Assembly (NCBI GenBank): GCA_964579845.1
Contig: CAZOHC010000006.1
Span: 1-44,688 of the forward strand
DNA from: an uncultured Gammaproteobacteria bacterium
GTDB taxonomy: Bacteria; Patescibacteriota; Microgenomatia; Levybacterales; UBA12049
Length of the DNA stretch: 44,688 nucleotides
Direction of reading: 5' to 3'
Shown here: piece by piece, positions 1 through 44,688 of the stretch
Layout of the letters: each line of letters begins with the position of its first letter
Numbering within the stretch: position 1 is the first letter of the stretch
Made by a program: the position numbers and the translations under genes
The notes under the pieces: model-generated
Databases searched by the model: none
What the model was told of the DNA's origin: nothing
What the model saw: only the letters and a program-made list of their open reading frames with translations

Positions 1-362
1 GCAATATATAAGATACATATAAACACATCACATCTGAGAAAAACCACGAGCATCTACCCAATCTCATCAAAAATTTGAGCTCAGATATTTCACGACAACG
101 CAGCTAGCCTCAAAAGGCGATCTATGTACTCGAATTTTATAAGAAATATGGCCGTGAAAGCTATGAATGCTAATATTTTCACAATAATTTCATCTTTTTG
201 ACTGATACTATGCGGGTCAATTAATATCAAATCAACCCATCTTGACAAGCACAACCTCTATGCCCTACGTTATTAATAAGAGTAGGATTTCTACTCACGA
301 AAACCGAGATAATTCGTATAATCCGTATAATCTCGAAGCTAAACCAATAACAAAGGAATTTC

Positions 363-3300
363 ATGAAAACTCTGTCCCAATTTCAGCATTATTTAATTTC
401 ACAATCATCAGCAAGTCCTGCTACCGTGAAAAACTACTCCGCTGATATCAGACGATTCATCAGATGGTACGAAGATCGTTTTAAGGAAACCTTTGATCCG
501 GTGAAAATATCTGCGCAGATGATCACAGAGTTTCGAAATGATCAAACTGCATCAACTCCGAACAAAGAAACCTCACCGTCCGCCACTCGCTCAGTTGAGC
601 GATACCTGTCATCACTGAGAAAGTATTTTTCCTACCTCGTCACAGTAGATGTGCTGCAGACGAACCCGTTTGACGAACTGAAAGCACTTGCGGCTACGAA
701 AGAAAAAGCAGACCCATGGGAAATTACAGCATTCAAGAACATGCTCTATGAAGCTAAAGCATCAGATCTAACAATAAAAAACTATATCATAGATATTCAA
801 CAATTTATCACGTGGATGACAGCAGCAATCGGCACAGGTGATCAATTTGAGATTCATGAGCATAATATCCCTTCATACATCACCCCAAGTGTTCTTGAGG
901 AATATAAAAGCCGACTGCTTCATGAAGCCAAAGCATCACCCAAAACCGTTAACCGCAAACTCTCCTCACTCAGAAAATATATCCTCTGGGCACAGAAGAG
1001 AAATATGATTCCGGAGTTTGCCCCTGAACAGCTGCCGAAGAATACCGGGGAGAGAGTGGCAACAGGTGTAGTCGTAGCAGAATCTGAAGACACATATCAG
1101 TCAGAAGCACCTATTGCTATCACTGAGCCTGAGGCAGTTATTGAGACAGGTCAGGACGAACCTGAGGAAATCTCTGCCTCAATAAAAGAAGAGTTCATGA
1201 AACCAAGCAGTTACTCGAGAATCCCGCCTGTGCGATTACTCCAAAAAGTGCGGAAAGGCGGGATGTTCTTGTTTGATATAGTTGTCGTGCTACCGCTTGT
1301 TACCGGGATGGAAGTTATCAATTATCGAATCTGGCTGCTAAAAGGCAGCCCTGTCTTCGTCCCACAGGCACGTCCATCACTTAGCAAAAGAGCCAAGCAA
1401 CTGATACTCAAGCACAATCTGCTTCCCCGCCGAGTTACTCCGTCAAAGCCGAAAGTTATCGCGAGTATCCCGAAGTCATTCTATGCGCCGATGGCGATCT
1501 CGCTCAGACACGCGCCACTTCATAAAAAAGCACTGTTTCACCTGAAGCACACCAGACCGAAATGGTACCGATCGTACCATTCCTACGGTATCGTCCACTA
1601 TGCACACGCTGCGATACTGGTCATCATTATGTCAGCAGCTGGCTTCGGCGTCGTACAGGCAATGTCTGACTCTGGGCAGACGCCTGTTGCGGTTGCATCA
1701 CTTCCTGCCGGTCCGCCGAGACTGGTCGCATTCAAAGGAAGGCTTATTACATCAGAGACATCACCGATCACCGCAAATACCAATTTGCGGTTCGGCATTT
1801 ATAAGGATGCAAAAGCTTCAGGCTCAGCACTCCTCTGGGAAGAGGTACGTGAGGTGACACCTGATGAAACAGGCGCGTTCAGTCTGATGCTTGGTGAAGT
1901 ACGTGAGATTCCGCAGCGGCTGTTTACTGATAACCCCAGACTCTACATCGGCATGACCGTCGGTACCGAACAGGAGCTCACACCGCGCAAGCAAATCCCG
2001 ACAGCAGTACTCGCCTCAACCGCAGACACGCTACAGGGGCTACGCCCGATTACAGACCCGCAGGCAGGTGAGAAAAATGCCGTCTTAGCACTCGATTCTT
2101 CGGGAAATATGGTCATCGGCGGAAACGCAAATCCTGTTTTCATAGCGACAGGCGGTAGTTTCACGCTGGCAGGACAGACCCTCATTCTGACAACCGCACC
2201 AGGGACTGATAGTGACATCGTTATCGCACCTGACGGATTCGGAAAAGTTGATATACAGAGACCGATTCACAATACATCAGAACAGATCAGCCCGTCAGGG
2301 ATAACAGGAGCTGTCGAGATAGCTGATAACCTCGTTATCACAGCCAGTCAAAGTGCACAATCAGCCCTTTATATCAACCAAAACTCCAACGGTCCACTCA
2401 TTAGCGCAAGTAGTAGTGGAATTGCTAAATTTACGCTTGAACATACCGGTGCAGCCTCGTTCGGTGATAGTCTCATGATTCATGGGGATACCTTGAGCAC
2501 GACACAGACCAGTTTCAGCCTCCTCACGACCAATCCGATTAACCTCAACTTCGGCACGTCAGCAACTTCCCTCTCAATCGGTGGAACAGAAGGAACAACC
2601 ACGATTAATAATTCCCGAACGATTATTTCGGGAAATCTGGACGTAAACGGAACAACCGGCCTCACCTTCGGGAATTCATCGGCCGGGATTACCTTTAGCG
2701 GTGGCGGGACTCACCTGATAAAAGCCTCCTCCGGCGACCTCAAACTGGGTGAAGTCACCCTCACCGGAACGACGAAGCTGGCAAAAGACCAGAGCATTCT
2801 GCCGGAGAGTGCTGATGGAATCAATAACCTGGGGTCACAGAGCAATCCTTTTGACACACTCTATGTTGAGAACATTGCTTCCCCTGCACTGCTCTGGCAG
2901 ACAAGCGGAACAGCGATCACGCCGAAACACGCAGAGAGCATCGCCTTGGGTACGAACACGGCAGCACCTGTCTGGCAAGTATTCGCCTCAGGTGCCAAGG
3001 CAGGAACAGCCTCGAGTTCCGGAAGCCTCAGTTTTACCGGCAGTAACACAACTATTGATACATTACATGGCGGGAGTCTCACCTTCCGCATGTCACCCGG
3101 AGGAGATGACGGCTTGTCCCCGATCATGACGCTATCTGCAGACAGAGTTGATATCGTCGGAACTGTCACCGCAACAGATCTTATAGAAACTTCGTCACGT
3201 CGATATAAGAAAGATATCGTGCCGGTCCATGACCCGCTTGGCACTATCGGCAAACTGCAGGGCGTGTACTATACCTGGGATGAAGATCACGGCGGGAGAC

Positions 3301-5000
3301 GGGCACTCGGATTTATTGCAGAAGAGGTCGGGGCGGTTATTCCTGAAGTAGTTCATTGGGAGGAAGACGGTGTTCATGCTCGCGGTATCAGCTACGGGGA
3401 TCTTACTGCACTTGCCATTGAGGGAATAAAAGCCCAACAGAAACAGATCTCAGTCCTCTCAGGCATGGTCCATGCTATTACCCTCACTGAGGACACACAG
3501 CTCCATGTTATGGTAAACGGGACTGATGTCACCGTTCAGGACGAGACAGGAACACCGGTAACCGCGAAAGGAGGATTCGCTGAAGCAGTCATCGGGAAAA
3601 TAACAGCTGGCATGCAGCAGGTGCATCATCTGACGACAGGAACAATGCAGGCAGGACAAAGCATTCTGGGCATTGCCAGTGCAGACAGCCTCACAACAGA
3701 GTATCTTGCAGTCGGCGACATGCAGGTCGCCGGGACACTCGGTGCGACTCAGGCAACCATTCTCTCACTCCGGACAGAATCATTGCAAGCAACAGAAGGT
3801 GACAGTCTTACGCTATCGCTCGGTTCATCTGCAATCCGCATCCTTACAGGCAGCCAAGGAGTACAAATTGCTGTGACAGAGTTTGATAGCTACGGCAACG
3901 CCTCATTCACCGGAGCAATACGAGCAGAGCAGGTCGTCGCGGCGACTTCAGTCACCGCCAAAAAAATTATCGCTGATGAGCTGAACCTTAGTGACGAGGG
4001 ATTACGTTCACTCGCACAACACATCGCAGGTTATCTTCCGCAAAGCAGTCAAAATACTTCAGAAAATATCCATCTATCACTTACTACTACAGATCTCCCG
4101 GGGGAAAATGAAGCGGATTCTGCCTCAGAATCCGGTGTTTTGACCGGTGAGACAGATGATTCTGCATCATCATCTGCAGGATTAACCGACCATCCGATTG
4201 TTTCTGACTATTCGCCACTCCCCCCGTCTCTGCCTAATTATAATAGTATAGGAGAAACACTTATCGGCTCATCAATGCCGACCGGTGCCGGCTATGTCGT
4301 CTCTGATTTGTCTGTTGCGGATACGCTCATCGTCAGCGGCAACTTCATCATGAACAATAACTCGATCAATGTAATCGGTGCTGACCTGGAGATTCAGCCG
4401 CTCCAAGCAGGAGGAGTCTCGTTCATGGCAGGACTTGTCACCATCTCCCCTGATGGGAATTTGACCGTAAACGGTAACGCGTTCTTCGCAGGCGATATGA
4501 CCGTAAACGGACAACTCCAAGCAGGCATCATCTCCCCTGTCGGAGAACAGGATCTGATCGTCAAACTCGGGACAGAACAAGCATCTGGAGATCAGTCACT
4601 TGTTATTCAGAACGCGACAGGAGCGTCACAACTGCGTATCAATGACACCGGTGATATCGAATCAGAAGGAACAGGAAGCTTTACATCACTCCTCTCAAAG
4701 TCACTGAATATCGCACGAGGTGCACAGGCGGATGATTCACCGGTGAGAACCATCGCCTCGTCTTCAGCTGGGACCGCGGTAATTCTCCCCGGCCAAACCT
4801 ATCGAACGATTGTGACACCGTTCGTCAACGCTGAGTCGCTCGTCTACATGACACCGACCTCAGACACCCAAGGTGTTGTACCGTATATCGCCAGACAAAC
4901 AGCAGAAGACCCGATGCGAGGCAGAAAAGGCTCCTTTACGATCGAGATCAGTAACCCGGTCACCAAGCCGATCAAGGTTAATTGGTGGGTTGTGAATTAG
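363..5000 (+). CDS. Giant membrane-anchored fibre protein: two integrase-type N-terminal SAM-like (core-binding) modules, TM helices, long fibre repeats and an internal Peptidase_S74-like intramolecular chaperone domain
   Basis: 1545-codon ORF with AAAGGAA upstream of ATG 363. Residues 1-215 hold two tandem XerC/D core-binding-like segments (SPATVKNYSADIRRFIRWY..RYLSSLRKYFSYL; DLTIKNYIIDIQQFITWM..RKLSSLRKYILWA) and no catalytic domain. Hydrophobic helices lie near aa 300-325 and 410-433. SSRRYKKDI..GISYGDLTALAIEGIKAQ (nt 3192-3462) fits the tail-spike S74 chaperone motif. Confidence 0.85.
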   Translation: MKTLSQFQHYLISQSSASPATVKNYSADIRRFIRWYEDRFKETFDPVKISAQMITEFRNDQTASTPNKETSPSATRSVERYLSSLRKYFSYLVTVDVLQTNPFDELKALAATKEKADPWEITAFKNMLYEAKASDLTIKNYIIDIQQFITWMTAAIGTGDQFEIHEHNIPSYITPSVLEEYKSRLLHEAKASPKTVNRKLSSLRKYILWAQKRNMIPEFAPEQLPKNTGERVATGVVVAESEDTYQSEAPIAITEPEAVIETGQDEPEEISASIKEEFMKPSSYSRIPPVRLLQKVRKGGMFLFDIVVVLPLVTGMEVINYRIWLLKGSPVFVPQARPSLSKRAKQLILKHNLLPRRVTPSKPKVIASIPKSFYAPMAISLRHAPLHKKALFHLKHTRPKWYRSYHSYGIVHYAHAAILVIIMSAAGFGVVQAMSDSGQTPVAVASLPAGPPRLVAFKGRLITSETSPITANTNLRFGIYKDAKASGSALLWEEVREVTPDETGAFSLMLGEVREIPQRLFTDNPRLYIGMTVGTEQELTPRKQIPTAVLASTADTLQGLRPITDPQAGEKNAVLALDSSGNMVIGGNANPVFIATGGSFTLAGQTLILTTAPGTDSDIVIAPDGFGKVDIQRPIHNTSEQISPSGITGAVEIADNLVITASQSAQSALYINQNSNGPLISASSSGIAKFTLEHTGAASFGDSLMIHGDTLSTTQTSFSLLTTNPINLNFGTSATSLSIGGTEGTTTINNSRTIISGNLDVNGTTGLTFGNSSAGITFSGGGTHLIKASSGDLKLGEVTLTGTTKLAKDQSILPESADGINNLGSQSNPFDTLYVENIASPALLWQTSGTAITPKHAESIALGTNTAAPVWQVFASGAKAGTASSSGSLSFTGSNTTIDTLHGGSLTFRMSPGGDDGLSPIMTLSADRVDIVGTVTATDLIETSSRRYKKDIVPVHDPLGTIGKLQGVYYTWDEDHGGRRALGFIAEEVGAVIPEVVHWEEDGVHARGISYGDLTALAIEGIKAQQKQISVLSGMVHAITLTEDTQLHVMVNGTDVTVQDETGTPVTAKGGFAEAVIGKITAGMQQVHHLTTGTMQAGQSILGIASADSLTTEYLAVGDMQVAGTLGATQATILSLRTESLQATEGDSLTLSLGSSAIRILTGSQGVQIAVTEFDSYGNASFTGAIRAEQVVAATSVTAKKIIADELNLSDEGLRSLAQHIAGYLPQSSQNTSENIHLSLTTTDLPGENEADSASESGVLTGETDDSASSSAGLTDHPIVSDYSPLPPSLPNYNSIGETLIGSSMPTGAGYVVSDLSVADTLIVSGNFIMNNNSINVIGADLEIQPLQAGGVSFMAGLVTISPDGNLTVNGNAFFAGDMTVNGQLQAGIISPVGEQDLIVKLGTEQASGDQSLVIQNATGASQLRINDTGDIESEGTGSFTSLLSKSLNIARGAQADDSPVRTIASSSAGTAVILPGQTYRTIVTPFVNAESLVYMTPTSDTQGVVPYIARQTAEDPMRGRKGSFTIEISNPVTKPIKVNWWVVN

Positions 5001-5112
5001 GCAGAAGACAGTGTACAGATTTCAGATTTCAGTATATTCATTTTGTTGATTAATTGATTTGCATATCAGTTTCTTACATCTGTTATCCGGCACCTGAAAT
5101 CTGAAGTTATCC

Positions 5113-5142
5113 TTGACTTTATATCTTTTTTCTTGTTACGAT
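5113..5142 (+). promoter_or_regulatory. Possible promoter for the Wzy-like gene
   Basis: TTGACT(5113-5118), an 18-nt spacer, then TACGAT. ATG 5141 follows immediately, so the transcript would be nearly leaderless. Confidence 0.25.
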
Positions 5143-5302
5143 GAATACTACTGCTATGGGAAATCGGAAAGAACTGCTCTCTTATCTGGATACGCTCTCA
5201 CTCATCGTACTCTCGGTGGTATTTTTCTTGTTTCCCCTCCTCTTCCCGCCGCTTACCAGTGATGCATTTGGCATGCCCTAGCCGATTCTTCTCGGCGGCG
5301 GG

Positions 5303-7330
5303 GTGCTGCTCACGCTGACGTTTCTGGCTATCCGAACAGTCGTCGACGGCAAACTCAGCCTGAGATCGACGCCATTTGACCTGCCGGTGTTTCTTTTTGC
5401 TATCGTACTCTTTGTGTCATCAATGCTCTCAGCAAACAGAATCGAGAGTCTTATCTCGTTTATCCCGATCTTCTATGCTATTCTCCTTTATTTTATTATC
5501 GTCAACAGCATTCGCGGGAAAAAATCACTGCTTATTCTCTGCGGTGCGCTGATTTTGGGAACCAGTCTCACAGCATTTATCAGTATTCTTTCGTTCTTTT
5601 CAATCCATATTCTGCCGTTTCAGTACACGCATGTACAGTACTTCTCACCGCTCGGCAGTCTCCTGGATCAAGCACTGGTTTTTGGTTTGGTGCTCCCACT
5701 TGCAGCATACCTCGCTCACCCGCTCTTTTCAGCAGTGCTACTCAGCGGAAAGCCTGAAGACGCTCCGAGCAATAAGAAAATGGGAACCCAGACGATGCTC
5801 TTTGGGATCGGCCTTGTTTTAGTAGGACTCGGCCTGATCGTCACGCTATATCAGCTGATGACGACGCAGAAGCCGTTAATCCTCCCGTTTGAGACAGGGT
5901 TCCAGACTGCATTCGCTTCAATCTCCCAGGACGCAGGACGTGTGCTCCAGAGCTTCCTGTTCGGCAGCGGCTATGGAACCTATCTCACAGATTTCACTCG
6001 GTTCAAACAAGCAGCATATAACAACAATAATACACTCTGGGCATTCACTTTTTTCCGCTCATCCAGCTTCATTCTCGAACTCTTAGCGACAACCGGGTTC
6101 CTTGGTCTCGCATCATTCCTGTTTATAATCTTCAAAGTACTCAAGGAAAAATGGTTCTTCCTGCCGCTCGTCCTCGTCATCATCGCAGCGTTTTTCCTGC
6201 CGTTCTCATTCATCATGCAGGCAATGTTCTTCATACTACTTGGTATATTCGCGCTCTCACGGGCACAGCAGAATCCACGCAAATATCAGCATACTGAGAT
6301 GACCTTGGTCGCCTTAAAACGAGGATTGCTTAGTGCGCAATCAGACGGCCAGGAAGCTCGAGGGAAGAATTCTCCAGCTCTCCCGGTAATCTTTGCCGTA
6401 CTCATGACAGTCCTCGTCCTTACGCTTGGCTACTATACCGTCAGGTTCGTACTTTCTGACCTGACGTTCCAGCGATCACTTGTTGCTGCATCACAGAATA
6501 ACGGCAGTCAGACCTATGAACTCCAGAGACAAGCTATCTCAACCTTCCCGTACCGAGACACCTACTATCGTGTCTTCTCACAGACAAATCTGGCGATAGC
6601 AAACAACCTCGCAGCCTCACAGCCACAGGGCGCTTCGCCGAGTGCAGAGACACAGCAGACGATACTTACATTGATTCAGCAGTCGATCAACTCAGGGAGA
6701 ACAGCTGTGACGATCAGCCCGCTGACAGCGATGAACTGGAATAATCTTTCCTCGATCTACCGAAGTCTCATCGGGTTCGGACAAAACGCTGACCAATTCT
6801 CAATCCTCACGAATAGGCAGGCGATCGCACTTGATCCGAATAATCCGCAGCAATATATTAATCTCGGCGGTATCTATTACCAGCTTGGCCAATGGGAAGA
6901 AGCACAGCGGAATTTCCAGATCGCGATCAATCTCAAGCCTGATTATGCCAATGCCTACTACAACCTCGGCCATGCGCTGGAGTCCAAAGGAGATCTTGAA
7001 AACGCATTGGTCGTCTACCAGACAGTCAGATCACTTGTCGCGAATCAGAAAGAGAGTGTTGACCAGATCAACCAGGAAATTGCTGCTCTCGAGCAGAAAA
7101 TAGGCGCTGCCGGACAGACACCGCCTGCAACAGATGAAGCGGAAGAAGAAATTGATGAGGACCAGCTTCCGCTTGGCGTGAATGCACCTGAACAACAGCT
7201 TCCGGAGAGAAACCCACAGATTCAAATCCCTGGAGTCACGATCTCACCTACGACGCTTCCTGCCAGGACGTCTCCGACACCGGGAGCCGGTACGACGACT
7301 TCCCCATCACCTACAGCTACGGATAACTAG
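5303..7330 (+). CDS. Polytopic O-antigen-ligase/Wzy-like membrane protein with C-terminal TPR repeats (N-terminus interrupted by an in-frame TAG)
   Basis: 675-codon ORF starting at GTG 5303 with many hydrophobic segments and a FGSGYGTY loop. TPR repeats are clear (YINLGGIYYQLGQWEEAQRNFQIAINLKPDYANAYYNLGHALESKGDLENA). The same frame is open from ATG 5141 except for TAG at 5279-5281. Confidence 0.8.
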   Translation: MLLTLTFLAIRTVVDGKLSLRSTPFDLPVFLFAIVLFVSSMLSANRIESLISFIPIFYAILLYFIIVNSIRGKKSLLILCGALILGTSLTAFISILSFFSIHILPFQYTHVQYFSPLGSLLDQALVFGLVLPLAAYLAHPLFSAVLLSGKPEDAPSNKKMGTQTMLFGIGLVLVGLGLIVTLYQLMTTQKPLILPFETGFQTAFASISQDAGRVLQSFLFGSGYGTYLTDFTRFKQAAYNNNNTLWAFTFFRSSSFILELLATTGFLGLASFLFIIFKVLKEKWFFLPLVLVIIAAFFLPFSFIMQAMFFILLGIFALSRAQQNPRKYQHTEMTLVALKRGLLSAQSDGQEARGKNSPALPVIFAVLMTVLVLTLGYYTVRFVLSDLTFQRSLVAASQNNGSQTYELQRQAISTFPYRDTYYRVFSQTNLAIANNLAASQPQGASPSAETQQTILTLIQQSINSGRTAVTISPLTAMNWNNLSSIYRSLIGFGQNADQFSILTNRQAIALDPNNPQQYINLGGIYYQLGQWEEAQRNFQIAINLKPDYANAYYNLGHALESKGDLENALVVYQTVRSLVANQKESVDQINQEIAALEQKIGAAGQTPPATDEAEEEIDEDQLPLGVNAPEQQLPERNPQIQIPGVTISPTTLPARTSPTPGAGTTTSPSPTATDN

Positions 7331-7531
7331 TTCATGACTACGTAAGCTTTTGAACAGCCACTTCAACTTCTCACGTCACATACTGTAGCTCTGACAAGCG
7401 TACATTCTACAAATATCGACACCTTCCCCCAAATCCGACGTCACAGAATCGATTATAAGGGGTAAAAAAACAGTACGCTGACTAATATCCTATCTCTCGT
7501 TAAAAGCGTATTGACACTTCATCGCTCCCAA

Positions 7532-7880
7532 GTCATTCTGAGCGAAGCGAAGAATCATATTTCTTGTGACGTACTACTCCGTCTATATTCTCACCAATAA
7601 GTCCCAAACGACGCTTTATCCAGGAGTGACGAATAATCTGTCCCGGAGAGTACGAGAACATAGAATGGGCTAGATTGAAGGATTCATTAAGAAATATAAC
7701 AGTACGAAGTTGGTTTTCATTGAGCCATTGATACATCTCGAGGAGGCCCTTAAAGCAGAAGAGAAAGTGAGAGCGGATGGACTCGAGCGAAAAAACAAGT
7801 ATTAATAGAATCAATGCATGGACAAGGGAAGAACTTGTCTTCAGAGATATTTTGAGATTCTTCGCTTTGCTCAGAATGAC
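7532..7880. repeat. R1: inverted 25-nt arms of the GTCATTCTGA..GAAGAATC palindrome family enclosing the GIY-YIG pseudogene
   Basis: Left arm 7532-7556 is gtcattctgagcgaagcgaagaatc. Right arm 7856-7880 is gattcttcgctttgctcagaatgac. The arms are reverse complements at 24 of 25 positions. Confidence 0.8.
7566..7805 (+). pseudogene. GIY-YIG (UPF0213-type) nuclease gene with an in-frame TAG
   Basis: The frame reads VTYYSVYILTNKSQTTLYPGVTNNLSRRVREHRMG-TAG(7671-7673)-IEGFIKKYNSTKLVFIEPLIHLEEALKAEEKVRADGLERKNKY. This matches the GIY-YIG small-protein pattern but has YPG instead of YIG, a premature stop and a short C-terminus. Confidence 0.6.
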
Positions 7881-8068
7881 ACGCATGAGGAATCAGACGA
7901 ACAGATTGCTCCTCCATCGTCCGCTTCACGGGCTCGCACTGACACTCACTGCGACTTAAAATTCATAAAATTGATGAGCAAGCATGTACCTTATCTGCTA
8001 GGGGTATTTTTCGTATGCGATACTAAAATTATATACTTTTGTATATTATTACATACTCGTATAGGCAC

Positions 8069-8107
8069 AAAAAAAGAGCGTTCTCCTTACGAATTACGCT
8101 CCTTTTT
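8069..8107 (-). terminator. Rho-independent terminator after the zinc-ribbon gene (looks bidirectional)
   Basis: Hairpin GAGCGT(8076-8081)/ACGCTC(8096-8101) is flanked by an A7 tract on the plus strand (U7 on the minus strand) and by T5 downstream. Confidence 0.7.
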
Positions 8108-8136
8108 ATCCATGTAACGGGATGAAACCCGGAACA

Positions 8137-8448
8137 TTAGGCTTCGTTGCGCTTTGCATCGAAACATTCTCGGCAGTATACCGGTCTGTCCTCTTTCGGT
8201 TGGAACGGAACTGTCGTTGGTTTGTTACAATTTGCGCACGTAACGTCGAACATTCTACGTTCTCCGCCACCACGACTAAACCCGCCGCCTGCCTCGTTTC
8301 GTCGCTGTTTATGAATACGACGACATTCGGGACAACGTACAGGTGCGTTTGTAAACCCTTTTTCCTGGTAAAATTCCTGTTCGGATCCGGTCCAGACGAA
8401 GTCTTTACCGCAATCACGACACTGGAGTGTTTGATCTTGAAATGCCAC
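8137..8448 (-). CDS. Small zinc-ribbon protein (two CxxC..CxxC modules, zf-trcl-like)
   Basis: 103 aa with CRDCGKDFVWTGSEQEFYQEKGFTNAPVRCPECR and CANCNKPTTVPFQPKEDRPVYCRECF, joined by a Gly/Arg linker. AGGAGG-type RBS (aaggaggtg on the minus strand) lies upstream. Confidence 0.8.
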   Translation of the reverse strand: MAFQDQTLQCRDCGKDFVWTGSEQEFYQEKGFTNAPVRCPECRRIHKQRRNEAGGGFSRGGGERRMFDVTCANCNKPTTVPFQPKEDRPVYCRECFDAKRNEA

Positions 8449-8680
8449 TTAGAATCACCTCCTTTTTGTTCATAGCCCTGACTCTAAGTGACTCTGTGAA
8501 GCAAAATGCAGCCTTATGAGTAAAATCTTAGAAGATTCGGTTGTTTCTTATGAAACATCTGTATTATATCATACTAGTGCAATACTTAGTCATTTTTCCT
8601 CTACATGAGGCTAGGTAGTGGATAATTCCTGAAAAATGGGCGCTGAGTGTTCACCTACCAGATAATACCCTCATCTCGTA

Positions 8681-9823
8681 CTATCTCAGTCGATTTTGCA
8701 GTTCAAGCGATAGATCTTCGATAACTGATGTATACAATCCATTTTCTACCTGATTCGTGAGTTGCAGCGGATCCCCCTGAAGGTCATAGAATTCACGCTC
8801 ACCGCTTGCAAGCTCTGCATACATGAAATCCTTGGTTCGTATCGCATGATCTGTCTCAGCTGATCCTGAGGCCTGAGAAGGCATCTCATAGAAGAGACTC
8901 TGTCTTACGGGAACATCAGGCCTGGTAAAAAGCGGCAAGAGACTAATCCCCTCTGACTGAGGAGGCAATCCGACGAGCTGTCTGATCGTCGCTGCAATAT
9001 CACCGGTAGACGCTAATCCGGTCGTCAAACTACCTGCTTTGATGAAACGCGAGTATCGGATGAGAAGCGGAACACTGCGGCAGGAATCATACAAACAATC
9101 AGACCCAATCAGCCTGTGCTCACCGTATGATTTGCCCTGAAGCGCAGTGTACAAGACAACCGTATCTCTCTCCGATGTTCCGAGTGCTGAGAGAACACGT
9201 TGGACTGACCGGTCAATCTCCTGGAGGGCGCAGAGATCGGCTTTTTTACGCTCTGCAAGCTCGTCTAGCTGAGCTGAAGTGAGGACAGGAAGACGTCGTA
9301 CCTGACGCGGTTTATCAGAAACATCCGCTTCGTTCACTGCCGGATTCGGTACCACGACATAGTTCCCGCATATTTCCCGATCTTCCTCCAATACAGACGG
9401 AAAATTGATTGAGAGAAAAAACGGTGTTGTCACGGTGCGCAAGAATGAGAGGGCTTCTTCTGTTGCGTCAGTTGAAAGCAGCGTATAGTCAGAAGCAGCC
9501 AGATCAGTGACGAGGGATGAATCGTAGAGGGTCTCAGTCGCTCGGGAAGCAAAAGCTTGTGAGAAGGTCATGCCCTGCCCGCCTATCTCGTCCCGGACAA
9601 TAGGCATATATTCAAGCGTATCAGGAGATTGGGTCTGAACAGTCAGTAAAAGTATATTCGGTTTTGTCTGTCTTGTTTCAGATGCATTTTGCCTGGAATC
9701 CTGCCGTGAAAACGCGCCCAGCAACACAACAGGTAAAGACAGCGCCAGAGCCAAAACCATCACGACTCGCCTATGTTTTTTCGTGAATTTCGGTCTACCC
9801 TGTCCGTTCGTGGAAGCCGCCAT
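8681..9823 (-). CDS. Secreted sulfatase-fold-like protein with a degenerate active site
   Basis: Signal anchor, then KPNILLLTVQTQSPD where sulfatases have NIxxIxxDD. GEHRLIG..VPLLIRY and FYDLQGDPLQLTN resemble sulfatase C-terminal motifs. No C/S-x-P-x-R motif is present. Confidence 0.65.
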   Translation of the reverse strand: MAASTNGQGRPKFTKKHRRVVMVLALALSLPVVLLGAFSRQDSRQNASETRQTKPNILLLTVQTQSPDTLEYMPIVRDEIGGQGMTFSQAFASRATETLYDSSLVTDLAASDYTLLSTDATEEALSFLRTVTTPFFLSINFPSVLEEDREICGNYVVVPNPAVNEADVSDKPRQVRRLPVLTSAQLDELAERKKADLCALQEIDRSVQRVLSALGTSERDTVVLYTALQGKSYGEHRLIGSDCLYDSCRSVPLLIRYSRFIKAGSLTTGLASTGDIAATIRQLVGLPPQSEGISLLPLFTRPDVPVRQSLFYEMPSQASGSAETDHAIRTKDFMYAELASGEREFYDLQGDPLQLTNQVENGLYTSVIEDLSLELQNRLR

Positions 9824-9921
9824 AGTTTAACAGTAATAAAAAAGCGTCTGAAGTGTCAACTTTGCCCATGAATGACTGATGATTCATAGGTAATAACCGA
9901 AAGATGAGTTTTTTAGCCATG

Positions 9922-9953
9922 AAAAAGCCCCTCACCACGAATGGCGAGGGGCT
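9922..9953 (-). terminator. Rho-independent terminator after ORF 9980-10723
   Basis: Minus strand reads AGCCCCTC-gccattcgtggt-GAGGGGCT followed by TTTTTC. Confidence 0.7.
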
Positions 9954-9979
9954 TACGGGCCCTTTCTGAATTTCAGTTA

Positions 9980-10723
9980 TTAGTCATACGCGACCGGAGA
10001 TTCCGTATGGCTGGTGTCATCGTCGCCGACGATCATGCCAAACAGGCCATTCACCAGACTCGCTTCGAGCATACCCAACTGAAGGTGCTTCCGTTCAGCG
10101 AAGTAGAACCGGGCATGCCCGATCCAACAAGCGTTCAGGAATTCTGCAACGAAGCGCTCAGGAGCTACCATCAGCTCCCGCCGGGCGTTCTGTACTTCGG
10201 TATCAAAGTACGGCTCAGACGCTGAGAGCATCTCATTGACCAGTCGCTCCAAATCACGCGTCATATCCAATGCGTGAAAGCGCAGATTATCCTCCTCGGC
10301 GGGATAGAATGAGATATCCACGACGCCGTGGATCAAGCCGCAGTCGCACCCGCTCTTTTCAAGCGATGCCTGCAACTCCTCACTCGAAACCCAGAGATCT
10401 CCTCCTTCCGGGAGGAAATCAAATCCGGACTCCCCGGAAGCATTCTCCGGGTCCAGCTCTACCGGGATGTCACTGCAGGTGACAAGAACCCGCACATCCC
10501 TACCGAAGGGATTGCGAATCCCGAAGCTGGGAACCTGCCTATCAGGCAGGTGGTACATGGGTTTAGGAGCGAGTGGCAATGAAATCGTCGAAAGCTCCTG
10601 TTCGCCTTCGAAGACATGCAGATTGAGCTCTTCCGTAGTGGGCACATATGCCGGTACTCCCAGCTCGTTCCACTTAATATTCATCGCGATCTGAACTCCT
10701 TTTTCTACCACTGACCGTTCCAT
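9980..10723 (-). CDS. Hypothetical cytoplasmic protein (247 aa), visibly G+C-richer than its neighbours
   Basis: Long ORF followed by its own terminator. No motif was recognised. Confidence 0.6.
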   Translation of the reverse strand: MERSVVEKGVQIAMNIKWNELGVPAYVPTTEELNLHVFEGEQELSTISLPLAPKPMYHLPDRQVPSFGIRNPFGRDVRVLVTCSDIPVELDPENASGESGFDFLPEGGDLWVSSEELQASLEKSGCDCGLIHGVVDISFYPAEEDNLRFHALDMTRDLERLVNEMLSASEPYFDTEVQNARRELMVAPERFVAEFLNACWIGHARFYFAERKHLQLGMLEASLVNGLFGMIVGDDDTSHTESPVAYD

Positions 10724-10963
10724 CCGAACGGCTCTCTACCCCGATCATATCGGGACACAAAGCCGGTCAGATGAAAATAGCTTTACATAACTGAAATGAA
10801 AAGTGCGAAATCCTACCTGCAGTGAGGCGAAAAAACGAATAATTCTTGCGCACGACAAATAAGGGGGTCAGTATACCAAAAAATAGTGCGGAAAACAATG
10901 TTATAGGACAATATTCTGTTTATTGAAGGAGTGCAATTCCGGAGCTCTGAAGCTCAATAACTG

Positions 10964-11036
10964 TGGACCGTATCGGATTCGAACCGACGACCTTTCGCAT
11001 GCCATGCGAACGCTCTACCAACTGAGCTAACGGCCC
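10964..11036 (-). tRNA. tRNA-Ala (anticodon GGC), CCA not encoded
   Basis: Reverse complement is GGGCCGUUAGCUCAGUUGGUAGAGCGUUCGCAUGGCAUGCGAAAGGUCGUCGGUUCGAAUCCGAUACGGUCCA. It folds as a cloverleaf with a 7-nt anticodon loop AUGGCAU, the G3:U70 alanine identity pair and a GGUUCGAAUCC T-arm. Confidence 0.9.
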
Positions 11037-11088
11037 AGGTAAGTGCAGGCGGTGCTATGGAGGTACGCTACCATTGCGCCACTAGCCC
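11037..11088 (-). other. tRNA-like 5' fragment (acceptor and D-arm only) abutting tRNA-Ala
   Basis: Minus strand reads GGGCUAGUGGCGCAAUGGUAGCGUACCUCCAUAGCACC... A D-arm is recognisable, but there is no pairing anticodon stem and no T-arm. Confidence 0.3.
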
Positions 11089-11154
11089 AAAAAGAATACT
11101 GTTACCGGCCTGGGACGTTTGACGTCCTAGACCACGGGCCCGAAGGAAGTATTC
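11089..11154 (-). terminator. Long hairpin plus U5 terminator after the LytR_C gene
   Basis: Minus strand has GAAUACU..AGUAUUC closing an inner GGUCUAGGACG-ucaaa-CGUCCCAGGCC hairpin, followed by UUUUU. Confidence 0.55.
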
Positions 11155-11231
11155 TAGAGTATAAAGGGGAAAGTATAAAGTAGCAAGCAAGAAACCTCTA
11201 TCCTTCATACTGTATACCGGTCCCTTACCTC

Positions 11232-12041
11232 TTACTCAGTTTTATAGTTGTCTCCGAGGATAATGAGGATAGCTCCTTCAGGCTTCTTTTCACCTTCAGG
11301 GAATGAGACCGCTTTCCCACCGATGAGTTTGGCCAGTGCATCAGCATGTGCTTTCTGCTTGCCGGTCGTATCGATGACGATAGTTTCTTTGTAATCTTTG
11401 AGTGAATTGCTCTGTTCGACAACGGTTGCCAGTTCATAGTCAGATTTCAGCTTCGTTGCGGCATTTCGTGCGAGGCCTGCACGCTTGGTCCCGTTATAGA
11501 CTGAGACTTCAACAGGTGTGTTTTTCGCTGTGTCTTTTGTATCTGTTCCTTCGAGTTCTGCTGAATCCGAAGCTGACGCGACTTCTGAATCGTCGATGTT
11601 CACCGGCCCGACATCAATAATTTTTTCAGTTGACGGACGGTACAGGATCGCTTTCTTTGCTTTCTGATAAATGAGCACCTTGTCACCGTTTTCGGCACTG
11701 TGGAAGAACTGCTGGTCTTTTAACTTCGTGACATCTGAGACGGTTGCGATAGTCGGTTCTTCATCCAGGGGGAGCTCCATGAGGCTGCCTACCTGCTTGA
11801 TCAACACATCAGGTTCAGATGGAAGATTTACCTGAGCATTAACTTTTTTCTGGAATGTATAGTATTGGTACGCAGCTACACCCGCAACGATAACGACGAG
11901 GAGAACGATCACGACCCCACCGACTTTGACGAAAAGCGGAAGACCTTGATTCTCTGTGACGGCTGCCGGAGCGGCTTTATCCTGATGGAACTGCTTCTTC
12001 GCCATACCCTCTATCATAATCAATGTTCCCGGAGAGTTCAA
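11232..12041 (-). CDS. Membrane-anchored LytR_C-domain protein
   Basis: N-terminal TM helix (LFVKVGGVVIVLLVVIVAGVAAY). The C-terminal ~90 aa (VSVYNGTKRAGLARNAATKLK..IVIDTTGKQKAHADALAKLIGGKAV..ILIILGDNY) fit the LytR_C pattern. The start is uncertain: TTG 12041 or ATG 12005. Confidence 0.75.
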   Translation of the reverse strand: MNSPGTLIMIEGMAKKQFHQDKAAPAAVTENQGLPLFVKVGGVVIVLLVVIVAGVAAYQYYTFQKKVNAQVNLPSEPDVLIKQVGSLMELPLDEEPTIATVSDVTKLKDQQFFHSAENGDKVLIYQKAKKAILYRPSTEKIIDVGPVNIDDSEVASASDSAELEGTDTKDTAKNTPVEVSVYNGTKRAGLARNAATKLKSDYELATVVEQSNSLKDYKETIVIDTTGKQKAHADALAKLIGGKAVSFPEGEKKPEGAILIILGDNYKTE

Positions 12042-12055
12042 GAAGAAAAATAAGC

Positions 12056-12091
12056 AAAAAAAATGGCCGGCAGGGACGAACCCTACCGGCC
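12056..12091 (-). terminator. Rho-independent terminator after ORF 12148-13299
   Basis: Minus strand reads GGCCGGUAGGG-uucgu-CCCUGCCGGCC followed by AUUUUUUUU. Confidence 0.7.
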
Positions 12092-12147
12092 GGATCGCAC
12101 ATACTACCGTTTTTAGGTACCATGCACGAATATCGTGGAACTGTTAG

Positions 12148-13299
12148 TTAGACGTTCCTTGTCACGCTCAGTGCGGTCTTGGTGAGCGTGTTCGCTTTTC
12201 CGACTTCAGGCAGAAGCCTTCGAGGATTGCGATACCAGGCCGTGATCAGAATGATCTTGGCCTTACCACCCGCCCGACGGTACGTCTTACTGCCCTTCAC
12301 AACCTTTTTGTGGAAGGCATTGCCGGACGCACGACCTCCACCGCTTGAGGTCATGGTGAGACCAAAGGTGGTCCCTCTGAGCTTGCGCTTGCCCCACTTC
12401 TCGGCTTCGATCGCCTTATCGTACTTGGGACCTGCACTTTCAAACGGCATGTCCAAGATGGCGAAATCGAGCCGGTAGCGGCGCCTCTTCAACGCCCGAG
12501 CCAGAATCACGTAGGTACGCTTGTACGCGCCGCCCTGCTTGGTAGCAGAAGCATCGTAGAGTCCGATCCGGATTCCGGGGAACTGCTTCTTCATGTACTG
12601 GAAGTACCGGACGATCGAACTGATCTTCTTCCCGGTACTCATCCCCCGACAGCCGGTGACCGAATCCTTCGACAGCGCCGACTGGAGGGCGAGGTAACTT
12701 ACCCTGCCTCCAAGGCGCTCAATACGACGGATCAGATCAGCCTCTCGGTACATGAGCTGTTTCCGATCGCCGCAGGTCAAAGTCGCCCCAACAGCGTTGA
12801 GGGCGATCTTGATGTTAAACCGCTTCAGGACCTCGATGATCCGAGCCAACTCCTCATCAGACAATCCGGTGAGGTAGTTTACCCGGAACATGTACACATC
12901 CATCCGAGATCGGAGGCGTGCCCATTGCTTCAATCCTGCGTCAGAAAACATCCGAGACGCATCAGGCTGGACTCTACCCGATCCTCCCAGGTTGTTATCC
13001 TGGAACCAGATCTGAGCTTTGCTTCCTCTACCTGACTTCCGACGGCCTTTGTTCGGGCCTTTGTTCGGCCCTTTCTTCCGGCCGTTTTTCCGGCCCTTCT
13101 TTGAGCCGTTTTTCTTTCGGCGACCTTTTTTCTTCGCATCTGCAGAGAACACTTGGAACGCGGACAACAATCCACCTACCAAGGCTGAGACGAAAGCCCG
13201 CTTCGAAAGCGGAGCGTTCGCAATCTCCTCAAGCCCCGTCAGGGCGCTCGAGGTGTTAACACGGCGAAAGTAATTCTCAAGCCGTTCATGAAGGCCCAT
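12148..13299 (-). CDS. Hypothetical exported protein with a Tat-like signal and a Lys/Arg/Gly-rich linker
   Basis: 383 aa. It has SKRAFVSALVGGLLSAFQVFSA, then KKKGRRKKNGSKKGRKNGRKKGPNKGPNKGRRKSGRGSK, then a ~280 aa globular part. It is G+C-rich relative to its flanks. Confidence 0.65.
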   Translation of the reverse strand: MGLHERLENYFRRVNTSSALTGLEEIANAPLSKRAFVSALVGGLLSAFQVFSADAKKKGRRKKNGSKKGRKNGRKKGPNKGPNKGRRKSGRGSKAQIWFQDNNLGGSGRVQPDASRMFSDAGLKQWARLRSRMDVYMFRVNYLTGLSDEELARIIEVLKRFNIKIALNAVGATLTCGDRKQLMYREADLIRRIERLGGRVSYLALQSALSKDSVTGCRGMSTGKKISSIVRYFQYMKKQFPGIRIGLYDASATKQGGAYKRTYVILARALKRRRYRLDFAILDMPFESAGPKYDKAIEAEKWGKRKLRGTTFGLTMTSSGGGRASGNAFHKKVVKGSKTYRRAGGKAKIILITAWYRNPRRLLPEVGKANTLTKTALSVTRNV

Positions 13300-13744
13300 G
13301 TGAGTCTCCTTTGACTAGAATACTGACTAACGTTCGCAGAGAGATGAACCTGACATAACAGATAACCTTCGACTCACGCCGAAAGCCGTCTGTTACGCCC
13401 GGATAACTCTCTACGAAGGATTTTTAAGGTGCAAAAAGCCCAAATGCGTTATTTGGGTCTTGTCATTGTATAAAATTCCTTTCGTTTTGTCAATATTATA
13501 GGATTATTTTGGGAACGGCTAAAATGAGGAATGTGTGGGTATGAAGTGTATATAATGGGGCCCTGTTTTATTGTACTATCCCTTTTCGCAGGAGCCAACA
13601 TCAGTTTAGCTGCTCCGAAAAAGGGCCTACTTGTCCTGTCATGCCGTTACGCATCAAATGACGACGCGTATTTGTCATCATGATACGCTAACCGATATGT
13701 TCACCAGAACGTTCGGCCTCGCCTCTCCTACACAGATATATGAG

Positions 13745-13767
13745 CCCGGACAGCTTTGCTGTCCGGG
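13745..13767 (-). terminator. Terminator-like hairpin just after the TAG stop of ORF 13784-14380 (no clear U tract)
   Basis: CCCGGACAGC-ttt-GCTGTCCGGG, a 10-bp perfect stem. Confidence 0.35.
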
Positions 13768-13783
13768 CAAAACCTACCGAAAA

Positions 13784-14380
13784 CTAGCAGCCGCAGCCCC
13801 CCACGATGCCGGGGCCACCGATCCCGGTTCCGGTGCCGGTGTTGTACTGAGTAGCGTTACCGCCACGTGAGATGCCGGTGTTGTTACTCCCGCCGGAAGC
13901 ATCTGCGATCGCGGTGCCGCCGGAAGCATCGACCTCGATATTCGTCGAGTTCGATGAGTAACCGCCGTAAACATCCAGATAGACGGGCGCGCCTGTGCTC
14001 CCACCCTTCCCATACTTGGACGGGTAGGACGATGCGGTCTCGACCGAAACGTTCGTCACGTTACCGGTATTGAAGCCGGAGTTGATGTCGCCGAACACAA
14101 CGTCACCGCCATTGGCAGTCGCCGTGGCTTCGCCACCATTGCCGACGGAAACGTCGCCGGCATCACCAGCAACGTTGCGGTTGTGATCAGCAGAGCCGGA
14201 ACCGAATCCCGGGCCACCGATCCCGAGGTCAAAATCGAGATTGCAGTTGTGCAGCCCGACACAGTCCCCGATGTCAGGGTACTGCGGAGGATATTCGCCT
14301 GCAAGCGCAGGTGTCGTAAATCCCAGCAGTGCGACGAGCGAAACGGCCACAAAAATCGCCGGCATCGTTAGCTTGCGCAT
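13784..14380 (-). CDS. Secreted Gly/Asn/Ser-rich protein ending in GGCGC
   Basis: ATG 14380 is preceded by GGAGAGGG. The signal peptide is MRKLTMPAIFVAVSLVALLGFTTPALA and the mature part is low-complexity. The ORF track starts 30 nt further upstream (14410). Confidence 0.6.
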   Translation of the reverse strand: MRKLTMPAIFVAVSLVALLGFTTPALAGEYPPQYPDIGDCVGLHNCNLDFDLGIGGPGFGSGSADHNRNVAGDAGDVSVGNGGEATATANGGDVVFGDINSGFNTGNVTNVSVETASSYPSKYGKGGSTGAPVYLDVYGGYSSNSTNIEVDASGGTAIADASGGSNNTGISRGGNATQYNTGTGTGIGGPGIVGGCGC

Positions 14381-14993
14381 GAAAGTCCCTCTCCTGGTTG
14401 TACCGGGCACTACCGTGGAAGCTCACGGTAATACATACGACAAACGCTGCCGTATGATTGCTGTCCGATCGGGTCTCATAACGAGACTGCGTACGAGGTA
14501 GTTCCCTCCTGAACCCTACGCATCATCCGATTGGCCGAAGCCCGATAGAAAAAATGGTTCTTGATTAATATCTAATCACTAAATACTAATTTCGAAATAA
14601 TTCCCAATTTATAATTCGATAACTGGCAATTACGTTCTAATTTCTTCCATTGGGCTTGAGCCAAAAGGAGTATGCAGTAATCCATCAGGAGGAAAACATG
14701 TGTAGTCGTAGAGAGACGATCCGAGGATAAATACGAATGATAAGTCAGATTATAATTAAGAACAGAGCATGTCGTCTTCTTGCTTATCTCTTATTCTCAC
14801 TTACTGCATTATCCCCGAAGAACTCTCTACGAAAATCTTCATATCAAAGAACAGCACTCATTTTCTTTCGTAAAAATAGCCACGATTCGCGGAGTCTAGT
14901 TGAAATCGAAGCAGATTGCAGTAAGGTATCTCACAAAATTAATTTTGCATCGCTTCTTTCATGTGAGAAGCGATATGCTACGATGAAATCAGC

Positions 14994-17648
14994 ATGAAAT
15001 TCCTGCCTATTGTTATCGTTGTGTTAGGTTGCTTCCTGACGTTCTTCACAGCGCCTGCTGACGCGGCAAAGCTGAACAATACCTTGGTTCGTTTGGACAG
15101 ACTGACACCCCAGACAGCACTTTCAGGATTAATTTGCGCCACACCGTCTGCTGCTGATTCAGGAACAGAAGGACGGATCGCCGTAACGTTTCCCCTGGAC
15201 TTCTCACTCAGTACTCTCAGTACGAACTGGACGACTGAGACGACAAACCTCCCGGCAGGCAGCACACCGTGGCCCGGAATCAGTAACACGGCACAGACAG
15301 TTTCCGGAACCACCGTCACATTCGCAAGTACCAACCTCACCTCAGAAACAGCTGACTACTGCTTCCGCTTTACCGGTATTGACTCGGCAACAGGAGCGAC
15401 GGGATCAAAACAGGCAACGATCGTGACACAGACTGCAGGAGGGACAGAAATAGACTCCAATACAATCGGCATGACAATCACTGATGACCGGATTCGCGTG
15501 ACGGGAAAGATTGCTGCCAGACCACAGGATTACTCAGTACAACTGACAAAGGTATCAGGCGGCGATACCTTCGCTCAGGATGCGGAGATCACCTATGAGC
15601 TGACATATGAGTCCTACCTCGCATATGCTGCACCGGTCACGCTTGAAGCCGGATGGACACAAGCAACCGGCGGAATTGAGCTGCTCGCCTATGTCAATGG
15701 GAGTGCGACGAAAGCATACGCGAATACTGTTCCTGTTATTGATACTGAGAATCGCCGAATTACCTGGACGATTCCCACGCTGCCTGCAGGAGCATCAGGA
15801 TCCGTCAGGTTTGCACTAAAAACAACTGACAGGTACCAAGGGCTTAAGACGCTTGATTTTACCGTCAACGGACGATTGTTGAGTGAGGATACTGCGACAC
15901 CGTATAGCTCGATTACCAAACAATACCTCTATGTGATCCCGACACCTGACCCGAACCGTCCGACGGCAACACCGGGGATAACGATCACACCGACACCGCT
16001 TCCTCGTGCGTTTGCTCTGGAATCACTGCAGTTAAGACGCATCACCGCAACTGAGGTTGATCTTTTTCTCAGATCCTCAGAGCCGTCTACCGTATTGATC
16101 CGCTATGGTACTTCACCGGGCAATCTCTCAGAACAACTAGTCAGCCTGAATCCCGCAATCAACCAGACAGTAACGCTCGGGAATCTGACACCAAACACCA
16201 GATATTATTTTACCGTGACACTCACGAATCAACGACGGATGCGATTGCTTTCTGACACCTATACATTTACCACCGCCAAAGTTTCCCGCCTGCCTGCTAT
16301 TTCACGTGACTCACTGATCATAACGTCAGGGAATACCGTGATATTTACCCCTGACTACAGACAGTATACCGGCGGAAAAAACGTTATCATCGTGCCTGCC
16401 GGGAAACAGTTTGAGCTCCAATTCGGACTGACGGAAGAACACACCATCAGATCGCTCAACCTCCACATCAGGTCACAATCCGGTGAGAGCATCGACATGG
16501 CACCGATGTTTGAGCTGAAGCCTGATATTTACACGAGCAGATTACCGGGGAAAACGATTCCGGGTATGTATGAGATCTTGGCTGAACTTCGTGACTACAA
16601 CGGAAACATGATCGAGCAGGGCGTTTCAGACCTGAAAGTTTCCCGCCCGTTCCGGATTATCAGTCAGCGAACCGGAAAACCGATTGAAAAAGCGAAAATC
16701 ACACTCGAGCGTTACAATGAAAAAACCCGAGTCTATGAGCCGATCTCACAAAACTTCCTCGCCATCACGAACCCTGCCTACTCAAACAGAGACGGCATCG
16801 TCGATGTCGTTCTGCCTGTCGGAAAATATCGTGCGATTGTCGAGGAATTTACCAAGGTGAATCAGACTGTCGAATTTACACTCGGTATTCACCCTGATGA
16901 AGACTATCCCACCGTTGCCCTGGATGATGCACCGTTCAGCCTAATGAACAGCATGCGCTACCTGTTGTCTGCATTTTCAGATACCTTCTCACTCGTGACC
17001 GGTGTCGGACTGTACCTATTCGGATCTGAGCGATTTCTGCACATTCTCGGTTTCCTCGCAGCAATAACATTTACCCTGCTCTCCGTTATCGCGCTCAGTG
17101 AAAAAGTGAAAATTAAGCCACACAAACTCTTCCCGTACTTCCGCTCACTGCTACAAGTTCATCGGGCAGAGGAAAAAACCCACCGATATCGCGGCAGAGT
17201 CACGAACGGAGAAACCGGATCCCCGTTGGTAGGGGTTGATCTCTTTGTCACTGATCCGGAAACAGGAAAAACACGCTTTCATACGAAAACCAATACAACA
17301 GGCAGGTTTCAGATTATGCTTCCGCCGAAAGCGAACTACACACTCCGACTGGAAAAAGTCAACTATCACGCGTCAGAGTTCCCGCTCAGGCTTTTTGTAG
17401 AAGATGAAGAACAGCAGTTTACCCTCCTGAACCATCAAGCAGGAAACTACACGCAACAAAGAATTCTCAAGTTGCTCAGAGAGCTTCTGGGTGTATCATT
17501 TGAAGCATGTCTCATTATTGCAGTAATCCTCTCAGTCGTAATGACTTTCACCCTAGGACTCATGCCTGTTCTCCCGCTCCTCACCGTCGCTCTCTTCAAT
17601 ATGATCTTCTGGACACTCCATACCTTGCACCTACATGAGGGAGAATGA
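14994..17648 (+). CDS. Large surface protein: shared N-terminal module, DUF11-like and FN3-like domains, CarboxypepD_reg-like domain and C-terminal TM helices
   Basis: 884 aa with a signal peptide. The N-terminal ~150 aa are paralogous to ORF 27813-28937. It has an FN3-like RITATEVDLFLRSSEPSTVLIRYGTSPGNL..LTPNTRYYF segment, RGRVTNGETGSPLVGVDLFVTD..TGRFQIMLPP, and several C-terminal TM segments. Confidence 0.8.
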   Translation: MKFLPIVIVVLGCFLTFFTAPADAAKLNNTLVRLDRLTPQTALSGLICATPSAADSGTEGRIAVTFPLDFSLSTLSTNWTTETTNLPAGSTPWPGISNTAQTVSGTTVTFASTNLTSETADYCFRFTGIDSATGATGSKQATIVTQTAGGTEIDSNTIGMTITDDRIRVTGKIAARPQDYSVQLTKVSGGDTFAQDAEITYELTYESYLAYAAPVTLEAGWTQATGGIELLAYVNGSATKAYANTVPVIDTENRRITWTIPTLPAGASGSVRFALKTTDRYQGLKTLDFTVNGRLLSEDTATPYSSITKQYLYVIPTPDPNRPTATPGITITPTPLPRAFALESLQLRRITATEVDLFLRSSEPSTVLIRYGTSPGNLSEQLVSLNPAINQTVTLGNLTPNTRYYFTVTLTNQRRMRLLSDTYTFTTAKVSRLPAISRDSLIITSGNTVIFTPDYRQYTGGKNVIIVPAGKQFELQFGLTEEHTIRSLNLHIRSQSGESIDMAPMFELKPDIYTSRLPGKTIPGMYEILAELRDYNGNMIEQGVSDLKVSRPFRIISQRTGKPIEKAKITLERYNEKTRVYEPISQNFLAITNPAYSNRDGIVDVVLPVGKYRAIVEEFTKVNQTVEFTLGIHPDEDYPTVALDDAPFSLMNSMRYLLSAFSDTFSLVTGVGLYLFGSERFLHILGFLAAITFTLLSVIALSEKVKIKPHKLFPYFRSLLQVHRAEEKTHRYRGRVTNGETGSPLVGVDLFVTDPETGKTRFHTKTNTTGRFQIMLPPKANYTLRLEKVNYHASEFPLRLFVEDEEQQFTLLNHQAGNYTQQRILKLLRELLGVSFEACLIIAVILSVVMTFTLGLMPVLPLLTVALFNMIFWTLHTLHLHEGE

Positions 17649-18034
17649 ATCCAATAATATCAGGAAATGCTTGACGGCTAATGATGAACAGGAAGACAGC
17701 ACCACAAGGGATATTCCGGAATCGTGAGAAGGCTGCCTTTACCCTTCGCGTTACTTCTCCACAACACATACCGGAATAATCCCCTGCGGAGTCTTTCGGA
17801 GAGCATGAATTACGTGCGGAGCGTCTGAGGTGAGATAGCAGTCATTATTCTACAGAGGGCTCACCGAATACCTGCAGTCTTTGCCATTGATGAAAATGAA
17901 CACGTAATTATGGTCCGTTTCTCATAAAGACCTCCCTTCCCAATACACCGACAGGATCTTCAGATAATCAAAAAATATAAATAATAAATAGTTAGTCATA
18001 CGGTTACATCTTTTTTATTGACTGCATTAATTTT

Positions 18035-18060
18035 CAATTTTAAATTTGAAATTTTCATTG
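18035..18060. repeat. Left inverted repeat flanking the four-helix-bundle gene
   Basis: The reverse complement of caattttaaatttgaaattttcattg shares tgaaaatttcaaatt plus flanking bases with 18461-18482. Confidence 0.6.
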
Positions 18061-18070
18061 AATTCATTTT

Positions 18071-18439
18071 TCATGATGAACTGACAGCTATTTTTGAAAA
18101 AATCAAAGTAAACTCCTGCGCCTCTTGCCATAAGGTACGACAATCTTCTTTTTTTGAATCAACAGCATGCGCTAACATCCGCAACCAGTATTTCGTTTCC
18201 TTCGCCTCTTTCTTGCAAATATAGATTTTATTCCTAAAGTCTTTTCTACTTGACGCACCATTTGCTTCACAATAATTAGCACCTATGCTTGTTGCTGAAC
18301 GAATCAATTGGCTTATAATCGGGATGGTAATAGTATCCCGCTGGACACTCTTACATAACTCAATCACACGCTCTGCGAACAAAGCTGTCCTCTCTTCCAA
18401 ATCATATGTTTTATGTTCTACTATTGACATTAAATCCAC
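18071..18439 (-). CDS. Four-helix-bundle protein (23S rRNA intervening-sequence protein family)
   Basis: 122 aa. YDLEERTALFAERVIELCK..ISQLIRSATSIGANYCEANGASSRKDFRNKIYICKKEAKETKYWLRML is the family signature. Confidence 0.85.
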   Translation of the reverse strand: MDLMSIVEHKTYDLEERTALFAERVIELCKSVQRDTITIPIISQLIRSATSIGANYCEANGASSRKDFRNKIYICKKEAKETKYWLRMLAHAVDSKKEDCRTLWQEAQEFTLIFSKIAVSSS

Positions 18440-18460
18440 AAAAGCTCATCCATTGAAAAT

Positions 18461-18482
18461 TGAAAATTTCAAATTAAAAATT
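18461..18482. repeat. Right inverted repeat flanking the four-helix-bundle gene
   Basis: tgaaaatttcaaattaaaaatt is the inverted partner of 18035-18060. Confidence 0.6.
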
Positions 18483-18504
18483 ACGATTTATAATTCATAG
18501 CTTC

Positions 18505-21500
18505 TCACTCCCCCACGTGCAGTGCTGTCCATGAGAATGTGTAATCAATGTCTGCTGGCTTCGACAGGAGTATGGTAAATCCTCTCCTCGATCGGTCTGT
18601 GACAATGAATTCAGGCCTCTTAGTGAGGAGCTCCTGATCAATTTTCAACTGACAGGCTGCTTTGCCGTCTTTCTCAGAACAGTATGCTGCTTTCACGAGC
18701 TTCTTATAATCATCATCTGTCAGCTCTGTCGTCATGAGTGTTGCATTCACGACAGGAACTTCTTCATATTCCTGATCAAATTCCACCTGCATATGTGTAC
18801 TGCCATGGGTTACCAGGACATACCCTGCCGTGTCACCGGTAAAGACCGGTGCTCTCTCGAATCGTACGATGTCCTTGAAGACAACTTCACCCATAAACGT
18901 TGCCAGACTGTTCACGATCAGGTTATTCGCTGTTAAGGTCTCGATGACATGTAACAGTCCTTCGACTAAACTGTCACCTTGAACCCTGAAACTTCCTGAA
19001 ATCGTCGCTGACTTCGTAATCCACAGTCCGTTTGCAGAGAGGATGTCGGTATCAAGAGCAGCAGCATGACCGGCAACAGGTGTCGGTGAAACTGAGACAT
19101 CAGCCATCAGCAGCTCACTGAGTTGCTGAACTGCTGATGCACTCGCACTCATGACAGGAGATATTACTTCTCGTGCAGAAACACTGGCAACAGCATGCTC
19201 CAGCTCAGTAAGTCTTACCTCCTGCTTCATGAGCCTCTCTTCAAACGTTAACCCGGCAGAACTTGAAGCCACCGAAAGTCCTCCGTTCATCGTGCTGAGA
19301 ATGTATTCTTCCAGACTGAGACCCTGAACCGTCACCTTACCTATCACCTCAAGATCCCTTGTGGTCACCAGACCTGCAGTAACGTTTCCGATAACGACCT
19401 CTTTATACACACCGATTTTTTCGACCATTGCATCCGACTGGTCGATAACCTTATAGGTACCATTCACTGCTTTTTCGATGACGAGATCACCGCTCTGCGT
19501 TACGGTAATCTGTTCGTGATAGGAGTTATCGATATAGCCAAGAATCTGTCCGACATACTCACCATCAGGCAGTTCGTAACAGAGGCCATGTCCTGTCTGA
19601 ACCAGGTTTACCTCAGGCCATGGGATCGCATCAACGCTCTCAACCGGTGTACAGGACATATGTTCAGGATTAAAATGATCCAGAGCAATCGCAGCGATAT
19701 TCCCTGAGCGAACTGCTTTCATACCGAAGCCGGGAAGAGTTGATGCTGTGATCGCATCACCATTCCGAATGACTCCGTTTCTGGTACTTACTTTGACCGG
19801 AACTTTCCCTTTCAGACCGACAAGTCTGTTATTCTCCTTATCAGCAGTATTTCCCATAACCACTGCCGGATTTGATGAGATAATACCGATTGACTTCCCA
19901 TACGGTGTGCTCGCTTTCTTCATCGCACCCGGTACATCCGGATCAACACTTACGATGTCTCCGTCATTGATGCTTTTATCTGAGACAGGATAATATTCTG
20001 CCAAATCAGCTCCTGCAAGTCTTTGGACAGCAAAAATCGGTGTGTACGGAAGATCTACCAAAATATTACCGGCATTGCCTTTGTAAATCACCAGTTCGAC
20101 ATAATCTCCGACACTCAAATCAGCAACAGCTGTAGCATTCAGTACAACTGAACTACTTTCCATCGCAGCCCCAACATAGTCAGTTCCGTTCACCCGGAAA
20201 CGGAGTTGATCATTCGCACTTGAGGCACTGTGATAAATTGTCCCTGTGAGTAAGTATTTTCCTGCAGTATTAATAGTCATTCTACTCATGTTCGTAGACG
20301 TGCTATGCATCGCGTCGGTGTCATAATATTCATTCTGGAATGCGATAGCTGTCCATGTCGCAGCAGAAACTCCAACAATAAGTGATCGATATGCCATCGC
20401 TCCGATATCTGACCCTTTAATGACACCCGTCAATTCGATATTCCCTGCGACATCGAGTTTCTCACTCGGGTTCGTCACACCGATGCCGACATTGCCGTTG
20501 CCGAGGACTGTCATGAGTGGGGTCGTATTATTTTGTACCTGCAAGACTGTCTCCAGGTTTCCCAGTGCCGTGACATTCGTACCGCCGTTTGATTTCATAC
20601 CGCCTAATCGGAGAGCTGGTACAGTATCAGTCGGATTCGAAACACCGATGATACCGGAAATTGAGAGACCGGTTGTACTGGCACCGCTTGATATACCGGC
20701 CATGTCCGCACCACCCAAAGTACTTGAAGCGGAGATGATATCAAACCAATTATTGGTCGGCGTATAGCTGGTCAATCCGTGTGTCACATCTCCATCCGAC
20801 ATCGCAAACGATGCATTTGATCCGCTCGTAGCATTGATCTGGAGTGTTCTGTTACTTGGATTTGTTGTTCCGATACCCACATTCCCATTTTTAAGTGTCA
20901 TGGTATAGTCACCGTTTTCATACATTTGGAGAGCTTGGTTCGATTGCTCCCACAGCATATATGCTTTTGCAACCCCATCTTCCTGCAGTTTCAATCCGAC
21001 ATTATCGTCAACAGCATCTGCAATATAATATCCCGGATACCCGGCTCCACTCTTCAGATACATACTGGCCTCACCGGCATCTTCAATATGAAGCTTATAC
21101 GCAGGATTGGTAACACCGATACCGACATTACCGGTATGCCCAACGATGAATGAACCTGCAGTTCCTCCGGATCGTACTTCAAACGCTCCCTCAGTACTAC
21201 TTCCACCACCGAAATTTATCTGATTATTATTTTCAGAATTTCTACCGATAAATGTCCAATACTGTTCTGCATTATTTTCAACTGAGAGACCATGCCCTTG
21301 CTGAAGCCCTGAAGCCAAGACGCTCATTGCTGTTGTAGCTCCGGCGAAAGTTTCACCACCGAGGACAATTTTGCCGCCATTGACAGCGAGCTTTCCGCCC
21401 GGATCAGTCGTGCCGATACCGACATTACCACCGCTACTGATTCTCATCCGCTCAGTCGTACTGCCGGCATAGAAGCGAACATCCTGGCCGGCTGATGCAG

Positions 21501-23052
21501 CTTCGATCGTAAAACCTGCAGAGCTTGAGTCACTCTTCAGAACAATCCTGTCCTGCCACCTGCCGACACTCGCATCTGCCGGATAAGCATACATTCCTCC
21601 GCTATTGCCGCTTACCACAAGCTGGAACGCAGCCTGAGCAAAAGTATTACCGAAACCAGGCTGATTTCTCACGATAAATGACGTAACATCGTTGTGGTTT
21701 CTTTCAATTGTCAAAGCACCGTCAGGTGCAGTCGTCCCGATACCGACGTTGCCGCCTGAATTGAAAAATGAGTGCGAATTCGCCGTACCGCCGAGTTTGA
21801 CCAGCGCACTTGCTGTGGCCGTACCGCCAAGGAGCAGATCAAGCGTACTGTTTATAGGGGTGAGTGTCCCGTTTGTTGCTGAGAGTACCCAATTTGAGCC
21901 CCCGTCTGCGACGCCACAGGTACCCCAGGATGGAGCACCACTGGTATTCGCGTTGAGACATTGTCCTGTCGTGCCATTGGTAAGCGAGAGCAGCGTACCA
22001 TCCGCATCATCTGCATAGACCAGGCCTTTACTGTTCGTCAGACTCGAGATCTTGACTGTATCATTCAGCTCGATAAAACCTGTCCCTGAGGCTGCTAGCG
22101 TCAAATTCTCATCCGATGCAGTGGTAATGTCAGTTGAAGCACCTGAGAAAACGAGCCCTGTTGAGCCGATGGTTTTATTCGTCAGCACCTCAAGTCCCGC
22201 AAGCGTTGCCAAGGTGCCGCTCGTCGGTAAGGTAATTGAAGTGGAACCTGTTGTCGTCAGCGTCAATGCATTTGATCCGCTTGAGAAGTCACCGCCGAAA
22301 GTGATCGTACTACCGTCATTTATCTTAAGCGTTGTCGCAGTCGAGAATGCTGCATCTGAGGTGTTCGTTACGGTCAGCCCGTTTACCCGTTCAGCGTTAA
22401 AAGCATAGGCGTTAGATCGCAACTGCATTCTGGGCCGCATCTCACCATCTGCGTTGAAATTCACGCCGACAAAGAGCGAATCTGAGCCGAAGTTTACGGC
22501 TGAAAGATCCTGATTCAAGGAATTGATGGCTATTCGGAACACACCGTCTTTCACATAGATTCTGTTCGTGATCGTATCAGTGGTACTCCAGTTCTGTATC
22601 GGACGAGAGATACCGAGAACATTTGTTCCGGTATTGACGGATGTGATGATCACTGATTCCTTCTTCGTCGTATTCCAGAGGATTTGGCCTACGTTGAGCG
22701 ATGCTTCATTCGTATCTGATGAGTATGTCAGCGTATCTGAGCTCGTGGTCGGTGCAACCGACATCGTTGATGAAAACAGTGAGCCTGATACCCATGACTC
22801 ACTAAAAAGCGAACTTGCTGAATTTCCTGCTCCATCATAGATCTGAACGACGAAGTCATAGGCGCCGTCTGTGACGTTGGTGCCGTCAGCATTGACGACT
22901 TTTCCTTGGAAATTAATCGTTTTCTGTACCCCGTTTGCAGCCTCAACAGGAAAGGAGAAAAAGAAAGAAACTGCCGAGATTGACAGCACGAATACCGCCG
23001 GTAGTATGAACCCCTTCCTCTCGGAGGGGTTCAAAAAGGCGTTATATTTCAT
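18505..23052 (-). CDS. Giant secreted fibre protein with GNVGIGTT tail-fibre-type repeats and a Peptidase_G2/IMC-like chaperone region
   Basis: 1515 aa with an N-terminal signal anchor. There are five GNVGIG(T/V)T(x)P..KL motifs. GADLAEYYPVSDKSINDGDIVSVD..SIGIISSNPAVVMGN..GKVPVKVSTRNGVIRNGDAITAS lies at about nt 19700-20015. Confidence 0.85.
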   Translation of the reverse strand: MKYNAFLNPSERKGFILPAVFVLSISAVSFFFSFPVEAANGVQKTINFQGKVVNADGTNVTDGAYDFVVQIYDGAGNSASSLFSESWVSGSLFSSTMSVAPTTSSDTLTYSSDTNEASLNVGQILWNTTKKESVIITSVNTGTNVLGISRPIQNWSTTDTITNRIYVKDGVFRIAINSLNQDLSAVNFGSDSLFVGVNFNADGEMRPRMQLRSNAYAFNAERVNGLTVTNTSDAAFSTATTLKINDGSTITFGGDFSSGSNALTLTTTGSTSITLPTSGTLATLAGLEVLTNKTIGSTGLVFSGASTDITTASDENLTLAASGTGFIELNDTVKISSLTNSKGLVYADDADGTLLSLTNGTTGQCLNANTSGAPSWGTCGVADGGSNWVLSATNGTLTPINSTLDLLLGGTATASALVKLGGTANSHSFFNSGGNVGIGTTAPDGALTIERNHNDVTSFIVRNQPGFGNTFAQAAFQLVVSGNSGGMYAYPADASVGRWQDRIVLKSDSSSAGFTIEAASAGQDVRFYAGSTTERMRISSGGNVGIGTTDPGGKLAVNGGKIVLGGETFAGATTAMSVLASGLQQGHGLSVENNAEQYWTFIGRNSENNNQINFGGGSSTEGAFEVRSGGTAGSFIVGHTGNVGIGVTNPAYKLHIEDAGEASMYLKSGAGYPGYYIADAVDDNVGLKLQEDGVAKAYMLWEQSNQALQMYENGDYTMTLKNGNVGIGTTNPSNRTLQINATSGSNASFAMSDGDVTHGLTSYTPTNNWFDIISASSTLGGADMAGISSGASTTGLSISGIIGVSNPTDTVPALRLGGMKSNGGTNVTALGNLETVLQVQNNTTPLMTVLGNGNVGIGVTNPSEKLDVAGNIELTGVIKGSDIGAMAYRSLIVGVSAATWTAIAFQNEYYDTDAMHSTSTNMSRMTINTAGKYLLTGTIYHSASSANDQLRFRVNGTDYVGAAMESSSVVLNATAVADLSVGDYVELVIYKGNAGNILVDLPYTPIFAVQRLAGADLAEYYPVSDKSINDGDIVSVDPDVPGAMKKASTPYGKSIGIISSNPAVVMGNTADKENNRLVGLKGKVPVKVSTRNGVIRNGDAITASTLPGFGMKAVRSGNIAAIALDHFNPEHMSCTPVESVDAIPWPEVNLVQTGHGLCYELPDGEYVGQILGYIDNSYHEQITVTQSGDLVIEKAVNGTYKVIDQSDAMVEKIGVYKEVVIGNVTAGLVTTRDLEVIGKVTVQGLSLEEYILSTMNGGLSVASSSAGLTFEERLMKQEVRLTELEHAVASVSAREVISPVMSASASAVQQLSELLMADVSVSPTPVAGHAAALDTDILSANGLWITKSATISGSFRVQGDSLVEGLLHVIETLTANNLIVNSLATFMGEVVFKDIVRFERAPVFTGDTAGYVLVTHGSTHMQVEFDQEYEEVPVVNATLMTTELTDDDYKKLVKAAYCSEKDGKAACQLKIDQELLTKRPEFIVTDRSRRGFTILLSKPADIDYTFSWTALHVGE

Positions 23053-23863
23053 GGTTACTGTTTCGTGCTCTCCACGAGGTACTCACCGGCATACACCAGT
23101 GCTACCAGGCGTAGTTTTTCTTGTAATGACTGAAGTAATTTCCTCATAAGTACGCGTATGGAATAAACAGATATCACATACTGTAACTATTAAGACAGCC
23201 TTGAATAAGCTCGTCAACAATTTGAAAAACATGCATATAATGATATATGGATACATATAATTACATACTAAATTCAGCATAACGATAGTCTTCATCTGGG
23301 TGCATAGCAAAGGTCCACCTAATGACGGATAGAGTGCGTACGCCACTTGATCGTTTTGCGAAGTGGTGGGTACATGAGACAATACAGTCTCCTTCCTACT
23401 TGACCGACACCACCGGAGTCAGAGTAAGGATGCTGAAGTGATTTACATATTCTATTGTAGCGATACCCCCGCCACACACTTTGCTGTAAAGAAAACATCT
23501 GCTATGTGGATGCTGTCGAGTATCAAAACCGATCGCTACCGGAGAATTCGTCCGGAACTCAGCGAAGAGAATCCACTGAAATGCTTGAAGAGATTCAGAA
23601 CAGTGTCGAGCAAGACAAGCAGGACGCTTCTTTTTCAGCTAAGACATGGAGAAACATTTAAATGTATTTTGTACGCTGAGTACGAAAAGACAGAAGCAAA
23701 AAATTTGTTTTACAAAATACGATGACAACCCATAGATATTTTCGATGTTAAAAAAGAGAGGCGAGATAGTGACTGTATCAAAATATAAAGTAATATGCTT
23801 TAATGCAAAGTAATATAATAATATTAAGGAGGCGTGACGCCTATATCTCCAGAGAGCTTGATC

Positions 23864-24922
23864 TCAAAAAGAGCCCGTAGCAATGATAGTGAGTGTGTCT
23901 GAGTAGTCATTGGCAGCAGGTGTCTGTGACGAGTTTTTGGCTTTTACTTGAATCGAACTACGTCCAGCAGTGACAGGAGCATTCCCTGAGTTGAGTATAG
24001 TCCGTATCGTCGTATCAATGATACCGACATTTTCTGCGTTACCGTCATAGGGTGCGACAGCAGTAAGCTCTGACGTTGACGACACCTGCAATCCATAGCC
24101 TTCGGATGCTGACGCCAGGTTCGTCGACTGTGATGAGATAGTATAGTTCGTCACCGAACTCTTGAGTCCGGTATAAGCATCATAAATATAGATGTATCCT
24201 CCGTTTTCAGCATTCGTCGCGAAGTCGACCCAGATTCTATCAGTAGCTGTCGTCACACTTCCCTGGCTTAATGTTCCGAGATCAACGACATATGGTGCTG
24301 ATGATTCCGTATCAGTAGCTGCGATATCGATGTCAAGTGAAAGCTGAGAGTTGGCAGTCGATCCTGACGCGACCGGGCCGTATGGGCCCTGGGTAAAATC
24401 ACCTTGACGGGCAGTCACTCTGACTTTATATTCAGTTCCCGGGATGAGCCCGATAATATAGTCACCGGAATCGCTACCCCAGGTGGCATAGGTTAACCAG
24501 TCCTCATCTCCCAGCGTCGCCCCGATCGTCCGATCGTTCTGAACATACTGCGTTGTCGCGAAGTCATCATCTGAGATCGCAACCGCAAAGAGTGTATCTG
24601 ACGGATTGCCTTGAGGATTAATCGTTAATAGCAGTTTGTTATACCAGTTCGCACTATTCGTCAGCGTGGCTGTCGGGACGTGTGCTTGCTGCGTAAAAAT
24701 AAGTCCTCCATCAACCGTATAGTTTGCTGAGTTCTGCTCACCCCCGAGCGGTGCTGTATCTGTCTCCGTTCGGTAGTTTTCAGATTGTCCGACCCCGCCT
24801 GACCCGTCAAGCTCGTAGCTTTTTAACATATAATTAGTTGAGGACGGTACACTTAACAAAAAAAAGAGGCTTAAAACGCAACACATGCCCTCGTATTTTT
24901 TGGTTAGATTTATGAAATGCAT
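23864..24922 (-). CDS. Secreted surface subunit; its C-terminal strand motif is shared with ORF 27813-28937
   Basis: 352 aa with a signal peptide and SxNY repeats near the N-terminus. It ends AANDYSDTLTIIATGSF, compared with AASDYADTLTVVAAGRF in the paralogue. Confidence 0.7.
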   Translation of the reverse strand: MHFINLTKKYEGMCCVLSLFFLLSVPSSTNYMLKSYELDGSGGVGQSENYRTETDTAPLGGEQNSANYTVDGGLIFTQQAHVPTATLTNSANWYNKLLLTINPQGNPSDTLFAVAISDDDFATTQYVQNDRTIGATLGDEDWLTYATWGSDSGDYIIGLIPGTEYKVRVTARQGDFTQGPYGPVASGSTANSQLSLDIDIAATDTESSAPYVVDLGTLSQGSVTTATDRIWVDFATNAENGGYIYIYDAYTGLKSSVTNYTISSQSTNLASASEGYGLQVSSTSELTAVAPYDGNAENVGIIDTTIRTILNSGNAPVTAGRSSIQVKAKNSSQTPAANDYSDTLTIIATGSF

Positions 24923-25035
24923 ATATTAATAGTATCTCCTTTGTTTCCGGAAGTAAAACAAATACGATGTAAAATACTCACAAGATCAGATTGTCGGAGA
25001 CTGATTTACCGAGTTTTCCGAGTGTTCTGAATGTA

Positions 25036-25647
25036 CTACTCCATCTTCACTGATTCCAATATTTTCTTCATCTGCCTCGATTTTGCCTCGTCATCACCAC
25101 CGAGTGAAAGGCTCAGGGTAAAAAGCTGCTCACCATGCATCCCGAAGGCTGATTTTTCAACACCGGACTGCGTATCTGTAAAGATCAGATATTTTACCTG
25201 GTTAATAACTACGATGTTTTCTCTGTACTGATCTTTTTTCGAGCGTCTGAGTGAAACATCAGGTGCCTCATCGGCAGATCTAAAGCCTACGTTTCGCAGA
25301 CTGGTTGTCAGATTTCCTCTCGGTGATTCAATGAGCGCGTAGTAGACACACGGACTATTCTGCCTGGAGTCAGAGACAGGAAACGGAACGACGAGAGAGT
25401 AACAGTCAGGCACCTGAATCCGTTGTGAGTCAAAATCATGTTCACCTCTACGAACTTGATTTACGTTTACATTTCCTAATGCGGCACTTTCAGAGCCTTG
25501 TTGTGTCGCGAGGAACTCCTTTGACCGCTCAGAAAGCTCATTACTGATAATCGCCTTATTTGAGGCTAAAAGCTGCGTATATCCGGCATATCCCATGCCT
25601 GTGAGTAGAACTACAATGATTAGAATTAGAATGCTTTTTTTTGCCAT
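25036..25647 (-). CDS. Membrane-anchored hypothetical protein in the surface cluster
   Basis: 203 aa with the N-terminal TM helix SILILIIVVLLTGMGYAGY. Confidence 0.6.
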   Translation of the reverse strand: MAKKSILILIIVVLLTGMGYAGYTQLLASNKAIISNELSERSKEFLATQQGSESAALGNVNVNQVRRGEHDFDSQRIQVPDCYSLVVPFPVSDSRQNSPCVYYALIESPRGNLTTSLRNVGFRSADEAPDVSLRRSKKDQYRENIVVINQVKYLIFTDTQSGVEKSAFGMHGEQLFTLSLSLGGDDEAKSRQMKKILESVKME

Positions 25648-25705
25648 GCTGTAGACTGGATTTATTAGTGTAAGGTAACTTATTCCTACTTATAAGCATA
25701 AATAG

Positions 25706-26644
25706 CTACTTATGAACATTTTTTGTGTTACTGCGTTTTTTATGCTTTTTTCTCAGATATACGAGCGCTATTACCAAGAGGACTAGTATTCCGGCAAAAA
25801 TCGGATGAATGGAGAGTGAAGTCGTCTGAGAAGTAAACGCAGTTTTCTTCAATGAATCCGTACCCCGAACGGTAATGGTGTTCAACGAAATCGGTAGGCT
25901 GAATGAGACAGGCTTCATTTCAACATGGATGAACCGACGAGACTGCGGCATCACCCGGAACGATGACGTATTAAGAATACCGTTATGGGTGATGCGGCCG
26001 AACATATCAGTAACGGTTATCGTTCCGTACGGAACCACGTGAATATTCCCTTCATTTTGAAACTCGAGCCTGGCTGTCTTCGGATACGAAAAGACGATGT
26101 CACTTCCCCAATCAAATTCTTTGAGTGACAGATTATAACGTTCTCCACCTATCTTGCTCAGGTAGATAAGGGTTGACACTGATGGGGCGACCTGAGCACC
26201 GAACGCGGAACCATCAGGTGAGAGAATCCGTCCGACGACCACACCATAATGACCTCCCGGACTCAGATCCTGCCTGTTCTGAACCTGAACGGTGAATGTA
26301 TGCGAAGATTTCGGCTCGATCGTTACCTGGTCAGCCTGCAGAGAGAGATAAGAAGCCAGTCCGTAAGCATAGGATCCCGGTTCTGGATGCATCAGCCCGA
26401 TAGTCCCATCTCCATCTGTATGAGCAAAATCCAAAGGAAACATCTCAAGAACAAGTGTTTTGTCCCCGGAATTCGTATAAGTGAGTGTTATATCCTGTGT
26501 TTCCCCCGGTTCGGTGAGTGTGACATCGACATATGCAGGAGCGACAGTAAGGGAGCCCGTCGGTGTTTCCTGGGCAGAAACGACAGACGTAGACCATAGA
26601 AAGAGAAAACTCACGATGAAGAGCTGAGCAGGTAAACGAAGCAT
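25706..26644 (-). CDS. Ig-like surface protein with a C-terminal TM anchor and basic tail (DUF916/DUF3324-like architecture)
   Basis: ATG 26644 gives the signal peptide MLRLPAQLFIVSFLFLWSTSVVSAQE and abuts the stop of the upstream gene. LTVAPAYVDVTLTEPGETQDITLTYTNSGDKTLVLEMF is Ig-like. The C-terminus is IFAGILVLLVIALVYLRKKHKKR. The ORF track start (26746) overlaps the neighbouring gene. Confidence 0.7.
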   Translation of the reverse strand: MLRLPAQLFIVSFLFLWSTSVVSAQETPTGSLTVAPAYVDVTLTEPGETQDITLTYTNSGDKTLVLEMFPLDFAHTDGDGTIGLMHPEPGSYAYGLASYLSLQADQVTIEPKSSHTFTVQVQNRQDLSPGGHYGVVVGRILSPDGSAFGAQVAPSVSTLIYLSKIGGERYNLSLKEFDWGSDIVFSYPKTARLEFQNEGNIHVVPYGTITVTDMFGRITHNGILNTSSFRVMPQSRRFIHVEMKPVSFSLPISLNTITVRGTDSLKKTAFTSQTTSLSIHPIFAGILVLLVIALVYLRKKHKKRSNTKNVHK

Positions 26645-26646
26645 AG

Positions 26647-27747
26647 TTATTTTTTCTTGAAGCGACGAATATTTGAAACGATGGTACTCCGAACTCCAAG
26701 GAGCATGAACAGGAGAATGATAGTTACGACCCCGATTATCTTCCAAGGAATAACCCAGAAAGAAACACTCGCCTCAATCGGAACATCTCGTTCACCGTTA
26801 TTGTATACCAGGAGGAGATTTGCTGTATATTTTCCTATTCGGAATTTATCTGCTTTCTGAAAATCATACTTCGTTGTGTACACAATTTCACCGTTCTCAT
26901 TTCTGATGAGAGACCCATTCTCTTCTTTGGGTACACGGACAGCAAACCCGTCACTCCAGGAAGAAGTATATTCACGCTCAGTCGCCGGAAGGACGTTACC
27001 GCGTGATTCATTGACCGCTAAAATCGCAATGTCTTTTTTCCCACCCTGGTCGATAAAGATATTTCCCGTCGGAACGATATGAACATTTCCGGAGTTTTTG
27101 ACCTGAATCTTGAATTCAGTCGGCAGGTATTCATACCACAGTTTATCAGTCGAAAAGTCAAGGACCTGAACTTCCCGTTTGGTATTTTCGGATCTGACCT
27201 CCAAAAGTGTCAAGAGTGCCGGGCTGCCTGAGATGGCAGCACCCTGTGTTGTTCCTGAAGTCTGATCAACTCTGCTTATAACAAAGGCATAGTAATACCC
27301 GAGTGAGGCTGTTTCAGGAGGAGAAACGGTAAAAGAAACCGTTTTTGTCTGATTTGAGGCAATCGTAAATTGATTTTCAGAAAAGGTAACCCAGTCAGCA
27401 AAAGCATCATCAGGTGTAACATCGCTCAGGGTCGGCTTCCCTTCCGAATCAATCATGAACTTTGCTACCGTAACCGTGAGTGTCTCAGAAAAATTACTGT
27501 TATTGGTAATTCGGAACTCAGACTCAAGCGATTTACCCGGATCAGTAGTTAGGTTTAAAAATGAAGGAGAGACGGTCAGGTTAATCCCGGTCGTCGGGGT
27601 ACTACCACGAGGAGCTGCTGTTGGTGTCGGGGTAGGACGCGAAGCTCCGGTCGGAGATTGTGCCTGTACCAAAACAGGAGCAAGGACAGAGGTTACGAAC
27701 AAACTGATAATAAGCCCTGAGAATAGTTTTTTATTGATTTTTCTCAT
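26647..27747 (-). CDS. Ig-like surface protein with a C-terminal TM anchor and basic tail (DUF916/DUF3324-like architecture), paralogue of 25706-26644
   Basis: 366 aa with a signal peptide. LTVSPSFLNLTTDPGKSLESEFRITNNSNFSETLTVTVAKF is Ig-like. The C-terminus is WKIIGVVTIILLFMLLGV..IRRFKKK. Confidence 0.75.
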   Translation of the reverse strand: MRKINKKLFSGLIISLFVTSVLAPVLVQAQSPTGASRPTPTPTAAPRGSTPTTGINLTVSPSFLNLTTDPGKSLESEFRITNNSNFSETLTVTVAKFMIDSEGKPTLSDVTPDDAFADWVTFSENQFTIASNQTKTVSFTVSPPETASLGYYYAFVISRVDQTSGTTQGAAISGSPALLTLLEVRSENTKREVQVLDFSTDKLWYEYLPTEFKIQVKNSGNVHIVPTGNIFIDQGGKKDIAILAVNESRGNVLPATEREYTSSWSDGFAVRVPKEENGSLIRNENGEIVYTTKYDFQKADKFRIGKYTANLLLVYNNGERDVPIEASVSFWVIPWKIIGVVTIILLFMLLGVRSTIVSNIRRFKKK

Positions 27748-27812
27748 GTGCTAAGTTTTTACACTTACTCTCTGATACTACCACAGTAACTTGCATTAAG
27801 AAAAGGATGGGC

Positions 27813-28937
27813 TTAGAAGCGACCGGCAGCGACAACTGTTAAGGTATCAGCATAATCACTCGCTGCAGCTTGATCTGTTTCCGGTCTGACGAGCGCACAG
27901 AGTGTCAATTGATCACCTGACGTTGTCCCGTTTGAGGCTGCGATCGGTTGAAGTGTCGTAGAAAGCGTTCCGCCAGTTGTTGAAGTGGCACAGACATCAC
28001 CGCCATCATATTCCTGGCCGTAATTTGCAGCTTGGCTAACCGTCCCGCTCCCATCACCATCTGTGGTTATAATCACATCAAGCAGATAGCCATAGGTCGT
28101 ACCTGTGAGATCTGTTGTCGCGTTATCAACTGAACCGGGTGAGTCAATCGTCGCACTGGTGAGCGTTGAGGTGAGATTGCCGTTCGCGCTACCTACCCAG
28201 GCTATCCAACCGTTGGCACCGTTTGTCGAGATATCAACAGTCGAATCTCCGTTATTCACAGATCCTGGCGTGAGAACGCCAAGTGCGATATCCGAACCGG
28301 TCGAGAACGTAAATGATTGAGCGATGGATGCGGTGACACCGATTTGATCATCCTGAACAGCAAGTGCAAAGGAGTCTGTATCAAGCGCTCCGTCACCGGC
28401 AGTCAATGTCTCAATCGAACCAAGCAGGTTATTACCGGCACCACTTGTTGTCAACGCGTCAGGGTCAGTCCAACGGAAACAATACTGTGTTGAGGCACTC
28501 AGGTCACCACTCGGAAAGGTTACTTCTTTTGTGGTATCACTGGCATCTGTCGCAGTTGCGATACTCGGCCACGCAGTCGCACCGTTTGGCAAGTCAGTGG
28601 TTGCAACAGTCCAGTCTGCGACTGTTTCACTCAGCGTAAATCCTGCAGGAAACGTGACGACAACTTTTCCTTCGGTTCCGGTATCAGCACCTGGAGTAGT
28701 CGCACAAACTAGACCGGTAGTGGCTGTAGAGGCAGCCATCCTATCAAGCCGCACATAGGTAGCACCGAAGGTCGCTGCTTTTACACGAGGTATCGTCAGA
28801 TACGGAGCGAGAACATAGAACAGGAGAGCTGAGATAAGGAGGAGTGCAATTTGTTGATCTAACCGAAGTGTGACCGTCGTTACTGTAGGCAGTTTCATAG
28901 TAAAAGACGATGAGTAGTATCGCCTATACTTTAGCAT
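27813..28937 (-). CDS. Secreted surface subunit (N-terminal module shared with 14994-17648; C-terminal strand motif shared with 23864-24922)
   Basis: 374 aa. YVRLDRMAASTATTGLVCATTPGADTGTEGKVVVTFPAGF aligns with LVRLDRLTPQTALSGLICATPSAADSGTEGRIAVTFPLDF. ATG 28898 is an alternative start. Confidence 0.7.
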   Translation of the reverse strand: MLKYRRYYSSSFTMKLPTVTTVTLRLDQQIALLLISALLFYVLAPYLTIPRVKAATFGATYVRLDRMAASTATTGLVCATTPGADTGTEGKVVVTFPAGFTLSETVADWTVATTDLPNGATAWPSIATATDASDTTKEVTFPSGDLSASTQYCFRWTDPDALTTSGAGNNLLGSIETLTAGDGALDTDSFALAVQDDQIGVTASIAQSFTFSTGSDIALGVLTPGSVNNGDSTVDISTNGANGWIAWVGSANGNLTSTLTSATIDSPGSVDNATTDLTGTTYGYLLDVIITTDGDGSGTVSQAANYGQEYDGGDVCATSTTGGTLSTTLQPIAASNGTTSGDQLTLCALVRPETDQAAASDYADTLTVVAAGRF

Positions 28938-29050
28938 AATATAGTTAGGAAGAGTTTGTCAAGAACAATCGAACACTCAGACTCTCTGGCTCTCTGATAC
29001 TTCCGAAAACCTGATCTTCTGATACTCTGAGTTTTCTGAGTTTTCCGAAC

Positions 29051-30202
29051 TTACTGCAGGTACGATAACGGATTGACGAGTGCGCCGTTTCGGAGGATCT
29101 CAAAGTGGAGATGTGGCCCTGTGGTTCTTCCTGTCATACCGACCCAACCGATAATTGTCTGACCGGCAACGACTTGCTGACCGACACTGACATTCACCCC
29201 TGAAAGATGGGCATAATGACTTCCCATCCCTGCCCCATTATCAAGATAGACATTGTTTCCATAGCCGCCGTCATATGTTCCGACACTGACTTTGGTCACG
29301 GTAGCATTATGTGCGGCAACAATCGGTGTTCCGACGTTCGCGGTAATATCCAATGCCATATGATACCAGCTCGCTGACTGGCTGATTCCACCACGAAGCG
29401 GCCAGGTGAACCCGCCTGGTGAGACAGAGGTCGCAGGACCCTGCGCGATGTAGACCTGCTGTCTCCTCGGAGAACTCGGCCGTTCTGACGGTTTGATACC
29501 GTCAGGAACAATCAACATCTGTCCCTCAACAAGCGTGAACGTTTCCGGATTGGCAAAATCATTAAACGGAAAGTCAACGATCTTCTGGGCATCTGTGTCA
29601 TACTTCTTCGCGATTGTATAAACCGTATCGCCTGATGTAACTTTATGTGAAACGCCTGAGACAGGCAGAATCTTCAGCTCATCGCCGACCGTCAGATTGT
29701 CAGAAGAGAGGTCATTGGCCCATTTCACGGTATCAGCATCAATGCCGAACTTTTTTGCGATGGTTGAGATCGTATCGCCTCCCTGCACCCGGTAGGTTAT
29801 GACCTCATCCCGAGGCTTATCCGAGATATCAGTCTGGAAGACATTCTCACCGATAAAGATAGACTGTTGCGTCTGAGGGGTCGCGACACTCAGAGAGGAA
29901 GTGTTCGCTTGTGCAAAAATCGGATATGTATCTGCGATGTAGGGTGCGATCAGAACACCAATACCCAGAACTCCCATGGTTGTCAGATGGAGAAACGGAC
30001 GATTGTATCGTCCGCGCTTCATGAGGAAAAACTTTACGAGATAGTTCTTGTTCTTTTCAAAATAGTGTGAAAAATCCAGAACTCTCTTCTTTAGATAAGA
30101 GAACAAATAGATGAGGAATGCGATAAAGAGGCCGAGGAAAGCCTTGATGGCGTGTTTTTTGATCATCGGAACAATGATACGTGTGAAGCTAAAGTGTAGC
30201 AA
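29051..30202 (-). CDS. LysM (x2) plus M23 metallopeptidase
   Basis: TM anchor and two LysM repeats (YRVQGGDTISTIAKKFGID..; HKVTSGDTVYTIAKKYDTD..). M23 motifs are GYGNNVYLDNGAGMGSHYAHLS and GMTGRTTGPHLHFEI. Confidence 0.9.
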   Translation of the reverse strand: MLHFSFTRIIVPMIKKHAIKAFLGLFIAFLIYLFSYLKKRVLDFSHYFEKNKNYLVKFFLMKRGRYNRPFLHLTTMGVLGIGVLIAPYIADTYPIFAQANTSSLSVATPQTQQSIFIGENVFQTDISDKPRDEVITYRVQGGDTISTIAKKFGIDADTVKWANDLSSDNLTVGDELKILPVSGVSHKVTSGDTVYTIAKKYDTDAQKIVDFPFNDFANPETFTLVEGQMLIVPDGIKPSERPSSPRRQQVYIAQGPATSVSPGGFTWPLRGGISQSASWYHMALDITANVGTPIVAAHNATVTKVSVGTYDGGYGNNVYLDNGAGMGSHYAHLSGVNVSVGQQVVAGQTIIGWVGMTGRTTGPHLHFEILRNGALVNPLSYLQ

Positions 30203-30225
30203 AGTTTGCCCTAACGGTCAAATGA

Positions 30226-31533
30226 TTAGGACTTCCCTAAATTCTCTAAAAAGGCTTCGTTTGAGTCTGCCTGAGAGAGTTTCTCAATAAGAATACTCGT
30301 CCGTTCATTCTCACCAAGCATATCCATCATGCGACGCATTGTCACAATCTTCTTGTAATTCGCTTCTGAGAGCAGTAACTCTTCCTGTCTGGTTCCTGAC
30401 CGTTCGATGTTGATCGCAGGATAAATACGACGTTCAGCAAGTCTACGGTCAAGATGCAACTCCATATTACCGGTTCCTTTAAACTCTTCATAAATGAGGT
30501 CATCCATACGCGAACCGGTATCGACCAGTGCAGTTCCGATAATAGTTAAGGAACCGCCTTCCTGACAGTTGCGTGCAGCACCGAAGAATCGTTTTGCAGG
30601 CCAGAGTGCAGCAGGATCAAATCCTCCTGAAAGCGTTCGGCCGGACGGAGCAACCGAGAGATTATAAGCGCGAGCCAAACGGGTGATGGAATCAAGCAAT
30701 ACGATAACGTCTTTTCCTGCCTCAACCATGCGTTTTGCACGTTCCAGTGTGATTTCAGCAACTCTGGTCTGGTTTTCAGGCGGCTCATCAAAGTTACTTG
30801 CGACGACTTCACCTTTGACGGACATGGAGATATCAGTGACCTCTTCAGGTCGCTCACCGATCAAAGCAGCCATCAAGTGTGCTTTCGGGAAGTTCGCTGA
30901 GATCCCGGCCGCAATTTCTTTCAGAATCGTTGTTTTTCCGGCTTTCGGAGGTGAGACGATCATACCGCGCTGACCGAATCCGATCGGAGCAACGAGATCA
31001 ATAATTCTGGTAGAGATCGGTGTCTTTCCTGTCGCAAGCACAACCTGTTGTTTCGGATAGATCGCATTCAAGTCATCAAACCAAGGCCGACGCATTGAAT
31101 CCTCAGGACTGCCTCCGTTGACACCCTCGACCTTGAGCAAGCCGTAATATCGTTCTGTATCTTTCGGAGGTCTGGCGACACCCTCGACCAAATCACCGGG
31201 ACGCAGCATAAAGCGCCGGATCTGTGACTGAGAGATATAGATGTCACGACTTGACGGGATAAATTTCGGACGGAGAAACCCATGTCCTTCCTGCTGTACA
31301 TCAAGAATTCCTGAGACAGTCTCAGTCGGCTGTGCGTTGATCACCGGAGTCCCGTAGCTACTTTCTTCACGATAGTGGCGGGATACAGGTGCGGAAGCTT
31401 CTGTCGTCGTGTCAGGTGTGACAGGATCAACAGACGCAGTTGTTTCTTTCACCGGCTTTGATTTTACCGGTTTTTCTTCAGGAACACCGATAAAGTCATC
31501 GACTGATGGGGTTGTAGTTTTTTTTGTTGCCAT
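30226..31533 (-). CDS. rho: Transcription termination factor Rho
   Basis: 435 aa with an OB/RNA-binding part (GFLRPKFIPSSRDIYISQSQIRRFMLRPGDLVEG). It has Walker A GQRGMIVSPPKAGKTT, LIGERPEEVTD and a C-terminal RIYPAINIERSGTR. Confidence 0.95.
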   Translation of the reverse strand: MATKKTTTPSVDDFIGVPEEKPVKSKPVKETTASVDPVTPDTTTEASAPVSRHYREESSYGTPVINAQPTETVSGILDVQQEGHGFLRPKFIPSSRDIYISQSQIRRFMLRPGDLVEGVARPPKDTERYYGLLKVEGVNGGSPEDSMRRPWFDDLNAIYPKQQVVLATGKTPISTRIIDLVAPIGFGQRGMIVSPPKAGKTTILKEIAAGISANFPKAHLMAALIGERPEEVTDISMSVKGEVVASNFDEPPENQTRVAEITLERAKRMVEAGKDVIVLLDSITRLARAYNLSVAPSGRTLSGGFDPAALWPAKRFFGAARNCQEGGSLTIIGTALVDTGSRMDDLIYEEFKGTGNMELHLDRRLAERRIYPAINIERSGTRQEELLLSEANYKKIVTMRRMMDMLGENERTSILIEKLSQADSNEAFLENLGKS

Positions 31534-31885
31534 ATTATAGTCTTTCTTTCTTCTTCGAAGCGAAGAGTAAACGACTCAAAACGAAATTATATTCGGACAG
31601 ACAAAACACTCGTGAAAATACCTGTTCAAAAGATGCTTTGGATGTATACGTCTAAAATAGGAATTTGTTTCGTATTAGGATTTAGGATTTCGTCTCAATA
31701 CCATTGAATTGAATCTTTCGTAACCGTGGGATGTAAGCTCAATGTAGATTTACTCCTCGATTATACACCACGAACCGGGATGTTTGTCAAGGAGCAGTCA
31801 AATTACAGACTGCAGACTACAGATTACAGATTTCGGAAGCAAGCTATAGTTTTAGCTCCTCTCAGTCATCTATCCGCTGATCTTC

Positions 31886-31914
31886 TTGACTCTTCACCCT
31901 ATCATTGCTATTAT
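31886..31914 (+). promoter_or_regulatory. Sigma70-type promoter for the DUF11 surface gene
   Basis: TTGACT(31886-31891), a 17-nt spacer, then TATTAT(31909-31914). Confidence 0.55.
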
Positions 31915-31948
31915 CCACGCACTAGAAAGCCTATATTTGTCGAATGCT

Positions 31949-32647
31949 ATGAAACTATTCGCATCAGTTATCACGGGGTTTTTGATCCTCCTCGCCGTCT
32001 CCGGATCAGTCATGGCACAGGAGCAACAAGCCTGTCGTCCCATTTTCGGGGGCGGACCGTCCTGCGTGCAGCAGGGTGATCTATCCCTTGATAAAAAAAT
32101 ACACAATCCCCAAACAAATCAGTTTGTTGATACTATAGATACCGACATCACTCCCGGACAGACGATCAGGTTTCAGGTTACCGTTCGGAATACAGGCAGC
32201 CGAACCATTGAAAACATCGTCGTGACTGATATATTTCCCCAACACATAACGTTTACCAGGGGTCCTGGACAGTTTGATCGTACGACCAATATCCTCACCT
32301 ACCCGATCGACCGACTTGAAGGCGGACAGACAAATTCCGTAACGATTGAAGGAACAGTCGCGACCTCGCTGCCACAGACAGCTAACCTTCTCTGTGTCGT
32401 CAATCAAGCAACAGCAGAGCAGGGACGAAACACCGGAACAGATTCACTATCGTTCTGTTTACAAACGACAGGATCTGCTCAGACGCAAACAACAGGCCCT
32501 ACGCCCACCGGGCGGCAGACAGGCCCACAAGTCGGACAAACACCAAATGTCTCCACCTCACCGAAAACAGGTCCTGAGTTACTCGCACTCATCGGACTGA
32601 TTCCTGCCGGAATCAGCGGGCTTTACCTCAGGCGAAAAACTACCTAA
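31949..32647 (+). CDS. Sortase-anchored DUF11-repeat surface protein
   Basis: ATG 31949 gives the signal peptide MKLFASVITGFLILLAVSGSVMA. ITPGQTIRFQVTVRNTGSRTIENIVVTDIFPQHITF is DUF11-like. The C-terminus has SPKTG, a hydrophobic stretch and RRKTT. Confidence 0.8.
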   Translation: MKLFASVITGFLILLAVSGSVMAQEQQACRPIFGGGPSCVQQGDLSLDKKIHNPQTNQFVDTIDTDITPGQTIRFQVTVRNTGSRTIENIVVTDIFPQHITFTRGPGQFDRTTNILTYPIDRLEGGQTNSVTIEGTVATSLPQTANLLCVVNQATAEQGRNTGTDSLSFCLQTTGSAQTQTTGPTPTGRQTGPQVGQTPNVSTSPKTGPELLALIGLIPAGISGLYLRRKTT

Positions 32648-32689
32648 AAGTATAATCTTGCTTGCCAAAATTAATTCTCAATTCGATGT

Positions 32690-35551
32690 TTATCCCTCGA
32701 AAATATTCCCCTCTTCAAGCGTCTTTTTCGGTTCTCCTGGGTGATTAGTATCTTTTTTCTGCGCTTTCTCTTGCATCATGCTGTTGGGGTGCTGTCTCTT
32801 ATGAAACGGTTTTCCCGCATGTCCTGATGCATGGTGCGGTTTCTGCGCATGAGGCTGCTGTCCGTTGTCTCGTTCTGATGCATTCCGATGCTCAGATCCG
32901 GTGGAACTTCGAGGTTGTGCATGTTGCTTGGTATCATCGGAACCGGAATTTTTCTGCTCGTTATTTCTATCAGACTTCGCAAAGAATTTTTCCTGTGACA
33001 GGTCAACTGATGCCCTATCCCGTTTTTCTTCAGGTTGTGTCTGTGGCTTCTGTGCCGGCTGGGCGTGTTTCGGAGGCTGGTTTTCTTTTCGTTCGACCTG
33101 TTCAGGTGAATGTTGCTTCGGTTTCTCAAACGAGGACTGCTCACGCCGTTCCGGTGACGAAGGTCTATTCTCGTGCTTACGTTCCCCACCTTGTTGCTTA
33201 GACTGATTAGCTTGTCCTCCAGGCGGCTTTTGCCCGCCTGCTTGCGGTTTCTGCGTAGGAGGTTCGCTGTATACACCGGGAATCGAGATCAGGACATCTT
33301 CTTTCACAGGCTTCATATATCGCTCACGACTCATCTTCATCACTTTTTCCCGATTCTGGGTCACGGATCGAGGTAGTGGCAGCGTAAAGCACATAAACGG
33401 ACTGGAGGTCATCCCGTCAATCATCATCTTCAGAATAGCCTGGTAATTCCCGAGTGCGAGCACATCTTCTTCTTTGAAGCGTTCGACGAATTCTTTCGCC
33501 AGATACGGACTATCCCCTGCACCGACGAGGAAGGTCATAATCGTCCCGCAGTTCCCGAAGATCGCAAGCCTGACGTCTTCGTCGATCTGTCCCATATACT
33601 GGTTCGCCAGAATCAGATTAAGGCGGTATTTTCGAGCTTCAGAGAGAATTTTGATAAACGATGACGTCGCGAAATTCTGGAACTCATCCACATACAGGTA
33701 AAAATCCCGTCGCTCAGACTCCTCCTGAAACGCACGACTCATCGCAGCCAATTGCAGTTTTGTAATAATCATCGCACCCAGAAGTGCTGCGTTATCCTCA
33801 CCCAGTTTTCCCTGCGACAGGTTCAGCAGGAGAATTTTCCCCTCATCCATGACTTTGAGGAGGTCGAGTGATGACTTCGGATTTTTGATGATGTTCCGGA
33901 TGACGGTACTGGAGACGAACTGACCGACTTTGTTCTGAATCGGTGAGACTGCCTCTGTTCTCATCTTGTCTGAATACATGTTAAATTCATTTAACCAGAA
34001 ACTTTTCAGCACCGGATTAGTGAGGCGATCGAAGACTTTGGCACGGAATTTCGCATTCGCAAGCATCTCAGGCACCATAAGCAGCGTCGCATCAGGCATT
34101 TCGATGACTGATGCGAGTGTATTTCTCAGAATGTATTCAAGTCGTGGTCCCCAGGACGTTCCGTACAGTTTATTAAAAATCGCGACAATGCCTGAAACCA
34201 CGAGTTCTTTCTGCTCCGGATTATTCACTTCAAGCGGATTCAGAGAGAATGCATTCTGCGTGTCTGAGGGGTCAAGCGAGATAATGTCATTCACCCGGTA
34301 CGACGGAACATAATCCAACACCGTCTCACACAGATCACCATGCGGGTCGATAATACAGAAGCCCTCACGATTTCGCATATCATTAATCGCCATATTCGCG
34401 ATAAAAGTCGACTTCCCGGTACCTGTTTTTCCGATGACATAGAAATGGCGTCTCCTGTCGACTTTTTTAATCCCGAAGACCATCTGACGGTTTTTAAACT
34501 CCGTTCTCCCGAAGAAATTTACGTCTGCTTTCTGCTCATCAGTCATGAATTCAGCAACAGGCAAATTCTCCGGTGCATCCGTCAGAATCACCTTATGCCA
34601 GGCGATATTCGGAATCGTCGAGAGCTGCATGCCGGGGAAATGGAACAAAGTCGCCAGCTCCCGGACATTCAGAATCTGATGCGTCGGGGTAAAATACTGT
34701 GAACGATCCTGCATATGCTTGAGAAGCCGCTGTTTCTGCCAGAGAACAGGCTTACTCAGATGCAGACTGCTACCTGCAGGATTGTTAAATGACGAGAATG
34801 AATGCGCGATCTCGGTCATAAAATGATACGATCGCTGTTTCGTCGGACCGTTGGTCGCGATTCTGATGGCTGTTCTGAACCCGGCATAGGCGACTTTCTC
34901 GAGAATTTCTTTAGCTTTCGGATTCGGGTGTGCAGTACCGGCACTATCGACTGTTTTTTTATTCGCCTCATGTTCACCTGAACGCTGCCAGGAATCACCT
35001 ATAGGGTATAACAGGTACTGAATCACCGCGACATCTCCGGGCTGAGACTTCGAAAGAATACCGAGGATAGACGAGATCGGATCGACATCCTTAAACGTAT
35101 CGAAGGTTTTAATCGGCAGTAAACCGCCGGTGAGCTTCAGCTGGGTATAGGAGAGCGTATCTTTTTTCGCGAGCATCTCAGGCAGATAGTCTTTGACCCG
35201 TGAGATGAGTGCTTTCGGATACTGCGCGACGAGCTGACTCTCGATAAACGCCTGGTAGTCAGGCGGTACTACGAGGAAAAATCTGATCTGCTGATCGACA
35301 ACCCCGATCTCCAGGCTGATCGGAATCCCCCGCTTCAGAAAGACATAGTGCCTGAATCTGAGCTCGGTCAAACTGCTTAAAAACTGCACTGTCGATTCAG
35401 GTGTTTGTTCTCCGGTGCGTGACGTGCGTATTTCGAGGACAACATGTTTCGGTGACTCATACGCATCCTTAGTGGCTACCATATAGCTTACATAATAGTG
35501 TATCTGAGGCTTCGACGCAACGTGGACAATGCCAATGTGAGCCTGAAACAA
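32690..35551 (-). CDS. VirD4/TraD-like type IV coupling-protein-family ATPase with a long disordered Q/P/K/H-rich tail
   Basis: 953 aa with Walker A GKTGTGKST and Walker B-like FYLYVDEFQNF. The ARKYRLNLILANQY motif is present. The last ~230 aa are low complexity. ATG 35482 is an alternative start. Confidence 0.85.
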   Translation of the reverse strand: MFQAHIGIVHVASKPQIHYYVSYMVATKDAYESPKHVVLEIRTSRTGEQTPESTVQFLSSLTELRFRHYVFLKRGIPISLEIGVVDQQIRFFLVVPPDYQAFIESQLVAQYPKALISRVKDYLPEMLAKKDTLSYTQLKLTGGLLPIKTFDTFKDVDPISSILGILSKSQPGDVAVIQYLLYPIGDSWQRSGEHEANKKTVDSAGTAHPNPKAKEILEKVAYAGFRTAIRIATNGPTKQRSYHFMTEIAHSFSSFNNPAGSSLHLSKPVLWQKQRLLKHMQDRSQYFTPTHQILNVRELATLFHFPGMQLSTIPNIAWHKVILTDAPENLPVAEFMTDEQKADVNFFGRTEFKNRQMVFGIKKVDRRRHFYVIGKTGTGKSTFIANMAINDMRNREGFCIIDPHGDLCETVLDYVPSYRVNDIISLDPSDTQNAFSLNPLEVNNPEQKELVVSGIVAIFNKLYGTSWGPRLEYILRNTLASVIEMPDATLLMVPEMLANAKFRAKVFDRLTNPVLKSFWLNEFNMYSDKMRTEAVSPIQNKVGQFVSSTVIRNIIKNPKSSLDLLKVMDEGKILLLNLSQGKLGEDNAALLGAMIITKLQLAAMSRAFQEESERRDFYLYVDEFQNFATSSFIKILSEARKYRLNLILANQYMGQIDEDVRLAIFGNCGTIMTFLVGAGDSPYLAKEFVERFKEEDVLALGNYQAILKMMIDGMTSSPFMCFTLPLPRSVTQNREKVMKMSRERYMKPVKEDVLISIPGVYSEPPTQKPQAGGQKPPGGQANQSKQQGGERKHENRPSSPERREQSSFEKPKQHSPEQVERKENQPPKHAQPAQKPQTQPEEKRDRASVDLSQEKFFAKSDRNNEQKNSGSDDTKQHAQPRSSTGSEHRNASERDNGQQPHAQKPHHASGHAGKPFHKRQHPNSMMQEKAQKKDTNHPGEPKKTLEEGNIFEG

Positions 35552-35667
35552 GTCCTTGCCGGAGAGTAGATAGTAGAAAATAGAAGGTAGATCATCTACC
35601 CTCCTACTTCAACCCTCCACCCTGAATTCCCAATTCGATAATTAAACAATTAGTAATTAACCACCTA

Positions 35668-35696
35668 TTGACGTACTATAGGACATGTGCTATAAT
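35668..35696 (+). promoter_or_regulatory. P1: near-consensus sigma70 promoter
   Basis: TTGACG, a 17-nt spacer (tactataggacatgtgc), then TATAAT. Confidence 0.6.
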
Positions 35697-35780
35697 CCCC
35701 TTCATCTCATCAATATTGATGAGTTTTTGCCCGCCTGCATCGCATATGCGAAGCATTTCGGGCAGGTTCTCGACATTTTC

Positions 35781-35878
35781 GTCATCCTGAACGAAGTGTG
35801 ATTTATCCATTGAACATATCAATGAAATCACCCTGATTAGGGAAGGATCTCAAGATTCTTCGCTACACTCAGAATGAC
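35781..35878. repeat. R2: composite nested palindrome in reverse orientation relative to R9
   Basis: gtcatcctgaac..gtgtgatttatccattgaacatatcaatgaaatcaccctgattagggaaggatctcaagattcttcgctacactcagaatgac. Its reverse complement matches R9 almost base for base over ~70 nt. Confidence 0.8.
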
Positions 35879-35943
35879 AGTTTAGAACAGCACATTGAAA
35901 GTTACAGAGGAAAATTGTACTGAAATCTGATGATTCATACCAT

Positions 35944-35995
35944 CGGCTTTGGTTTCGGTCCTGCAACAAGCCTTGCAGGCCAGAATCCGGAGCCG
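35944..35995 (+). ncRNA. Conserved hairpin motif, copy 1 (UUCGGUCC..ACAAGCC..GGCCAGAA)
   Basis: Outer stem CGGCUUUGG/CCGGAGCCG and inner stem CCUGCA/UGCAGG. Both stems differ from copy 2 yet stay complementary. Confidence 0.5.
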
Positions 35996-36592
35996 AACGT
36001 GGTGGATCGTCAGGCCTTCCTGTTCATAGAACATGGGACGCTTCCGACCAGTTTGGCTTCGGCATAATCTCTTATCCAACTTAATTCAATTTGGAAGGAG
36101 GGGAAAATGCCGCGTGCACCGCCTAAAAAACGGTGAAACTTGGGTATATGAAGAATATACCCACTTAATATAGATCGCGGAGCCTTGGCTGACGGTGCCC
36201 CGGGCATAGCCTGCGGGATTCGGCCGATTGGCTCAAAATCTCACACTCATGCGAGTGTGAAAATTGTGTTTAACTGAAGTGAGGAGGGCGGATTGCGAAC
36301 GCTGATACCTCCGTAAGGAGGGAACGTTTTGCGCCTGGATGGGCGCTAATTTAGCCTCCCCCGTCACGTTTCCGGGGTTCCCCATATCGGGGAACCCCAG
36401 TTCTTACACCAGTACAACATACAGCATTGAAGCTGACAGCTTCGTTCCCCTATCGCTTGCGATAGATCGAACGATCCCAGGCTCTCAATGCCCAAGCTGG
36501 CTCGATTTATCGGCCACTCCTCTGTAACTTACTATCAACCCCCAAATCCCCCACTTTTGAAATTCCAAAACATTACCTATTTCTAAACTCGT

Positions 36593-36706
36593 GTCATGCT
36601 GATCAGAGTGTGATTTATCCATTGAACTTATCAATGAAATCACCCTGATTAGAGAAGAATCTTTTTTATAAGATCCTTCTCTCGATTTCATCGGGATCAG
36701 GATGAC
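36593..36706. repeat. R3: composite nested palindrome
   Basis: gtcatgctgatcagagtgtgatttatccattgaacttatcaatgaaatcaccctgattagagaagaatc..gatccttctc..gatcaggatgac. Confidence 0.75.
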
Positions 36707-36734
36707 AAAAAATATAATCCCAACTAGAATACCC

Positions 36735-36763
36735 TTGACATTTATTATAGGCTTTGCTATACT
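36735..36763 (+). promoter_or_regulatory. P2: near-consensus sigma70 promoter
   Basis: TTGACA, a 17-nt spacer (tttattataggctttgc), then TATACT. Confidence 0.6.
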
Positions 36764-36769
36764 TCTCCT

Positions 36770-37242
36770 CTTCTCGTCATTCTTGAGGAGATGCACGTTA
36801 AAAAGGGAGAGAGAAATTTGTAATAGATTGACCGGGACTATCCGTGTCAGGCATTAGCTTCGGTCCCACAACGAGCTTTGTGGGCCAGAAGCTGATGCTT
36901 GCCGGAAGGTTCCGCTAAGAGGATCTCACCTACTTGGTATATTGTTCGACAATATATGAGTATTTGAGCCCTTTCGGCAACGCATCAGCACTATATTAAG
37001 ACCGAATAATTTTCGGAAGATCGCTTGAACCAAGCGGTGACGGTGTTGCGAAAGGTGACACAATCATCGCTCCGAAAGGAGATAGTGATGTAGCAGTCAG
37101 TTGCTCCGGGAACGCCCGAAAAGACGCACACGCCCGAAAAAGCACCCGTTTTTACGGGTGCGCCACCCGAGTCACGACAGTGATATTCACTGCACGGCAA
37201 GGGATCAGGCAACATCGGGGAGGCACCAGTCGGCGCCTCCCC
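36770..37242 (+). ncRNA. Candidate structured noncoding transcript U2 (P2 to the hairpin at 37217-37242)
   Basis: No credible ORF. It contains motif copy 2, CTCC-gaaa-GGAG (37070-37081) and GCACCCGT-tttt-ACGGGTGC (37142-37161). It ends in the GC-rich hairpin GGGGAGGC..GCCTCCCC. Confidence 0.45.
36849..36900 (+). ncRNA. Conserved hairpin motif, copy 2
   Basis: Outer stem AGGCAUUAGC/GCUGAUGCUU and inner stem CCCACA/UGUGGG. It shares the UUCGGUCC, ACGAGCU and GGCCAGAA elements with copy 1. Confidence 0.5.
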
Positions 37243-37250
37243 ACTTTCTA
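37217..37250 (+). terminator. Terminator-like GC hairpin with a weak U tract
   Basis: GGGGAGGC-accagtcggc-GCCTCCCC followed by actttcta. Confidence 0.4.
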
Positions 37251-37443
37251 TTACAAATAATACGGCACGCAGACTAATGACATCATTCCATCATCGAAAT
37301 TGCGGTGATTCGAACGATACTGAGGCTAATTGTGCCCAATACAAATCGCGTTTACGCGACTCATCTCACTCCCTTTTTTCATTCGCTCCAAAATCCCCTG
37401 ATACTTGATACTTTCCCCTTTATACCTTTAAGGCTGAGTAGCC

Positions 37444-37472
37444 TTGACGAATTCCCTTACCGAGCGTATAAT
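37444..37472 (+). promoter_or_regulatory. P3: consensus sigma70 promoter
   Basis: TTGACG, a 17-nt spacer (aattcccttaccgagcg), then TATAAT. Confidence 0.6.
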
Positions 37473-37478
37473 CCCGAT

Positions 37479-38306
37479 ACGACATTTACTTGTACGATAT
37501 TTGATTCGTATCTCATGTAAAATGCTCGCCTATTTTGTATTCTGATGTACTGCACAATGCGGTATGCAGAAGATCTTTGACAAGGTACAGAGGAACATTG
37601 AGAGATACCGGAGGGTATTTTCCTTCCCTGCATAAAACACCAGCCAAGACGTTCGGTATACGTGAAAATGCAAAGGTCAAAATGCAAAAGTATGGTCATC
37701 CTGAATTGATTTTCAGGATCAACTTAAACTTTTTATCTGAATTTTTGCCTTTTACCTTTTAAAATTTGAATTCACCGTATCACCGTAGGTGTTGGCCGGT
37801 GTTTTGTGATGGGGATCGATACGAGCCTCCAACTCACTCCCGAAATCAGTAGAAGTCCCCGTACTCTACGGTTAGAGGAATTCGTGACTCGTCACGAAAC
37901 ATCGGCGCCACTCTCCTAGGTGGAGAGTTCGTGCCCGGAGGGCAATATGACAGGTTCGCTCACTGTCGATAGGAGGTCAATCTTTATGAACGATCCACCC
38001 TCGACTGAAGCGCCGTCTGAAGCGATCGCCTAAGAGCTTTTAGTTTGCTCTGCTCAGGCCGATCGTTTCACCGGAGGGTGTAGCATTACACCCTCCACTT
38101 ACTTTGAATTCTAACCGCGAAGCCCGGTGTGCTGTGACCCCCACTTGCAGGCACACCCGCTTTGCATTCCGGAAGGAAACATCATCCATCCATCCCGATG
38201 GTGTTTTCTTCCATCCCGAGTTTGAAGTGGTGGCCTACCTTCTCTCCCCCACCACTTCAGCTCATGCAGGAAGACCTGTTCAACAGGTCTTCCTGCCCTT
38301 TTTCAT
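37479..38306 (+). ncRNA. Candidate ~830-nt noncoding (or micro-ORF leader) transcript U3, from P3 to a strong terminator
   Basis: It is bounded by P3 and the 14-bp terminator at 38266. Only a 15-codon ORF has an RBS. Helices include GGAGGGTGT-agcatt-ACACCCTCC and GAAGTGGTGG..CCACCACTTC. Confidence 0.5.
37695..37723. repeat. R10: minimal outer-arm-only version of the palindrome family
   Basis: GTCATCCTGAA-ttgatt-TTCAGGATCAAC. Confidence 0.5.
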
Positions 38307-38310
38307 TTTC
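38266..38310 (+). terminator. Strong rho-independent terminator
   Basis: GCAGGAAGACCTGT-tca-ACAGGTCTTCCTGC followed by CCTTTTTCATTTTC. Confidence 0.8.
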
Positions 38311-38494
38311 TCTCACGATACTGCACGACGAGTGCCTCAATCACCTTCACCATTTTGCGGTGAATCGTGCCTGACGCATGTACGCCTGCCATTCGGCAGA
38401 CACGTTTTGTGTTGTATTCCGGCTCGTTTTTTAACGGCCACTCTGTACCTTGTTTTTTCTATCCCCCCTTCAAGCCTGACTTCTCCCCCTCATT

Positions 38495-38586
38495 GTCATT
38501 CTGAGGTGTCTACCGAAGAATCCCTTCTGTATGAGACCCCTGTCTGCCGGCAGGCAAGGCTTCATCCTTTCAGTCTTCAGGATGAC
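38495..38586. repeat. R4: degenerate palindrome copy with an internal insertion
   Basis: gtcattctgaggtgtctaccgaagaatccc...cagtcttcaggatgac. Confidence 0.6.
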
Positions 38587-38845
38587 AGATTAGTTGTGGG
38601 TCTACTTCTGTGAAAATTCTTGTTTTAACGCACAAAATCCGTGAAAAATATTGAGTAAACGCACGAAGAGCTTTCAGGTATGGTACGACGACAATCGGTA
38701 TCGAAGCGCGTATGGTGAGGAGTCATACATAGCTCGTTAAATGCCGTTCATCGTTACCTCTTATCGATACGAGCTTCCTAACCGTAAGACACATCTACTA
38801 AGATCCTCATCTTCTAGTAACGATATCTCTTCCTAATGATGAGTC

Positions 38846-38874
38846 TTGACAAGACCTATAGGATATGCTAGTAT
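38846..38874 (+). promoter_or_regulatory. P4: sigma70-like promoter of the same family, upstream of the ribozyme and small-gene operon
   Basis: TTGACA, a 17-nt spacer (agacctataggatatgc), then TAGTAT. It shares the internal CTATAGG element with P1. Confidence 0.45.
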
Positions 38875-39070
38875 AACTCAACAATTCTGCCCGGATGGAT
38901 AAACACCTCAGGGCTGAAGAAGTACTTTAACAATTCAGCTCGAAACACTCACCGCATCCTTTCTGATGCATACATTCCCTATTTATGACCGGAGACAAGA
39001 GTCTAACTCAGAGCTATTTTGCGTTCTGAGCAACCGGACTCTTATCTTCTGTCGTAAGTAAGAAGTACAT

Positions 39071-39130
39071 GTCATTCTGAACAACCGTGAAGAATCCCTA
39101 TATGAGATCCTTCGCTCCGCTCAGGATGAC
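39071..39130. repeat. R5: compact palindrome copy
   Basis: GTCATTCTGA-acaaccgt-GAAGAATC-cctatatga-GATCCTTC-gctccgc-TCAGGATGAC. Confidence 0.8.
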
Positions 39131-39479
39131 AAATTTCTTTGACCGAGTCATCACGTCAAACGCGACAGGGACTCGATCTGTTTAATCTGGGATTCTGCTC
39201 TGCAGAAGTTCTTTAATAAGGCGAATACGTATAAAAGGAGTTCAAAGGGCAAAAGGCAAAAGTCAAAACGCCTAATACAGCCTTAGGGCTGCTTGTGGTG
39301 CAAAATGATGGATGCGTGAGAATATTGAGCTTCGTAACAGAGATATCTCATAATCGACAGCGGTTAAGGGGGTATGGTTTCATTCAAATGGATTTGAAAC
39401 GATACTCTTTATCCGCTGTTGATATACAAAAGTAACTTTTCATTTTTTACTCCCTTCCCTATCATACTTATATCGCCTT

Positions 39480-39538
39480 ACTGTCTACGCCTCATCGGCG
39501 TACTGATGAGTCCCGCTTTTAAGCAAGGACGAAACAGT
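39480..39538 (+). ncRNA. Hammerhead ribozyme A (type III, compact); predicted cleavage after C39485
   Basis: ACUGU-C|UACGCC-ucauc-GGCGUA-CUGAUGA-GUCC..GGAC-GAA-ACAGU. All invariant core positions are present and stems I, II and III pair. Confidence 0.85.
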
Positions 39539-39597
39539 GTTCTTTAACAAGGCATCGAGATCATCTAAACGGCTCAGAGCCGTGTGGTGATCGAAGA

Positions 39598-39631
39598 GTT
39601 AGAAAAATTCAGAATTTTTCTAACCGTTTTA
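39598..39631 (+). terminator. AT-rich 12-bp hairpin plus a short U tract (attenuator or terminator-like)
   Basis: GTTAGAAAAATT-cag-AATTTTTCTAAC followed by cgtttta. Confidence 0.4.
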
Positions 39632-39766
39632 ACAGATTAGCCCTTTATGAGCAGATGGTCCCTAAGGGGGGTTGGTTCGGATCCACTTCAGGCATCCGTA
39701 CGAACCTCTTTAAGGGCCATTTGCCCTTCCCCGCAGCAATGTCGCTCGGTAAAGGAAAGGGTAAAA

Positions 39767-39922
39767 ATGATCTGGAAAATCTTTCGTCATTTTCTTTCCG
39801 CCATCATTCGGTGGTGGGAGAAGAAGACCGCGCTGCCAAGCTGGGAGCGTGAGAACGCTCCATTCTACAGCGGATATGATCCGCTAGATCGGTACAGGAG
39901 GAAGGAAAATGGGAACTGTTAA
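39767..39922 (+). CDS. Small hypothetical protein (51 aa)
   Basis: ATG preceded by AAAGGAAAGGG. The product is MIWKIFRHFLSAIIRWWEKK... It overlaps the next ORF by 14 nt. Confidence 0.35.
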   Translation: MIWKIFRHFLSAIIRWWEKKTALPSWERENAPFYSGYDPLDRYRRKENGNC

Positions 39923-40247
39923 AAAATTTCCACTCGACAGAGTCCGTCCGCCGGACTTTTACGCGGAAGATTACCCGCGGGGTCCAGCACGGATAAAACC
40001 TATCCCAGGCTCTCTCCCCGAGTTCTCTCCGGGAGACAGGTTCCTCCTCGAGCGTGATGATGAGAGTAATGACCTTTTTGAAGGTCAGACGCTCACCGTC
40101 CTACAGGAGTTTCTTAACCTCGTCGTGTACGAGGTCGAGGAGTTTCCTGGTGTAAAGCTCTACCTCGAGAGGTGGGAGTTTGATATGCTCCGCCTCAATC
40201 AGGTGATGATCTACCTACCTCCGGCAATCGAGCCGGGGGTGAAGTAG
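39909..40247 (+). CDS. Hypothetical protein (112 aa)
   Basis: AGGAGG lies 7 nt upstream of the ATG. No family was recognised. Confidence 0.6.
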   Translation: MGTVKKFPLDRVRPPDFYAEDYPRGPARIKPIPGSLPEFSPGDRFLLERDDESNDLFEGQTLTVLQEFLNLVVYEVEEFPGVKLYLERWEFDMLRLNQVMIYLPPAIEPGVK

Positions 40248-40298
40248 AACAGTAGGCAACTGTGCCTGCTGAACGAAACAAATCCCAAGGAGGGATAA

Positions 40299-40514
40299 AT
40301 GATTTTCTTGCTCATTCCGCTGGCTGCCCTCTTCGCGGTGTGGGTCTACTGTGACCTGCATCCGACCCAGGCAGTCATGCCCTGCCGCGTTCGGCGGGCA
40401 GACTGGGACCTGGGAGTAAGGCAGAATGCTCTGCTCCCCGAGGGAGCGGTGAATACTGTCATCGGCGAGAGCCGGTGGTACATACGCCCGAAGCGGGCGG
40501 ACTTCGCCCGCTAA
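40299..40514 (+). CDS. Small membrane protein (71 aa)
   Basis: AAGGAGGG RBS and the N-terminal TM helix MIFLLIPLAALFAVWVY. Confidence 0.55.
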   Translation: MIFLLIPLAALFAVWVYCDLHPTQAVMPCRVRRADWDLGVRQNALLPEGAVNTVIGESRWYIRPKRADFAR

Positions 40515-40662
40515 TAATCTGTTAATAATGTCTTCGGTGCACCGCACCGCTATCTGATCCGTTTTTGTAATGGATTATGAAGGCATGTCGGTGCTGCCGA
40601 TAGATGAACTACATAACGTAGTTCCGAGATGCCTTCAATCCCGGCAGGTCTTCGTACCTGCC

Positions 40663-40808
40663 GGGCTTATCGTCAGCTCAAAGCTGGCCTGATGAGTCCA
40701 TGCTCAAAACTCTGTCATTCTGAAGCCAACTGCTGAAGAATCTCTATATGAGATCCTTCCCTACGCTCCAGGATAACGAAAATTTGAGCTGAGGACGAAA
40801 TACGTTCT
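40663..40808 (+). ncRNA. Hammerhead ribozyme B (type III, long stem II); predicted cleavage after C40671
   Basis: GGGCUUAU-C|GUCAGCU-caa-AGCUGGC-CUGAUGA-GUCC..[R6]..GGAC-GAA-AUACGUUC. The core is intact. Stem I has one G.U pair and stem III has one mismatch. Confidence 0.7.
40714..40777. repeat. R6: palindrome copy forming the distal stem II of hammerhead B
   Basis: gtcattctgaagccaactgctgaagaatctctatatgagatccttccctacgctccaggataac. Confidence 0.75.
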
Positions 40809-40972
40809 TCAGAGATGAATTCAACTGAATTCTCCTTTGGAGAAGTTCTTTAAAAGAGAGAAATGATAACGAGGCATCGGCAGCAAGTTCCGCCACCACG
40901 GAATTTCCTGCCGATGCTTGGTAAGTCGGTCACCTTCTCCGGTGACTCGGAGAAAAAGGGAGGAACAAAACC

Positions 40973-41461
40973 ATGTTGGTGGATACTTCTATTTTAACCG
41001 CTCAATTCAACACTATGCTCGAGAATAACGAGCTAGCTGAGGGCTCCGCCCTCTTCTCGTTCATCGATGAACTTGAGAAGGCGGAGGAAACGCTCCGCGT
41101 CAGGAGCATTCACATTCCGTTCCTTCGGGAACGCATGCTGGAGCTCCGAGAAGCAGGAGAGCGCATCTCCGAAGCGTTCGGTGGTGAACTGAGGGATACT
41201 CTAGATATCCCCCTGAGTGATATCGACGAATATCCTGATGAAGGAGATGATGACTTGCTGTCGCAAGTCGATGACGTCATCCTCCACGGCAAGCTCGATG
41301 AGGCGTACATTCTTCAGAAGAAGATGAACGCCAGAAAGTCGCGCATCAAGGTCGACCTCGACCAACTGGCCAACCAGGACAAAGGCCGAGCGATTATCGA
41401 AGAGCTGCTGGCACATGCCCGGGCGTTTTTATCGCGCACGGCAAAGCGCTACGCAGCGTAG
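40973..41461 (+). CDS. Acidic helical hypothetical protein (162 aa)
   Basis: AGGGAGGA RBS lies 8 nt upstream of the ATG. The ORF is followed by the hairpin at 41471-41500. Confidence 0.65.
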   Translation: MLVDTSILTAQFNTMLENNELAEGSALFSFIDELEKAEETLRVRSIHIPFLRERMLELREAGERISEAFGGELRDTLDIPLSDIDEYPDEGDDDLLSQVDDVILHGKLDEAYILQKKMNARKSRIKVDLDQLANQDKGRAIIEELLAHARAFLSRTAKRYAA

Positions 41462-41470
41462 AATTTATCT

Positions 41471-41500
41471 GTGTGCGGTTGTCTCCGGACAGCCGCACAC
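41471..41500 (+). terminator. 13-bp hairpin with a UCCG loop after ORF 40973-41461 (3'-end stabiliser or terminator)
   Basis: GTGTGCGGTTGTC-tccg-GACAGCCGCACAC. The following sequence is only moderately U-rich. Confidence 0.4.
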
Positions 41501-41514
41501 ATTCATTTCTCTCA

Positions 41515-41655
41515 TTCTGTTTACGCCTCATCGGCGTACTGATGAGTCCATACTCAAACTCTGTCATTCTGAAGCCAACGGCTGAAGAATCTCTCTACAA
41601 GAGGTCCTTCCCTACGCTCCAGGATGACTAGTGAGGAGCTGAGGACGAAACAGAA
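41515..41655 (+). ncRNA. Hammerhead ribozyme C (type III, long stem II); predicted cleavage after U41521
   Basis: UUCUGU-U|UACGCC-ucauc-GGCGUA-CUGAUGA-GUCC..[R7]..GGAC-GAA-ACAGAA. Confidence 0.8.
41563..41628. repeat. R7: palindrome copy forming the distal stem II of hammerhead C
   Basis: gtcattctgaagccaacggctgaagaatctctctacaagaggtccttccctacgctccaggatgac. Confidence 0.75.
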
Positions 41656-41874
41656 GTTCTTTGACAAGGCATAGTCGAGGTCGCCTTTGGCGACCGAAGT
41701 AACTTTTCAGGAAGTACTTACTATACATTCTAAAAAGTTCCAATTTTTATAAACACCTTCTTTCCTTTTCCCGAGGACGATACAGGTGCCGGTGATTGGG
41801 TATCGTGGAAAAATCTTCGTCCACGATGCCTGTTCTCCGGCACACTGGTCCGGGAAATCAAAAGGAGGAAAATC

Positions 41875-42234
41875 GTGGTTAAGGTTCATGTACTTAACGC
41901 GCTTGACGCCATCGATCAATTGGAGGAAGAATTTCTTCTCAACGATGAGGACGAAGCAGCGGCGAGAGAAAGGCTCGAGCGAGAGCTTGAGGAACAAATG
42001 GCCGAGGACGTAGTCCAGAAGGCTGTAATAGCCTTCCAAAAGGGATTCACAGTCTCGTGCGATAAGCACGAGAGCAGTGTGTCCCCTGAGGGACGCTTTT
42101 CTCTCAATCATCCGGATGAAGATTGCCATCTGTGCAATTGGATTCTGATGAAGTGGAGACAGCGGCAAGACGAAGAAAGAAAGAGGTTTTACGAAAATCG
42201 CAACTTTCTTCGCCGAAACGAACTTGACTACTGA
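41875..42234 (+). CDS. Hypothetical protein (119 aa), acidic N-terminus with Cys/His cluster
   Basis: GTG start 6 nt after AAGGAGG. The stop overlaps the RBS of the next gene. Confidence 0.6.
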   Translation: MVKVHVLNALDAIDQLEEEFLLNDEDEAAARERLERELEEQMAEDVVQKAVIAFQKGFTVSCDKHESSVSPEGRFSLNHPDEDCHLCNWILMKWRQRQDEERKRFYENRNFLRRNELDY

Positions 42235-42245
42235 GGAGGTCTTCC

Positions 42246-42650
42246 ATGAAGCTTCTTTTCCTTGTACTCTTGTTTGCGTCCACACTCGTCTCCCCCGTTC
42301 ATGCGGAGGAGTACGCCCGGCCAGGATCGACGAAAGGTCAGGTGACGACTGATATCGTGTCACCTGAAGCCTTTCAGAAAGACATGAACGCTCGCATCAC
42401 CGGTCGTGGGGAATTCATTTTCCCCGATGGCGCGAACCAAGCAATTTTCGTCGACAAGACATGTACCAGCACGCTGAACATGTCTGTTCCATTCTTTAAG
42501 TGGAACGAGGCGTTGGGCGATCATGAAGTACTCGCAATTCACTTCAACTACAAGGTGGAGTTGTATGGCGAGTATCGGAGCGATTACGCTCGAGAGGGAT
42601 TGTACCTCTATGGCGTATGCGAGGGGGTTTTCAACCTCGCATACGAGTAA
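42246..42650 (+). CDS. Secreted hypothetical protein (134 aa)
   Basis: GAGGAGG RBS and the signal peptide MKLLFLVLLFASTLVSPVHA. Confidence 0.65.
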   Translation: MKLLFLVLLFASTLVSPVHAEEYARPGSTKGQVTTDIVSPEAFQKDMNARITGRGEFIFPDGANQAIFVDKTCTSTLNMSVPFFKWNEALGDHEVLAIHFNYKVELYGEYRSDYAREGLYLYGVCEGVFNLAYE

Positions 42651-42660
42651 AGGAGGAACT

Positions 42661-42987
42661 GTGCTCTACACTGCAGGATGGGCAATAATTTGGGTCCTTT
42701 TGATCCTATTTATTGGCCTCCTACTCCGATTTACTTGGTCTGTGGCGAAAGTTTACGTTGCCATGGGGATGGGGTATCTGAGGCAGATACAATCGCCACC
42801 AACATCATACTCCTCCTCTAGCTGGCCAACCACCGTTGCAGAGACGGAAATCGATCAATACCCGGAGGAAGAAGTCATCGACGAAGATCTGTGGGAAGAT
42901 TTGGGGATAGGCCCTGAAATCGAAGTAACCGGCATCATTCAGATTGCCGATTACGCTAACGACTGGAGTGAAAGGAGACTTACGTGA
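42661..42987 (+). CDS. Small membrane protein with an acidic tail ending NDWSERRLT
   Basis: GTG 42661 follows AGGAGG. The TM helix is WAIIWVLLILFIGLLLRF. The stop overlaps the next start (GTGA). The ORF track start (42523) overlaps the upstream gene. Confidence 0.55.
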   Translation: MLYTAGWAIIWVLLILFIGLLLRFTWSVAKVYVAMGMGYLRQIQSPPTSYSSSSWPTTVAETEIDQYPEEEVIDEDLWEDLGIGPEIEVTGIIQIADYANDWSERRLT

Positions 42988-43184
42988 ATGTTCTGAAACT
43001 CTTGTTCGATCTCCTCTCCGGAACAGGTGTGTTCCGAAGGGGAATCGAGTATCCGGTGGAAACGCCGATAATACTTGAAAATGGTGAGAAATGGTATGCC
43101 TCCGATGAATTCGGAGGAGGCGTCAGTTACTTCTCAAACAACGACCGCAAGGTTGTTTATCCGGGATCAGCTGATCCCGTCTAG
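42984..43184 (+). CDS. Hypothetical protein (66 aa)
   Basis: GTG start 6 nt after AAAGGAG, translationally coupled to the preceding ORF. Confidence 0.5.
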   Translation: MNVLKLLFDLLSGTGVFRRGIEYPVETPIILENGEKWYASDEFGGGVSYFSNNDRKVVYPGSADPV

Positions 43185-43264
43185 CGTTCGCTATAGTGAA
43201 CAGGAGGCGGTATCGGTGAAGTCACCGGAACCTTTGCTGCTGAATCTTCGCAGCACGACATGCC

Positions 43265-43405
43265 TTCTGTTCTTCCGATGAAATCGGAACTGATGAGTCC
43301 ATGCTCATTCCTGTCATTCTGAAGCCAATGGCTGAAGAATCTCTCTAAAAGAGATCCTTCATTACACTCAGGATGACTAGTGAGGAGCTGAGGACGAAAA
43401 CAAAA
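43265..43405 (+). ncRNA. Hammerhead ribozyme D (type III, long stem II); predicted cleavage after C43272
   Basis: UUCUGUU-C|UUCCGAU-gaa-AUCGGAA-CUGAUGA-GUCC..[R8]..GGAC-GAA-AACAAAA. The core is intact and stem III has one A/C mismatch. Confidence 0.7.
43313..43377. repeat. R8: palindrome copy forming the distal stem II of hammerhead D
   Basis: gtcattctgaagccaatggctgaagaatctctctaaaagagatccttcattacactcaggatgac. Confidence 0.75.
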
Positions 43406-43408
43406 TCT

Positions 43409-43521
43409 GTCATTCTGATCCTGATAAAATCGGGAGAAGAATCTCTACATGAGATCCTTCCCTAATCAGGGTGATTTCATTGATATGTTCAATGGATAAA
43501 TCACACTCTGTTCAGGATGAC
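43409..43521. repeat. R9: composite nested palindrome, inverted partner of R2
   Basis: gtcattctgatcctgataaaatcgggagaagaatctctacatgagatccttccctaatcagggtgatttcattgatatgttcaatggataaatcacactctgttcaggatgac. Confidence 0.8.
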
Positions 43522-43728
43522 AAAGTTCTTTAAAATAGAAAAGTATTCGGTGCCGGCAGGAGCGCACTGTACAACGGTAGACGAGAGATTAAATCGCACG
43601 AGGTATTTATTTTTTGGGCAGGAAAATAAATTTGATACTTTTGCCTTTTGATTTTTAACGTTTGCACTTGTTATGGTACGCTCCTGTCGGCATTCGAGCG
43701 CTGACACGAGCTTTCTTCGGAGGTATAG

Positions 43729-43869
43729 ATGCTGGAAGCATTGAAGCTTCTGGTCTTAGGACTCATCGCTTTCGGGATTTTGGCATTGCTGATCGTCTAT
43801 GTCATTGTCCCGATTCTCAGTCGTTGCATCGATTTCGATGACCCAGATGACTGGAGTGAGATCCGCTAG
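43729..43869 (+). CDS. Micro membrane protein (46 aa) ending DDWSEIR
   Basis: GGAGG lies 6 nt upstream of the ATG. The product is MLEALKLLVLGLIAFGILALLIVYVIVPILSRCIDFDDPDDWSEIR. It is below the ORF-track length cutoff. Confidence 0.4.
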   Translation: MLEALKLLVLGLIAFGILALLIVYVIVPILSRCIDFDDPDDWSEIR

Positions 43870-43888
43870 TGAAAGGAGCGCAGCGGTC

Positions 43889-44041
43889 ATGCTTCGTCGG
43901 TTCTTCCACGAAATCGTGGAGACATTCGTGCGGGTTTACCTCGCAACCCATCCTGAGATCACGCTAGATCCGGAATGGGAAGACACTCGTCCTGCCGAAA
44001 CAGGCAGGAGAAAGGAACAGCTCCATGGCGGAAAAAGCTAA
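43889..44041 (+). CDS. Small hypothetical protein (50 aa)
   Basis: The ATG lies downstream of AAAGGAG. It is an internal start of track ORF 43799-44041. Confidence 0.35.
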   Translation: MLRRFFHEIVETFVRVYLATHPEITLDPEWEDTRPAETGRRKEQLHGGKS

Positions 44042-44150
44042 GACGATTGTCGGACTCGTGGGAATCATCGTCATTCTGGCGGTTGTTGCCATGTTAACGT
44101 TTCTCGGTTGGTGCACGGAAGTGTCCATCGAGGACGCTCAGTCGCTGTAA
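44025..44150 (+). CDS. Micro membrane protein (41 aa)
   Basis: The product is MAEKAKTIVGLVGIIVILAVVAMLTFLGWCTEVSIEDAQSL. It overlaps the preceding ORF by 17 nt. Confidence 0.35.
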   Translation: MAEKAKTIVGLVGIIVILAVVAMLTFLGWCTEVSIEDAQSL

Positions 44151-44162
44151 GGAGTGAACCAT

Positions 44163-44435
44163 ATGCATCTTGTCCTTGACCAAGACATCGAGGCCATTGT
44201 GGCCGTCACCAATGAGGATCCTGAAATCAGGGCTCGTGTAGGTGAAACAGGCAGGCTCCTGGCCGGAGGGGAGCTCTATGAGGTTTCCTCCTACGACGAC
44301 TGGAGCATTTGTGCTCGTTATATCACACCCGGACGTGAACTTCGGTCTGGTCGGAATATTCCGATCAATACCATCGTGTACGTTTCTGCCGAAACCCTTG
44401 CTTCAGCTACTACAGCCTTCAGGTTCATAGAATGA
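44163..44435 (+). CDS. Hypothetical protein (90 aa)
   Basis: AAGGAG lies 8 nt upstream of ATG 44163. The track lists GTG 44154. Confidence 0.55.
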   Translation: MHLVLDQDIEAIVAVTNEDPEIRARVGETGRLLAGGELYEVSSYDDWSICARYITPGRELRSGRNIPINTIVYVSAETLASATTAFRFIE

Positions 44436-44521
44436 AAATTCTAATTGCAATCCTAGGCTGGAAAGGTGGAGCAGGCCATTTTATCTTCATTCTACTCTTC
44501 TTTCTAGTGTACGCACTGTAA
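44432..44521 (+). CDS. Micro hydrophobic peptide (29 aa)
   Basis: ATGA start/stop overlap with the preceding ORF. The product is MKILIAILGWKGGAGHFIFILLFFLVYAL. Confidence 0.3.
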   Translation: MKILIAILGWKGGAGHFIFILLFFLVYAL

Positions 44522-44540
44522 GACGAGTCAGAGTGAACCA

Positions 44541-44572
44541 AAGGGGGTACCCGTCGGGTACCCCCTTTTCTC
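44541..44572 (+). terminator. Strong rho-independent terminator closing the small-gene operon
   Basis: AAGGGGGTACCC-gtc-GGGTACCCCCTT followed by TTCTC. Confidence 0.85.
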
Positions 44573-44655
44573 ATACAATTCAGCCTCGATTATTATAAAA
44601 CGAAATAATTAAGGTGCTTGCGCTCGCTACATGGCTCTGACCCATTAAAGCGAGC

Positions 44656-44684
44656 TTGACATATCCTATAATATTTGATATAAT
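44656..44684 (+). promoter_or_regulatory. P5: consensus sigma70 promoter of the same family at the window edge
   Basis: TTGACA, a 17-nt spacer (tatcctataatatttga), then TATAAT. Confidence 0.6.
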
Positions 44685-44688
44685 ACAC

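Follow-up and report, generated by a model that had tools for sequence, protein, structure and literature searches.

A decayed single-domain GIY-YIG nuclease gene between inverted hairpin units, probably a remnant of an Ssn-SRM module

The window, a 44,688-nt stretch of contig CAZOHC010000006.1 (GenBank assembly GCA_964579845.1), contains a 349-nt element made up of two 25-nt arms and the 299 nt enclosed between them. The arms lie where the initial annotation had placed them, GTCATTCTGAGCGAAGCGAAGAATC at 7532–7556 on the plus strand and its inverted copy at 7856–7880 on the minus strand. They are complementary at 24 of 25 positions (1 mismatch) and form the longest inverted repeat of the whole window; 100 dinucleotide shuffles gave 0 matches at ≤ 3 mismatches. 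The interval holds a GIY-YIG reading frame on the plus strand (7566–7855), as had been claimed, which starts with GTG at 7566, ends with TGA at 7853–7855 and is broken by a TAG at 7671–7673; when repaired it comprises approximately 96 codons. The left arm ends 9 nt 5′ of the start codon, and the right arm abuts the stop codon directly. A second lesion, missed in the first reading, is a frameshift at 7773–7774, equivalent to two extra bases or one missing base, by which the C-terminal third (GWTRAKKQVLIESM...SSEIF) is shifted to another frame that ends at the same TGA. The near-invariant residues T41, N85 and W88 are lost in the pseudogene (alignment A1). The TAG probably arose from CAG, because glutamine is frequent at the same position in homologues. 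Because it carries a nonsense codon and a frameshift and has lost conserved residues, this gene copy is predicted to make no protein. A minus-strand ORF at 7533–7886 (117 aa) was judged spurious, as it merely reads through both arms.

The arms had initially been regarded as the two halves of one palindrome. This was not borne out; each 25-nt arm is one whole unit, and every such unit is itself a small hairpin. The order of its parts is an unpaired GTC head, a 5-bp stem, a tandem G.A, a 2-bp stem, a triloop and an unpaired C tail, which in the left unit (7532–7556) are represented by the stem ATTCT/AGAAT, the tandem G.A, GC/GC, a GAA loop and the C tail. The head reads TGTC in most units of the window and AGTC at 7531–7534, and the tail C is usually followed by TC. 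The structure is derived from covariation: selection by the 5′ half alone gave 227 units, and in 185 of these the 5-nt stem is followed within 45 nt by its exact reverse complement (approximately 8 expected); changes on both sides were seen in five of the nine base pairs, including upper-stem pairs that had been left out of the selection. Nearest-neighbour folding of a single unit as ssDNA gave −1.9 kcal/mol, no better than shuffles, so the hairpin is supported by covariation and not by predicted stability. Across 40 distinct 25-mers, positions G1, T2, C3 and C25 do not vary.

Further short copies of the hairpin had been reported as ten palindromes. Copies are present at 35.7–43.6 kb, although the count is different, approximately 17 units in eight doublets and one singlet. 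The strict pattern GTCATYCTGA-N3-12-GAAGRATC identified 8 further units at 35.8–43.4 kb against 0 expected, and the looser search that gave the full set showed all eight doublets to be oriented heads-outward, so that eight of the nine gene-less sites are dimers; their spacers are 3–12 nt, with one exception of 40 nt. The two halves of a doublet were said to differ consistently, and this difference between a T-type (ATTCT..AGAAT) and a C-type (ATCCT..AGGAT) unit is real; both units at the pseudogene are T-type. Descent from one asymmetric master, which had been proposed to explain it, is too local an account, because T-type/C-type heterodimers recur at intact genes and in doublets in many phyla, and heterodimers of CGTC-tagged REPs were already described in 2013 (PMC3733652).

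In each doublet the first unit is on the plus strand and the second on the minus strand. Doublet 1 (35781–35878) joins a long-loop C-type unit (35781–35850) to a T-type unit (35854–35878), and doublet 2 (36593–36706) joins a long-loop unit with a degenerate head (36593–36662) to a 35-nt C-type unit (36672–36706). The singlet, which is of fully Watson-Crick type (GTCATCCTGAATTGATTTTCAGGATC), is at 37695–37720 on the plus strand. Doublets 3 to 7 all begin with a T-type unit and end with a C-type unit: doublet 3 (38495–38586; units 38495–38522 and 38563–38586) has the 40-nt spacer and a tail G instead of C in its C-type unit, doublet 4 (39071–39130; 39071–39096 and 39106–39130) has a 9-nt spacer, and doublet 5 (40714–40777; 40714–40742 and 40752–40777), with a degenerate C-type unit, lies in a degenerate hammerhead-like module at approximately 40664–40803. 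Doublet 6 (41563–41628; 41563–41591 and 41604–41628) occupies the distal part of stem II of a putative hammerhead at 41514–41656, and doublet 7 (43313–43377; 43313–43341 and 43353–43377) lies inside stem II of a hammerhead-like element at 43265–43405. Doublet 8 (43409–43522) consists of a 35-nt T-type unit (43409–43443) and a long-loop C-type unit (43452–43522), the latter being the inverted partner of 35778–35852 (75 nt, 96% complementary).

The hammerhead context was examined with RF00008, which gave three full-length matches, all under the gathering score of 48.5. The best (39478–39540, plus strand; 41.9 bits, E = 1.4e-6) is a putative type III hammerhead whose stem II has a short loop and lacks an SRM insert, and is a paralogue of the SRM-bearing hammerheads. 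The second (41514–41656, plus strand; 33.5 bits, E = 3e-4) is a putative type III hammerhead in which a 91-nt stem II insert holds doublet 6, and the third is the element with doublet 7 (43265–43405; 21.6 bits). The hammerhead core (CUGAUGA...GAAA) and the GUH cleavage triplet are recognisable by eye. In an RNA fold of 41510–41660, doublet 6 forms a long extension of stem II (−52 kcal/mol, z = −3.6). The hairpin unit itself (CUGA-stem-GAAG) was also considered as a hammerhead core and rejected, since CUGAUGA and GAAA are not both present. Doublets 5, 6 and 7 (40.7, 41.6 and 43.3 kb) are located within paralogous hammerhead modules and have homologous flanks, and part of the local hairpin copy number therefore probably stems from segmental duplication of larger hammerhead-containing segments. 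General nesting of doublets in pre-existing palindromes was not detected, as the flank complementarity of 98 doublets was 4.19 of 12 against 3.66 for shuffled partners.

The repaired ORF generated a single Pfam match, to PF01541 (GIY-YIG; E = 3e-10, residues 4–68), and at approximately 96 aa it is a single domain without an extra DNA-binding domain. A total of 176 homologues with up to 58% identity were found, of which those listed are mostly 90–96 aa with the same single domain. An NCBIfam search with the repaired protein returned no family, and the only sequence match in PDB was the UPF0213 protein 1zg2, a distant one (E = 0.002, 21 bits). In alignment A1, Y7, Y18 and E65 show no variation, the pseudogene included, and their spacing (11 and 47) equals that of the catalytic residues Y6, Y17 and E64, which were mutated in Neisseria meningitidis SsnA (PMC11893778). 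SsnA is the prototype of the Ssn proteins, single-domain GIY-YIG nucleases of approximately 94 aa whose genes are typically flanked by a hairpin repeat, and homologues were defined in that study by tblastn at E < 1e-10 against N. meningitidis SsnA (PMC11893778). As a stand-in for SsnA itself, we used a profile of 89 proteins from GTDB genomes of many phyla, each encoded just 3′ of a canonical Neisseria-type NTS core; the scan for the NTS core and GVTN codons behind this profile gave at least 120 matches, with no Neisseria among the matches listed. The repaired protein scored 97 bits (E = 3e-32) against the profile, and its pairwise identity to most of the 89 proteins is approximately 40–48%. 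A protein from a Paceibacterota MAG (locus L140) is 49% identical to the repaired protein and has the published NTS, TGTCATTCCCGCGCAGGCGGGAATCCAG, on both its sides. Placed via these NTS-adjacent proteins, the ORF is probably a dead member of the Ssn family (CDD cd10448). A search with the L140 protein itself showed a very large family, with no Neisseria name among the matches listed.

The proposal of the initial annotation would have been refuted if GIY-YIG homologues in related genomes were never flanked by these arms, but units were found at 47 of 80 loci. Among the 80 best homologue loci, inward-facing units lie within 150 nt on the upstream side of the gene in 37 and on the downstream side in 36; 26 loci have them on both sides and 47 on at least one, compared with approximately 2 per side expected by our own estimate among these 80 loci from other genomes. 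The positional profile has a sharp maximum at the gene (40–44 units in a 150-nt bin there, 1–3 in the background). The upstream unit of one locus (L128) is identical to the left arm of the window and the downstream unit of another (L153) is identical to the right arm, and at least 120 stretches, from genomes of well over ten phyla, contain the exact 25-mer. Around the genes, a T-type unit upstream with a C-type unit downstream was observed 14 times and the reverse 3 times (binomial p = 0.013; a small number of loci, which share phylogenetic history), and in a set of 120 loci from many phyla 61 pairs are heads-outward and 12 heads-inward. Judged by these counts, the small GIY-YIG gene and the hairpin family are a genuine and general pair.

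The protein and the hairpin also vary together. Two protein subfamilies were distinguished, one with a KGWTRAKK motif that accompanies G.A-type hairpins and one with a KKWNRxWK motif that accompanies the CCCGCG-type NTS, and the protein of the pseudogene belongs to the former, the sister subfamily of the latter. An association that is both reciprocal and co-varying is what one would expect of a protein that recognises the repeat, and four homologues have been shown to do so in biochemical assays (PMC11893778). The published SRM pattern, HGTCWYN(0-2)YYVSBRHN(0-5)WNVSBRGN(0-2)RNCYNB, has 0 matches in the window; of the 80 best homologues, just one has a match to it within 300 nt, against 40 for the G.A-type pattern. 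The G.A-type hairpins are for this reason assigned to a class outside the published SRM census. Despite the mismatch with the pattern, the units share the overall anatomy of an SRM, in which a covarying hairpin is preceded by a GTC head and followed by a C tail.

Taken together, these observations suggest that the locus is very probably a decayed Ssn-SRM module, with the arms as its cognate Ssn-related motifs (SRMs). For the Ssn family, binding of the hairpin was shown in ssDNA only, with hydrolysis of the strand a few nt 5′ of the head, cutting being governed by the three head bases and binding by the C after the palindrome (PMC11893778). The invariant head and tail positions of the units (G1, T2, C3 and C25) agree with these mutational data. 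In Neisseria, transforming ssDNA with the repeat is trimmed by Ssn as it comes in, which limits transformation, and the demonstrated activity is solely hydrolytic, site-specific cutting of ssDNA beside the hairpin (PMC11893778). Under the Ssn-SRM model, an SRM is a small directional hairpin with an unpaired GTC head, a sequence-dependent stem and an unpaired C tail, and the eight heads-outward doublets would be gene-less copies of the arrangement of left and right units. With their outward orientation, the units are predicted to direct cuts to positions outside the module, one per strand. Cutting at the units of the window today would need an intact ssn elsewhere in the genome.

The module was apparently gained in the lineage of the window, because in a relative (locus L202) orthologues of the same two neighbouring genes, TPR and zf_Tbcl, are adjacent without ssn or SRM; their spacer there is 367 nt, compared with 806 nt in the window. 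A nucleotide alignment of the two syntenic spacers was uninformative, as no alignment was possible, and neither a target-site duplication nor a clean empty site was found at the locus. Exact-protein look-ups of two neighbouring genes found no record and a metagenome scan with the unique left flank gave no match, so that strain-level variants of the locus were not found.

An account compatible with the Ssn-SRM explanation, possible though doubtful, is that SRM-ssn-SRM is, or once was, an autonomous transposable unit of REPtron or IS type, in which the nuclease moves the unit and the doublets are non-autonomous miniatures mobilised in trans. The same analogy and hypothesis are found in the discussion of the Ssn paper (PMC11893778). 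The gene-bearing unit and the doublets are alike, with heads outward and the gene exactly central in the palindrome, and the excess of heads-outward pairs over the 120 loci, the absence of the module from the syntenic L202 site and the presence of the exact 25-mer in so many phyla are all in its favour. The T-upstream/C-downstream polarity recalls IS200/IS605, whose left and right ends differ, although it rests on the small count of non-independent loci given above. GIY-YIG enzymes hydrolyse DNA without a covalent intermediate and thus cannot carry out strand transfer alone, which argues against movement by this enzyme unaided. The duplication, empty site and strain-level variants sought above were not found, the homologous flanks of the doublets at 40.7, 41.6 and 43.3 kb point to duplication of larger segments instead, and an excision or insertion event has not been reported in the literature. 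The fuller form of the proposal is unlikely; it would make SRM-ssn-SRM a true mobile element in which a GIY-YIG nuclease drives movement by way of ssDNA, with T-type left and C-type right ends, T/C heads-outward doublets as its miniatures, the 25-mer in well over ten phyla as the mark of horizontal spread, and the G.A-type hairpins with KGWTRAKK proteins as a separate specificity class missed by the census. If true, it would provide a GIY-YIG counterpart of REP/RAYT and the "missing enzyme" for the CGTC-tagged REPs.

It is quite improbable that the hairpins act at the RNA level, as terminators, mRNA stabilisers or extensions of ribozyme stems, and that the GIY-YIG neighbourhood is incidental. 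Doublets 6 and 7 and the degenerate doublet 5 do lie within stem II of hammerhead-type elements, and those copies could be maintained as RNA; many REPs are RNA elements, as argued by Di Nocera et al. (PMC3733652). Such a role leaves unexplained why the unpaired GTC head and C tail are so strictly conserved and why the units are enriched around ssn genes in many phyla, and SsnA does not bind RNA (PMC11893778). Scans of IMG/VR and of JGI metagenomes yielded no hammerhead with an SRM in stem II, only one chance match per scan. That a selfish gene of homing-endonuclease type came to sit in the loop of an older palindromic repeat of unrelated function and origin is highly improbable: the gene is exactly central in a palindrome that also exists without it, and IS elements are known to insert into REP dimers, some of which lie inside other palindromes (PMC3733652), but the reciprocal, co-varying pairing of protein subfamily and hairpin class, the lack of an extra DNA-binding domain such as the homing GIY-YIG enzyme I-TevI carries, and the specific binding of their own flanking hairpin by four family members (PMC11893778) all speak against it.

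On the preferred reading as an Ssn-SRM module, the locus in itself is an unremarkable, decayed instance of a system that was described in 2025. Its minor new points are a hairpin class that escapes the search motif, a left/right polarity, and three doublets in stem II of hammerhead-type elements. The reported prevalence of Ssn-SRM is probably too low, because the closest relatives of the gene use a G.A/GNA-type hairpin that the published pattern does not see and that is found, letter for letter, in well over ten phyla. The G.A-type class would offer a second well-defined specificity for ssDNA-cutting tools, and the left/right polarity, together with the gene-less doublets of the same polarity, bears on the mobility of the module.

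Among known systems, UPF0213/YhbQ-type proteins (PDB 1zg2, Bacillus halodurans BH0048) share the small stand-alone GIY-YIG fold, whereas the repaired protein scores 21 bits there against 97 bits to the NTS-adjacent Ssn profile. IS200/IS605 elements also have subterminal hairpins recognised in ssDNA, and the T-type/C-type polarity is a weak parallel to their ends; unlike them, the element here has no TnpA or TnpB, is just 349 nt long and bears no sign of peel-and-paste transposition. The initial annotation had likened the locus to REP elements and their RAYT genes (Nunvar 2010; Bertels and Rainey 2011, PMC3116915; Ton-Hoang 2012). In architecture the parallel with REPtrons and REPINs holds, as a nuclease gene is bracketed by inverted hairpins and accompanied by many gene-less inverted doublets, and ssDNA hairpin recognition is likely shared by analogy with Ssn. 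The locus is nevertheless no REPtron, since its only domain is a hydrolytic GIY-YIG nuclease without known transposition chemistry and not a Y1/HUH transposase related to IS200/IS605 TnpA, and the head is (T/A)GTC and not GTAG. The analogy with IS200/IS605 and REP/RAYT was already drawn by Chenal et al. in 2025 (PMC11893778).

The hairpins of the window are, as read from their sequences, also CGTC-tagged REPs, a group that includes Neisseria dRS3 (Di Nocera et al. 2013, BMC Genomics 14:522, PMC3733652). They share the CGTC tag, often TGTC, a stem that opens with A-T and then T-A, a short unpaired tail, and an occurrence mostly as dimers, often heterodimers with different stems, in clusters in some genomes. 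The REPs of the four published families have 8–9 bp Watson-Crick stems and 4–5-nt loops (PMC3733652), compared with 5 bp, two G.A, 2 bp and a 3-nt loop (longer in variants) here. No dedicated enzyme was found in the 2013 study (PMC3733652), whereas a partner gene is evident here and in Chenal et al. The closest likeness is to Ssn with its NTS/SRM (Chenal et al. 2025, Nat Commun 16:2388; prototype SsnA NMV_0044/NMB0047), which has the same single-domain GIY-YIG protein of approximately 94 aa, the same catalytic Tyr/Tyr/Glu spacing, a gene between inverted directional hairpins with a (C/T)GTC head and C tail, and a hairpin that is dispersed and clustered elsewhere, mostly intergenic. The differences are that the gene here is a pseudogene, that the canonical CCCGCG/CGCGGG stem of the NTS is replaced by tandem G.A mismatches, a 2-bp upper stem and a GNA-type triloop, and that the host is probably a CPR/Patescibacteria bacterium and not Neisseria. 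The partnership of gene and hairpin was thus already published in 2025 (PMC11893778), and the locus adds to it a new example, not a new kind.

The pseudogene is enclosed by two arms located by sequence match, a left arm with the 25-mer GTCATTCTGAGCGAAGCGAAGAATC (7532-7556, + strand) and a right arm carrying its inverted copy with one mismatch (7856-7880, - strand), which lie 299 nt apart; no arm match at ≤ 3 mismatches was obtained in 100 dinucleotide-preserving shuffles. The reading frame on the + strand starts at GTG 7566, encodes MTYYSVYILTNKSQTTLYPGVTNN... and is interrupted by TAG at 7671-7673. The TAG-broken GIY-YIG ORF between inverted arms described in the initial annotation is thus confirmed. 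Alignment with homologues added a second lesion after AGA (7770-7772), namely two extra bases or, equivalently, the loss of one base; the remainder is read in another frame (GWTRAKKQVLIESMHGQGKNLSSEIF) and closes with TGA 7853-7855 directly 5′ of the right arm. The alignment also showed that the near-invariant residues T41, N85 and W88 are substituted. Given the stop codon, the frameshift and the lost near-invariant residues, the gene is a pseudogene, and this copy is dead. It is tightly packed, with 9 nt to the left arm and 0 nt to the right arm. The repaired protein of ~96 aa generated a sole Pfam match, GIY-YIG (PF01541, E 3e-10), and no other GIY-YIG remnant occurs in the window.

Each arm is a small directional hairpin by itself, not half a palindrome. 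An unpaired GTC head is followed by a 5-bp ATTCT/AGAAT stem, two positions of G.A/A.G and an upper stem of 2 bp (GC/GC) closed by a 3-nt loop, and the unit ends with an unpaired C; hairpins with such tandem mismatches were termed G.A-type. The pattern GTCATYCTGA-N3-12-GAAGRATC occurs 10 times in the window against 0 expected, and a looser pattern detected ~17 units at 35.7-43.6 kb and no convincing unit in the rest of the window. The units in this cluster form eight heads-outward doublets (inverted unit pairs) and one singlet, with doublet spacers of 3-12 nt and one exception of 40 nt. The consistent difference between doublet halves noted initially was borne out, as every doublet in the window pairs one T-type unit (ATTCT..AGAAT) with one C-type unit (ATCCT..AGGAT); the pseudogene arms are T-type on both sides. 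Long-loop variants of 70-75 nt are present in three copies (35778-35852, 36592-36662 and 43450-43524), the first and last of which form a 75-nt inverted pair (96% complementary, 7.6 kb apart) that encloses the entire hairpin and hammerhead cluster. The loop of this variant folds into a further hairpin (GTGATTT..CATTGA..TCAATG..AAATCAC).

The structure of the unit was examined with 227 units in homologue loci, selected by the 5′ half alone. In 185 of them the 5-nt stem recurred within 45 nt as its exact reverse complement (~8 expected), with C following in nearly all. When 40 distinct 25-mers were compared, both sides had changed in five of nine pairs, among them the upper-stem pair 11-17 (GC in 22, AU in 16), which was not used in selection; positions 9-19 and 10-18 were G.A/A.G in 32 and G-C/A-U in 8, and G1, T2, C3 and C25 were invariant. 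In nearest-neighbour predictions, the single unit folded as ssDNA at -1.9 kcal/mol, no better than shuffles, and doublets folded at -8 to -12 kcal/mol (z = -2 to -3). The predicted hairpin of the single unit is thus supported by covariation, not by predicted stability.

In the same region as the hairpin cluster, the + strand carries several putative type III hammerhead ribozymes, detected with RF00008 at 39478-39540 (short stem II loop; 41.9 bits, E 1.4e-6) and 41514-41656 (91-nt insert in stem II; 33.5 bits, E 3e-4), with a hammerhead-like element at 43265-43405 (21.6 bits) and a degenerate fourth copy at about 40664-40803. All scores are below the Rfam gathering score of 48.5, despite which both the CUGAUGA...GAAA core and the cleavage site (GUC or GUU) are preserved. 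The stem II loop contains an inverted doublet in three of the four elements, and the doublet at 41563-41628 lengthens stem II in the predicted RNA fold. Loop aside, the hammerheads at 39478 and 41514 are 97% identical over stem I and the core. The small ORFs between the hammerheads have no Pfam match; hammerheads separated by small ORFs have been reported for prophage regions (Perreault et al. 2011, PMC3088659). Immediately upstream of the cluster lies a gene for a 953-aa TraD/TrwB-like type IV coupling ATPase (32690-35551, - strand; DUF87, TrwB_AAD_bind, TraG-D_C), which suggests that the region is conjugative or otherwise mobile and would pass through an ssDNA stage. Elsewhere in the window, a 1545-aa ORF (363-5000, + strand) combines, unusually, N-terminal phage-integrase SAM-like domains with Peptidase_S74 (endosialidase chaperone; residues 944-998), and 22-nt AT-rich inverted repeats (18036-18057 and 18461-18482; 95% complementary, 403 nt apart) enclose a 122-aa ORF (18071-18439, - strand).

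A scan of GTDB representative genomes found exact GTCATTCTGAGCGAAGCGAAGAATC in at least 120 stretches from well over ten bacterial phyla, the matches listed including Nitrospirota, Acidobacteriota, Bacteroidota, Chloroflexota, Bacillota, Planctomycetota, Cyanobacteriota, Verrucomicrobiota, Campylobacterota, Pseudomonadota, Nitrospinota and several Patescibacteria. The gene was present in only 2 of the 120 listed loci, as expected if hairpins far outnumber genes. Proteins associated with GTCATTCTGAGCGAAGCGAAGAATC are only ~45-55% identical to the repaired protein. The protein search returned 176 homologues, those listed being mostly 90-96 aa with identity up to 58%, and an alignment of 29 of them was used to retrieve 80 loci whose genomes span many phyla. 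Inward-facing units, counted by a 9-nt head pattern within 150 nt of the gene, occurred upstream of 37, downstream of 36, on both sides of 26 and on either side of 47 of the 80 homologues (~2 per side expected by chance, by our estimate), in agreement with the initial proposal that gene and hairpins belong together. Unit density was maximal at the gene (40-44 per 150-nt bin versus 1-3 farther off). The left arm has an identical counterpart in the upstream unit of a Portnoybacteria locus, and the right arm has one in the downstream unit of a deltaproteobacterial MAG. A Paceibacterota homologue (49% identical) carries on both flanks the canonical NTS, the Neisseria hairpin repeat of Ssn, a family of ssDNA-cutting GIY-YIG nucleases.

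More than 20 phyla were represented among the loci, at least 120 in number, that a scan for the NTS core followed by GVTN codons 62-92 nt later yielded, and an HMM was built from 89 proteins extracted from these loci. The repaired protein matched this HMM with 97 bits (E 3e-32) and showed ~40-48% pairwise identity to most of the 89 proteins; Y7, Y18 and E65 are invariant in the alignment of 29 homologues, with the same spacing as catalytic Y6, Y17 and E64 of SsnA. The published pattern for SRM (Ssn-related motif) had no match in the window and was found near 1 of the 80 closest homologues, versus 40 for the G.A-type pattern; among the listed NTS-type loci, 109 of 120 matched the SRM pattern and only 6 contained a G.A-type unit. 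The published pattern detects NTS-type hairpins only, not G.A-type. At the position where the subfamily of the window reads KGWTRAKK, the NTS-type protein consensus is KKWNRxWK. KGWTRAKK homologues are flanked by G.A-type units (GTCAYYCYGA..GARGRRTC), and KKWNRxWK homologues by canonical NTS (ATTCCCGCG..CGCGGGAAT). Judged from these sequences, the G.A-type hairpin and the KGWTRAKK protein appear to be a distinct specificity class within the Ssn family.

Observations speak both for and against mobility of SRM-ssn-SRM modules. In a distant syntenic relative, the TPR and zf_Tbcl genes are adjacent, with a 367-nt spacer (5861-6226) carrying neither ssn nor SRM, where the window has 806 nt (7331-8136) including the 349-nt module. 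For the 675-aa TPR gene next to the module, this relative ranks second among those retrieved (51% aa identity); the best is a Candidatus Levyibacteriota MAG (54%), and the DNA of the window probably derives from a CPR/Patescibacteria bacterium. The two spacers are not alignable, so a precise empty site is not definable, and a metagenome scan for the left flank found no strain variants of the locus. Polarity around two-sided homologues also favours movement (T upstream and C downstream in 14, the reverse in 3, like/like in 12; binomial p = 0.013), as does the excess of heads-outward doublets (61, about half of them heterodimers) over heads-inward neighbours (12) in the 120 listed hairpin loci. 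However, complementarity of doublet flanks was barely above that of shuffled partners, and the doublets at 40.7, 41.6 and 43.3 kb probably spread by segmental duplication, because their flanks are homologous to one another. A further point against movement is that GIY-YIG nucleases, as is established for the superfamily, cleave DNA by hydrolysis and are unable to join strands. A literature search found no later paper showing transposition. The REP/RAYT parallel drawn initially stands for the layout and not for the chemistry, which for Ssn/SRM has been demonstrated to be site-specific ssDNA cleavage, not transposition.

The gene and hairpins of the window very probably belong to the already-known Ssn/SRM system, of which this locus would be a further example. 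In Neisseria, the repeat NTS is CGTCATTCCCGCGMAVGCGGGAATCYRG, and across bacteria NTS is associated with ssnA, a 94-aa single-domain GIY-YIG gene (CDD cd10448); the degenerate SRM places a repeat near 71% of homologues and on both sides in 42% (Chenal et al. 2025, PMC11893778). For purified SsnA, hairpin binding requires ssDNA and the cut falls a few nucleotides upstream, whereas RNA, dsDNA and the reverse strand do not serve as substrates, with cutting governed by the three bases before the palindrome and binding by the C after it; three further Ssn homologues cut their own repeats, and SsnA reduces transformation of N. meningitidis by NTS-bearing DNA (PMC11893778). The window unit shares the anatomy of NTS, with its GTC head, a palindrome starting ATTC and its C tail. 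Di Nocera et al. 2013 (PMC3733652) described these repeats as CGTC-tagged REPs, with a tag that frequently reads TGTC and with units arranged mainly as dimers, many of them heterodimers; Neisseria dRS3 is their family CGTC-1, and they noted that a dedicated enzyme was not known. What remains of interest is the uncaptured G.A-type specificity, the left/right polarity and whether modules move. The putative G.A-type class fits the many co-evolving pairs expected by Chenal et al. 2025, but was missed by the pattern used in their census.

Follow-up and report, generated by a model that had tools for sequence, protein, structure and literature searches.

What do strong promoters transcribe where no gene seems to follow them? 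This question is raised by positions 35668-38881 of the window (the whole stretch of DNA that was analysed, 44,688 nucleotides), whose host is an uncultured CPR (Microgenomates-like) bacterium. The first-pass annotation proposed three distinct RNAs there. Judged from the DNA, U1 (~35703-36535), U2 (~36770-37378) and U3 (~37479-38454), arranged in tandem on the + strand, instead appear to be three paralogous copies of one RNA family, which share a scaffold and lie beside a secretion-type ATPase gene. With moderate confidence, we favour the view that they are lineage-specific, self-contained expression cassettes in the style of an rRNA operon, combining Nus/boxA antitermination with a leader-trailer helix. 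They are of interest because the same paired-ends packaging, together with hammerhead ribozymes, likewise flanks small orphan genes downstream.

Promoters and layout of the units

Near-consensus + strand promoters with 17-nt spacers had been described for this region. A scan and an independent count confirmed them (P1 to P5 below), as well as their spacings of 1067, 709 and 1402 nt. Five + strand sigma-70 sites with at least 10 of 12 matches lie in 35600-38900; 1000 dinucleotide shuffles of the same region gave a mean of 0.08, and none reached five. The spacer motif said to be shared, CTATAGG or TTATAGG, is present in P1, P2 and P4 but missing in P3, P5 has CTATAAT, and the motif begins 2-5 nt past the -35 rather than at about 6 nt. 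The promoter type of U1-U3 is seen at all nine related loci. A P1-type promoter occupies the equivalent position in L006, L007, L008, L015 and L016, the promoter and 5' arm region of U2 is 74% identical to that of L008, and the P4 region is 70% identical to L006 4296-4175.

Each unit starts with its promoter, one or more small hairpins, a boxA-like motif and the 5' arms of two helices, P1 and P2. A covarying long hairpin and a hypervariable interior with a Shine-Dalgarno (SD) sequence and a 1-28-codon ORF follow. The unit ends with a GC-rich terminator-like hairpin, the P2 3' arm, a CCCAA-bearing 3' module, the P1 3' arm and a C-rich tail. The features are as follows.

35668-35696, +: promoter P1, TTGACG-17-TATAAT, TG-extended, CTATAGG within the spacer
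35706-35728, +: U1 hairpin beside the transcription start and U-run, CTCATCAatatTGATGAG-TTTTT (scan)
35778-35880, -: MITE-like hairpin repeat in the U1 leader, between leader hairpin and boxA; 96% inverted copy of 43450-43524
35890-35900, +: U1 degenerate boxA-like motif GCACATTGAAA, read from the sequence
35894-35911, +: U1 P1-helix 5' arm (closing helix), pairs with 36518-36535; 18 nt, 89%; closes the MFE fold
35915-35922, +: U1 P2-helix 5' arm TTGTACTG, pairs with CAGTACAA; cognate 8 bp, non-cognate at most 6 bp
35945-35994, +: U1 5' long hairpin GGCUUUGGUUUCGGUCCUGCAAC...UUGCAGGCCAGAAUCCGGAGCC; covariance model R1, 104.6 bits
36097-36136, +: U1 SD GGAAGGAGG and 9-codon ORF MPRAPPKKR; GGAGG-N5-ATG at 36107
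36374-36398, +: U1 GC-rich terminator-like hairpin GGGGUUCCCCauaucGGGGAACCCC, directly 5' of the P2-helix 3' arm (fold)
36410-36417, +: U1 P2-helix 3' arm CAGTACAA (cognate pairing test)
36490-36496, +: U1 3' module GCCCAAG, then a small variable hairpin; CCCAA invariant in 7 units
36518-36535, +: U1 P1-helix 3' arm (inverted repeat and fold)
36536-36600, +: U1 C-rich, G-poor, rut-like tail, read from the sequence
36735-36763, +: promoter P2, TTGACA-17-TATACT
36793-36814, +: U2 boxA-like GCACGTTAAAA overlapping P1-helix 5' arm AAAAAGGGAGAGAGA, pairs with 37364-37378; closes the MFE fold
36816-36827, +: U2 P2-helix 5' arm ATTTGTAATAGA, pairs with 37247-37258, 12 bp (fold)
36850-36899, +: U2 5' long hairpin, paralogous to that of U1 with compensatory changes; R1, 102.4 bits
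37076-37093, +: U2 SD AAGGAG and ATG-TAG start-stop; AAGGAG-N6-ATG-TAG at 37088
37217-37242, +: U2 GC-rich terminator-like hairpin (fold)
37247-37258, +: U2 P2-helix 3' arm TCTATTACAAAT (cognate pairing test)
37364-37378, +: U2 P1-helix 3' arm TCTCACTCCCTTTTT (MFE fold)
37444-37472, +: promoter P3, TTGACG-17-TATAAT
37572-37592, +: U3 boxA-like GATCTTTGACA overlapping P1-helix 5' arm GACAAGGTACAGAG, pairs with 38441-38454; 14 bp
37599-37605, +: U3 P2-helix 5' arm TGAGAGA, pairs with 38309-38315 (fold)
37610-37830, +: U3 long imperfect hairpin, about 220 nt (repeat analysis and fold)
37937-38033, +: U3 SD GGAGG and 28-codon ORF MTGSLTVDRRSIFMNDPPSTEAPSEAIA; GGAGG-N5-ATG at 37947
38266-38296, +: U3 GC-rich hairpin and T-run, 14 bp, 8 GC (scan and fold)
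38309-38315, +: U3 P2-helix 3' arm TCTCTCA (cognate pairing test)
38441-38454, +: U3 P1-helix 3' arm CTCTGTACCTTGTT (fold and pairing)

The first-pass annotation had mentioned neither the short SD-led ORFs, nor the antitermination motifs resembling boxA, nor the long-range helices that close the units. The published boxA consensus is GYTCTTTAANA (PMC5725501), and the rrn boxA reads ugcucuuuaacaa (PMC2724277). The motifs of U1, U2 and U3 carry 3, 2 and 2 mismatches to the former, a gamma-proteobacterial consensus which may not be that of the host lineage; the positions orthologous to the U1 motif are nearer to it (GTTCTTTGAAA in L008, GCTCTTTGAAA in L015). The start-proximal hairpin of U1 looks like an attenuator or 5' stabiliser, and its alignment with L006, L007, L008 and L015 displays compensatory changes. 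The MITE-like repeat behind it is an insertion outside the unit proper, which L015 does not carry.

Predicted folds, paired ends and the downstream array

The dense helices noted earlier are borne out by the predicted folds, whose MFE z-scores against dinucleotide shuffles are extreme (U1 -11.5, U2 -11.1, U3 -15.8; two coding controls, +1.9 and -1.4). The gain over own shuffles is -74, -73 and -119 kcal/mol on the + strand versus -50, -63 and -90 on the - strand (U1, U2, U3). The - strand thus likewise folds far better than its shuffles, which weighs against the cassette reading.

Comparison covered ten loci of one clade. The layout recurs at the nine related CPR loci, adjoining an orthologous VirD4-like gene, and the helix arms covary there; promoters, motifs and helices are conserved across the ten genomes. 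Compensatory changes affect 15 of 24 pairs of the 5' long hairpin (7 units), and covariance model R1 matches this module in cassette arrays only. For the P1 helix, 82% of cells are paired in a sequence-based alignment of 10 units versus 41-58% when the partner is slid, and six pairs are altered on both sides. Because several units are paralogues, these covariation counts are non-independent events. The GUUAC/GUAAC of the U1 P1 helix is a compensatory variant of the relatives' GGUAC/GUACC, and the U2 arm is wholly unlike those of U1 and U3 while its pairing is retained. Indeed, P1-helix arms are completely different from unit to unit, yet each retains complementarity to its partner (GGTACAGAGGA, GTTACAGAGGA, GAGATAGAGGA, AAAAAGGGAGAGAGA, GGTATTTGGA, ACTCGGAT). 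Directly after boxA-like anchors, a helix of 11 bp or more starts in 38% of cases; after random anchors the figure is 4% (Fisher p 1.8e-12). For the P2 helix, both strands were anchored independently of complementarity, and the cognate mean was 8.9 bp versus 5.7 bp for non-cognate arms (permutation p 5e-5). Watson-Crick pairing in the closing helices is for the most part perfect; G-U pairs and A-C mismatches number 6 versus 10, so this test does not prove strand-specific selection at the RNA level.

The hairpin at 38266, formerly read as a textbook terminator at the end of U3, does have its T-run, but it is internal to U3: the P2 and P1 3' arms lie beyond it. In position it is the homologue of the U1 and U2 GC hairpins, and such a hairpin stands at the equivalent place in every U-type unit. 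A C-rich tail of like kind follows every such unit.

U1-U3 also open a longer array of cassettes, which continues into hammerhead-separated small genes and which the earlier annotation did not record. The boxA and closing-helix design frames protein-coding cassettes at 39.2-43.5 kb, where the 3' arm abuts type III hammerheads and the units are separated by these rather than by separate promoters. Its first elements, and the promoter beyond the array, are the following.

38846-38874, +: promoter P4, TTGACA-17-TAGTAT, spacer CCTATAGGATATG; first element of the hammerhead/gene cassette array
38922-38932, +: boxA GTACTTTAACA, 1 mismatch, with hairpin UUCUGCCC...GGGCUGAA upstream of it
39208-39218, +: perfect boxA GTTCTTTAATA; the following arm AAGGCGAAT... 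pairs with ...ATCGCCTT just 5' of hammerhead 1
39478-39540, +: type III hammerhead 1, 41.9 bits, E 1.5e-6, then a perfect boxA at 39539-39549
44656-44684, +: promoter P5, TTGACA-17-TATAAT

A hairpin and boxA leader as at 38922 also occurs in L006, L007 and L015. Four perfect matches to GYTCTTTAANA, all on the + strand, lie from 39208 to 43535, and every perfect match at the related loci is on the array strand. The helix from boxA to the next hammerhead averages 7.6 bp for cognate versus 4.7 bp for non-cognate pairs, a value reached in 0 of 50,000 permutations.

A proposed mechanism and its alternatives

The absence of a credible ORF between the promoters, as first claimed, was upheld. The longest ORF in 35600-38900 (169 aa, 38104-38613) starts at TTG and crosses the 38266 hairpin and a repeat; the next longest (103 aa) is on the - strand. 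Ten ORFs reach 62 aa or more, none of them with a Pfam match, and no ORF at all was matched in Pfam or PHROG. Ribosome-binding sites, reported as lacking, are indeed lacking from the long ORFs, but good SD sites precede three very short ones. The U1 peptide resembles, weakly, only MSRGPPRKR... of L007 (E 0.049), the 28-codon U3 peptide has no homologue across the related loci, and a conserved reading frame was sought in homologous loci and none was found. Together with compensatory changes that preserve the predicted secondary structure across loci, this supports the earlier description of the units as probably promoter-driven, heavily structured and essentially non-coding.

For U1-U3, transcription, binding of Nus factors, resistance to Rho, processing and any role of the finished RNA are inferred. 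Transcription would start at the near-consensus sigma-70 promoter, and the nascent RNA would bear the small leader hairpin(s) and the boxA-like element. The latter would bring in a NusB/NusE-NusA-NusG antitermination complex, guarding the long untranslated RNA against Rho and tethering the adjacent 5' arms to the polymerase. The 3' arms, emerging 0.5-0.9 kb later, would pair with these into nested P1 (leader-trailer) and P2 helices, P2 closing on the terminator-like hairpin and the 3' module (CCCAA and small hairpin) lying between P2 and P1. The closed RNA might then be trimmed at the P1 helix, as by RNase III in pre-rRNA, or merely be stabilised. Since the interior in this genome holds only an SD and a 1-, 9- or 28-codon ORF, the product would in effect be a highly structured RNA of 0.6-0.9 kb.

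The main rival takes the SD-led short peptide as the product, the helices, boxA and GC hairpin serving only to stabilise, insulate and terminate, and the ORFs of U1 and U2 having decayed to 9 and 1 codons. The RNAs may be mRNAs first, because in every unit a strong, unpaired SD lies 5-7 nt ahead of an ATG and relatives (L008, L015, L016, L020, L021) have 28-60-codon SD-led ORFs followed by a GC hairpin. Some ORFs in the same position in relatives are annotated as genes, and the boxA and P1-helix scaffold clearly frames real protein genes downstream. However, no peptide is detectably conserved between any two loci, not even beside a neighbouring protein with 85% identity; two genomes have start-stop ORFs (U2 of the window, U1 of L007) with promoter, helices and modules intact; the ORF makes up at most 13% of a unit that consists mostly of conserved RNA elements; and the peptides are of low complexity, with neither signal peptide nor membrane segment. 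We consider this reading unlikely, if still worth bearing in mind.

It is improbable that the units are non-functional intergenic remnants of former gene cassettes whose promoters survive by chance. The degenerate boxA motifs of U1 and U2, the MITE in the U1 leader and the tiny or start-stop ORFs would suit such decay, but promoters are kept at 11 of 12 matches, and the P1 and P2 helices, 5' hairpin, GC hairpin and CCCAA module are kept in three paralogues and in orthologues of at least five genomes, amid saturated sequence. More doubtful still is an explanation at the DNA level, in which mobile cassettes (MITE- or integron-like) use the arms for recombination or as terminal inverted repeats, and what looks like RNA structure only reflects the many palindromes of selfish DNA. 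Cargo does vary among relatives in the fashion of a cassette array, the spacers hold genuine MITE-like repeats, both strands fold well and pairing in the closing helices is largely perfect. Yet the arms vary from cassette to cassette, so there is no single shared recombinase site. They lie 250-1900 nt apart, unlike compact attC, and their position follows RNA signals: boxA immediately precedes them on one side and a hammerhead immediately follows on the other. The P2 helix and 5' hairpin covary like RNA helices, and the identified MITE copies fall outside the units bounded by P1 helices. No integron integrase was found in the window, where integrase-like hits were confined to SAM-like N-terminal domains of one protein of 1545 aa at a distance of 30 kb.

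Least credible is kinship with large ornate RNAs already described from mobile DNA (GOLLD, ROOL, HEARO/omega RNA, OLE, raiA). The first-pass annotation had noted a likeness to the GOLLD/ROOL/HEARO type, and unit size, extreme predicted structure and a variable, island-like region speak for it. Membership is largely refuted: of 4227 Rfam models, none matched the units, in the window or in the related loci, either at gathering score or with E allowed up to 10, and the units have no IscB/TnpB, phage or tRNA association and differ in their interior between close relatives. The family is undescribed, missing from Rfam and distinct from GOLLD, ROOL and HEARO RNAs.

Comparison with known systems

Like GOLLD, ROOL, HEARO and OLE, U1-U3 measure several hundred nt and are rich in GC-rich capped helices; they also sit in variable regions and share with those RNAs the lack of a known function at discovery. 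Unlike them, U1-U3 match no Rfam model in sequence or structure and are conserved at the unit ends only, around a hypervariable interior with an SD and short ORF. The interior is unconserved even against a relative whose neighbouring protein is 85% identical. Such variability is atypical of functional ornate RNAs and agrees with a scaffold that encloses disposable or fast-evolving cargo.

Intercistronic hammerhead ribozymes are reportedly found in bacterial and prophage operons. The downstream hammerheads resemble these in being type III, with an intact CUGAUGA...GAAA core, between co-directional small genes. They differ in that none lies inside U1-U3, each has the closing-helix 3' arm of the preceding cassette directly before it and a boxA directly behind it, and three of four carry a repeat element of roughly 90 nt in stem II.

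boxA is also said to protect CRISPR arrays from Rho. In the suhB 5' UTR, it protects a non-rRNA transcript in this way (PMC5725501). As in these systems, boxA stands here at the 5' end of a long, un- or poorly translated transcript that would otherwise be a Rho target. Those loci contain a single boxA each and lack a closing helix; here, each cassette has a boxA-like motif at its head, coupled with a long-range helix.

The closest parallel proposed is the rRNA operon, in which boxB/boxA/boxC and leader-trailer helices around a product RNA are the established pre-rRNA design (PMC10250234). Both have a strong promoter and, behind a hairpin, a boxA-type motif (GTTCTTTAACAAGG here, TGCTCTTTAACAA in rrn). 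In both, a strand directly after boxA pairs with one just past the 3' end of a long untranslated, heavily structured RNA, and the units stand in tandem on one strand; Nus binding and RNase III cleavage are putative here. In contrast to rRNA operons, the enclosed RNAs are neither rRNA nor tRNA and have unconserved interiors, every unit carries a promoter of its own, P2 adds a further long-range helix, nested in the first, that closes on a terminator-like hairpin, and the units hold an SD and tiny ORF, in a packaging that also serves small protein genes.

Promoters and coding capacity of the array

The array lies on the plus strand and opens with three tandem structured RNA units ("U-type"), U1 (~35703-36535), U2 (~36770-37378) and U3 (~37479-38454). 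The first-pass annotation had read four promoters with 17-nt spacers here and a fifth at 44656, and a promoter scan bears them out: promoters P1 (35668), P2 (36735), P3 (37444), P4 (38846) and P5 (44656). Plus-strand sites with at least 10 of 12 matches and a 17-nt spacer number five in 35600-38900, compared with a mean of 0.08 in 1000 dinucleotide shuffles (0/1000 with five sites). The whole 44.7-kb window contains only nine such sites on both strands, six of them within 35.6-44.7 kb. The CTATAGG-type spacer motif, thought to be common to all promoters, is present in P1, P2, P4 and P5 but absent from P3. It corresponds to a palindrome that recurs in all related loci (L-numbered contigs):

35674-35690: spacer palindrome TCCTATAGGA(TATG)
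36741-36757: the same
38852-38868: the same
44662-44678: the same

The palindrome may serve as an operator for a shared regulator, or it may be a promoter element particular to this lineage. In the related loci, promoters with the TCCTATAGGA spacer also head DUF11/CLIPPER genes. Other elements were observed near promoters P1 and P4:

35706-35728, plus strand: weak hairpin with a U-run, ~4-26 nt past the predicted start of promoter P1
38610-38633 and 38641-38664, plus strand: tandem direct repeat GTGAAAAT...TAAACGCAC, ~200 nt upstream of promoter P4

The hairpin, whose conservation in L006, L007, L008 and L015 includes compensatory changes, may act as an attenuator close to the promoter or stabilise the 5' end. 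The direct repeat is a candidate regulator-binding site; L006 and L007 have similar repeats ahead of the corresponding promoter.

As for coding capacity, no ORF between 35551 and ~39647 exceeds 169 aa. The ten longest ORFs of the region have no Pfam match, and the 169-aa ORF has no PHROG match either, in agreement with the earlier view that no credible ORF exists. The accompanying statement that the ORFs lack ribosome-binding sites does not hold for three very short ones, which have good Shine-Dalgarno sites. Indeed, every U-type unit exposes a Shine-Dalgarno sequence and a start codon, followed in the window by ORFs of 9, 1 (ATG-TAG) and 28 codons. Those of the relatives are start-stop (L007) or 28-60 codons long, acidic, Pro/Thr/Gly-rich and of low complexity. 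The main rival explanation, that the units are mRNAs for small ORFs, draws on these initiation signals. No peptide similarity was detectable between any two of the ORFs, and the rival is considered rather unlikely. Because the ORFs are tiny and without mutual similarity, the window units are treated as effectively noncoding structured RNAs. Their folding is extreme, with MFE z-scores of -11.5 (U1), -11.1 (U2) and -15.8 (U3) vs +1.9 and -1.4 in two coding controls.

The sole match of Rfam 15 in the whole window at the gathering score is the tRNA at 10964. With E-values up to 10, the search of 35000-44688 returned only sub-threshold hammerheads and noise, with nothing credible in 35668-38881, and the related loci likewise gave no family for the units. 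The suggested likeness to GOLLD, ROOL and HEARO therefore finds no Rfam match at either setting, and the models for OLE and raiA gave none either. GOLLD and ROOL are typically associated with prophages or tRNAs and HEARO with IscB or IS200-605 elements; no phage, IscB or TnpB domain was found among the window proteins. With promoters in place, ORFs without Pfam matches, no Rfam family and extreme folds, the original observation is confirmed, and its interpretation is partly supported.

Long-range helices and boxA-like motifs

U1 and U2 can be aligned at both ends, and self-comparison reveals long local hairpins, but the decisive feature of the units is long-range pairing. Two nested helices are formed: the P1 helix closes the unit as a leader-trailer pairing, and the P2 helix begins 3-8 nt inside it, its partner being the sequence straight after a GC-rich terminator-like hairpin. 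P1 helices close the MFE structures of U1, U2 and U3 (3/3).

Arms of the nested helices

U1, P1 helix: AAGTTACAGAGGA (35899), reverse complement of 36518-36530
U2, P1 helix: AAAAAGGGAGAGAGA and TCTCACTCCCTTTTT
U3, P1 helix: AAGGTACAGAG (37582), pairing with 38441-38451
U1, P2 helix: 5' TTGTACTG, 3' CAGTACAA
U2, P2 helix: 5' ATTTGTAATAGA, 3' TCTATTACAAAT
U3, P2 helix: 5' TGAGAGA, 3' TCTCTCA

The P1 arms of U2 are wholly unlike those of U1 and U3 in sequence, yet the pairing is maintained. Pairing in P2 explains the conservation of both AAATTTGTAATAGA and TCTATTACAAAT. Contrary to the earlier reading, U3 probably does not end in a "textbook terminator" at 38266: the 3' arms of P2 (38309-38315) and P1 (38441-38454) lie further downstream. 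The hairpin and T-run at 38266-38296 are present, followed by the conserved P2 and P1 partner strands; no good U-run accompanies the counterpart hairpins of U1 and U2. The 38266 hairpin is the U3 copy of the GC-rich terminator-like hairpin, internal to the unit as bounded by P1. Between the 3' arms of P2 and P1, a 3' module of ~100 nt carries an invariant CCCAA and then, as read by eye, a small sequence-variable hairpin. RNAalifold predicted no consensus structure for this module because MAFFT left the small hairpins out of register, and the alignment is taken to support no more than the invariant CCCAA. Past P1, each unit continues with a C-rich, G-poor tail (for instance, CAACCCCCAAATCCCCCAC), which leads to the next promoter:

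36536-36600, plus strand: tail after U1
37379-37440, plus strand: tail after U2
38455-38492, plus strand: tail after U3

These tails look like rut (Rho-utilisation) sites; rho itself is located two genes to the left (30226-31533).

The P1 arm is immediately preceded by a motif that takes the forms GTTCTTTAACAAGG, GTTCTTTGACAAGG and CTTTGAAAAGG. The boxA consensus is GYTCTTTAANA (PMC5725501), and the boxA of the E. coli rrn operons is ugcucuuuaacaa (PMC2724277); the form named for this array is GTTCTTTRAMAAGG / GUUCUUUAACAAGG. Four perfect matches (39208, 39539, 40845, 43525) and two with one mismatch (38922, 41656) were found to this consensus, which may not be that of the host lineage. All six are on the plus strand within the array (38922-43535), and in the related loci all perfect matches are on the array strand. 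The boxA-like motifs of U1, U2 and U3 are GCACATTGAAA, GCACGTTAAAA and GATCTTTGACA, with 3, 2 and 2 mismatches to the same, possibly foreign, consensus; the relatives' orthologous units come nearer to it (GTTCTTTGAAA, GCTCTTTGAAA, GTTCTTTAACA). A hairpin usually stands upstream of boxA, and leader hairpins also occur in U1 and U2. Directly 5' of boxA in the array are the following:

38887-38915: boxB-type hairpin
39193-39207: boxB-type hairpin
40830-44: boxB-type hairpin

They do not resemble E. coli boxB in sequence, nor would they be expected to. In the leader of U3, a degenerate hammerhead (CTGATGT...CAGAAG, upstream of boxA) was rejected as an active ribozyme: its core is broken and it has no Rfam match.

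Of the boxA-like anchors, 38% have the start of an uninterrupted helix of 11 bp or more within 3-14 nt, vs 4% of random anchors drawn from the same sequences (Fisher p 1.8e-12). When ten "mini-units" are aligned with MAFFT, pairing is seen in 82% of the P1 cells, compared with 41-58% when the partner is slid, and 6 of 15 pairs change on both sides, with a covariation score above 499 of 500 shuffles. Cognate P2 helices average 8.9 bp vs 5.7 bp for non-cognate ones (permutation p 5e-5), and the P2 strand of every divergent unit pairs best with its own partner. The P2 strands were not picked for complementarity: the distance from P1 fixed the place of the 5' strand, and a conserved ATAC.GC motif that of the 3' strand. 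The 5' long hairpin has compensatory changes in 15 of 24 pairs. The covariance model R1, built on the 5' module, recovers two untrained copies, U2 of L006 and one in L014, and has no further match elsewhere in the window. Best-duplex energy after boxA is non-discriminating (-16 to -27 vs -17 +/- 4 kcal/mol at random anchors) and was superseded by the contiguous-helix statistics.

Hammerhead-separated gene cassettes

Past promoter P4 (38846), the array consists of small orphan genes with no Pfam or PHROG match, separated by four type III hammerheads:

39478-39540, plus strand: type III hammerhead, 41.9 bits
40664-40806, plus strand: type III hammerhead, 20.6 bits; stem III looks weak by eye
41514-41656, plus strand: type III hammerhead, 33.5 bits
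43265-43405, plus strand: type III hammerhead, 21.6 bits

None of the four reaches the gathering score of Rfam RF00008 (48.5 bits), and three scores are lowered by long stem II insertions. The catalytic core CUGAUGA...GAAA, the GUH triplet and three stems are found, and the core is intact in the 39478 and 41514 alignments. Equivalent hammerheads were detected in L006, L015 and L020 by Rfam search and in all arrays by pattern search; copies are listed for L006, L007, L014-L016 and L019-L021.

Each cassette carries boxA and a 5' arm at its start and a 3' arm at its end, so that the hammerhead sits directly between the closing-helix 3' arm of the upstream cassette and the next boxA. For instance, GAGAGAAATGA at 40856 pairs with TCATTTCTCTC at 41503, and the hammerhead starts at 41514. 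Across 27 cassettes, boxA served as anchor for the 5' segment and the next CUGAUGAG as anchor for the 3' segment; the cognate helices average 7.6 bp vs 4.7 bp for non-cognate ones, a difference reached in 0/50,000 permutations. Because gene cassettes share boxA and the closing helix, the clade is regarded as having in boxA plus P1 a scaffold common to its cassettes in general. P2, the 5' hairpin and the 3' module are additions of the U-type units, in which own promoters replace the hammerheads. The position of the hammerheads between a 3' arm and the next boxA suggests that they cut a precursor into end-protected units. That they circularise the cassette RNAs is speculation, and the weak-looking stem III of the 40664 copy speaks against it.

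Repeats were also observed in the array. A hairpin of ~70 nt, with conserved internal-loop sequences GCGGUUAAGGG...CUCUUUAUCCGC, holds a second boxA-like CUCUUUA in its loop; the 91-aa ORF at 39647 begins within the second copy and so may have been called wrongly. A MITE-like repeat of the form GTCATTCTGA...GAAGAATC...GATCCTTC...TCAGGATGAC occurs in both orientations, with three copies within hammerhead stem II and one inserted in the U1 leader.

39353-39423 and ~39650-39725, plus strand; ~1000-1035 and 1630-1670 of L007, minus strand: ~70-nt repeated hairpin
35778-35880 and 36577-36707, minus strand; ~38493-38590, 39060-39135, 40712-40775, 41561-41627, 43311-43377 and 43405-43524: MITE-like hairpin repeat

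DNA-level explanations of the arms are unlikely. The arms vary from cassette to cassette, their positions are set relative to RNA signals, and the MITE-like repeats at 35778-35880, 36577-36707 and ~38493-38590 lie outside the P1-bounded units. As caveats, the minus strand of the units also folds well, and the comparison of G-U with A-C mismatches in the closing helices (6 against 10) does not discriminate. Integron attC sites are compact (57-141 bp), share R''/R' core sites and depend on an IntI integrase; an integron cassette origin was rejected, as the arms here are cassette-specific and 250-1900 nt apart, with no IntI among the window proteins.

Genomic setting and comparison with known systems

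The window comes from a CPR/Patescibacteria-type chromosome and encodes Rho (30226-31533), a LysM-M23 peptidase, DUF11/CLIPPER proteins, LytR_C, very large orphan proteins and one tRNA. UGA recoding was rejected, as the long window genes are intact under code 11. A 1545-aa protein (363-5000, plus strand) has an unusual architecture, with two N-terminal phage-integrase SAM-like domains and an S74 (endosialidase chaperone) peptidase domain. The immediate left neighbour of the RNA units is the following gene:

32690-35551, minus strand: DUF87/TrwB/TraG-type coupling ATPase (VirD4-like)

Its best homologues (60-85% identity) come from Microgenomates/Levybacteria-like metagenome bins. Nine homologue contexts were fetched (L006, L007, L008, L014, L015, L016, L019, L020 and L021), and in all nine the ATPase gene is flanked by a divergently oriented array whose units point in one direction and use one promoter type (TTGACA-nnTCCTATAGGATATG-TATAgT, palindromic spacer), that of the window. 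L006, whose neighbour protein is 85% identical, matches the window exactly in having four promoters (7471, 6420, 5162, 4259) and three U-type units. BLAST between loci recovers only promoters and 5' modules; the interiors are unalignable, also in full-length alignments of positional orthologues. Genome and metagenome contigs scanned with the VirD4-like protein gave only distant loci (36-49% identity) in which the RNA units are absent. In viral contigs, the pattern TTTRANAAGGTACAGAGGA had two matches (L017, L018), of which the one in L017 lies inside a recombinase gene and is put down to chance; blastn of 35600-39600 against phage records found no similarity. L005, a 1.3-kb Logan contig from SRR7082976, corresponds to window 39710-40998, part of the cassette array. 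Because it is 100% identical, this sample is a place to look for expression data.

The architecture of promoters, boxA-like motif, P1, P2 and conserved modules is put forward with considerable confidence. Its full mechanistic reading, as Nus-dependent, rRNA-style cassettes yielding functional structured RNA, is somewhat favoured. We infer from the boxA motifs that Nus factors bind here; they would both keep Rho from acting and tether the 5' strand close to the polymerase while its 3' partner is still to be made. An improbable, broader proposal is that this Microgenomates-like CPR clade possesses a general-purpose RNA packaging, combining boxA/Nus tethering, nested leader-trailer helices and promoter or hammerhead separators, which serves a hypervariable array beside the VirD4-like ATPase gene. 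U1-U3 would then represent a new class of large structured RNAs, abundant and processed, that have their own function and are not mere mRNAs; they might, e.g., scaffold an RNP, or act as partner or cargo of the secretion-type ATPase encoded alongside.

The elements of the system are known; their combination and use are rated as undescribed, and so is the RNA scaffold family. In the literature, no paper was found that describes the arrangement or links hammerheads or large structured RNAs to CPR bacteria, although prior art is not fully excluded. Recognised boxA roles concern rRNA, suhB-type autoregulation and CRISPR arrays. If the mechanistic reading is true, these would be widened in a major uncultured bacterial radiation, with Nus antitermination and the leader-trailer helix reused in tandem for non-ribosomal RNAs and small-gene mRNAs. 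Bacterial hammerheads would gain a testable role in cutting a polycistronic precursor into end-protected units, and the U-type scaffold would be a new, extremely structured RNA family, absent from Rfam and now open to modelling and search. Moreover, few loci allow a direct reading of CPR transcription signals, and this is one of them, with the palindromic-spacer promoter consensus, boxA and rut-like tails.

The closest known design is that of pre-rRNA, in which a promoter, a hairpin, boxA and a leader strand pairing with the trailer frame a long untranslated RNA (PMC10250234). Searches of 35000-44688 for SSU, LSU, 5S and tRNA gave no match; the units would therefore work like an rRNA operon, yet they are not members of that class. 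The enclosed RNA is neither rRNA nor tRNA. The U-type units share the promoter and the leader-trailer helix with pre-rRNA transcription and processing units, and a boxA-like motif takes the place of boxA.

Follow-up and report, generated by a model that had tools for sequence, protein, structure and literature searches.

What are two hairpins kept for when their stems have drifted apart and their junctions have stayed the same? The question is raised by a mobile island of an ultra-small bacterium, which lies in the 44,688-nt stretch of DNA analysed here (the window). The preliminary description had proposed two copies of one hairpin motif with compensatory changes in the stems, and sequence, coordinates, folds and paired changes were all confirmed (Table 1). 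In two adjacent paralogous transcripts, U1 (~35703-36570) and U2 (~36770-37440), the hairpins form the first arm (arm A) and are homologous to each other. Each lies just inside the long-range 5′-3′ closing helix of an ORF-poor transcript that has its own promoter.

Table 1. Positions of the hairpins, the units that carry them and related elements in the window
Feature	Position	Strand	Description
U1 promoter	35668..35696	+	TTGACG, 17 nt, TATAAT; 11/12 consensus positions
U1 leader inserts	35724..35878	+	two repeat elements: 35724-35780; GTCATCCTGA...TCAGAATGAC element, 35781-35878
U1 closing helix P1, 5′ strand	35899..35911	+	partner 36518-36530
Extended arm A of U1	35927..36013	+	lower helix 35927-38/36002-13 beneath 52-nt core
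Hairpin copy 1	35944..35995	+	22 pairs, bulged U16 and A39, one U.U mismatch, hexaloop CAAGCC
Block common to U1 and U2	36457..36483	+	partner 37300-37327; ends AGGCU
U1 P1, 3′ strand	36518..36530	+	followed by C-rich tail
U2 promoter	36735..36763	+	TTGACA, 17 nt, TATACT; 11/12 consensus positions
U2 closing helix P1, 5′ strand	36800..36814	+	partner 37364-37378
Extended arm A of U2	36833..36914	+	
Hairpin copy 2	36849..36900	+	architecture as copy 1; hexaloop CGAGCU
U2 P1, 3′ strand	37364..37378	+	followed by pyrimidine-rich tail
Unit U3	37579..38454	+	own promoter 37444-37472; 14-bp P1 (37579-92/38441-54)
Third hairpin w3	40872..40919	+	outer stem as copy 2 (AGGCAUYRGC...GCYGAUGCUU); apex different

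Folded alone, either copy forms a single hairpin (−30.4 kcal/mol for copy 1, −32.3 kcal/mol for copy 2), with z-scores of −6.0 and −7.1, and none of 200 dinucleotide shuffles folds as well. The copies differ at 16 of 52 bases, with no broken pair: five pairs change on both sides (1-52, 5-48, 8-45, 19-34 and 20-33), two change on one side, one U.U is replaced by C-G, and all 14 stem differences keep or create pairing. The two-row alignment has 43 of the 44 cells of its 22 pairs paired, compared with 22-48% and no double changes when the 3′ partner is slid by one to three columns. Because only two copies with this core are available, the corresponding shuffle statistic is weak, the observed values being reached in 12 of 500 shuffles of the two rows. 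The outer stem had been called completely different, which overstates a divergence of 10 in 20 bases, i.e. half. The junction strands are indeed conserved as claimed, with no difference among the 16 bases of the internal-loop region UUCGGUCC/GGCCAGAA vs 16 of 36 elsewhere (Fisher p 0.0009), and the bulges U16 and A39 and the U.G pair 7-46 are kept in both copies. Ungapped identity in the 40-nt flanks (5/40 and 10/40) is at the random level, so that each hairpin is an island of similarity. These results support selection of the element for pairing, and the comparison of the copies supports an internal loop more conserved than its stems.

The evidence also supports action on the + strand, downstream of two strong promoters. 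The + strand is the more stable one by 4.6 (copy 1) and 5.4 kcal/mol (copy 2), as it is in all 12 arm hairpins examined, which hold 38 G.U pairs vs three A.C 1x1 mismatches, a count biased by the choice of arms according to + strand stability or a + strand model. Over ten whole units, interior G.U:A.C amounts to 147:21 on the + strand vs 109:43 on the − strand (Fisher p 0.0005). Total G.U in the whole-unit folds is equal on the two strands (216 vs 217), and the − strand folds are only 0-11% weaker. The helices are therefore mostly plain Watson-Crick, and a DNA palindrome would fit almost as well.

Both hairpins belong to a stretch of 4.1 kb that has four + strand promoters (10-11/12 consensus positions) and holds no credible ORF under translation tables 11 and 25; reading by table 25 opens no convincing frame. 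tblastx of U1-U3 against 20 related loci gave no match, and the only ORFs of these units that follow a Shine-Dalgarno sequence code for peptides of 2-28 aa that are not hydrophobic. Immediately upstream is an accessory type IV coupling-protein gene, and the island ORFs scanned have no Pfam domain. U1 and U2 are both extremely dense in hairpins. Whole-unit folds reach z-scores of −11.1 (U1) and −11.8 (U2), P1 is retained in the minimum-energy folds of U1, U2 and U3, and in U3 a long arm of ~190 nt replaces the 52-nt hairpin. The hairpin and the common block are the sole similarities between U1 and U2. A similar distance of both copies from their promoters, as first described, does not hold literally, since they lie 241 and 79 nt from the transcription start. 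The longer distance in U1 is due to the two repeat elements inserted in its leader, both of which also occur elsewhere; they make up ~155 nt, so that the effective distances are ~86 vs 79 nt.

U1 and U2 both show a layout in which a short conserved 5′ box is followed in order by the P1 5′ strand pairing with the transcript 3′ end, an irregular hairpin of 20-25 bp within ~50 nt, a cargo (non-coding here, small genes elsewhere), the P1 3′ strand, and finally either a pyrimidine-rich tail with the next promoter or a hammerhead. This layout recurs across the island, including hammerhead-cut mRNAs, and in relatives in other genomes of the family, ten units having been identified in five genomes. 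A perfect long-range helix of at least 13 bp is present in six of the ten units vs 3.5% of 1000 shuffles, and a long-range partner of at least 11 bp exists for 13 of the 21 conserved boxes vs 0 of 21 in a reversed-sequence control. Among the 13 closed boxes, eight have a hairpin of −24 kcal/mol or lower within 60 nt and five are without a strong arm. Since unit bodies from different genomes have no detectable sequence in common, the family is defined by layout and not by alignment. Real genes occur in some units elsewhere, such as a 210-aa ORF in G108_a. A sliding 300-nt energy scan of all loci was dropped, being confounded by GC content. Taken together, these results point to a previously undescribed transcript design of box, end-closing helix and leader arm. 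Alternatively, U1-U3 may represent degenerate cassettes rather than dedicated non-coding RNAs.

Further copies had been proposed as the test of the motif, and the outcome was divided: no copy with the same core was found, whereas diverged homologues in two other genomes covary. Within its own genome, the two-copy covariance model returned only both copies and their reverse strands. Filtered searches with this model gave no match in 60 relatives or in 38 genomes carrying the accessory coupling protein, blanks that weigh little because the same first-look filter missed a hairpin of genome G134 that the unfiltered search recovered. The exact core pattern matched three times in the genome collection, eight times in metagenomes and never in the viral collection, always without the stems; relatives of the coupling protein were absent from the viral collection searched. 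Comparison of the 4.1-kb region with 150 family genomes gave matches in 78 of them, on repeats and other short stretches, with none on the hairpins. The unfiltered search of syntenic loci revealed diverged relatives in two other genomes, which occupy the corresponding place in syntenic units and score weakly (E 0.003 and 0.0045 in 92 kb); four hairpins of this kind entered the comparison. Six UUC...GAA-type hairpins from three genomes, i.e. all related hairpins found, two of them added by eye, have the outer stem paired in 58 of 60 cells when anchored by hand on UUC/GAA, with three to five pair types at each of levels 2-10. A MAFFT alignment of the six was inconsistent with the structure and was set aside for the pair counts. 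The homologous arms in the other genomes also covary. A related junction (GCUUYCR..GAARGY) is present in hairpins of two other genomes. The junction of the two copies is not kept in the arm hairpins of G108 and G061 or in the third arm of G134. Inside the window, copy 2 is a mosaic, its outer stem matching w3 and its core matching copy 1, and w3 itself belongs to an mRNA flanked by hammerheads, where it sits 5 nt inside the P1 helix (40857-67/41504-14).

Putative transcripts of both units were recovered in RNA run X6 as contigs identical to the window (35994-36362 and 36902-37118), the evidence consisting of assembled contigs from a single library. In each unit the contig starts within 1-2 nt of the hairpin's 3′ foot, and the one starting at 35994 is joined directly to sequencing-adapter letters. 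DNA contigs of run X3 extend across both hairpins. RNA-contig cover is missing from the leaders, the hairpins and the 3′ thirds of U1 and U2, which is not evidence of absence, and a reverse transcriptase halted by a stable hairpin would leave its boundary at the same place as processing. A gene with an RNase III domain was found at G000:C8:11041-11430 (129 bits vs a cut-off of 35). With 22 pairs per hairpin, more with the lower helix, the arms reach the ~20 bp or more of largely continuous dsRNA that, together with the enzyme being present in the cell, was taken as the mark of an RNase III substrate.

Given these results, we consider it somewhat probable, at little better than an even chance, that the hairpins act at the RNA level as a structural arm marking the 5′ boundary of the stable RNA, by processing or by protection. 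Selection would keep the arm paired, hence the compensatory changes, and in this sub-lineage it would also keep the asymmetric internal loop (UUC-GG-U-CC / GG-CC-A-GAA) and the AGC-containing hexaloop. The arm would fold at once on transcription, stack beside P1 and set the 5′ boundary of the accumulating RNA. It could do so as a site of processing specific for double strands, given that the genome has an RNase III gene, or as a barrier against 5′-to-3′ decay. Fold, covariation, strand, placement relative to promoter and P1, and recurrence of the layout are observed; we infer such processing or protection, as well as a partner for the invariant loop bases, which would form the recognised surface.

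Other readings assign the conserved bases a different role. An island- or host-encoded protein that reads the invariant internal loop and hexaloop sequence-specifically, for example a modifier of RNA polymerase that enables read-through as with the lambda nut and HK022 put RNAs, seems unlikely. It would suit the constancy of the junction and of both bulges on drifting stems, the placement of both copies ~80 nt from a strong promoter with the inserted repeats discounted, and the related junction in two other genomes. Nevertheless, no candidate protein was found, the scanned island ORFs being devoid of Pfam domains, the loss of the junction from the G108, G061 and third G134 arms speaks against it, and neither hairpin is followed by an intrinsic terminator that would need to be overridden. 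We give even less credence to a tertiary-contact module, in which the hexaloop (AGCCU in U1, AGCUU in U2) pairs with the AGGCU of the common block and either locks the 5′ arm to the 3′ domain or links molecules to each other. Loop positions 35969-35973 are complementary to 36479-36483 and 36874-36878 to 37323-37327, pairing survives the change from C to U in the loop (C-G to U.G), and the partners are precisely the parts that U1 and U2 have in common. However, a match of 5 bp is expected by chance about once per 1 kb, AGGCU is locally paired in the minimum-energy fold of U1, and inspection of G134 and G074 by eye showed no comparable complementarity, so the possible contact between AGGCU and the loop AGCYU is offered as a lead only.

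Two further explanations each appear highly improbable. The arms could be neutral relics of a recent duplication or gene-conversion patch between leaders, possibly of a small mobile palindrome, with pairing persisting by chance or through nothing more than weak selection for generic RNA stability. Just two copies in the genome, the mosaic nature of copy 2 and the absence of copies from the public collections scanned would agree with this; on the other side stand the 14 stem differences without a broken pair, an unchanged junction between outer stems with half of their bases changed, the covariation of homologous arms in other genomes, and hairpins without the termini and copy number of the real repeat family of the window. 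Inverted repeats could act in single-stranded or cruciform DNA, for instance beside the coupling-protein gene when the island is transferred or replicated, or template switching within quasi-palindromes could maintain complementarity without RNA selection. The position of that gene, the mostly perfect Watson-Crick helices, and the nearly equal stability and equal G.U total of the − strand are all compatible with a palindrome of this kind, yet template-switch correction would erase the bulges and the U.G pair that both copies share. The strand preference of the 12 arms and of the interior G.U vs A.C counts, the canonical double-strand promoters that point into the units and the RNA-library contigs that cover them argue against it as well.

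The hairpins match no Rfam family. In a search of the whole window with Rfam 15, a tRNA was the only match above the gathering score, and at E up to 10 the hairpins match only miRNA-precursor and sRNA models (13-26 bits vs thresholds of 59-500). The proposal of a selected RNA element stands as regards pairing, strand and the conserved loop, and finds no support as regards a ligand sensor or self-cleaving RNA, for which no ribozyme or riboswitch family of Rfam matches the hairpins. Neither hairpin has the CUGANGA...GAAA core with three stems of a hammerhead; a scan of 33000-40000 gave only a Hammerhead_3 match at 39478-39540, of type III and below the gathering score (41.9 vs 48.5 bits). Intrinsic terminators were rejected, as AACGUGG (copy 1) and GCCGGAA (copy 2) follow instead of a U tract and the terminator scan lists neither hairpin. 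The palindromic repeat family GTCATYCTGA...TCAGRATGAC of this lineage, recognised by characteristic termini and many copies within and between genomes, was rejected for want of those termini and with only two copies in the genome. In integron attC sites, outer core sites (RYYYAAC / GTTRRRY) flank an imperfect palindrome with extrahelical bases, whereas the ends of the present hairpins (CGGCUU.../...GAGCCG in copy 1, AGGCAU.../...AUGCUU in copy 2) lack core sites and the inner part, not the outer, is conserved.

On a broader scale, our results raise the possibility, which we hold only tentatively, that the island packages its transcripts in an undescribed way: every RNA, freed by its own promoter or by hammerhead cleavage alike, would be end-closed by a private helix, with a conserved box and a long leader arm beside it. 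U1-U3 would then be dedicated, abundant, hairpin-dense non-coding RNAs, and the invariant internal loop of the two hairpins would be their specific recognition site. U1-U3 would serve, for example, as decoys or scaffolds for a dsRNA-recognising factor of the host or of the partner of the episymbiont. Since the genomes of ultra-small Patescibacteria comprise ~1 Mb, 4 kb of extremely structured sequence driven by promoters and free of ORFs is costly and probably has a function. As the best-conserved handle on these RNAs, the two hairpins would, if they mark a processing or recognition step, allow a concrete experiment on the way in which transcripts of a mobile element are shaped in an uncultured lineage; if the arms are generic stabilisers only, they represent ordinary compensatory evolution in paralogous leaders. 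Literature on Patescibacteria and hammerheads yielded nothing on such RNAs, nor did that on the Candidate Phyla Radiation and structured non-coding RNA among the matches listed, which is not proof of absence from print.

Several known systems resemble parts of the design. U1-U3 are, like GOLLD and ROOL, highly structured RNAs of 0.4-0.9 kb encoded by a mobile element; unlike them, they match no Rfam model even at E up to 10, sub-threshold hairpin matches aside, their bodies are not conserved between genomes, and their helices are mostly perfect hairpins. The hok mRNA of plasmid R1 folds back with its 5′ and 3′ ends paired. A long-range helix likewise joins the ends of the present mobile-element transcripts (0.4-1 kb), whereas U1-U3 have no toxin-like ORF and no antisense RNA was identified for them. 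RNAs of the nut and put type act in cis on RNA polymerase so that it passes downstream terminators, and nut additionally needs a cognate N-type protein; two stem-loops make up put, and boxB is a hairpin of 15 nt. As with nutL/nutR and HK022 putL/putR, two related stem-loops here each lie downstream of a strong mobile-element promoter and carry conserved loop or bulge bases on variable stems; in contrast, neither terminators nor a cognate factor were identified for the U1 and U2 hairpins, and the arm is part of a larger design closed by an end-to-end helix. RNase III hairpins of the T7 R1.1 type are irregular, span about two helical turns with an internal loop, and are repeated at the unit boundaries of early transcripts. 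The present hairpins have no sequence relationship to these, the boundary lies at the foot of the helix and not within it, and processing is a matter of inference here; in common are irregular hairpins with an internal loop at unit boundaries of the transcripts of a mobile element, stems that drift while the shape is kept, and the presence of an RNase III gene.

Hammerhead clusters flank single genes in prophage-like regions, as described by Perreault et al. (2011, PMC3088659), who proposed that long transcripts are processed into single-gene RNAs and mentioned possible cleavage-ligation. Their passages on these clusters describe no 5′-3′ closing helices, conserved box or leader arms, and U1 and U2 differ from the clusters in having their own promoters and no hammerhead. 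Nevertheless, the same island carries an operon of the kind outlined in those passages, with its type III hammerhead, and w3, the relative of copy 2, lies within one hammerhead-flanked mRNA. The design ties RNAs driven by promoters to the gene cassettes between hammerheads in prophage-like regions, which have long been unexplained, and it could account for the fate of the cassette RNAs after cleavage.

Each 52-nt hairpin, with the sequence and position reported in the preliminary description, folded alone into a single hairpin (-30.4 kcal/mol for copy 1 and -32.3 kcal/mol for copy 2), and none of 200 dinucleotide shuffles folded as well (z -6.0 and -7.1). The minus-strand folds are less stable (-25.8 and -26.9 kcal/mol), as several of the plus-strand pairs are G.U. 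The two-row gap-free alignment gave 22 pairs with 43 of 44 cells paired; five pairs changed on both sides and two on one, and a U.U of copy 1 became C-G in copy 2 at one position. Sliding the partner columns by 1-3 reduced pairing to 22-48% and left no double changes in this alignment, while the shuffle control on covariation (12/500) is weak with two rows only. None of the 16 differences falls within the 16 bases of UUCGGUCC/GGCCAGAA, versus 16 in the 36 bases outside (Fisher p 0.0009), and identity in the 40-nt flanks is at chance level (5/40 and 10/40); the hairpin therefore stands out as an isolated patch of similarity, its stems having drifted under compensation. The outer stem, with 10 differences among its 20 bases, is not completely different as had been claimed. 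The observation is thus confirmed, and the proposal of a selected RNA element is supported in part; nothing suggests ligand sensing or self-cleavage.

Inverted-repeat and folding analysis revealed that sequence just 5′ of each hairpin pairs with sequence 550-870 nt downstream, forming the closing helices of the neighbouring promoter-driven units U1 and U2; U3 is closed likewise (Table). In all three units a pyrimidine-rich tail separates the 3′ strand of the closing helix from the next promoter. Fold z was -11.1 for U1 and -11.8 for U2, and ranged from -11 to -18 across U1-U3. Within the closing helix, the hairpin copies cap the first arm, and the only other similarity between U1 and U2 is a single weak block close to the 3′ end of each. 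The similar promoter distance described before does not hold for the raw values (241 nt in U1 versus 79 nt in U2), the longer U1 distance being due to two inserted repeat elements, to which the region's matches in other genomes also correspond. A 57-nt hairpin-forming repeat at 35724-35780 (GCCCGCCTGCATCGCATATGCGAAGCATTTCGGGCAGG...), distinct from the GTCATYCTGA...TCAGRATGAC elements, recurs with 85-95% identity across many of the family's genera.

Positions of the main features (window coordinates unless a fetched locus, L026 or L027, is named)
Feature	Position	Strand	Remark
TraD/VirD4-like coupling ATPase gene	32690-35551	-	upstream of the 4.1-kb stretch
Promoters	starting 35668, 36735, 37444, 38846	+	10-11/12 consensus positions each
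Copy 1; its arm (U1)	35944-35995; 35927-36013	+	
Copy 2; its arm (U2)	36849-36900; 36833-36914	+	
U1 closing helix	35899-35911 with 36518-36530	+	kept in minimum-energy fold
U2 closing helix	36800-36814 with 37364-37378	+	kept in minimum-energy fold
U3 closing helix	37579-37592 with 38441-38454	+	kept in minimum-energy fold
Type III hammerhead	39478-39540		Rfam match
Third hairpin	40872-40919		5 nt inside closing helix 40857-67/41504-14
Box TTCTTTAACAAGG/GUUCUUUAACAAGGC	39208-39222, 39539-39553, 40845-40857, 41655-41670		conserved
Box GUUCUUUAACAAGGC	L026 271-290, 1417-1430, 3918-3932		conserved
Box GUUCUUUAACAAGGC	L027, several	-	conserved

The units lie in a 4.1-kb stretch (35552-39650) of the 1.13-Mb genome in which no credible ORF was found with table 11 or 25, four strong promoters could be recognized and the hammerhead was the only Rfam match. 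Tiny ORFs with strong Shine-Dalgarno sequences occur in U1 (36097-36139, MPRAPPKKR) and U3 (37970-38035, 15 aa), with similar mini-ORFs, not conserved in sequence, in units of two other genomes, G134 and G074. Part of the long U3 arm (37646-37791) is replaced by 91 other letters in DNA run X4, so this segment is strain-variable. A TATAGG motif within the 17-nt spacer is common to island promoters (35668-35696, 36735-36763 and 38846-38874; L026 1227, 1334 and 3040; L027 about 5955, minus strand), which suggests a shared regulator. The coupling ATPase, whose last ~200 residues form a Q-, P- and K-rich low-complexity tail, is an accessory paralogue, with copies at ~47-65% identity in ~30-40 of 150 sampled family genomes; a core copy with 37-39% identity to it occurs in nearly all of them, that of the genome studied here (G000:C1:70843-72942) at 37%. 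Elsewhere in the window (363-5000, plus strand), a 1545-aa ORF oddly carries phage-integrase SAM-like domains at its N-terminus together with an endosialidase-chaperone (Peptidase_S74) domain.

The covariance model built from both copies (R1) matched only these two in the window and the whole genome. Filtered searches of 60 relatives (whole genomes) and of 38 selected genomes were blank, which carries little weight because the filter also missed a hairpin later found unfiltered. An exact core pattern hit three loci in species-representative genomes, eight in metagenome contigs and none in viral contigs, and the stems were absent at all 11 genome and metagenome loci. The outer-stem pattern of copy 2 occurs at only two places in the genome, copy 2 itself and a third hairpin in a hammerhead-flanked mRNA. 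From 20 genomes, the 6 kb on the upstream side of the accessory coupling-protein gene were taken, and unfiltered R1 on 16 of these loci (92 kb) detected plus-strand hairpins in G134 (E 0.003) and G074 (E 0.0045), where, as in the window, the coupling protein is followed by promoter-driven structured units, a U4-like leader and a hammerhead operon. The G134 hairpin lies 16 nt within a closing helix of 15 bp, ~85 nt from a promoter, and the G074 match lies downstream of a hammerhead within a gene's leader. A related junction (AGCUUCKACCCC...GGGGYGKAA) was spotted by eye in two further hairpins. The six hairpins, which come from three genomes, were aligned by hand with UUC/GAA as the anchor; 58 of the 60 outer-stem cells are paired, and each of levels 2-10 shows 3-5 pair types.

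A systematic scan yielded 10 units in five genomes with promoter, closing helix and tail. Six contained a perfect long-range helix of at least 13 bp (3.5% of 1000 shuffles did), and all 10 had fold z of -11 or lower (6-8 shuffles each). The box, a short 5′ motif, follows each hammerhead and some promoters and leads directly into the closing helix of the unit, at its 5′ strand. Of 21 boxes, 13 had a partner of at least 11 bp 150-1600 nt downstream, versus 0 of 21 in the reversed control, and for eight of the 13 a hairpin at or below -24 kcal/mol lies within 60 nt. Some units of other genomes hold genuine genes (e.g., a 210-aa ORF in G108_a), so the design wraps both coding and non-coding cargo. 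In the G108 locus L029 (467-1484), the promoter/closing helix/arm layout surrounds a 210-aa secreted ORF, SLH-like in look.

The hairpins are best explained as a structural arm, conserved between two paralogous transcripts that are end-closed and dense in hairpins, which would mark the 5′ boundary of the stable RNA; U1-U3 could be either dedicated non-coding RNAs or degenerate cassettes. A plus-strand RNA is favoured by the orientation of the promoters and by contigs identical to the window in RNA runs X6 (35994-36362 and 36902-37118) and X20 (37810-38080). All 12 arm hairpins were likewise more stable on the plus strand, with 38 G.U pairs versus 3 A.C mismatches, a count biased by their ascertainment on that strand; across whole-unit interiors, G.U : A.C was 147:21 on the plus and 109:43 on the minus strand (p 0.0005). 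Against a plus-strand RNA, total G.U in the folds is equal between strands (216 vs 217) and minus-strand folds are only slightly weaker. The conserved bulges and the U.G pair common to both copies speak against homogenisation of a palindrome. Rival explanations take the hairpin as a specific protein site of nut/put type, its loop as a tertiary contact to the AGGCU conserved in the 3′ block, the feature as a DNA-level palindrome, or the similarity as a neutral relic.

As for the proposed boundary of a stable RNA, both X6 contigs start at a distance of 1-2 nt from the hairpin's 3′ foot (one library, contigs only, without a DNA control), compatible with a processed 5′ end and with a reverse-transcription stop alike. 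The contig starting at 35994 is fused to adapter letters, a sign that fragments preferentially ended there, and DNA contigs of run X3 pass through both hairpins. The arms might be substrates of RNase III: they are as long and as irregular as its known targets, and a gene for the enzyme is present in the genome. Known systems with which such arms and units can be compared are the RNase III sites of T7, nut/put and hok.

Follow-up and report, generated by a model that had tools for sequence, protein, structure and literature searches.

The window analyzed here, a stretch of 44,688 nt, is a contig of the Candidate Phyla Radiation (CPR; Patescibacteria), and carries, adjoining a type IV coupling-protein (T4CP) gene in a variable island of the chromosome, a plus-strand array of small genes (Table 1). 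Four type III hammerhead ribozyme (HHR) motifs with intact cores, designated A to D, lie on the same strand, all in intergenic gaps. A previous sequence-only reading had described these motifs, the junctions at which they should cleave and their location between four gene groups, and on each of these points it agrees with our analysis of the sequence.

Table 1. Features of the ribozyme-containing region and its surroundings, in window coordinates
Feature	Position	Strand	Remarks
E7, REPIN-like copy	35780..35880	-	Opposite orientation
E8, REPIN-like copy	36591..36708	-	Opposite orientation
E1, further REPIN-like copy	38493..38588	+	
Likely promoter of ribozyme-containing unit	38846..38874	+	TTGACA, 17-nt spacer, TAGTAT; 10/12 matches, extended TG (promoter scan)
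E2, minimal free-standing REPIN-like copy	39069..39132	+	Leader upstream of HHR A; ends UGUCAUUCUGA ... UCAGGAUGACA
HHR A	39478..39540	+	Minimal type III; predicted cleavage 39485/39486; stem II GUCC/GGAC, loop 13 nt
Conserved 3' motif GUUCUUUAACAAGGCAU	39539..39555	+	Directly after HHR A
Conserved 5'-UTR hairpin (UAAGGGGG...CUCUUUA)	39650..39732	+	Upstream of first gene
Gene group 1	39767..40514	+	Three small ORFs (39767-39922, 39909-40247, 40299-40514); no detectable relatives
10-bp hairpin	40640..40665	+	Just 5' of HHR B cleavage site; read from sequence
HHR B	40664..40806	+	Type III; predicted cleavage 40671/40672; stem II insert 93 nt
REPIN-like element in stem II of HHR B	40712..40778	+	
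Gene group 2	40973..41461	+	Single 162-aa ORF (148 aa from alternative start); no detectable relatives
14-bp GC-rich hairpin	41470..41501	+	Between stop codon and HHR C; terminator-like scan; U-poor tail
HHR C	41514..41656	+	Type III; predicted cleavage 41521/41522; stem II insert 93 nt
REPIN-like element in stem II of HHR C	41561..41628	+	
3' motif GUUCUUUGACAAGGCAU	41656..41672	+	After HHR C
Gene group 3	41875..43184	+	Four small ORFs (41875-42234, 42246-42650, 42661-42987, 42984-43184)
HHR D	43265..43405	+	Type III; predicted cleavage 43272/43273; stem II insert 91 nt
REPIN-like element in stem II of HHR D	43311..43378	+	
E6, free-standing 117-nt REPIN-like copy	43407..43523	+	Directly 3' of HHR D
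GUUCUUUAAAAUAG	43525-43538	+	After E6, 3' of HHR D
Gene group 4	43729..44521	+	Five small ORFs, several with single transmembrane-like segment
Intrinsic-terminator-like hairpin (GGGGGUACCC/GGGUACCCCC) and U tract	44543..44571	+	End of unit; read from sequence
Consensus promoter of next unit	44656-44684		Promoter scan

CUGAUGA, G10.1-C11.1, GAA and A15.1-U16.1 are present in all four motifs, together with a 4-bp stem II base (GUCC/GGAC) and a stem I without mismatch, which measures 6, 7, 6 and 7 bp in A, B, C and D, respectively, and includes a single G.U in B. The earlier statement that the stems all stay complementary holds for stem I and for stem III of A and C (6 bp, no mismatch), but was slightly overstated since B and D each have one mismatch in stem III, which is weak in both (3 bp, C x U at the fourth pair and 3 bp in B; 4 bp, A x C at the fifth pair and 2 bp in D). 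The stem I sequence is identical in A and C, indicating a recent duplication. H17 is C, C, U and C in A, B, C and D, respectively, so that the cleavage triplet of HHR C is GUU, which in minimal hammerhead ribozymes is cleaved more slowly than GUC.

Chance is no explanation for the four sites. Within the window, exact matches to the 11-mer CTGATGAGTCC occur at the four HHRs only and on the plus strand only, matches with one or two mismatches being at background level (20 found versus 14.5 +/- 4.2 in shuffles), and a descriptor scan of both strands returned A to D and nothing else. When a much looser descriptor was applied to 1.1 Mb of unrelated viral loci, 17 matches were obtained, one with the U7 core (CUGAUGA) and none with a hammerhead-like context. 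The Rfam covariance model RF00008 aligned end to end (model positions 1-54) with A, B, C and D at 41.9, 20.6, 33.5 and 21.6 bits, respectively, corresponding to E-values of 8.6e-7, 0.94, 2e-4 and 0.5 in a 5.7-kb search. The model matched at every site, but at none did it reach its gathering score of 48.5 bits, which formally is one of two outcomes that the sequence-only reading had named as speaking against it. The minimum-free-energy (MFE) fold of HHR A is the canonical three-stem hammerhead. The MFE structures predicted for B and C contain competing pairings that sequester core nucleotides; B keeps stem I and the extended stem II, but its stem III 5' strand pairs competitively with the core. 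The centroid fold of HHR D contains stem I and an extended stem II.

The same HHR type was found in intergenic positions of the related CPR contigs L255, L262, L269, L275, L278 and L318, of which L255 is syntenic with the window through the T4CP gene at 85% identity. Of the 13 distinct HHRs compared, drawn from five related contigs and gathered by a core-plus-stem descriptor so that core invariance and minimum pairing are partly built in, CUGAUGA was present in 13/13, GAA in 12/13, and A15.1-U16.1 and G10.1-C11.1 in 13/13 each, and H17 was only C or U. Free variation of the core in homologous loci, also named beforehand as refuting, is thus the opposite of what was found. Likewise, the proposed covariation of the stems was substantiated, as 201 of 208 stem cells (97%) are paired, 12 of the 16 stem pairs show changes on both sides, and the variants of the stem II base covary (GUCC/GGAC, GUCU/AGAC, GUUU/AAAC, GUUC/GAAC). 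The paired fraction (0.966 versus 0.70 +/- 0.02 in shuffles) and the covariation score (0.775 versus 0.234 +/- 0.033) were matched by none of 2000 shuffles. These data bear on the question of whether some or all of the motifs, B and D being the likeliest, might be catalytically dead relics, duplicated DNA repeats without RNA cleavage whose persistence reflects a recent origin or a role at the DNA level. Such an origin could account for the scores below the gathering threshold, lowest in B and D, for the mismatched stem III of the same two motifs, the predicted misfolds and the duplication of stem I, and degenerate family members do occur in L255, one (L255_3959) with GAU instead of GAA and another near position 520 with a hairpin inserted beside C3. 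However, neutral decay does not give a fixed core combined with compensatory stem substitutions and covarying stem II bases in 13 diverged copies, and weak stem III helices are frequent among active natural HHRs (Perreault et al., 2011; PMC3088659), which makes loss of catalysis improbable.

The stem II inserts of B, C and D, which the sequence-only reading had passed over and written as '..', are copies of a widespread inverted-repeat (REPIN-like) element with the unit UGUCAUYCU-GA-stem-GA-AGRAU. They prolong stem II beyond its conserved base of 4 bp and an internal loop (AU/UGA), which removes the usual terminal loop II; no loop-loop tertiary contact was identified in A to D. Compared by description with the REP, BIME and REPIN sequences of proteobacteria, the element is similar: a short unit able to form a hairpin is doubled in inverted orientation, and numerous copies lie on both strands, mostly in intergenic regions, with a variable center and conserved hairpin mismatches. 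On the other hand, it appears to be unrelated to them in sequence, is accompanied by no RAYT (Y1 transposase) in the window, is only putatively mobile, and occurs in CPR contigs and more than 120 IMG/VR contigs, while being absent from the GenBank phage collection. Its location resembles the design of engineered stem II aptazymes, in which a large folded domain sits as the sensor on stem II above a short basal helix, although these are artificial and ligand-controlled and the HHRs of the window show no sign of regulation. By this analogy the element might serve as a control module, with a protein or an alternative fold deciding on stem II closure and B, C and D being allosteric. The element can indeed fold in either of two incompatible ways, as a single long hairpin or as two unit hairpins with tandem G.A pairs in each, the stem II extension is complementary to loop I in both B and C, and an HHR with the element is retained in both the window and L255, with compensating changes in the arms (UUCUGA/UCAGGA versus UUUCGA/UCGAGA). 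We nevertheless regard such control as very improbable. A separate helix of 5-7 bp closes stem II below the element (e.g., GCUCAAA/UUUGAGC in B), so that the inner fold need not affect the core, no candidate binding protein was identified, and the IMG/VR copies have no HHR nearby. Moreover, stem II loops range from 5 to 93 nt across the HHR family, with members at 5-31 nt, and L255_1204, the likely ortholog of HHR C, has kept only half of the element, which indicates that the insert is dispensable for core conservation. Most likely, the inserts are tolerated passengers rather than required parts.

L255 has the same promoter block (77% identical over 88 nt), and no strong plus-strand terminator was predicted between the promoter and HHR A. 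The leader is 78% identical at the nucleotide level between the window and L255, where it is conserved downstream of L255_2162, the ortholog of HHR A; the 5'-UTR hairpin, which has a paralog at 39352-39424, comprises 26 pairs, 12 of them with compensatory changes (RNAalifold, 4 sequences). The motif following HHR A likewise follows HHRs in all six related contigs, and hairpins are located 5' of B, C and D, of which the one preceding B would be left at the 3' terminus of the upstream RNA. With a probability of about 75%, we infer that A to D are genuine self-cleaving type III hammerheads in a single plus-strand unit of ~5.7 kb, extending from the promoter at ~38846 to the terminator at ~44543-44571, both the promoter and the single transcript being predicted from consensus scans. 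Most likely, its polycistronic RNA would cleave itself co-transcriptionally into separately stable pieces. Each ribozyme would fold during transcription, forming the stem I hairpin, the CUGAUGA/GAA core, stem II and then stem III onto the upstream strand, and would cut 3' of C17 or U17. The upstream piece would end in a 2',3'-cyclic phosphate 6-20 nt past a stable hairpin, and the downstream piece would begin at the foot of the stem I hairpin with a 5'-OH, keeping the entire folded ribozyme as a cap-like 5' structure followed by the single-stranded UUCUUUAACAAGG motif and a leader hairpin. Cleavage by each ribozyme would therefore release a leader RNA from the polycistron and separate the rest into four mRNA blocks, and the stability and translation of each block might be uncoupled from those of its neighbors. 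Whether a 5'-OH end stabilizes an RNA differs among organisms: such an end shields against RNase E, but in the case of glmS it is attacked by RNase J1.

Conservation across loci covers the HHRs, the promoter and the leader but not the intervening ORFs, for which no homology was detectable between the window and related loci. Gene groups 1 and 2 had no match in Pfam or PHROGs, a search of 5.8 billion proteins with the ORF of group 2 found only itself, and in group 3 the ORF at 42246-42650 has a signal-peptide-like N-terminus. Since the ORFs of the window and L255 are unrelated even right after the 78%-identical leader, the hammerheads could alternatively mark the boundaries of exchangeable gene cassettes, with the ribozyme and leader module serving mobility or recombination, through homologous exchange at the conserved DNA of the RNA module or through RNA circles that arise, as in retrozymes, by cleavage and ligation, and with mRNA processing being secondary. 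In line with this, the order of the likely orthologous HHRs differs (A, B, C, D in the window versus D-like, B-like, A-like, C-like in L255), the assemblies of relatives break within the island, and spliced or circular products were raised as a possibility by Perreault et al. (2011; PMC3088659). However, such products were sought in the same study and none were found, neither a reverse transcriptase nor an integrase or transposase turned up beside the island, and turnover of the cargo would be expected in any fast-evolving accessory island. We consider cassette exchange unlikely as the main role, and it would add to the processing of the RNA rather than exclude it.

The arrangement has precedents. 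Perreault et al. [quoted passage not shown] The earlier view that a punctuated micro-protein operon of this kind could not be matched with any described system is therefore not upheld, and the HHR-punctuated arrangement of small genes is already known. The clusters described resemble the present one in having several HHRs on one strand in intergenic gaps, often with weak stem III helices, and in their proposed role of cutting a long transcript into gene-length RNAs. Multi-HHR clusters are also common in IMG/VR contigs, two examples being L198 with six candidate hammerhead cores and L150 with three of type III. In contrast to the known clusters, the present HHRs are situated in a Patescibacteria chromosomal island by a T4CP gene, neither a phage hallmark nor an integrase was found adjoining it, and the host clade may be a new feature, as may the conserved UUCUUUAACAAGG motif 3' of the ribozymes and the REPIN-like stem II insert of ~93 nt in three of the four HHRs. 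Similar to the viroid, satellite, plant retrozyme and bacterial ribozymes covered by RF00008, the HHRs of the window have an open stem III and closed stems I and II, the invariant core, an NUH cleavage triplet and a 4-bp stem II base starting from G10.1-C11.1; they differ, besides their lower scores, in stem II loops of up to 93 nt, compared to a few nt in the model, and U17 is frequent in this CPR clade (4/13). A natural type III hammerhead that preserves its core despite a huge insertion in one helix is also known from the discontinuous ribozyme in the 3' UTR of mammalian Clec2 (Martick et al., 2008, cited in PMC6155905), where the insertion of 150-1500 nt is in helix I of a eukaryotic mRNA, whereas here a repeat element of ~90 nt occupies helix II.

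Four plus-strand sites in the window, HHR A to HHR D, all intergenic and located within 3.8 kb, have the layout of type III hammerhead ribozymes, with stems I and II closed and stem III open. The segments CUGAUGA and GAA, which supply core positions C3 U4 G5 A6 N7 G8 A9 and G12 A13 A14, are present at every site, as are the A15.1-U16.1 and G10.1-C11.1 pairs, and H17 is C in A, B and D and U in C. Stem I is fully paired over 6-7 bp, with three different sequences among the four sites, and stem II has a 4-bp base (GUCC/GGAC) closed by a loop or an insert. Stem III is perfect over 6 bp in A and C and carries one mismatch in B (3+3 bp) and in D (4+2 bp); weak stem III helices are common (Perreault et al., 2011; PMC3088659). 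The sequence-only reading had placed four type III layouts with this core, H17 and A15.1-U16.1 pair at these positions, and our analysis found them there, with predicted cleavage junctions that agree in position; its statement that all stems remain complementary holds for the three stem I sequences and for stem III of A and C, but not for the single mismatched stem III position in each of B and D. The exact 11-mer CTGATGAGTCC occurs four times in the window, at sites A-D and on the plus strand alone, while its counts with one or two mismatches are at background level, and scanning the full length of the window on both strands with a descriptor detected no hammerhead beyond these four.

Coordinates of the ribozyme motifs and associated features (positions in the window unless a related contig is named)
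Feature	Position	Strand	Remark
HHR A, type III	39478-39540	+	predicted cleavage 39485/86
HHR B, type III	40664-40806	+	predicted cleavage 40671/72
HHR C, type III	41514-41656	+	predicted cleavage 41521/22
HHR D, type III	43265-43405	+	predicted cleavage 43272/73
Near-consensus sigma-70 promoter	35668-35696		in 35552-39450
Near-consensus sigma-70 promoter	36735-36763		in 35552-39450
Near-consensus sigma-70 promoter	37444-37472		in 35552-39450
Near-consensus sigma-70 promoter	38846-38874		in 35552-39450
Motif (G)UUCUUUAACAAGGCA	39539-39555		after hammerhead or repeat element
Motif (G)UUCUUUAACAAGGCA	40845-40856		after hammerhead or repeat element
Motif (G)UUCUUUAACAAGGCA	41656-41672		after hammerhead or repeat element
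Motif (G)UUCUUUAACAAGGCA	43525-43538		after hammerhead or repeat element
Motif (G)UUCUUUAACAAGGCA	39208-39224		further copy
Motif (G)UUCUUUAACAAGGCA	37572-37588		further copy
5'-UTR hairpin	39352-39424
5'-UTR hairpin	39650-39732
5'-UTR hairpin	L255 1842-1925	-
5'-UTR hairpin	L253 955-1030	-
Free-standing element copy	38493-38588	+
Free-standing element copy	39069-39132	+
Free-standing element copy	43407-43523	+
Free-standing element copy	35780-35880	-
Free-standing element copy	36591-36708	-

When the Rfam Hammerhead_3 model (RF00008), the use of which the sequence-only reading had proposed, was searched with E-value reporting, all four sites aligned end to end (model positions 1-54), with 41.9 bits for A (E = 8.6e-7), 33.5 for C (E = 2e-4), 21.6 for D and 20.6 for B, but none reached the gathering threshold of 48.5 bits. 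B, C and D score low largely because 88-91 bases remain unaligned in the stem II loop. Since related hammerheads with short loops likewise stay under the threshold (38.3 and 37.1 bits), it is conservative for this hammerhead clade. At gathering thresholds the sole Rfam match in the whole window was a tRNA-Ala (10963-11036), and other Rfam ribozyme families gave no match between 35.4 and 44.7 kb. The minimum-free-energy fold of A is the canonical hammerhead, the centroid fold of D has stem I and an extended stem II, and the predicted folds of B and C contain competing pairings that involve core nucleotides.

The covariation that had been claimed from the four sites was also found in a set of 13 distinct hammerheads from five contigs, gathered by a descriptor requiring the core and minimum pairing. 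CUGAUGA was present in 13/13 and GAA in 12/13, the opposite of a core varying freely among homologous loci, and both the A15.1-U16.1 and the G10.1-C11.1 pair were present in all 13, with C at H17 in nine copies and U in four. Standard pairs occupied 201 of 208 stem cells (97%), 12 of the 16 stem pairs showed changes on both sides, and the paired fraction (0.966) and covariation score (0.775) were equalled in none of 2000 shuffles in which 3' partners were exchanged among sequences (0.70 +/- 0.02 and 0.234 +/- 0.033, respectively), figures that somewhat overstate the case because the descriptor demands the core and minimum pairing, although it does not dictate how diverse the fully compensated stems I and II are. 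The assignment of A-D to the type III hammerheads is well supported. Within stem II an internal loop (5' AU / 3' UGA) is conserved 4 bp from the core, and an A lies directly 5' of the stem II 3' strand in all 13 copies; a search for a tertiary contact between the loops of stems I and II, which fast cleavage at physiological Mg2+ requires, found no partner in loop I that would pair consistently. A K-turn was rejected for the AU/UGA loop, its bulge and G.A register being unsuitable. Drum RNA was rejected as well: it gave no Rfam match here, and the paper on it does not describe it as ribozyme-associated.

The array lies beside an ORF (32690-35551, minus strand, 953 aa) for a type IV secretion coupling protein (T4CP) of the DUF87/TrwB type. 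The homologues of this protein, with 60-85% identity, are metagenomic, and those that have names are Levybacteria, Microgenomates and Saccharimonadales. The neighbouring genes (DUF11/CLIPPER, Rho and LysM-M23) are chromosomal CPR genes that are syntenic in the related contigs L253-L258. These homologues and neighbours identify the window as a chromosomal contig of Patescibacteria (CPR), not as a phage. In CPR, genes for T4CPs are widespread (bioRxiv 2025.01.22.634366). No prophage or integrase neighbourhood of the array was found, the sole integrase-like domain lying 34 kb off in an ORF (363-5000, 1545 aa) of odd architecture, which has phage-integrase SAM-like domains at its N-terminus together with a Peptidase_S74 (endosialidase chaperone) domain. 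Between the T4CP gene and HHR A, about 3.9 kb (35552-39450) contain four promoters and no credible long ORF, although CPR genomes are normally gene-dense, and this stretch probably encodes several non-coding RNAs. Sequence signals place the most likely start of the ribozyme unit at the last of these promoters and its end at a strong hairpin carrying a U tract (44543-44571), a terminator-like structure that is followed by a consensus promoter. The ORF-poor stretch also contains two long paralogous hairpins (35942-36000 and 36845-36903; CGGUCC-hairpin-GGCCAGAA), found as well in L255 (7347-7235), with compensatory changes (CUGCA/UGCAG vs CCACA/UGUGG); a shared AAGGUACAGAGGAA-type motif precedes them, the block is 80% identical in L255, and no Rfam family matched it. 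Three micro-ORFs, each preceded by a strong Shine-Dalgarno sequence, are located at 36108-36137 (9 codons), 37986-38033 (15) and 39374-39397 (7).

The related locus L255 (JGI 3300068440) has a T4CP 85% identical to that of the window. On the corresponding side and strand it shares with the window the promoters, the long hairpin and a homologous ORF-poor stretch (minus strand, 7500-4260), and at least six hammerheads lie there within 4 kb. One of these (L255_2162) is the ortholog of HHR A, and the leader downstream of it is 78% identical; in another (L255_3360) stem II is GUCU/AGAC and contains a complete repeat element with compensated arms (UUUCGA/UCGAGA), and a third (L255_1204) has stem II GUUU/AAAC and only half an element. 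Two further variants on the minus strand of L255, one (~3959-3882) with GAU in place of G12 A13 A14 and a perfect 7-bp stem III, the other (~560-470) with a 38-nt hairpin that separates stem I from C3, are perhaps decaying, or unusual, members of the family. Scanning for 'CGAAACAG N0-10 TCTTTRACAAGG' recovered four additional true loci from JGI metagenomes (L262, L269, L275 and L278) and one from GTDB genomes, a Candidatus Saccharibacteria MAG (L318). Some Saccharibacteria members are cultivable. These related loci contain further hammerheads below the Rfam threshold, some with stem II inserts of 60-90 nt. L278 is organised like the window, in that after a small gene come a terminator-like hairpin, a type III hammerhead, the 3' motif, a leader hairpin and the next gene, and the locus terminates in the same promoter sequence as window 44656. 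The (G)UUCUUUAACAAGGCA motif is kept 3' of type III hammerheads in L255 and in all five scan loci; a reading of UUCUUUGACAAGG within this 3' motif as a -35 promoter box was rejected, as a correctly spaced -10 box is missing. The conserved 5'-UTR hairpin, in which the SD-like UAAGGGGG pairs with CUCUUUA, shows compensatory changes in 12 of 26 pairs among four sequences and may be a translational control element.

In contrast to these RNA features, the genes between them have no detectable relatives. Pfam gave no match for the small operon ORFs (ten to thirteen) and PHROGs a single weak one (E = 0.0036, a family of unknown function), an exact-sequence look-up and homologue search with the 162-aa ORF returned only itself, and the operon ORFs show no detectable similarity to those of L253-L255, L262, L269, L275 and L278. 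Between the window and L255, nucleotide sequence is conserved only in a promoter, the long hairpin block and the leader that follows HHR A. Thus the RNA punctuation persists and the genes change: ribozymes, 3' motif and leader hairpins are kept in related CPR genomes and the genes that they separate are entirely replaced, which makes the RNA punctuation itself the apparent target of selection. The best-supported reading, as proposed for clustered bacterial hammerheads, is that a polycistronic RNA would cleave itself co-transcriptionally into gene-block RNAs. A stable hairpin lies 6-20 nt upstream of the predicted cleavage sites B, C and D, and since the ribozymes are type III, each downstream fragment would start at the first stem I base and carry the folded ribozyme at its 5' end, followed by the conserved, apparently single-stranded UUCUUUAACAAGG motif and the leader hairpin. 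Hairpin upstream and ribozyme, motif and leader downstream would then give each block its own protected ends; we infer the cleavage, the single transcript and the effect on stability. A bolder proposal, to which we assign a probability of only about one in six, is that ribozyme and leader modules form the fixed scaffold of a Patescibacteria cassette array, in which small membrane or secreted ORFs without detectable relatives are gained and lost between conserved hammerhead, UUCUUUAACAAGG and hairpin modules beside the T4CP gene. If this were true, new cassettes would automatically gain their own processed, structured 5' end, the array would parallel, at the level of RNA, the cassette organisation of integrons, and prokaryotic hammerheads would gain a defined role as portable expression or insulation modules or as sites of cassette mobility.

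The sequence-only reading had been unable to assign such a punctuated operon to a described system, but the arrangement is already known from two publications and from IMG/VR contigs. [quoted passage not shown] The arrangement recurs in IMG/VR contigs such as L198 and L150, with as many as six candidate hammerhead cores per locus. The window resembles the arrays of Perreault et al. in having several hammerheads on one strand that flank single genes or short blocks, whereas the neighbours of its own array are chromosomal CPR genes. No precedent was found for a Patescibacteria host, a repeat element in stem II or the 3' motif, and no paper in the searchable literature combines hammerhead ribozymes with candidate phyla. 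The window locus places hammerhead arrays in Patescibacteria and offers a comparative handle on the role of prokaryotic hammerheads.

The inserts in stem II of B, C and D are homologous to one another and to free-standing copies of the repeat element; the window contains eight full copies of this element in all and one wide pair (7530-7882); GTCATTCTGA is the top over-represented 10-mer of the window. In the wide pair two canonical units (GTCATTCTGAGCGAAGCGAAGAATC) are inverted around ~300 bp, and a 117-aa ORF inside it (start MRVILSKAKNL) is probably spurious. The element is an inverted doublet of the unit 5'-(UGUC)AUYCU-GA-[variable stem-loop]-GA-AGRAU-3', with nearly perfect Y/R covariation inside the unit (T-A 185, C-G 63, mixed 2) and inner stems that are variable yet complementary. 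A long P1 + P3 helix was rejected as a model of the insert, as L255 copies lose the cross-unit pairing and form two unit hairpins. Since a diverged L255 copy keeps the pairing within its units (AUUGC/GCAAU, AUCUU/AAGAU), the conserved structure is two hairpins with tandem G.A pairs. As a local motif, the UGA-[stem]-GAA tandem G.A of the unit is identical to G8 A9-[stem II]-G12 A13 of the hammerhead core, which may be coincidence.

The signature TGTCATTCTGA...GAAGAATC occurs in more than 120 IMG/VR contigs, often in several copies per contig, on both strands and with centres of ~10 to 120 nt, and these contigs contain essentially no hammerheads. The element is nearly absent from plasmids and has no match in Rfam; it was not found by name in the literature, where searches with sequence strings and the spurious peptide string returned primers alone or nothing. 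A phage origin was rejected, the element being absent from GenBank phage genomes and its context being CPR chromosomal, and so was a cyanobacterial origin via HIP1, as GCGATCGC sites number only three. As an inverted doublet of a hairpin unit in multiple copies on both strands, the element resembles REP doublets (REPINs, BIMEs), but no RAYT (Y1) transposase accompanies it in the window, where a Pfam scan found Y1_Tnp or another transposase domain in 0 of the 39 ORFs covered. Pattern scans for hammerheads with the element in stem II gave only chance co-occurrences in IMG/VR and no match in JGI metagenomes or GTDB genomes, and a scan for long-stem-II hammerheads in IMG/VR gave four matches, none real. 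The element in stem II is most simply viewed as a tolerated passenger, since a separate 5-7-bp helix shuts stem II beneath it, stem II loops across the hammerhead family range from 5 to 93 nt, and a likely ortholog has half an element. Among structural precedents, the discontinuous Clec2 hammerhead comes nearest, with its large insert in helix I (PMC6155905) instead of stem II; the natural hammerheads described here tolerate a repeat element of ~90 nt.

In the close relatives L256, L257 and L258 the contigs stop 430-940 nt upstream of the T4CP gene, which suggests that assemblies break in the repeat-rich island and that its diversity is therefore under-sampled. Elsewhere in the window, inverted repeats of 22 nt, rich in AT, enclose (18036-18482) the gene of a 23S rRNA-intervening-sequence protein (PF05635; 18071-18439, minus strand), and this segment, located between two large genes, resembles an IVS-like cassette.
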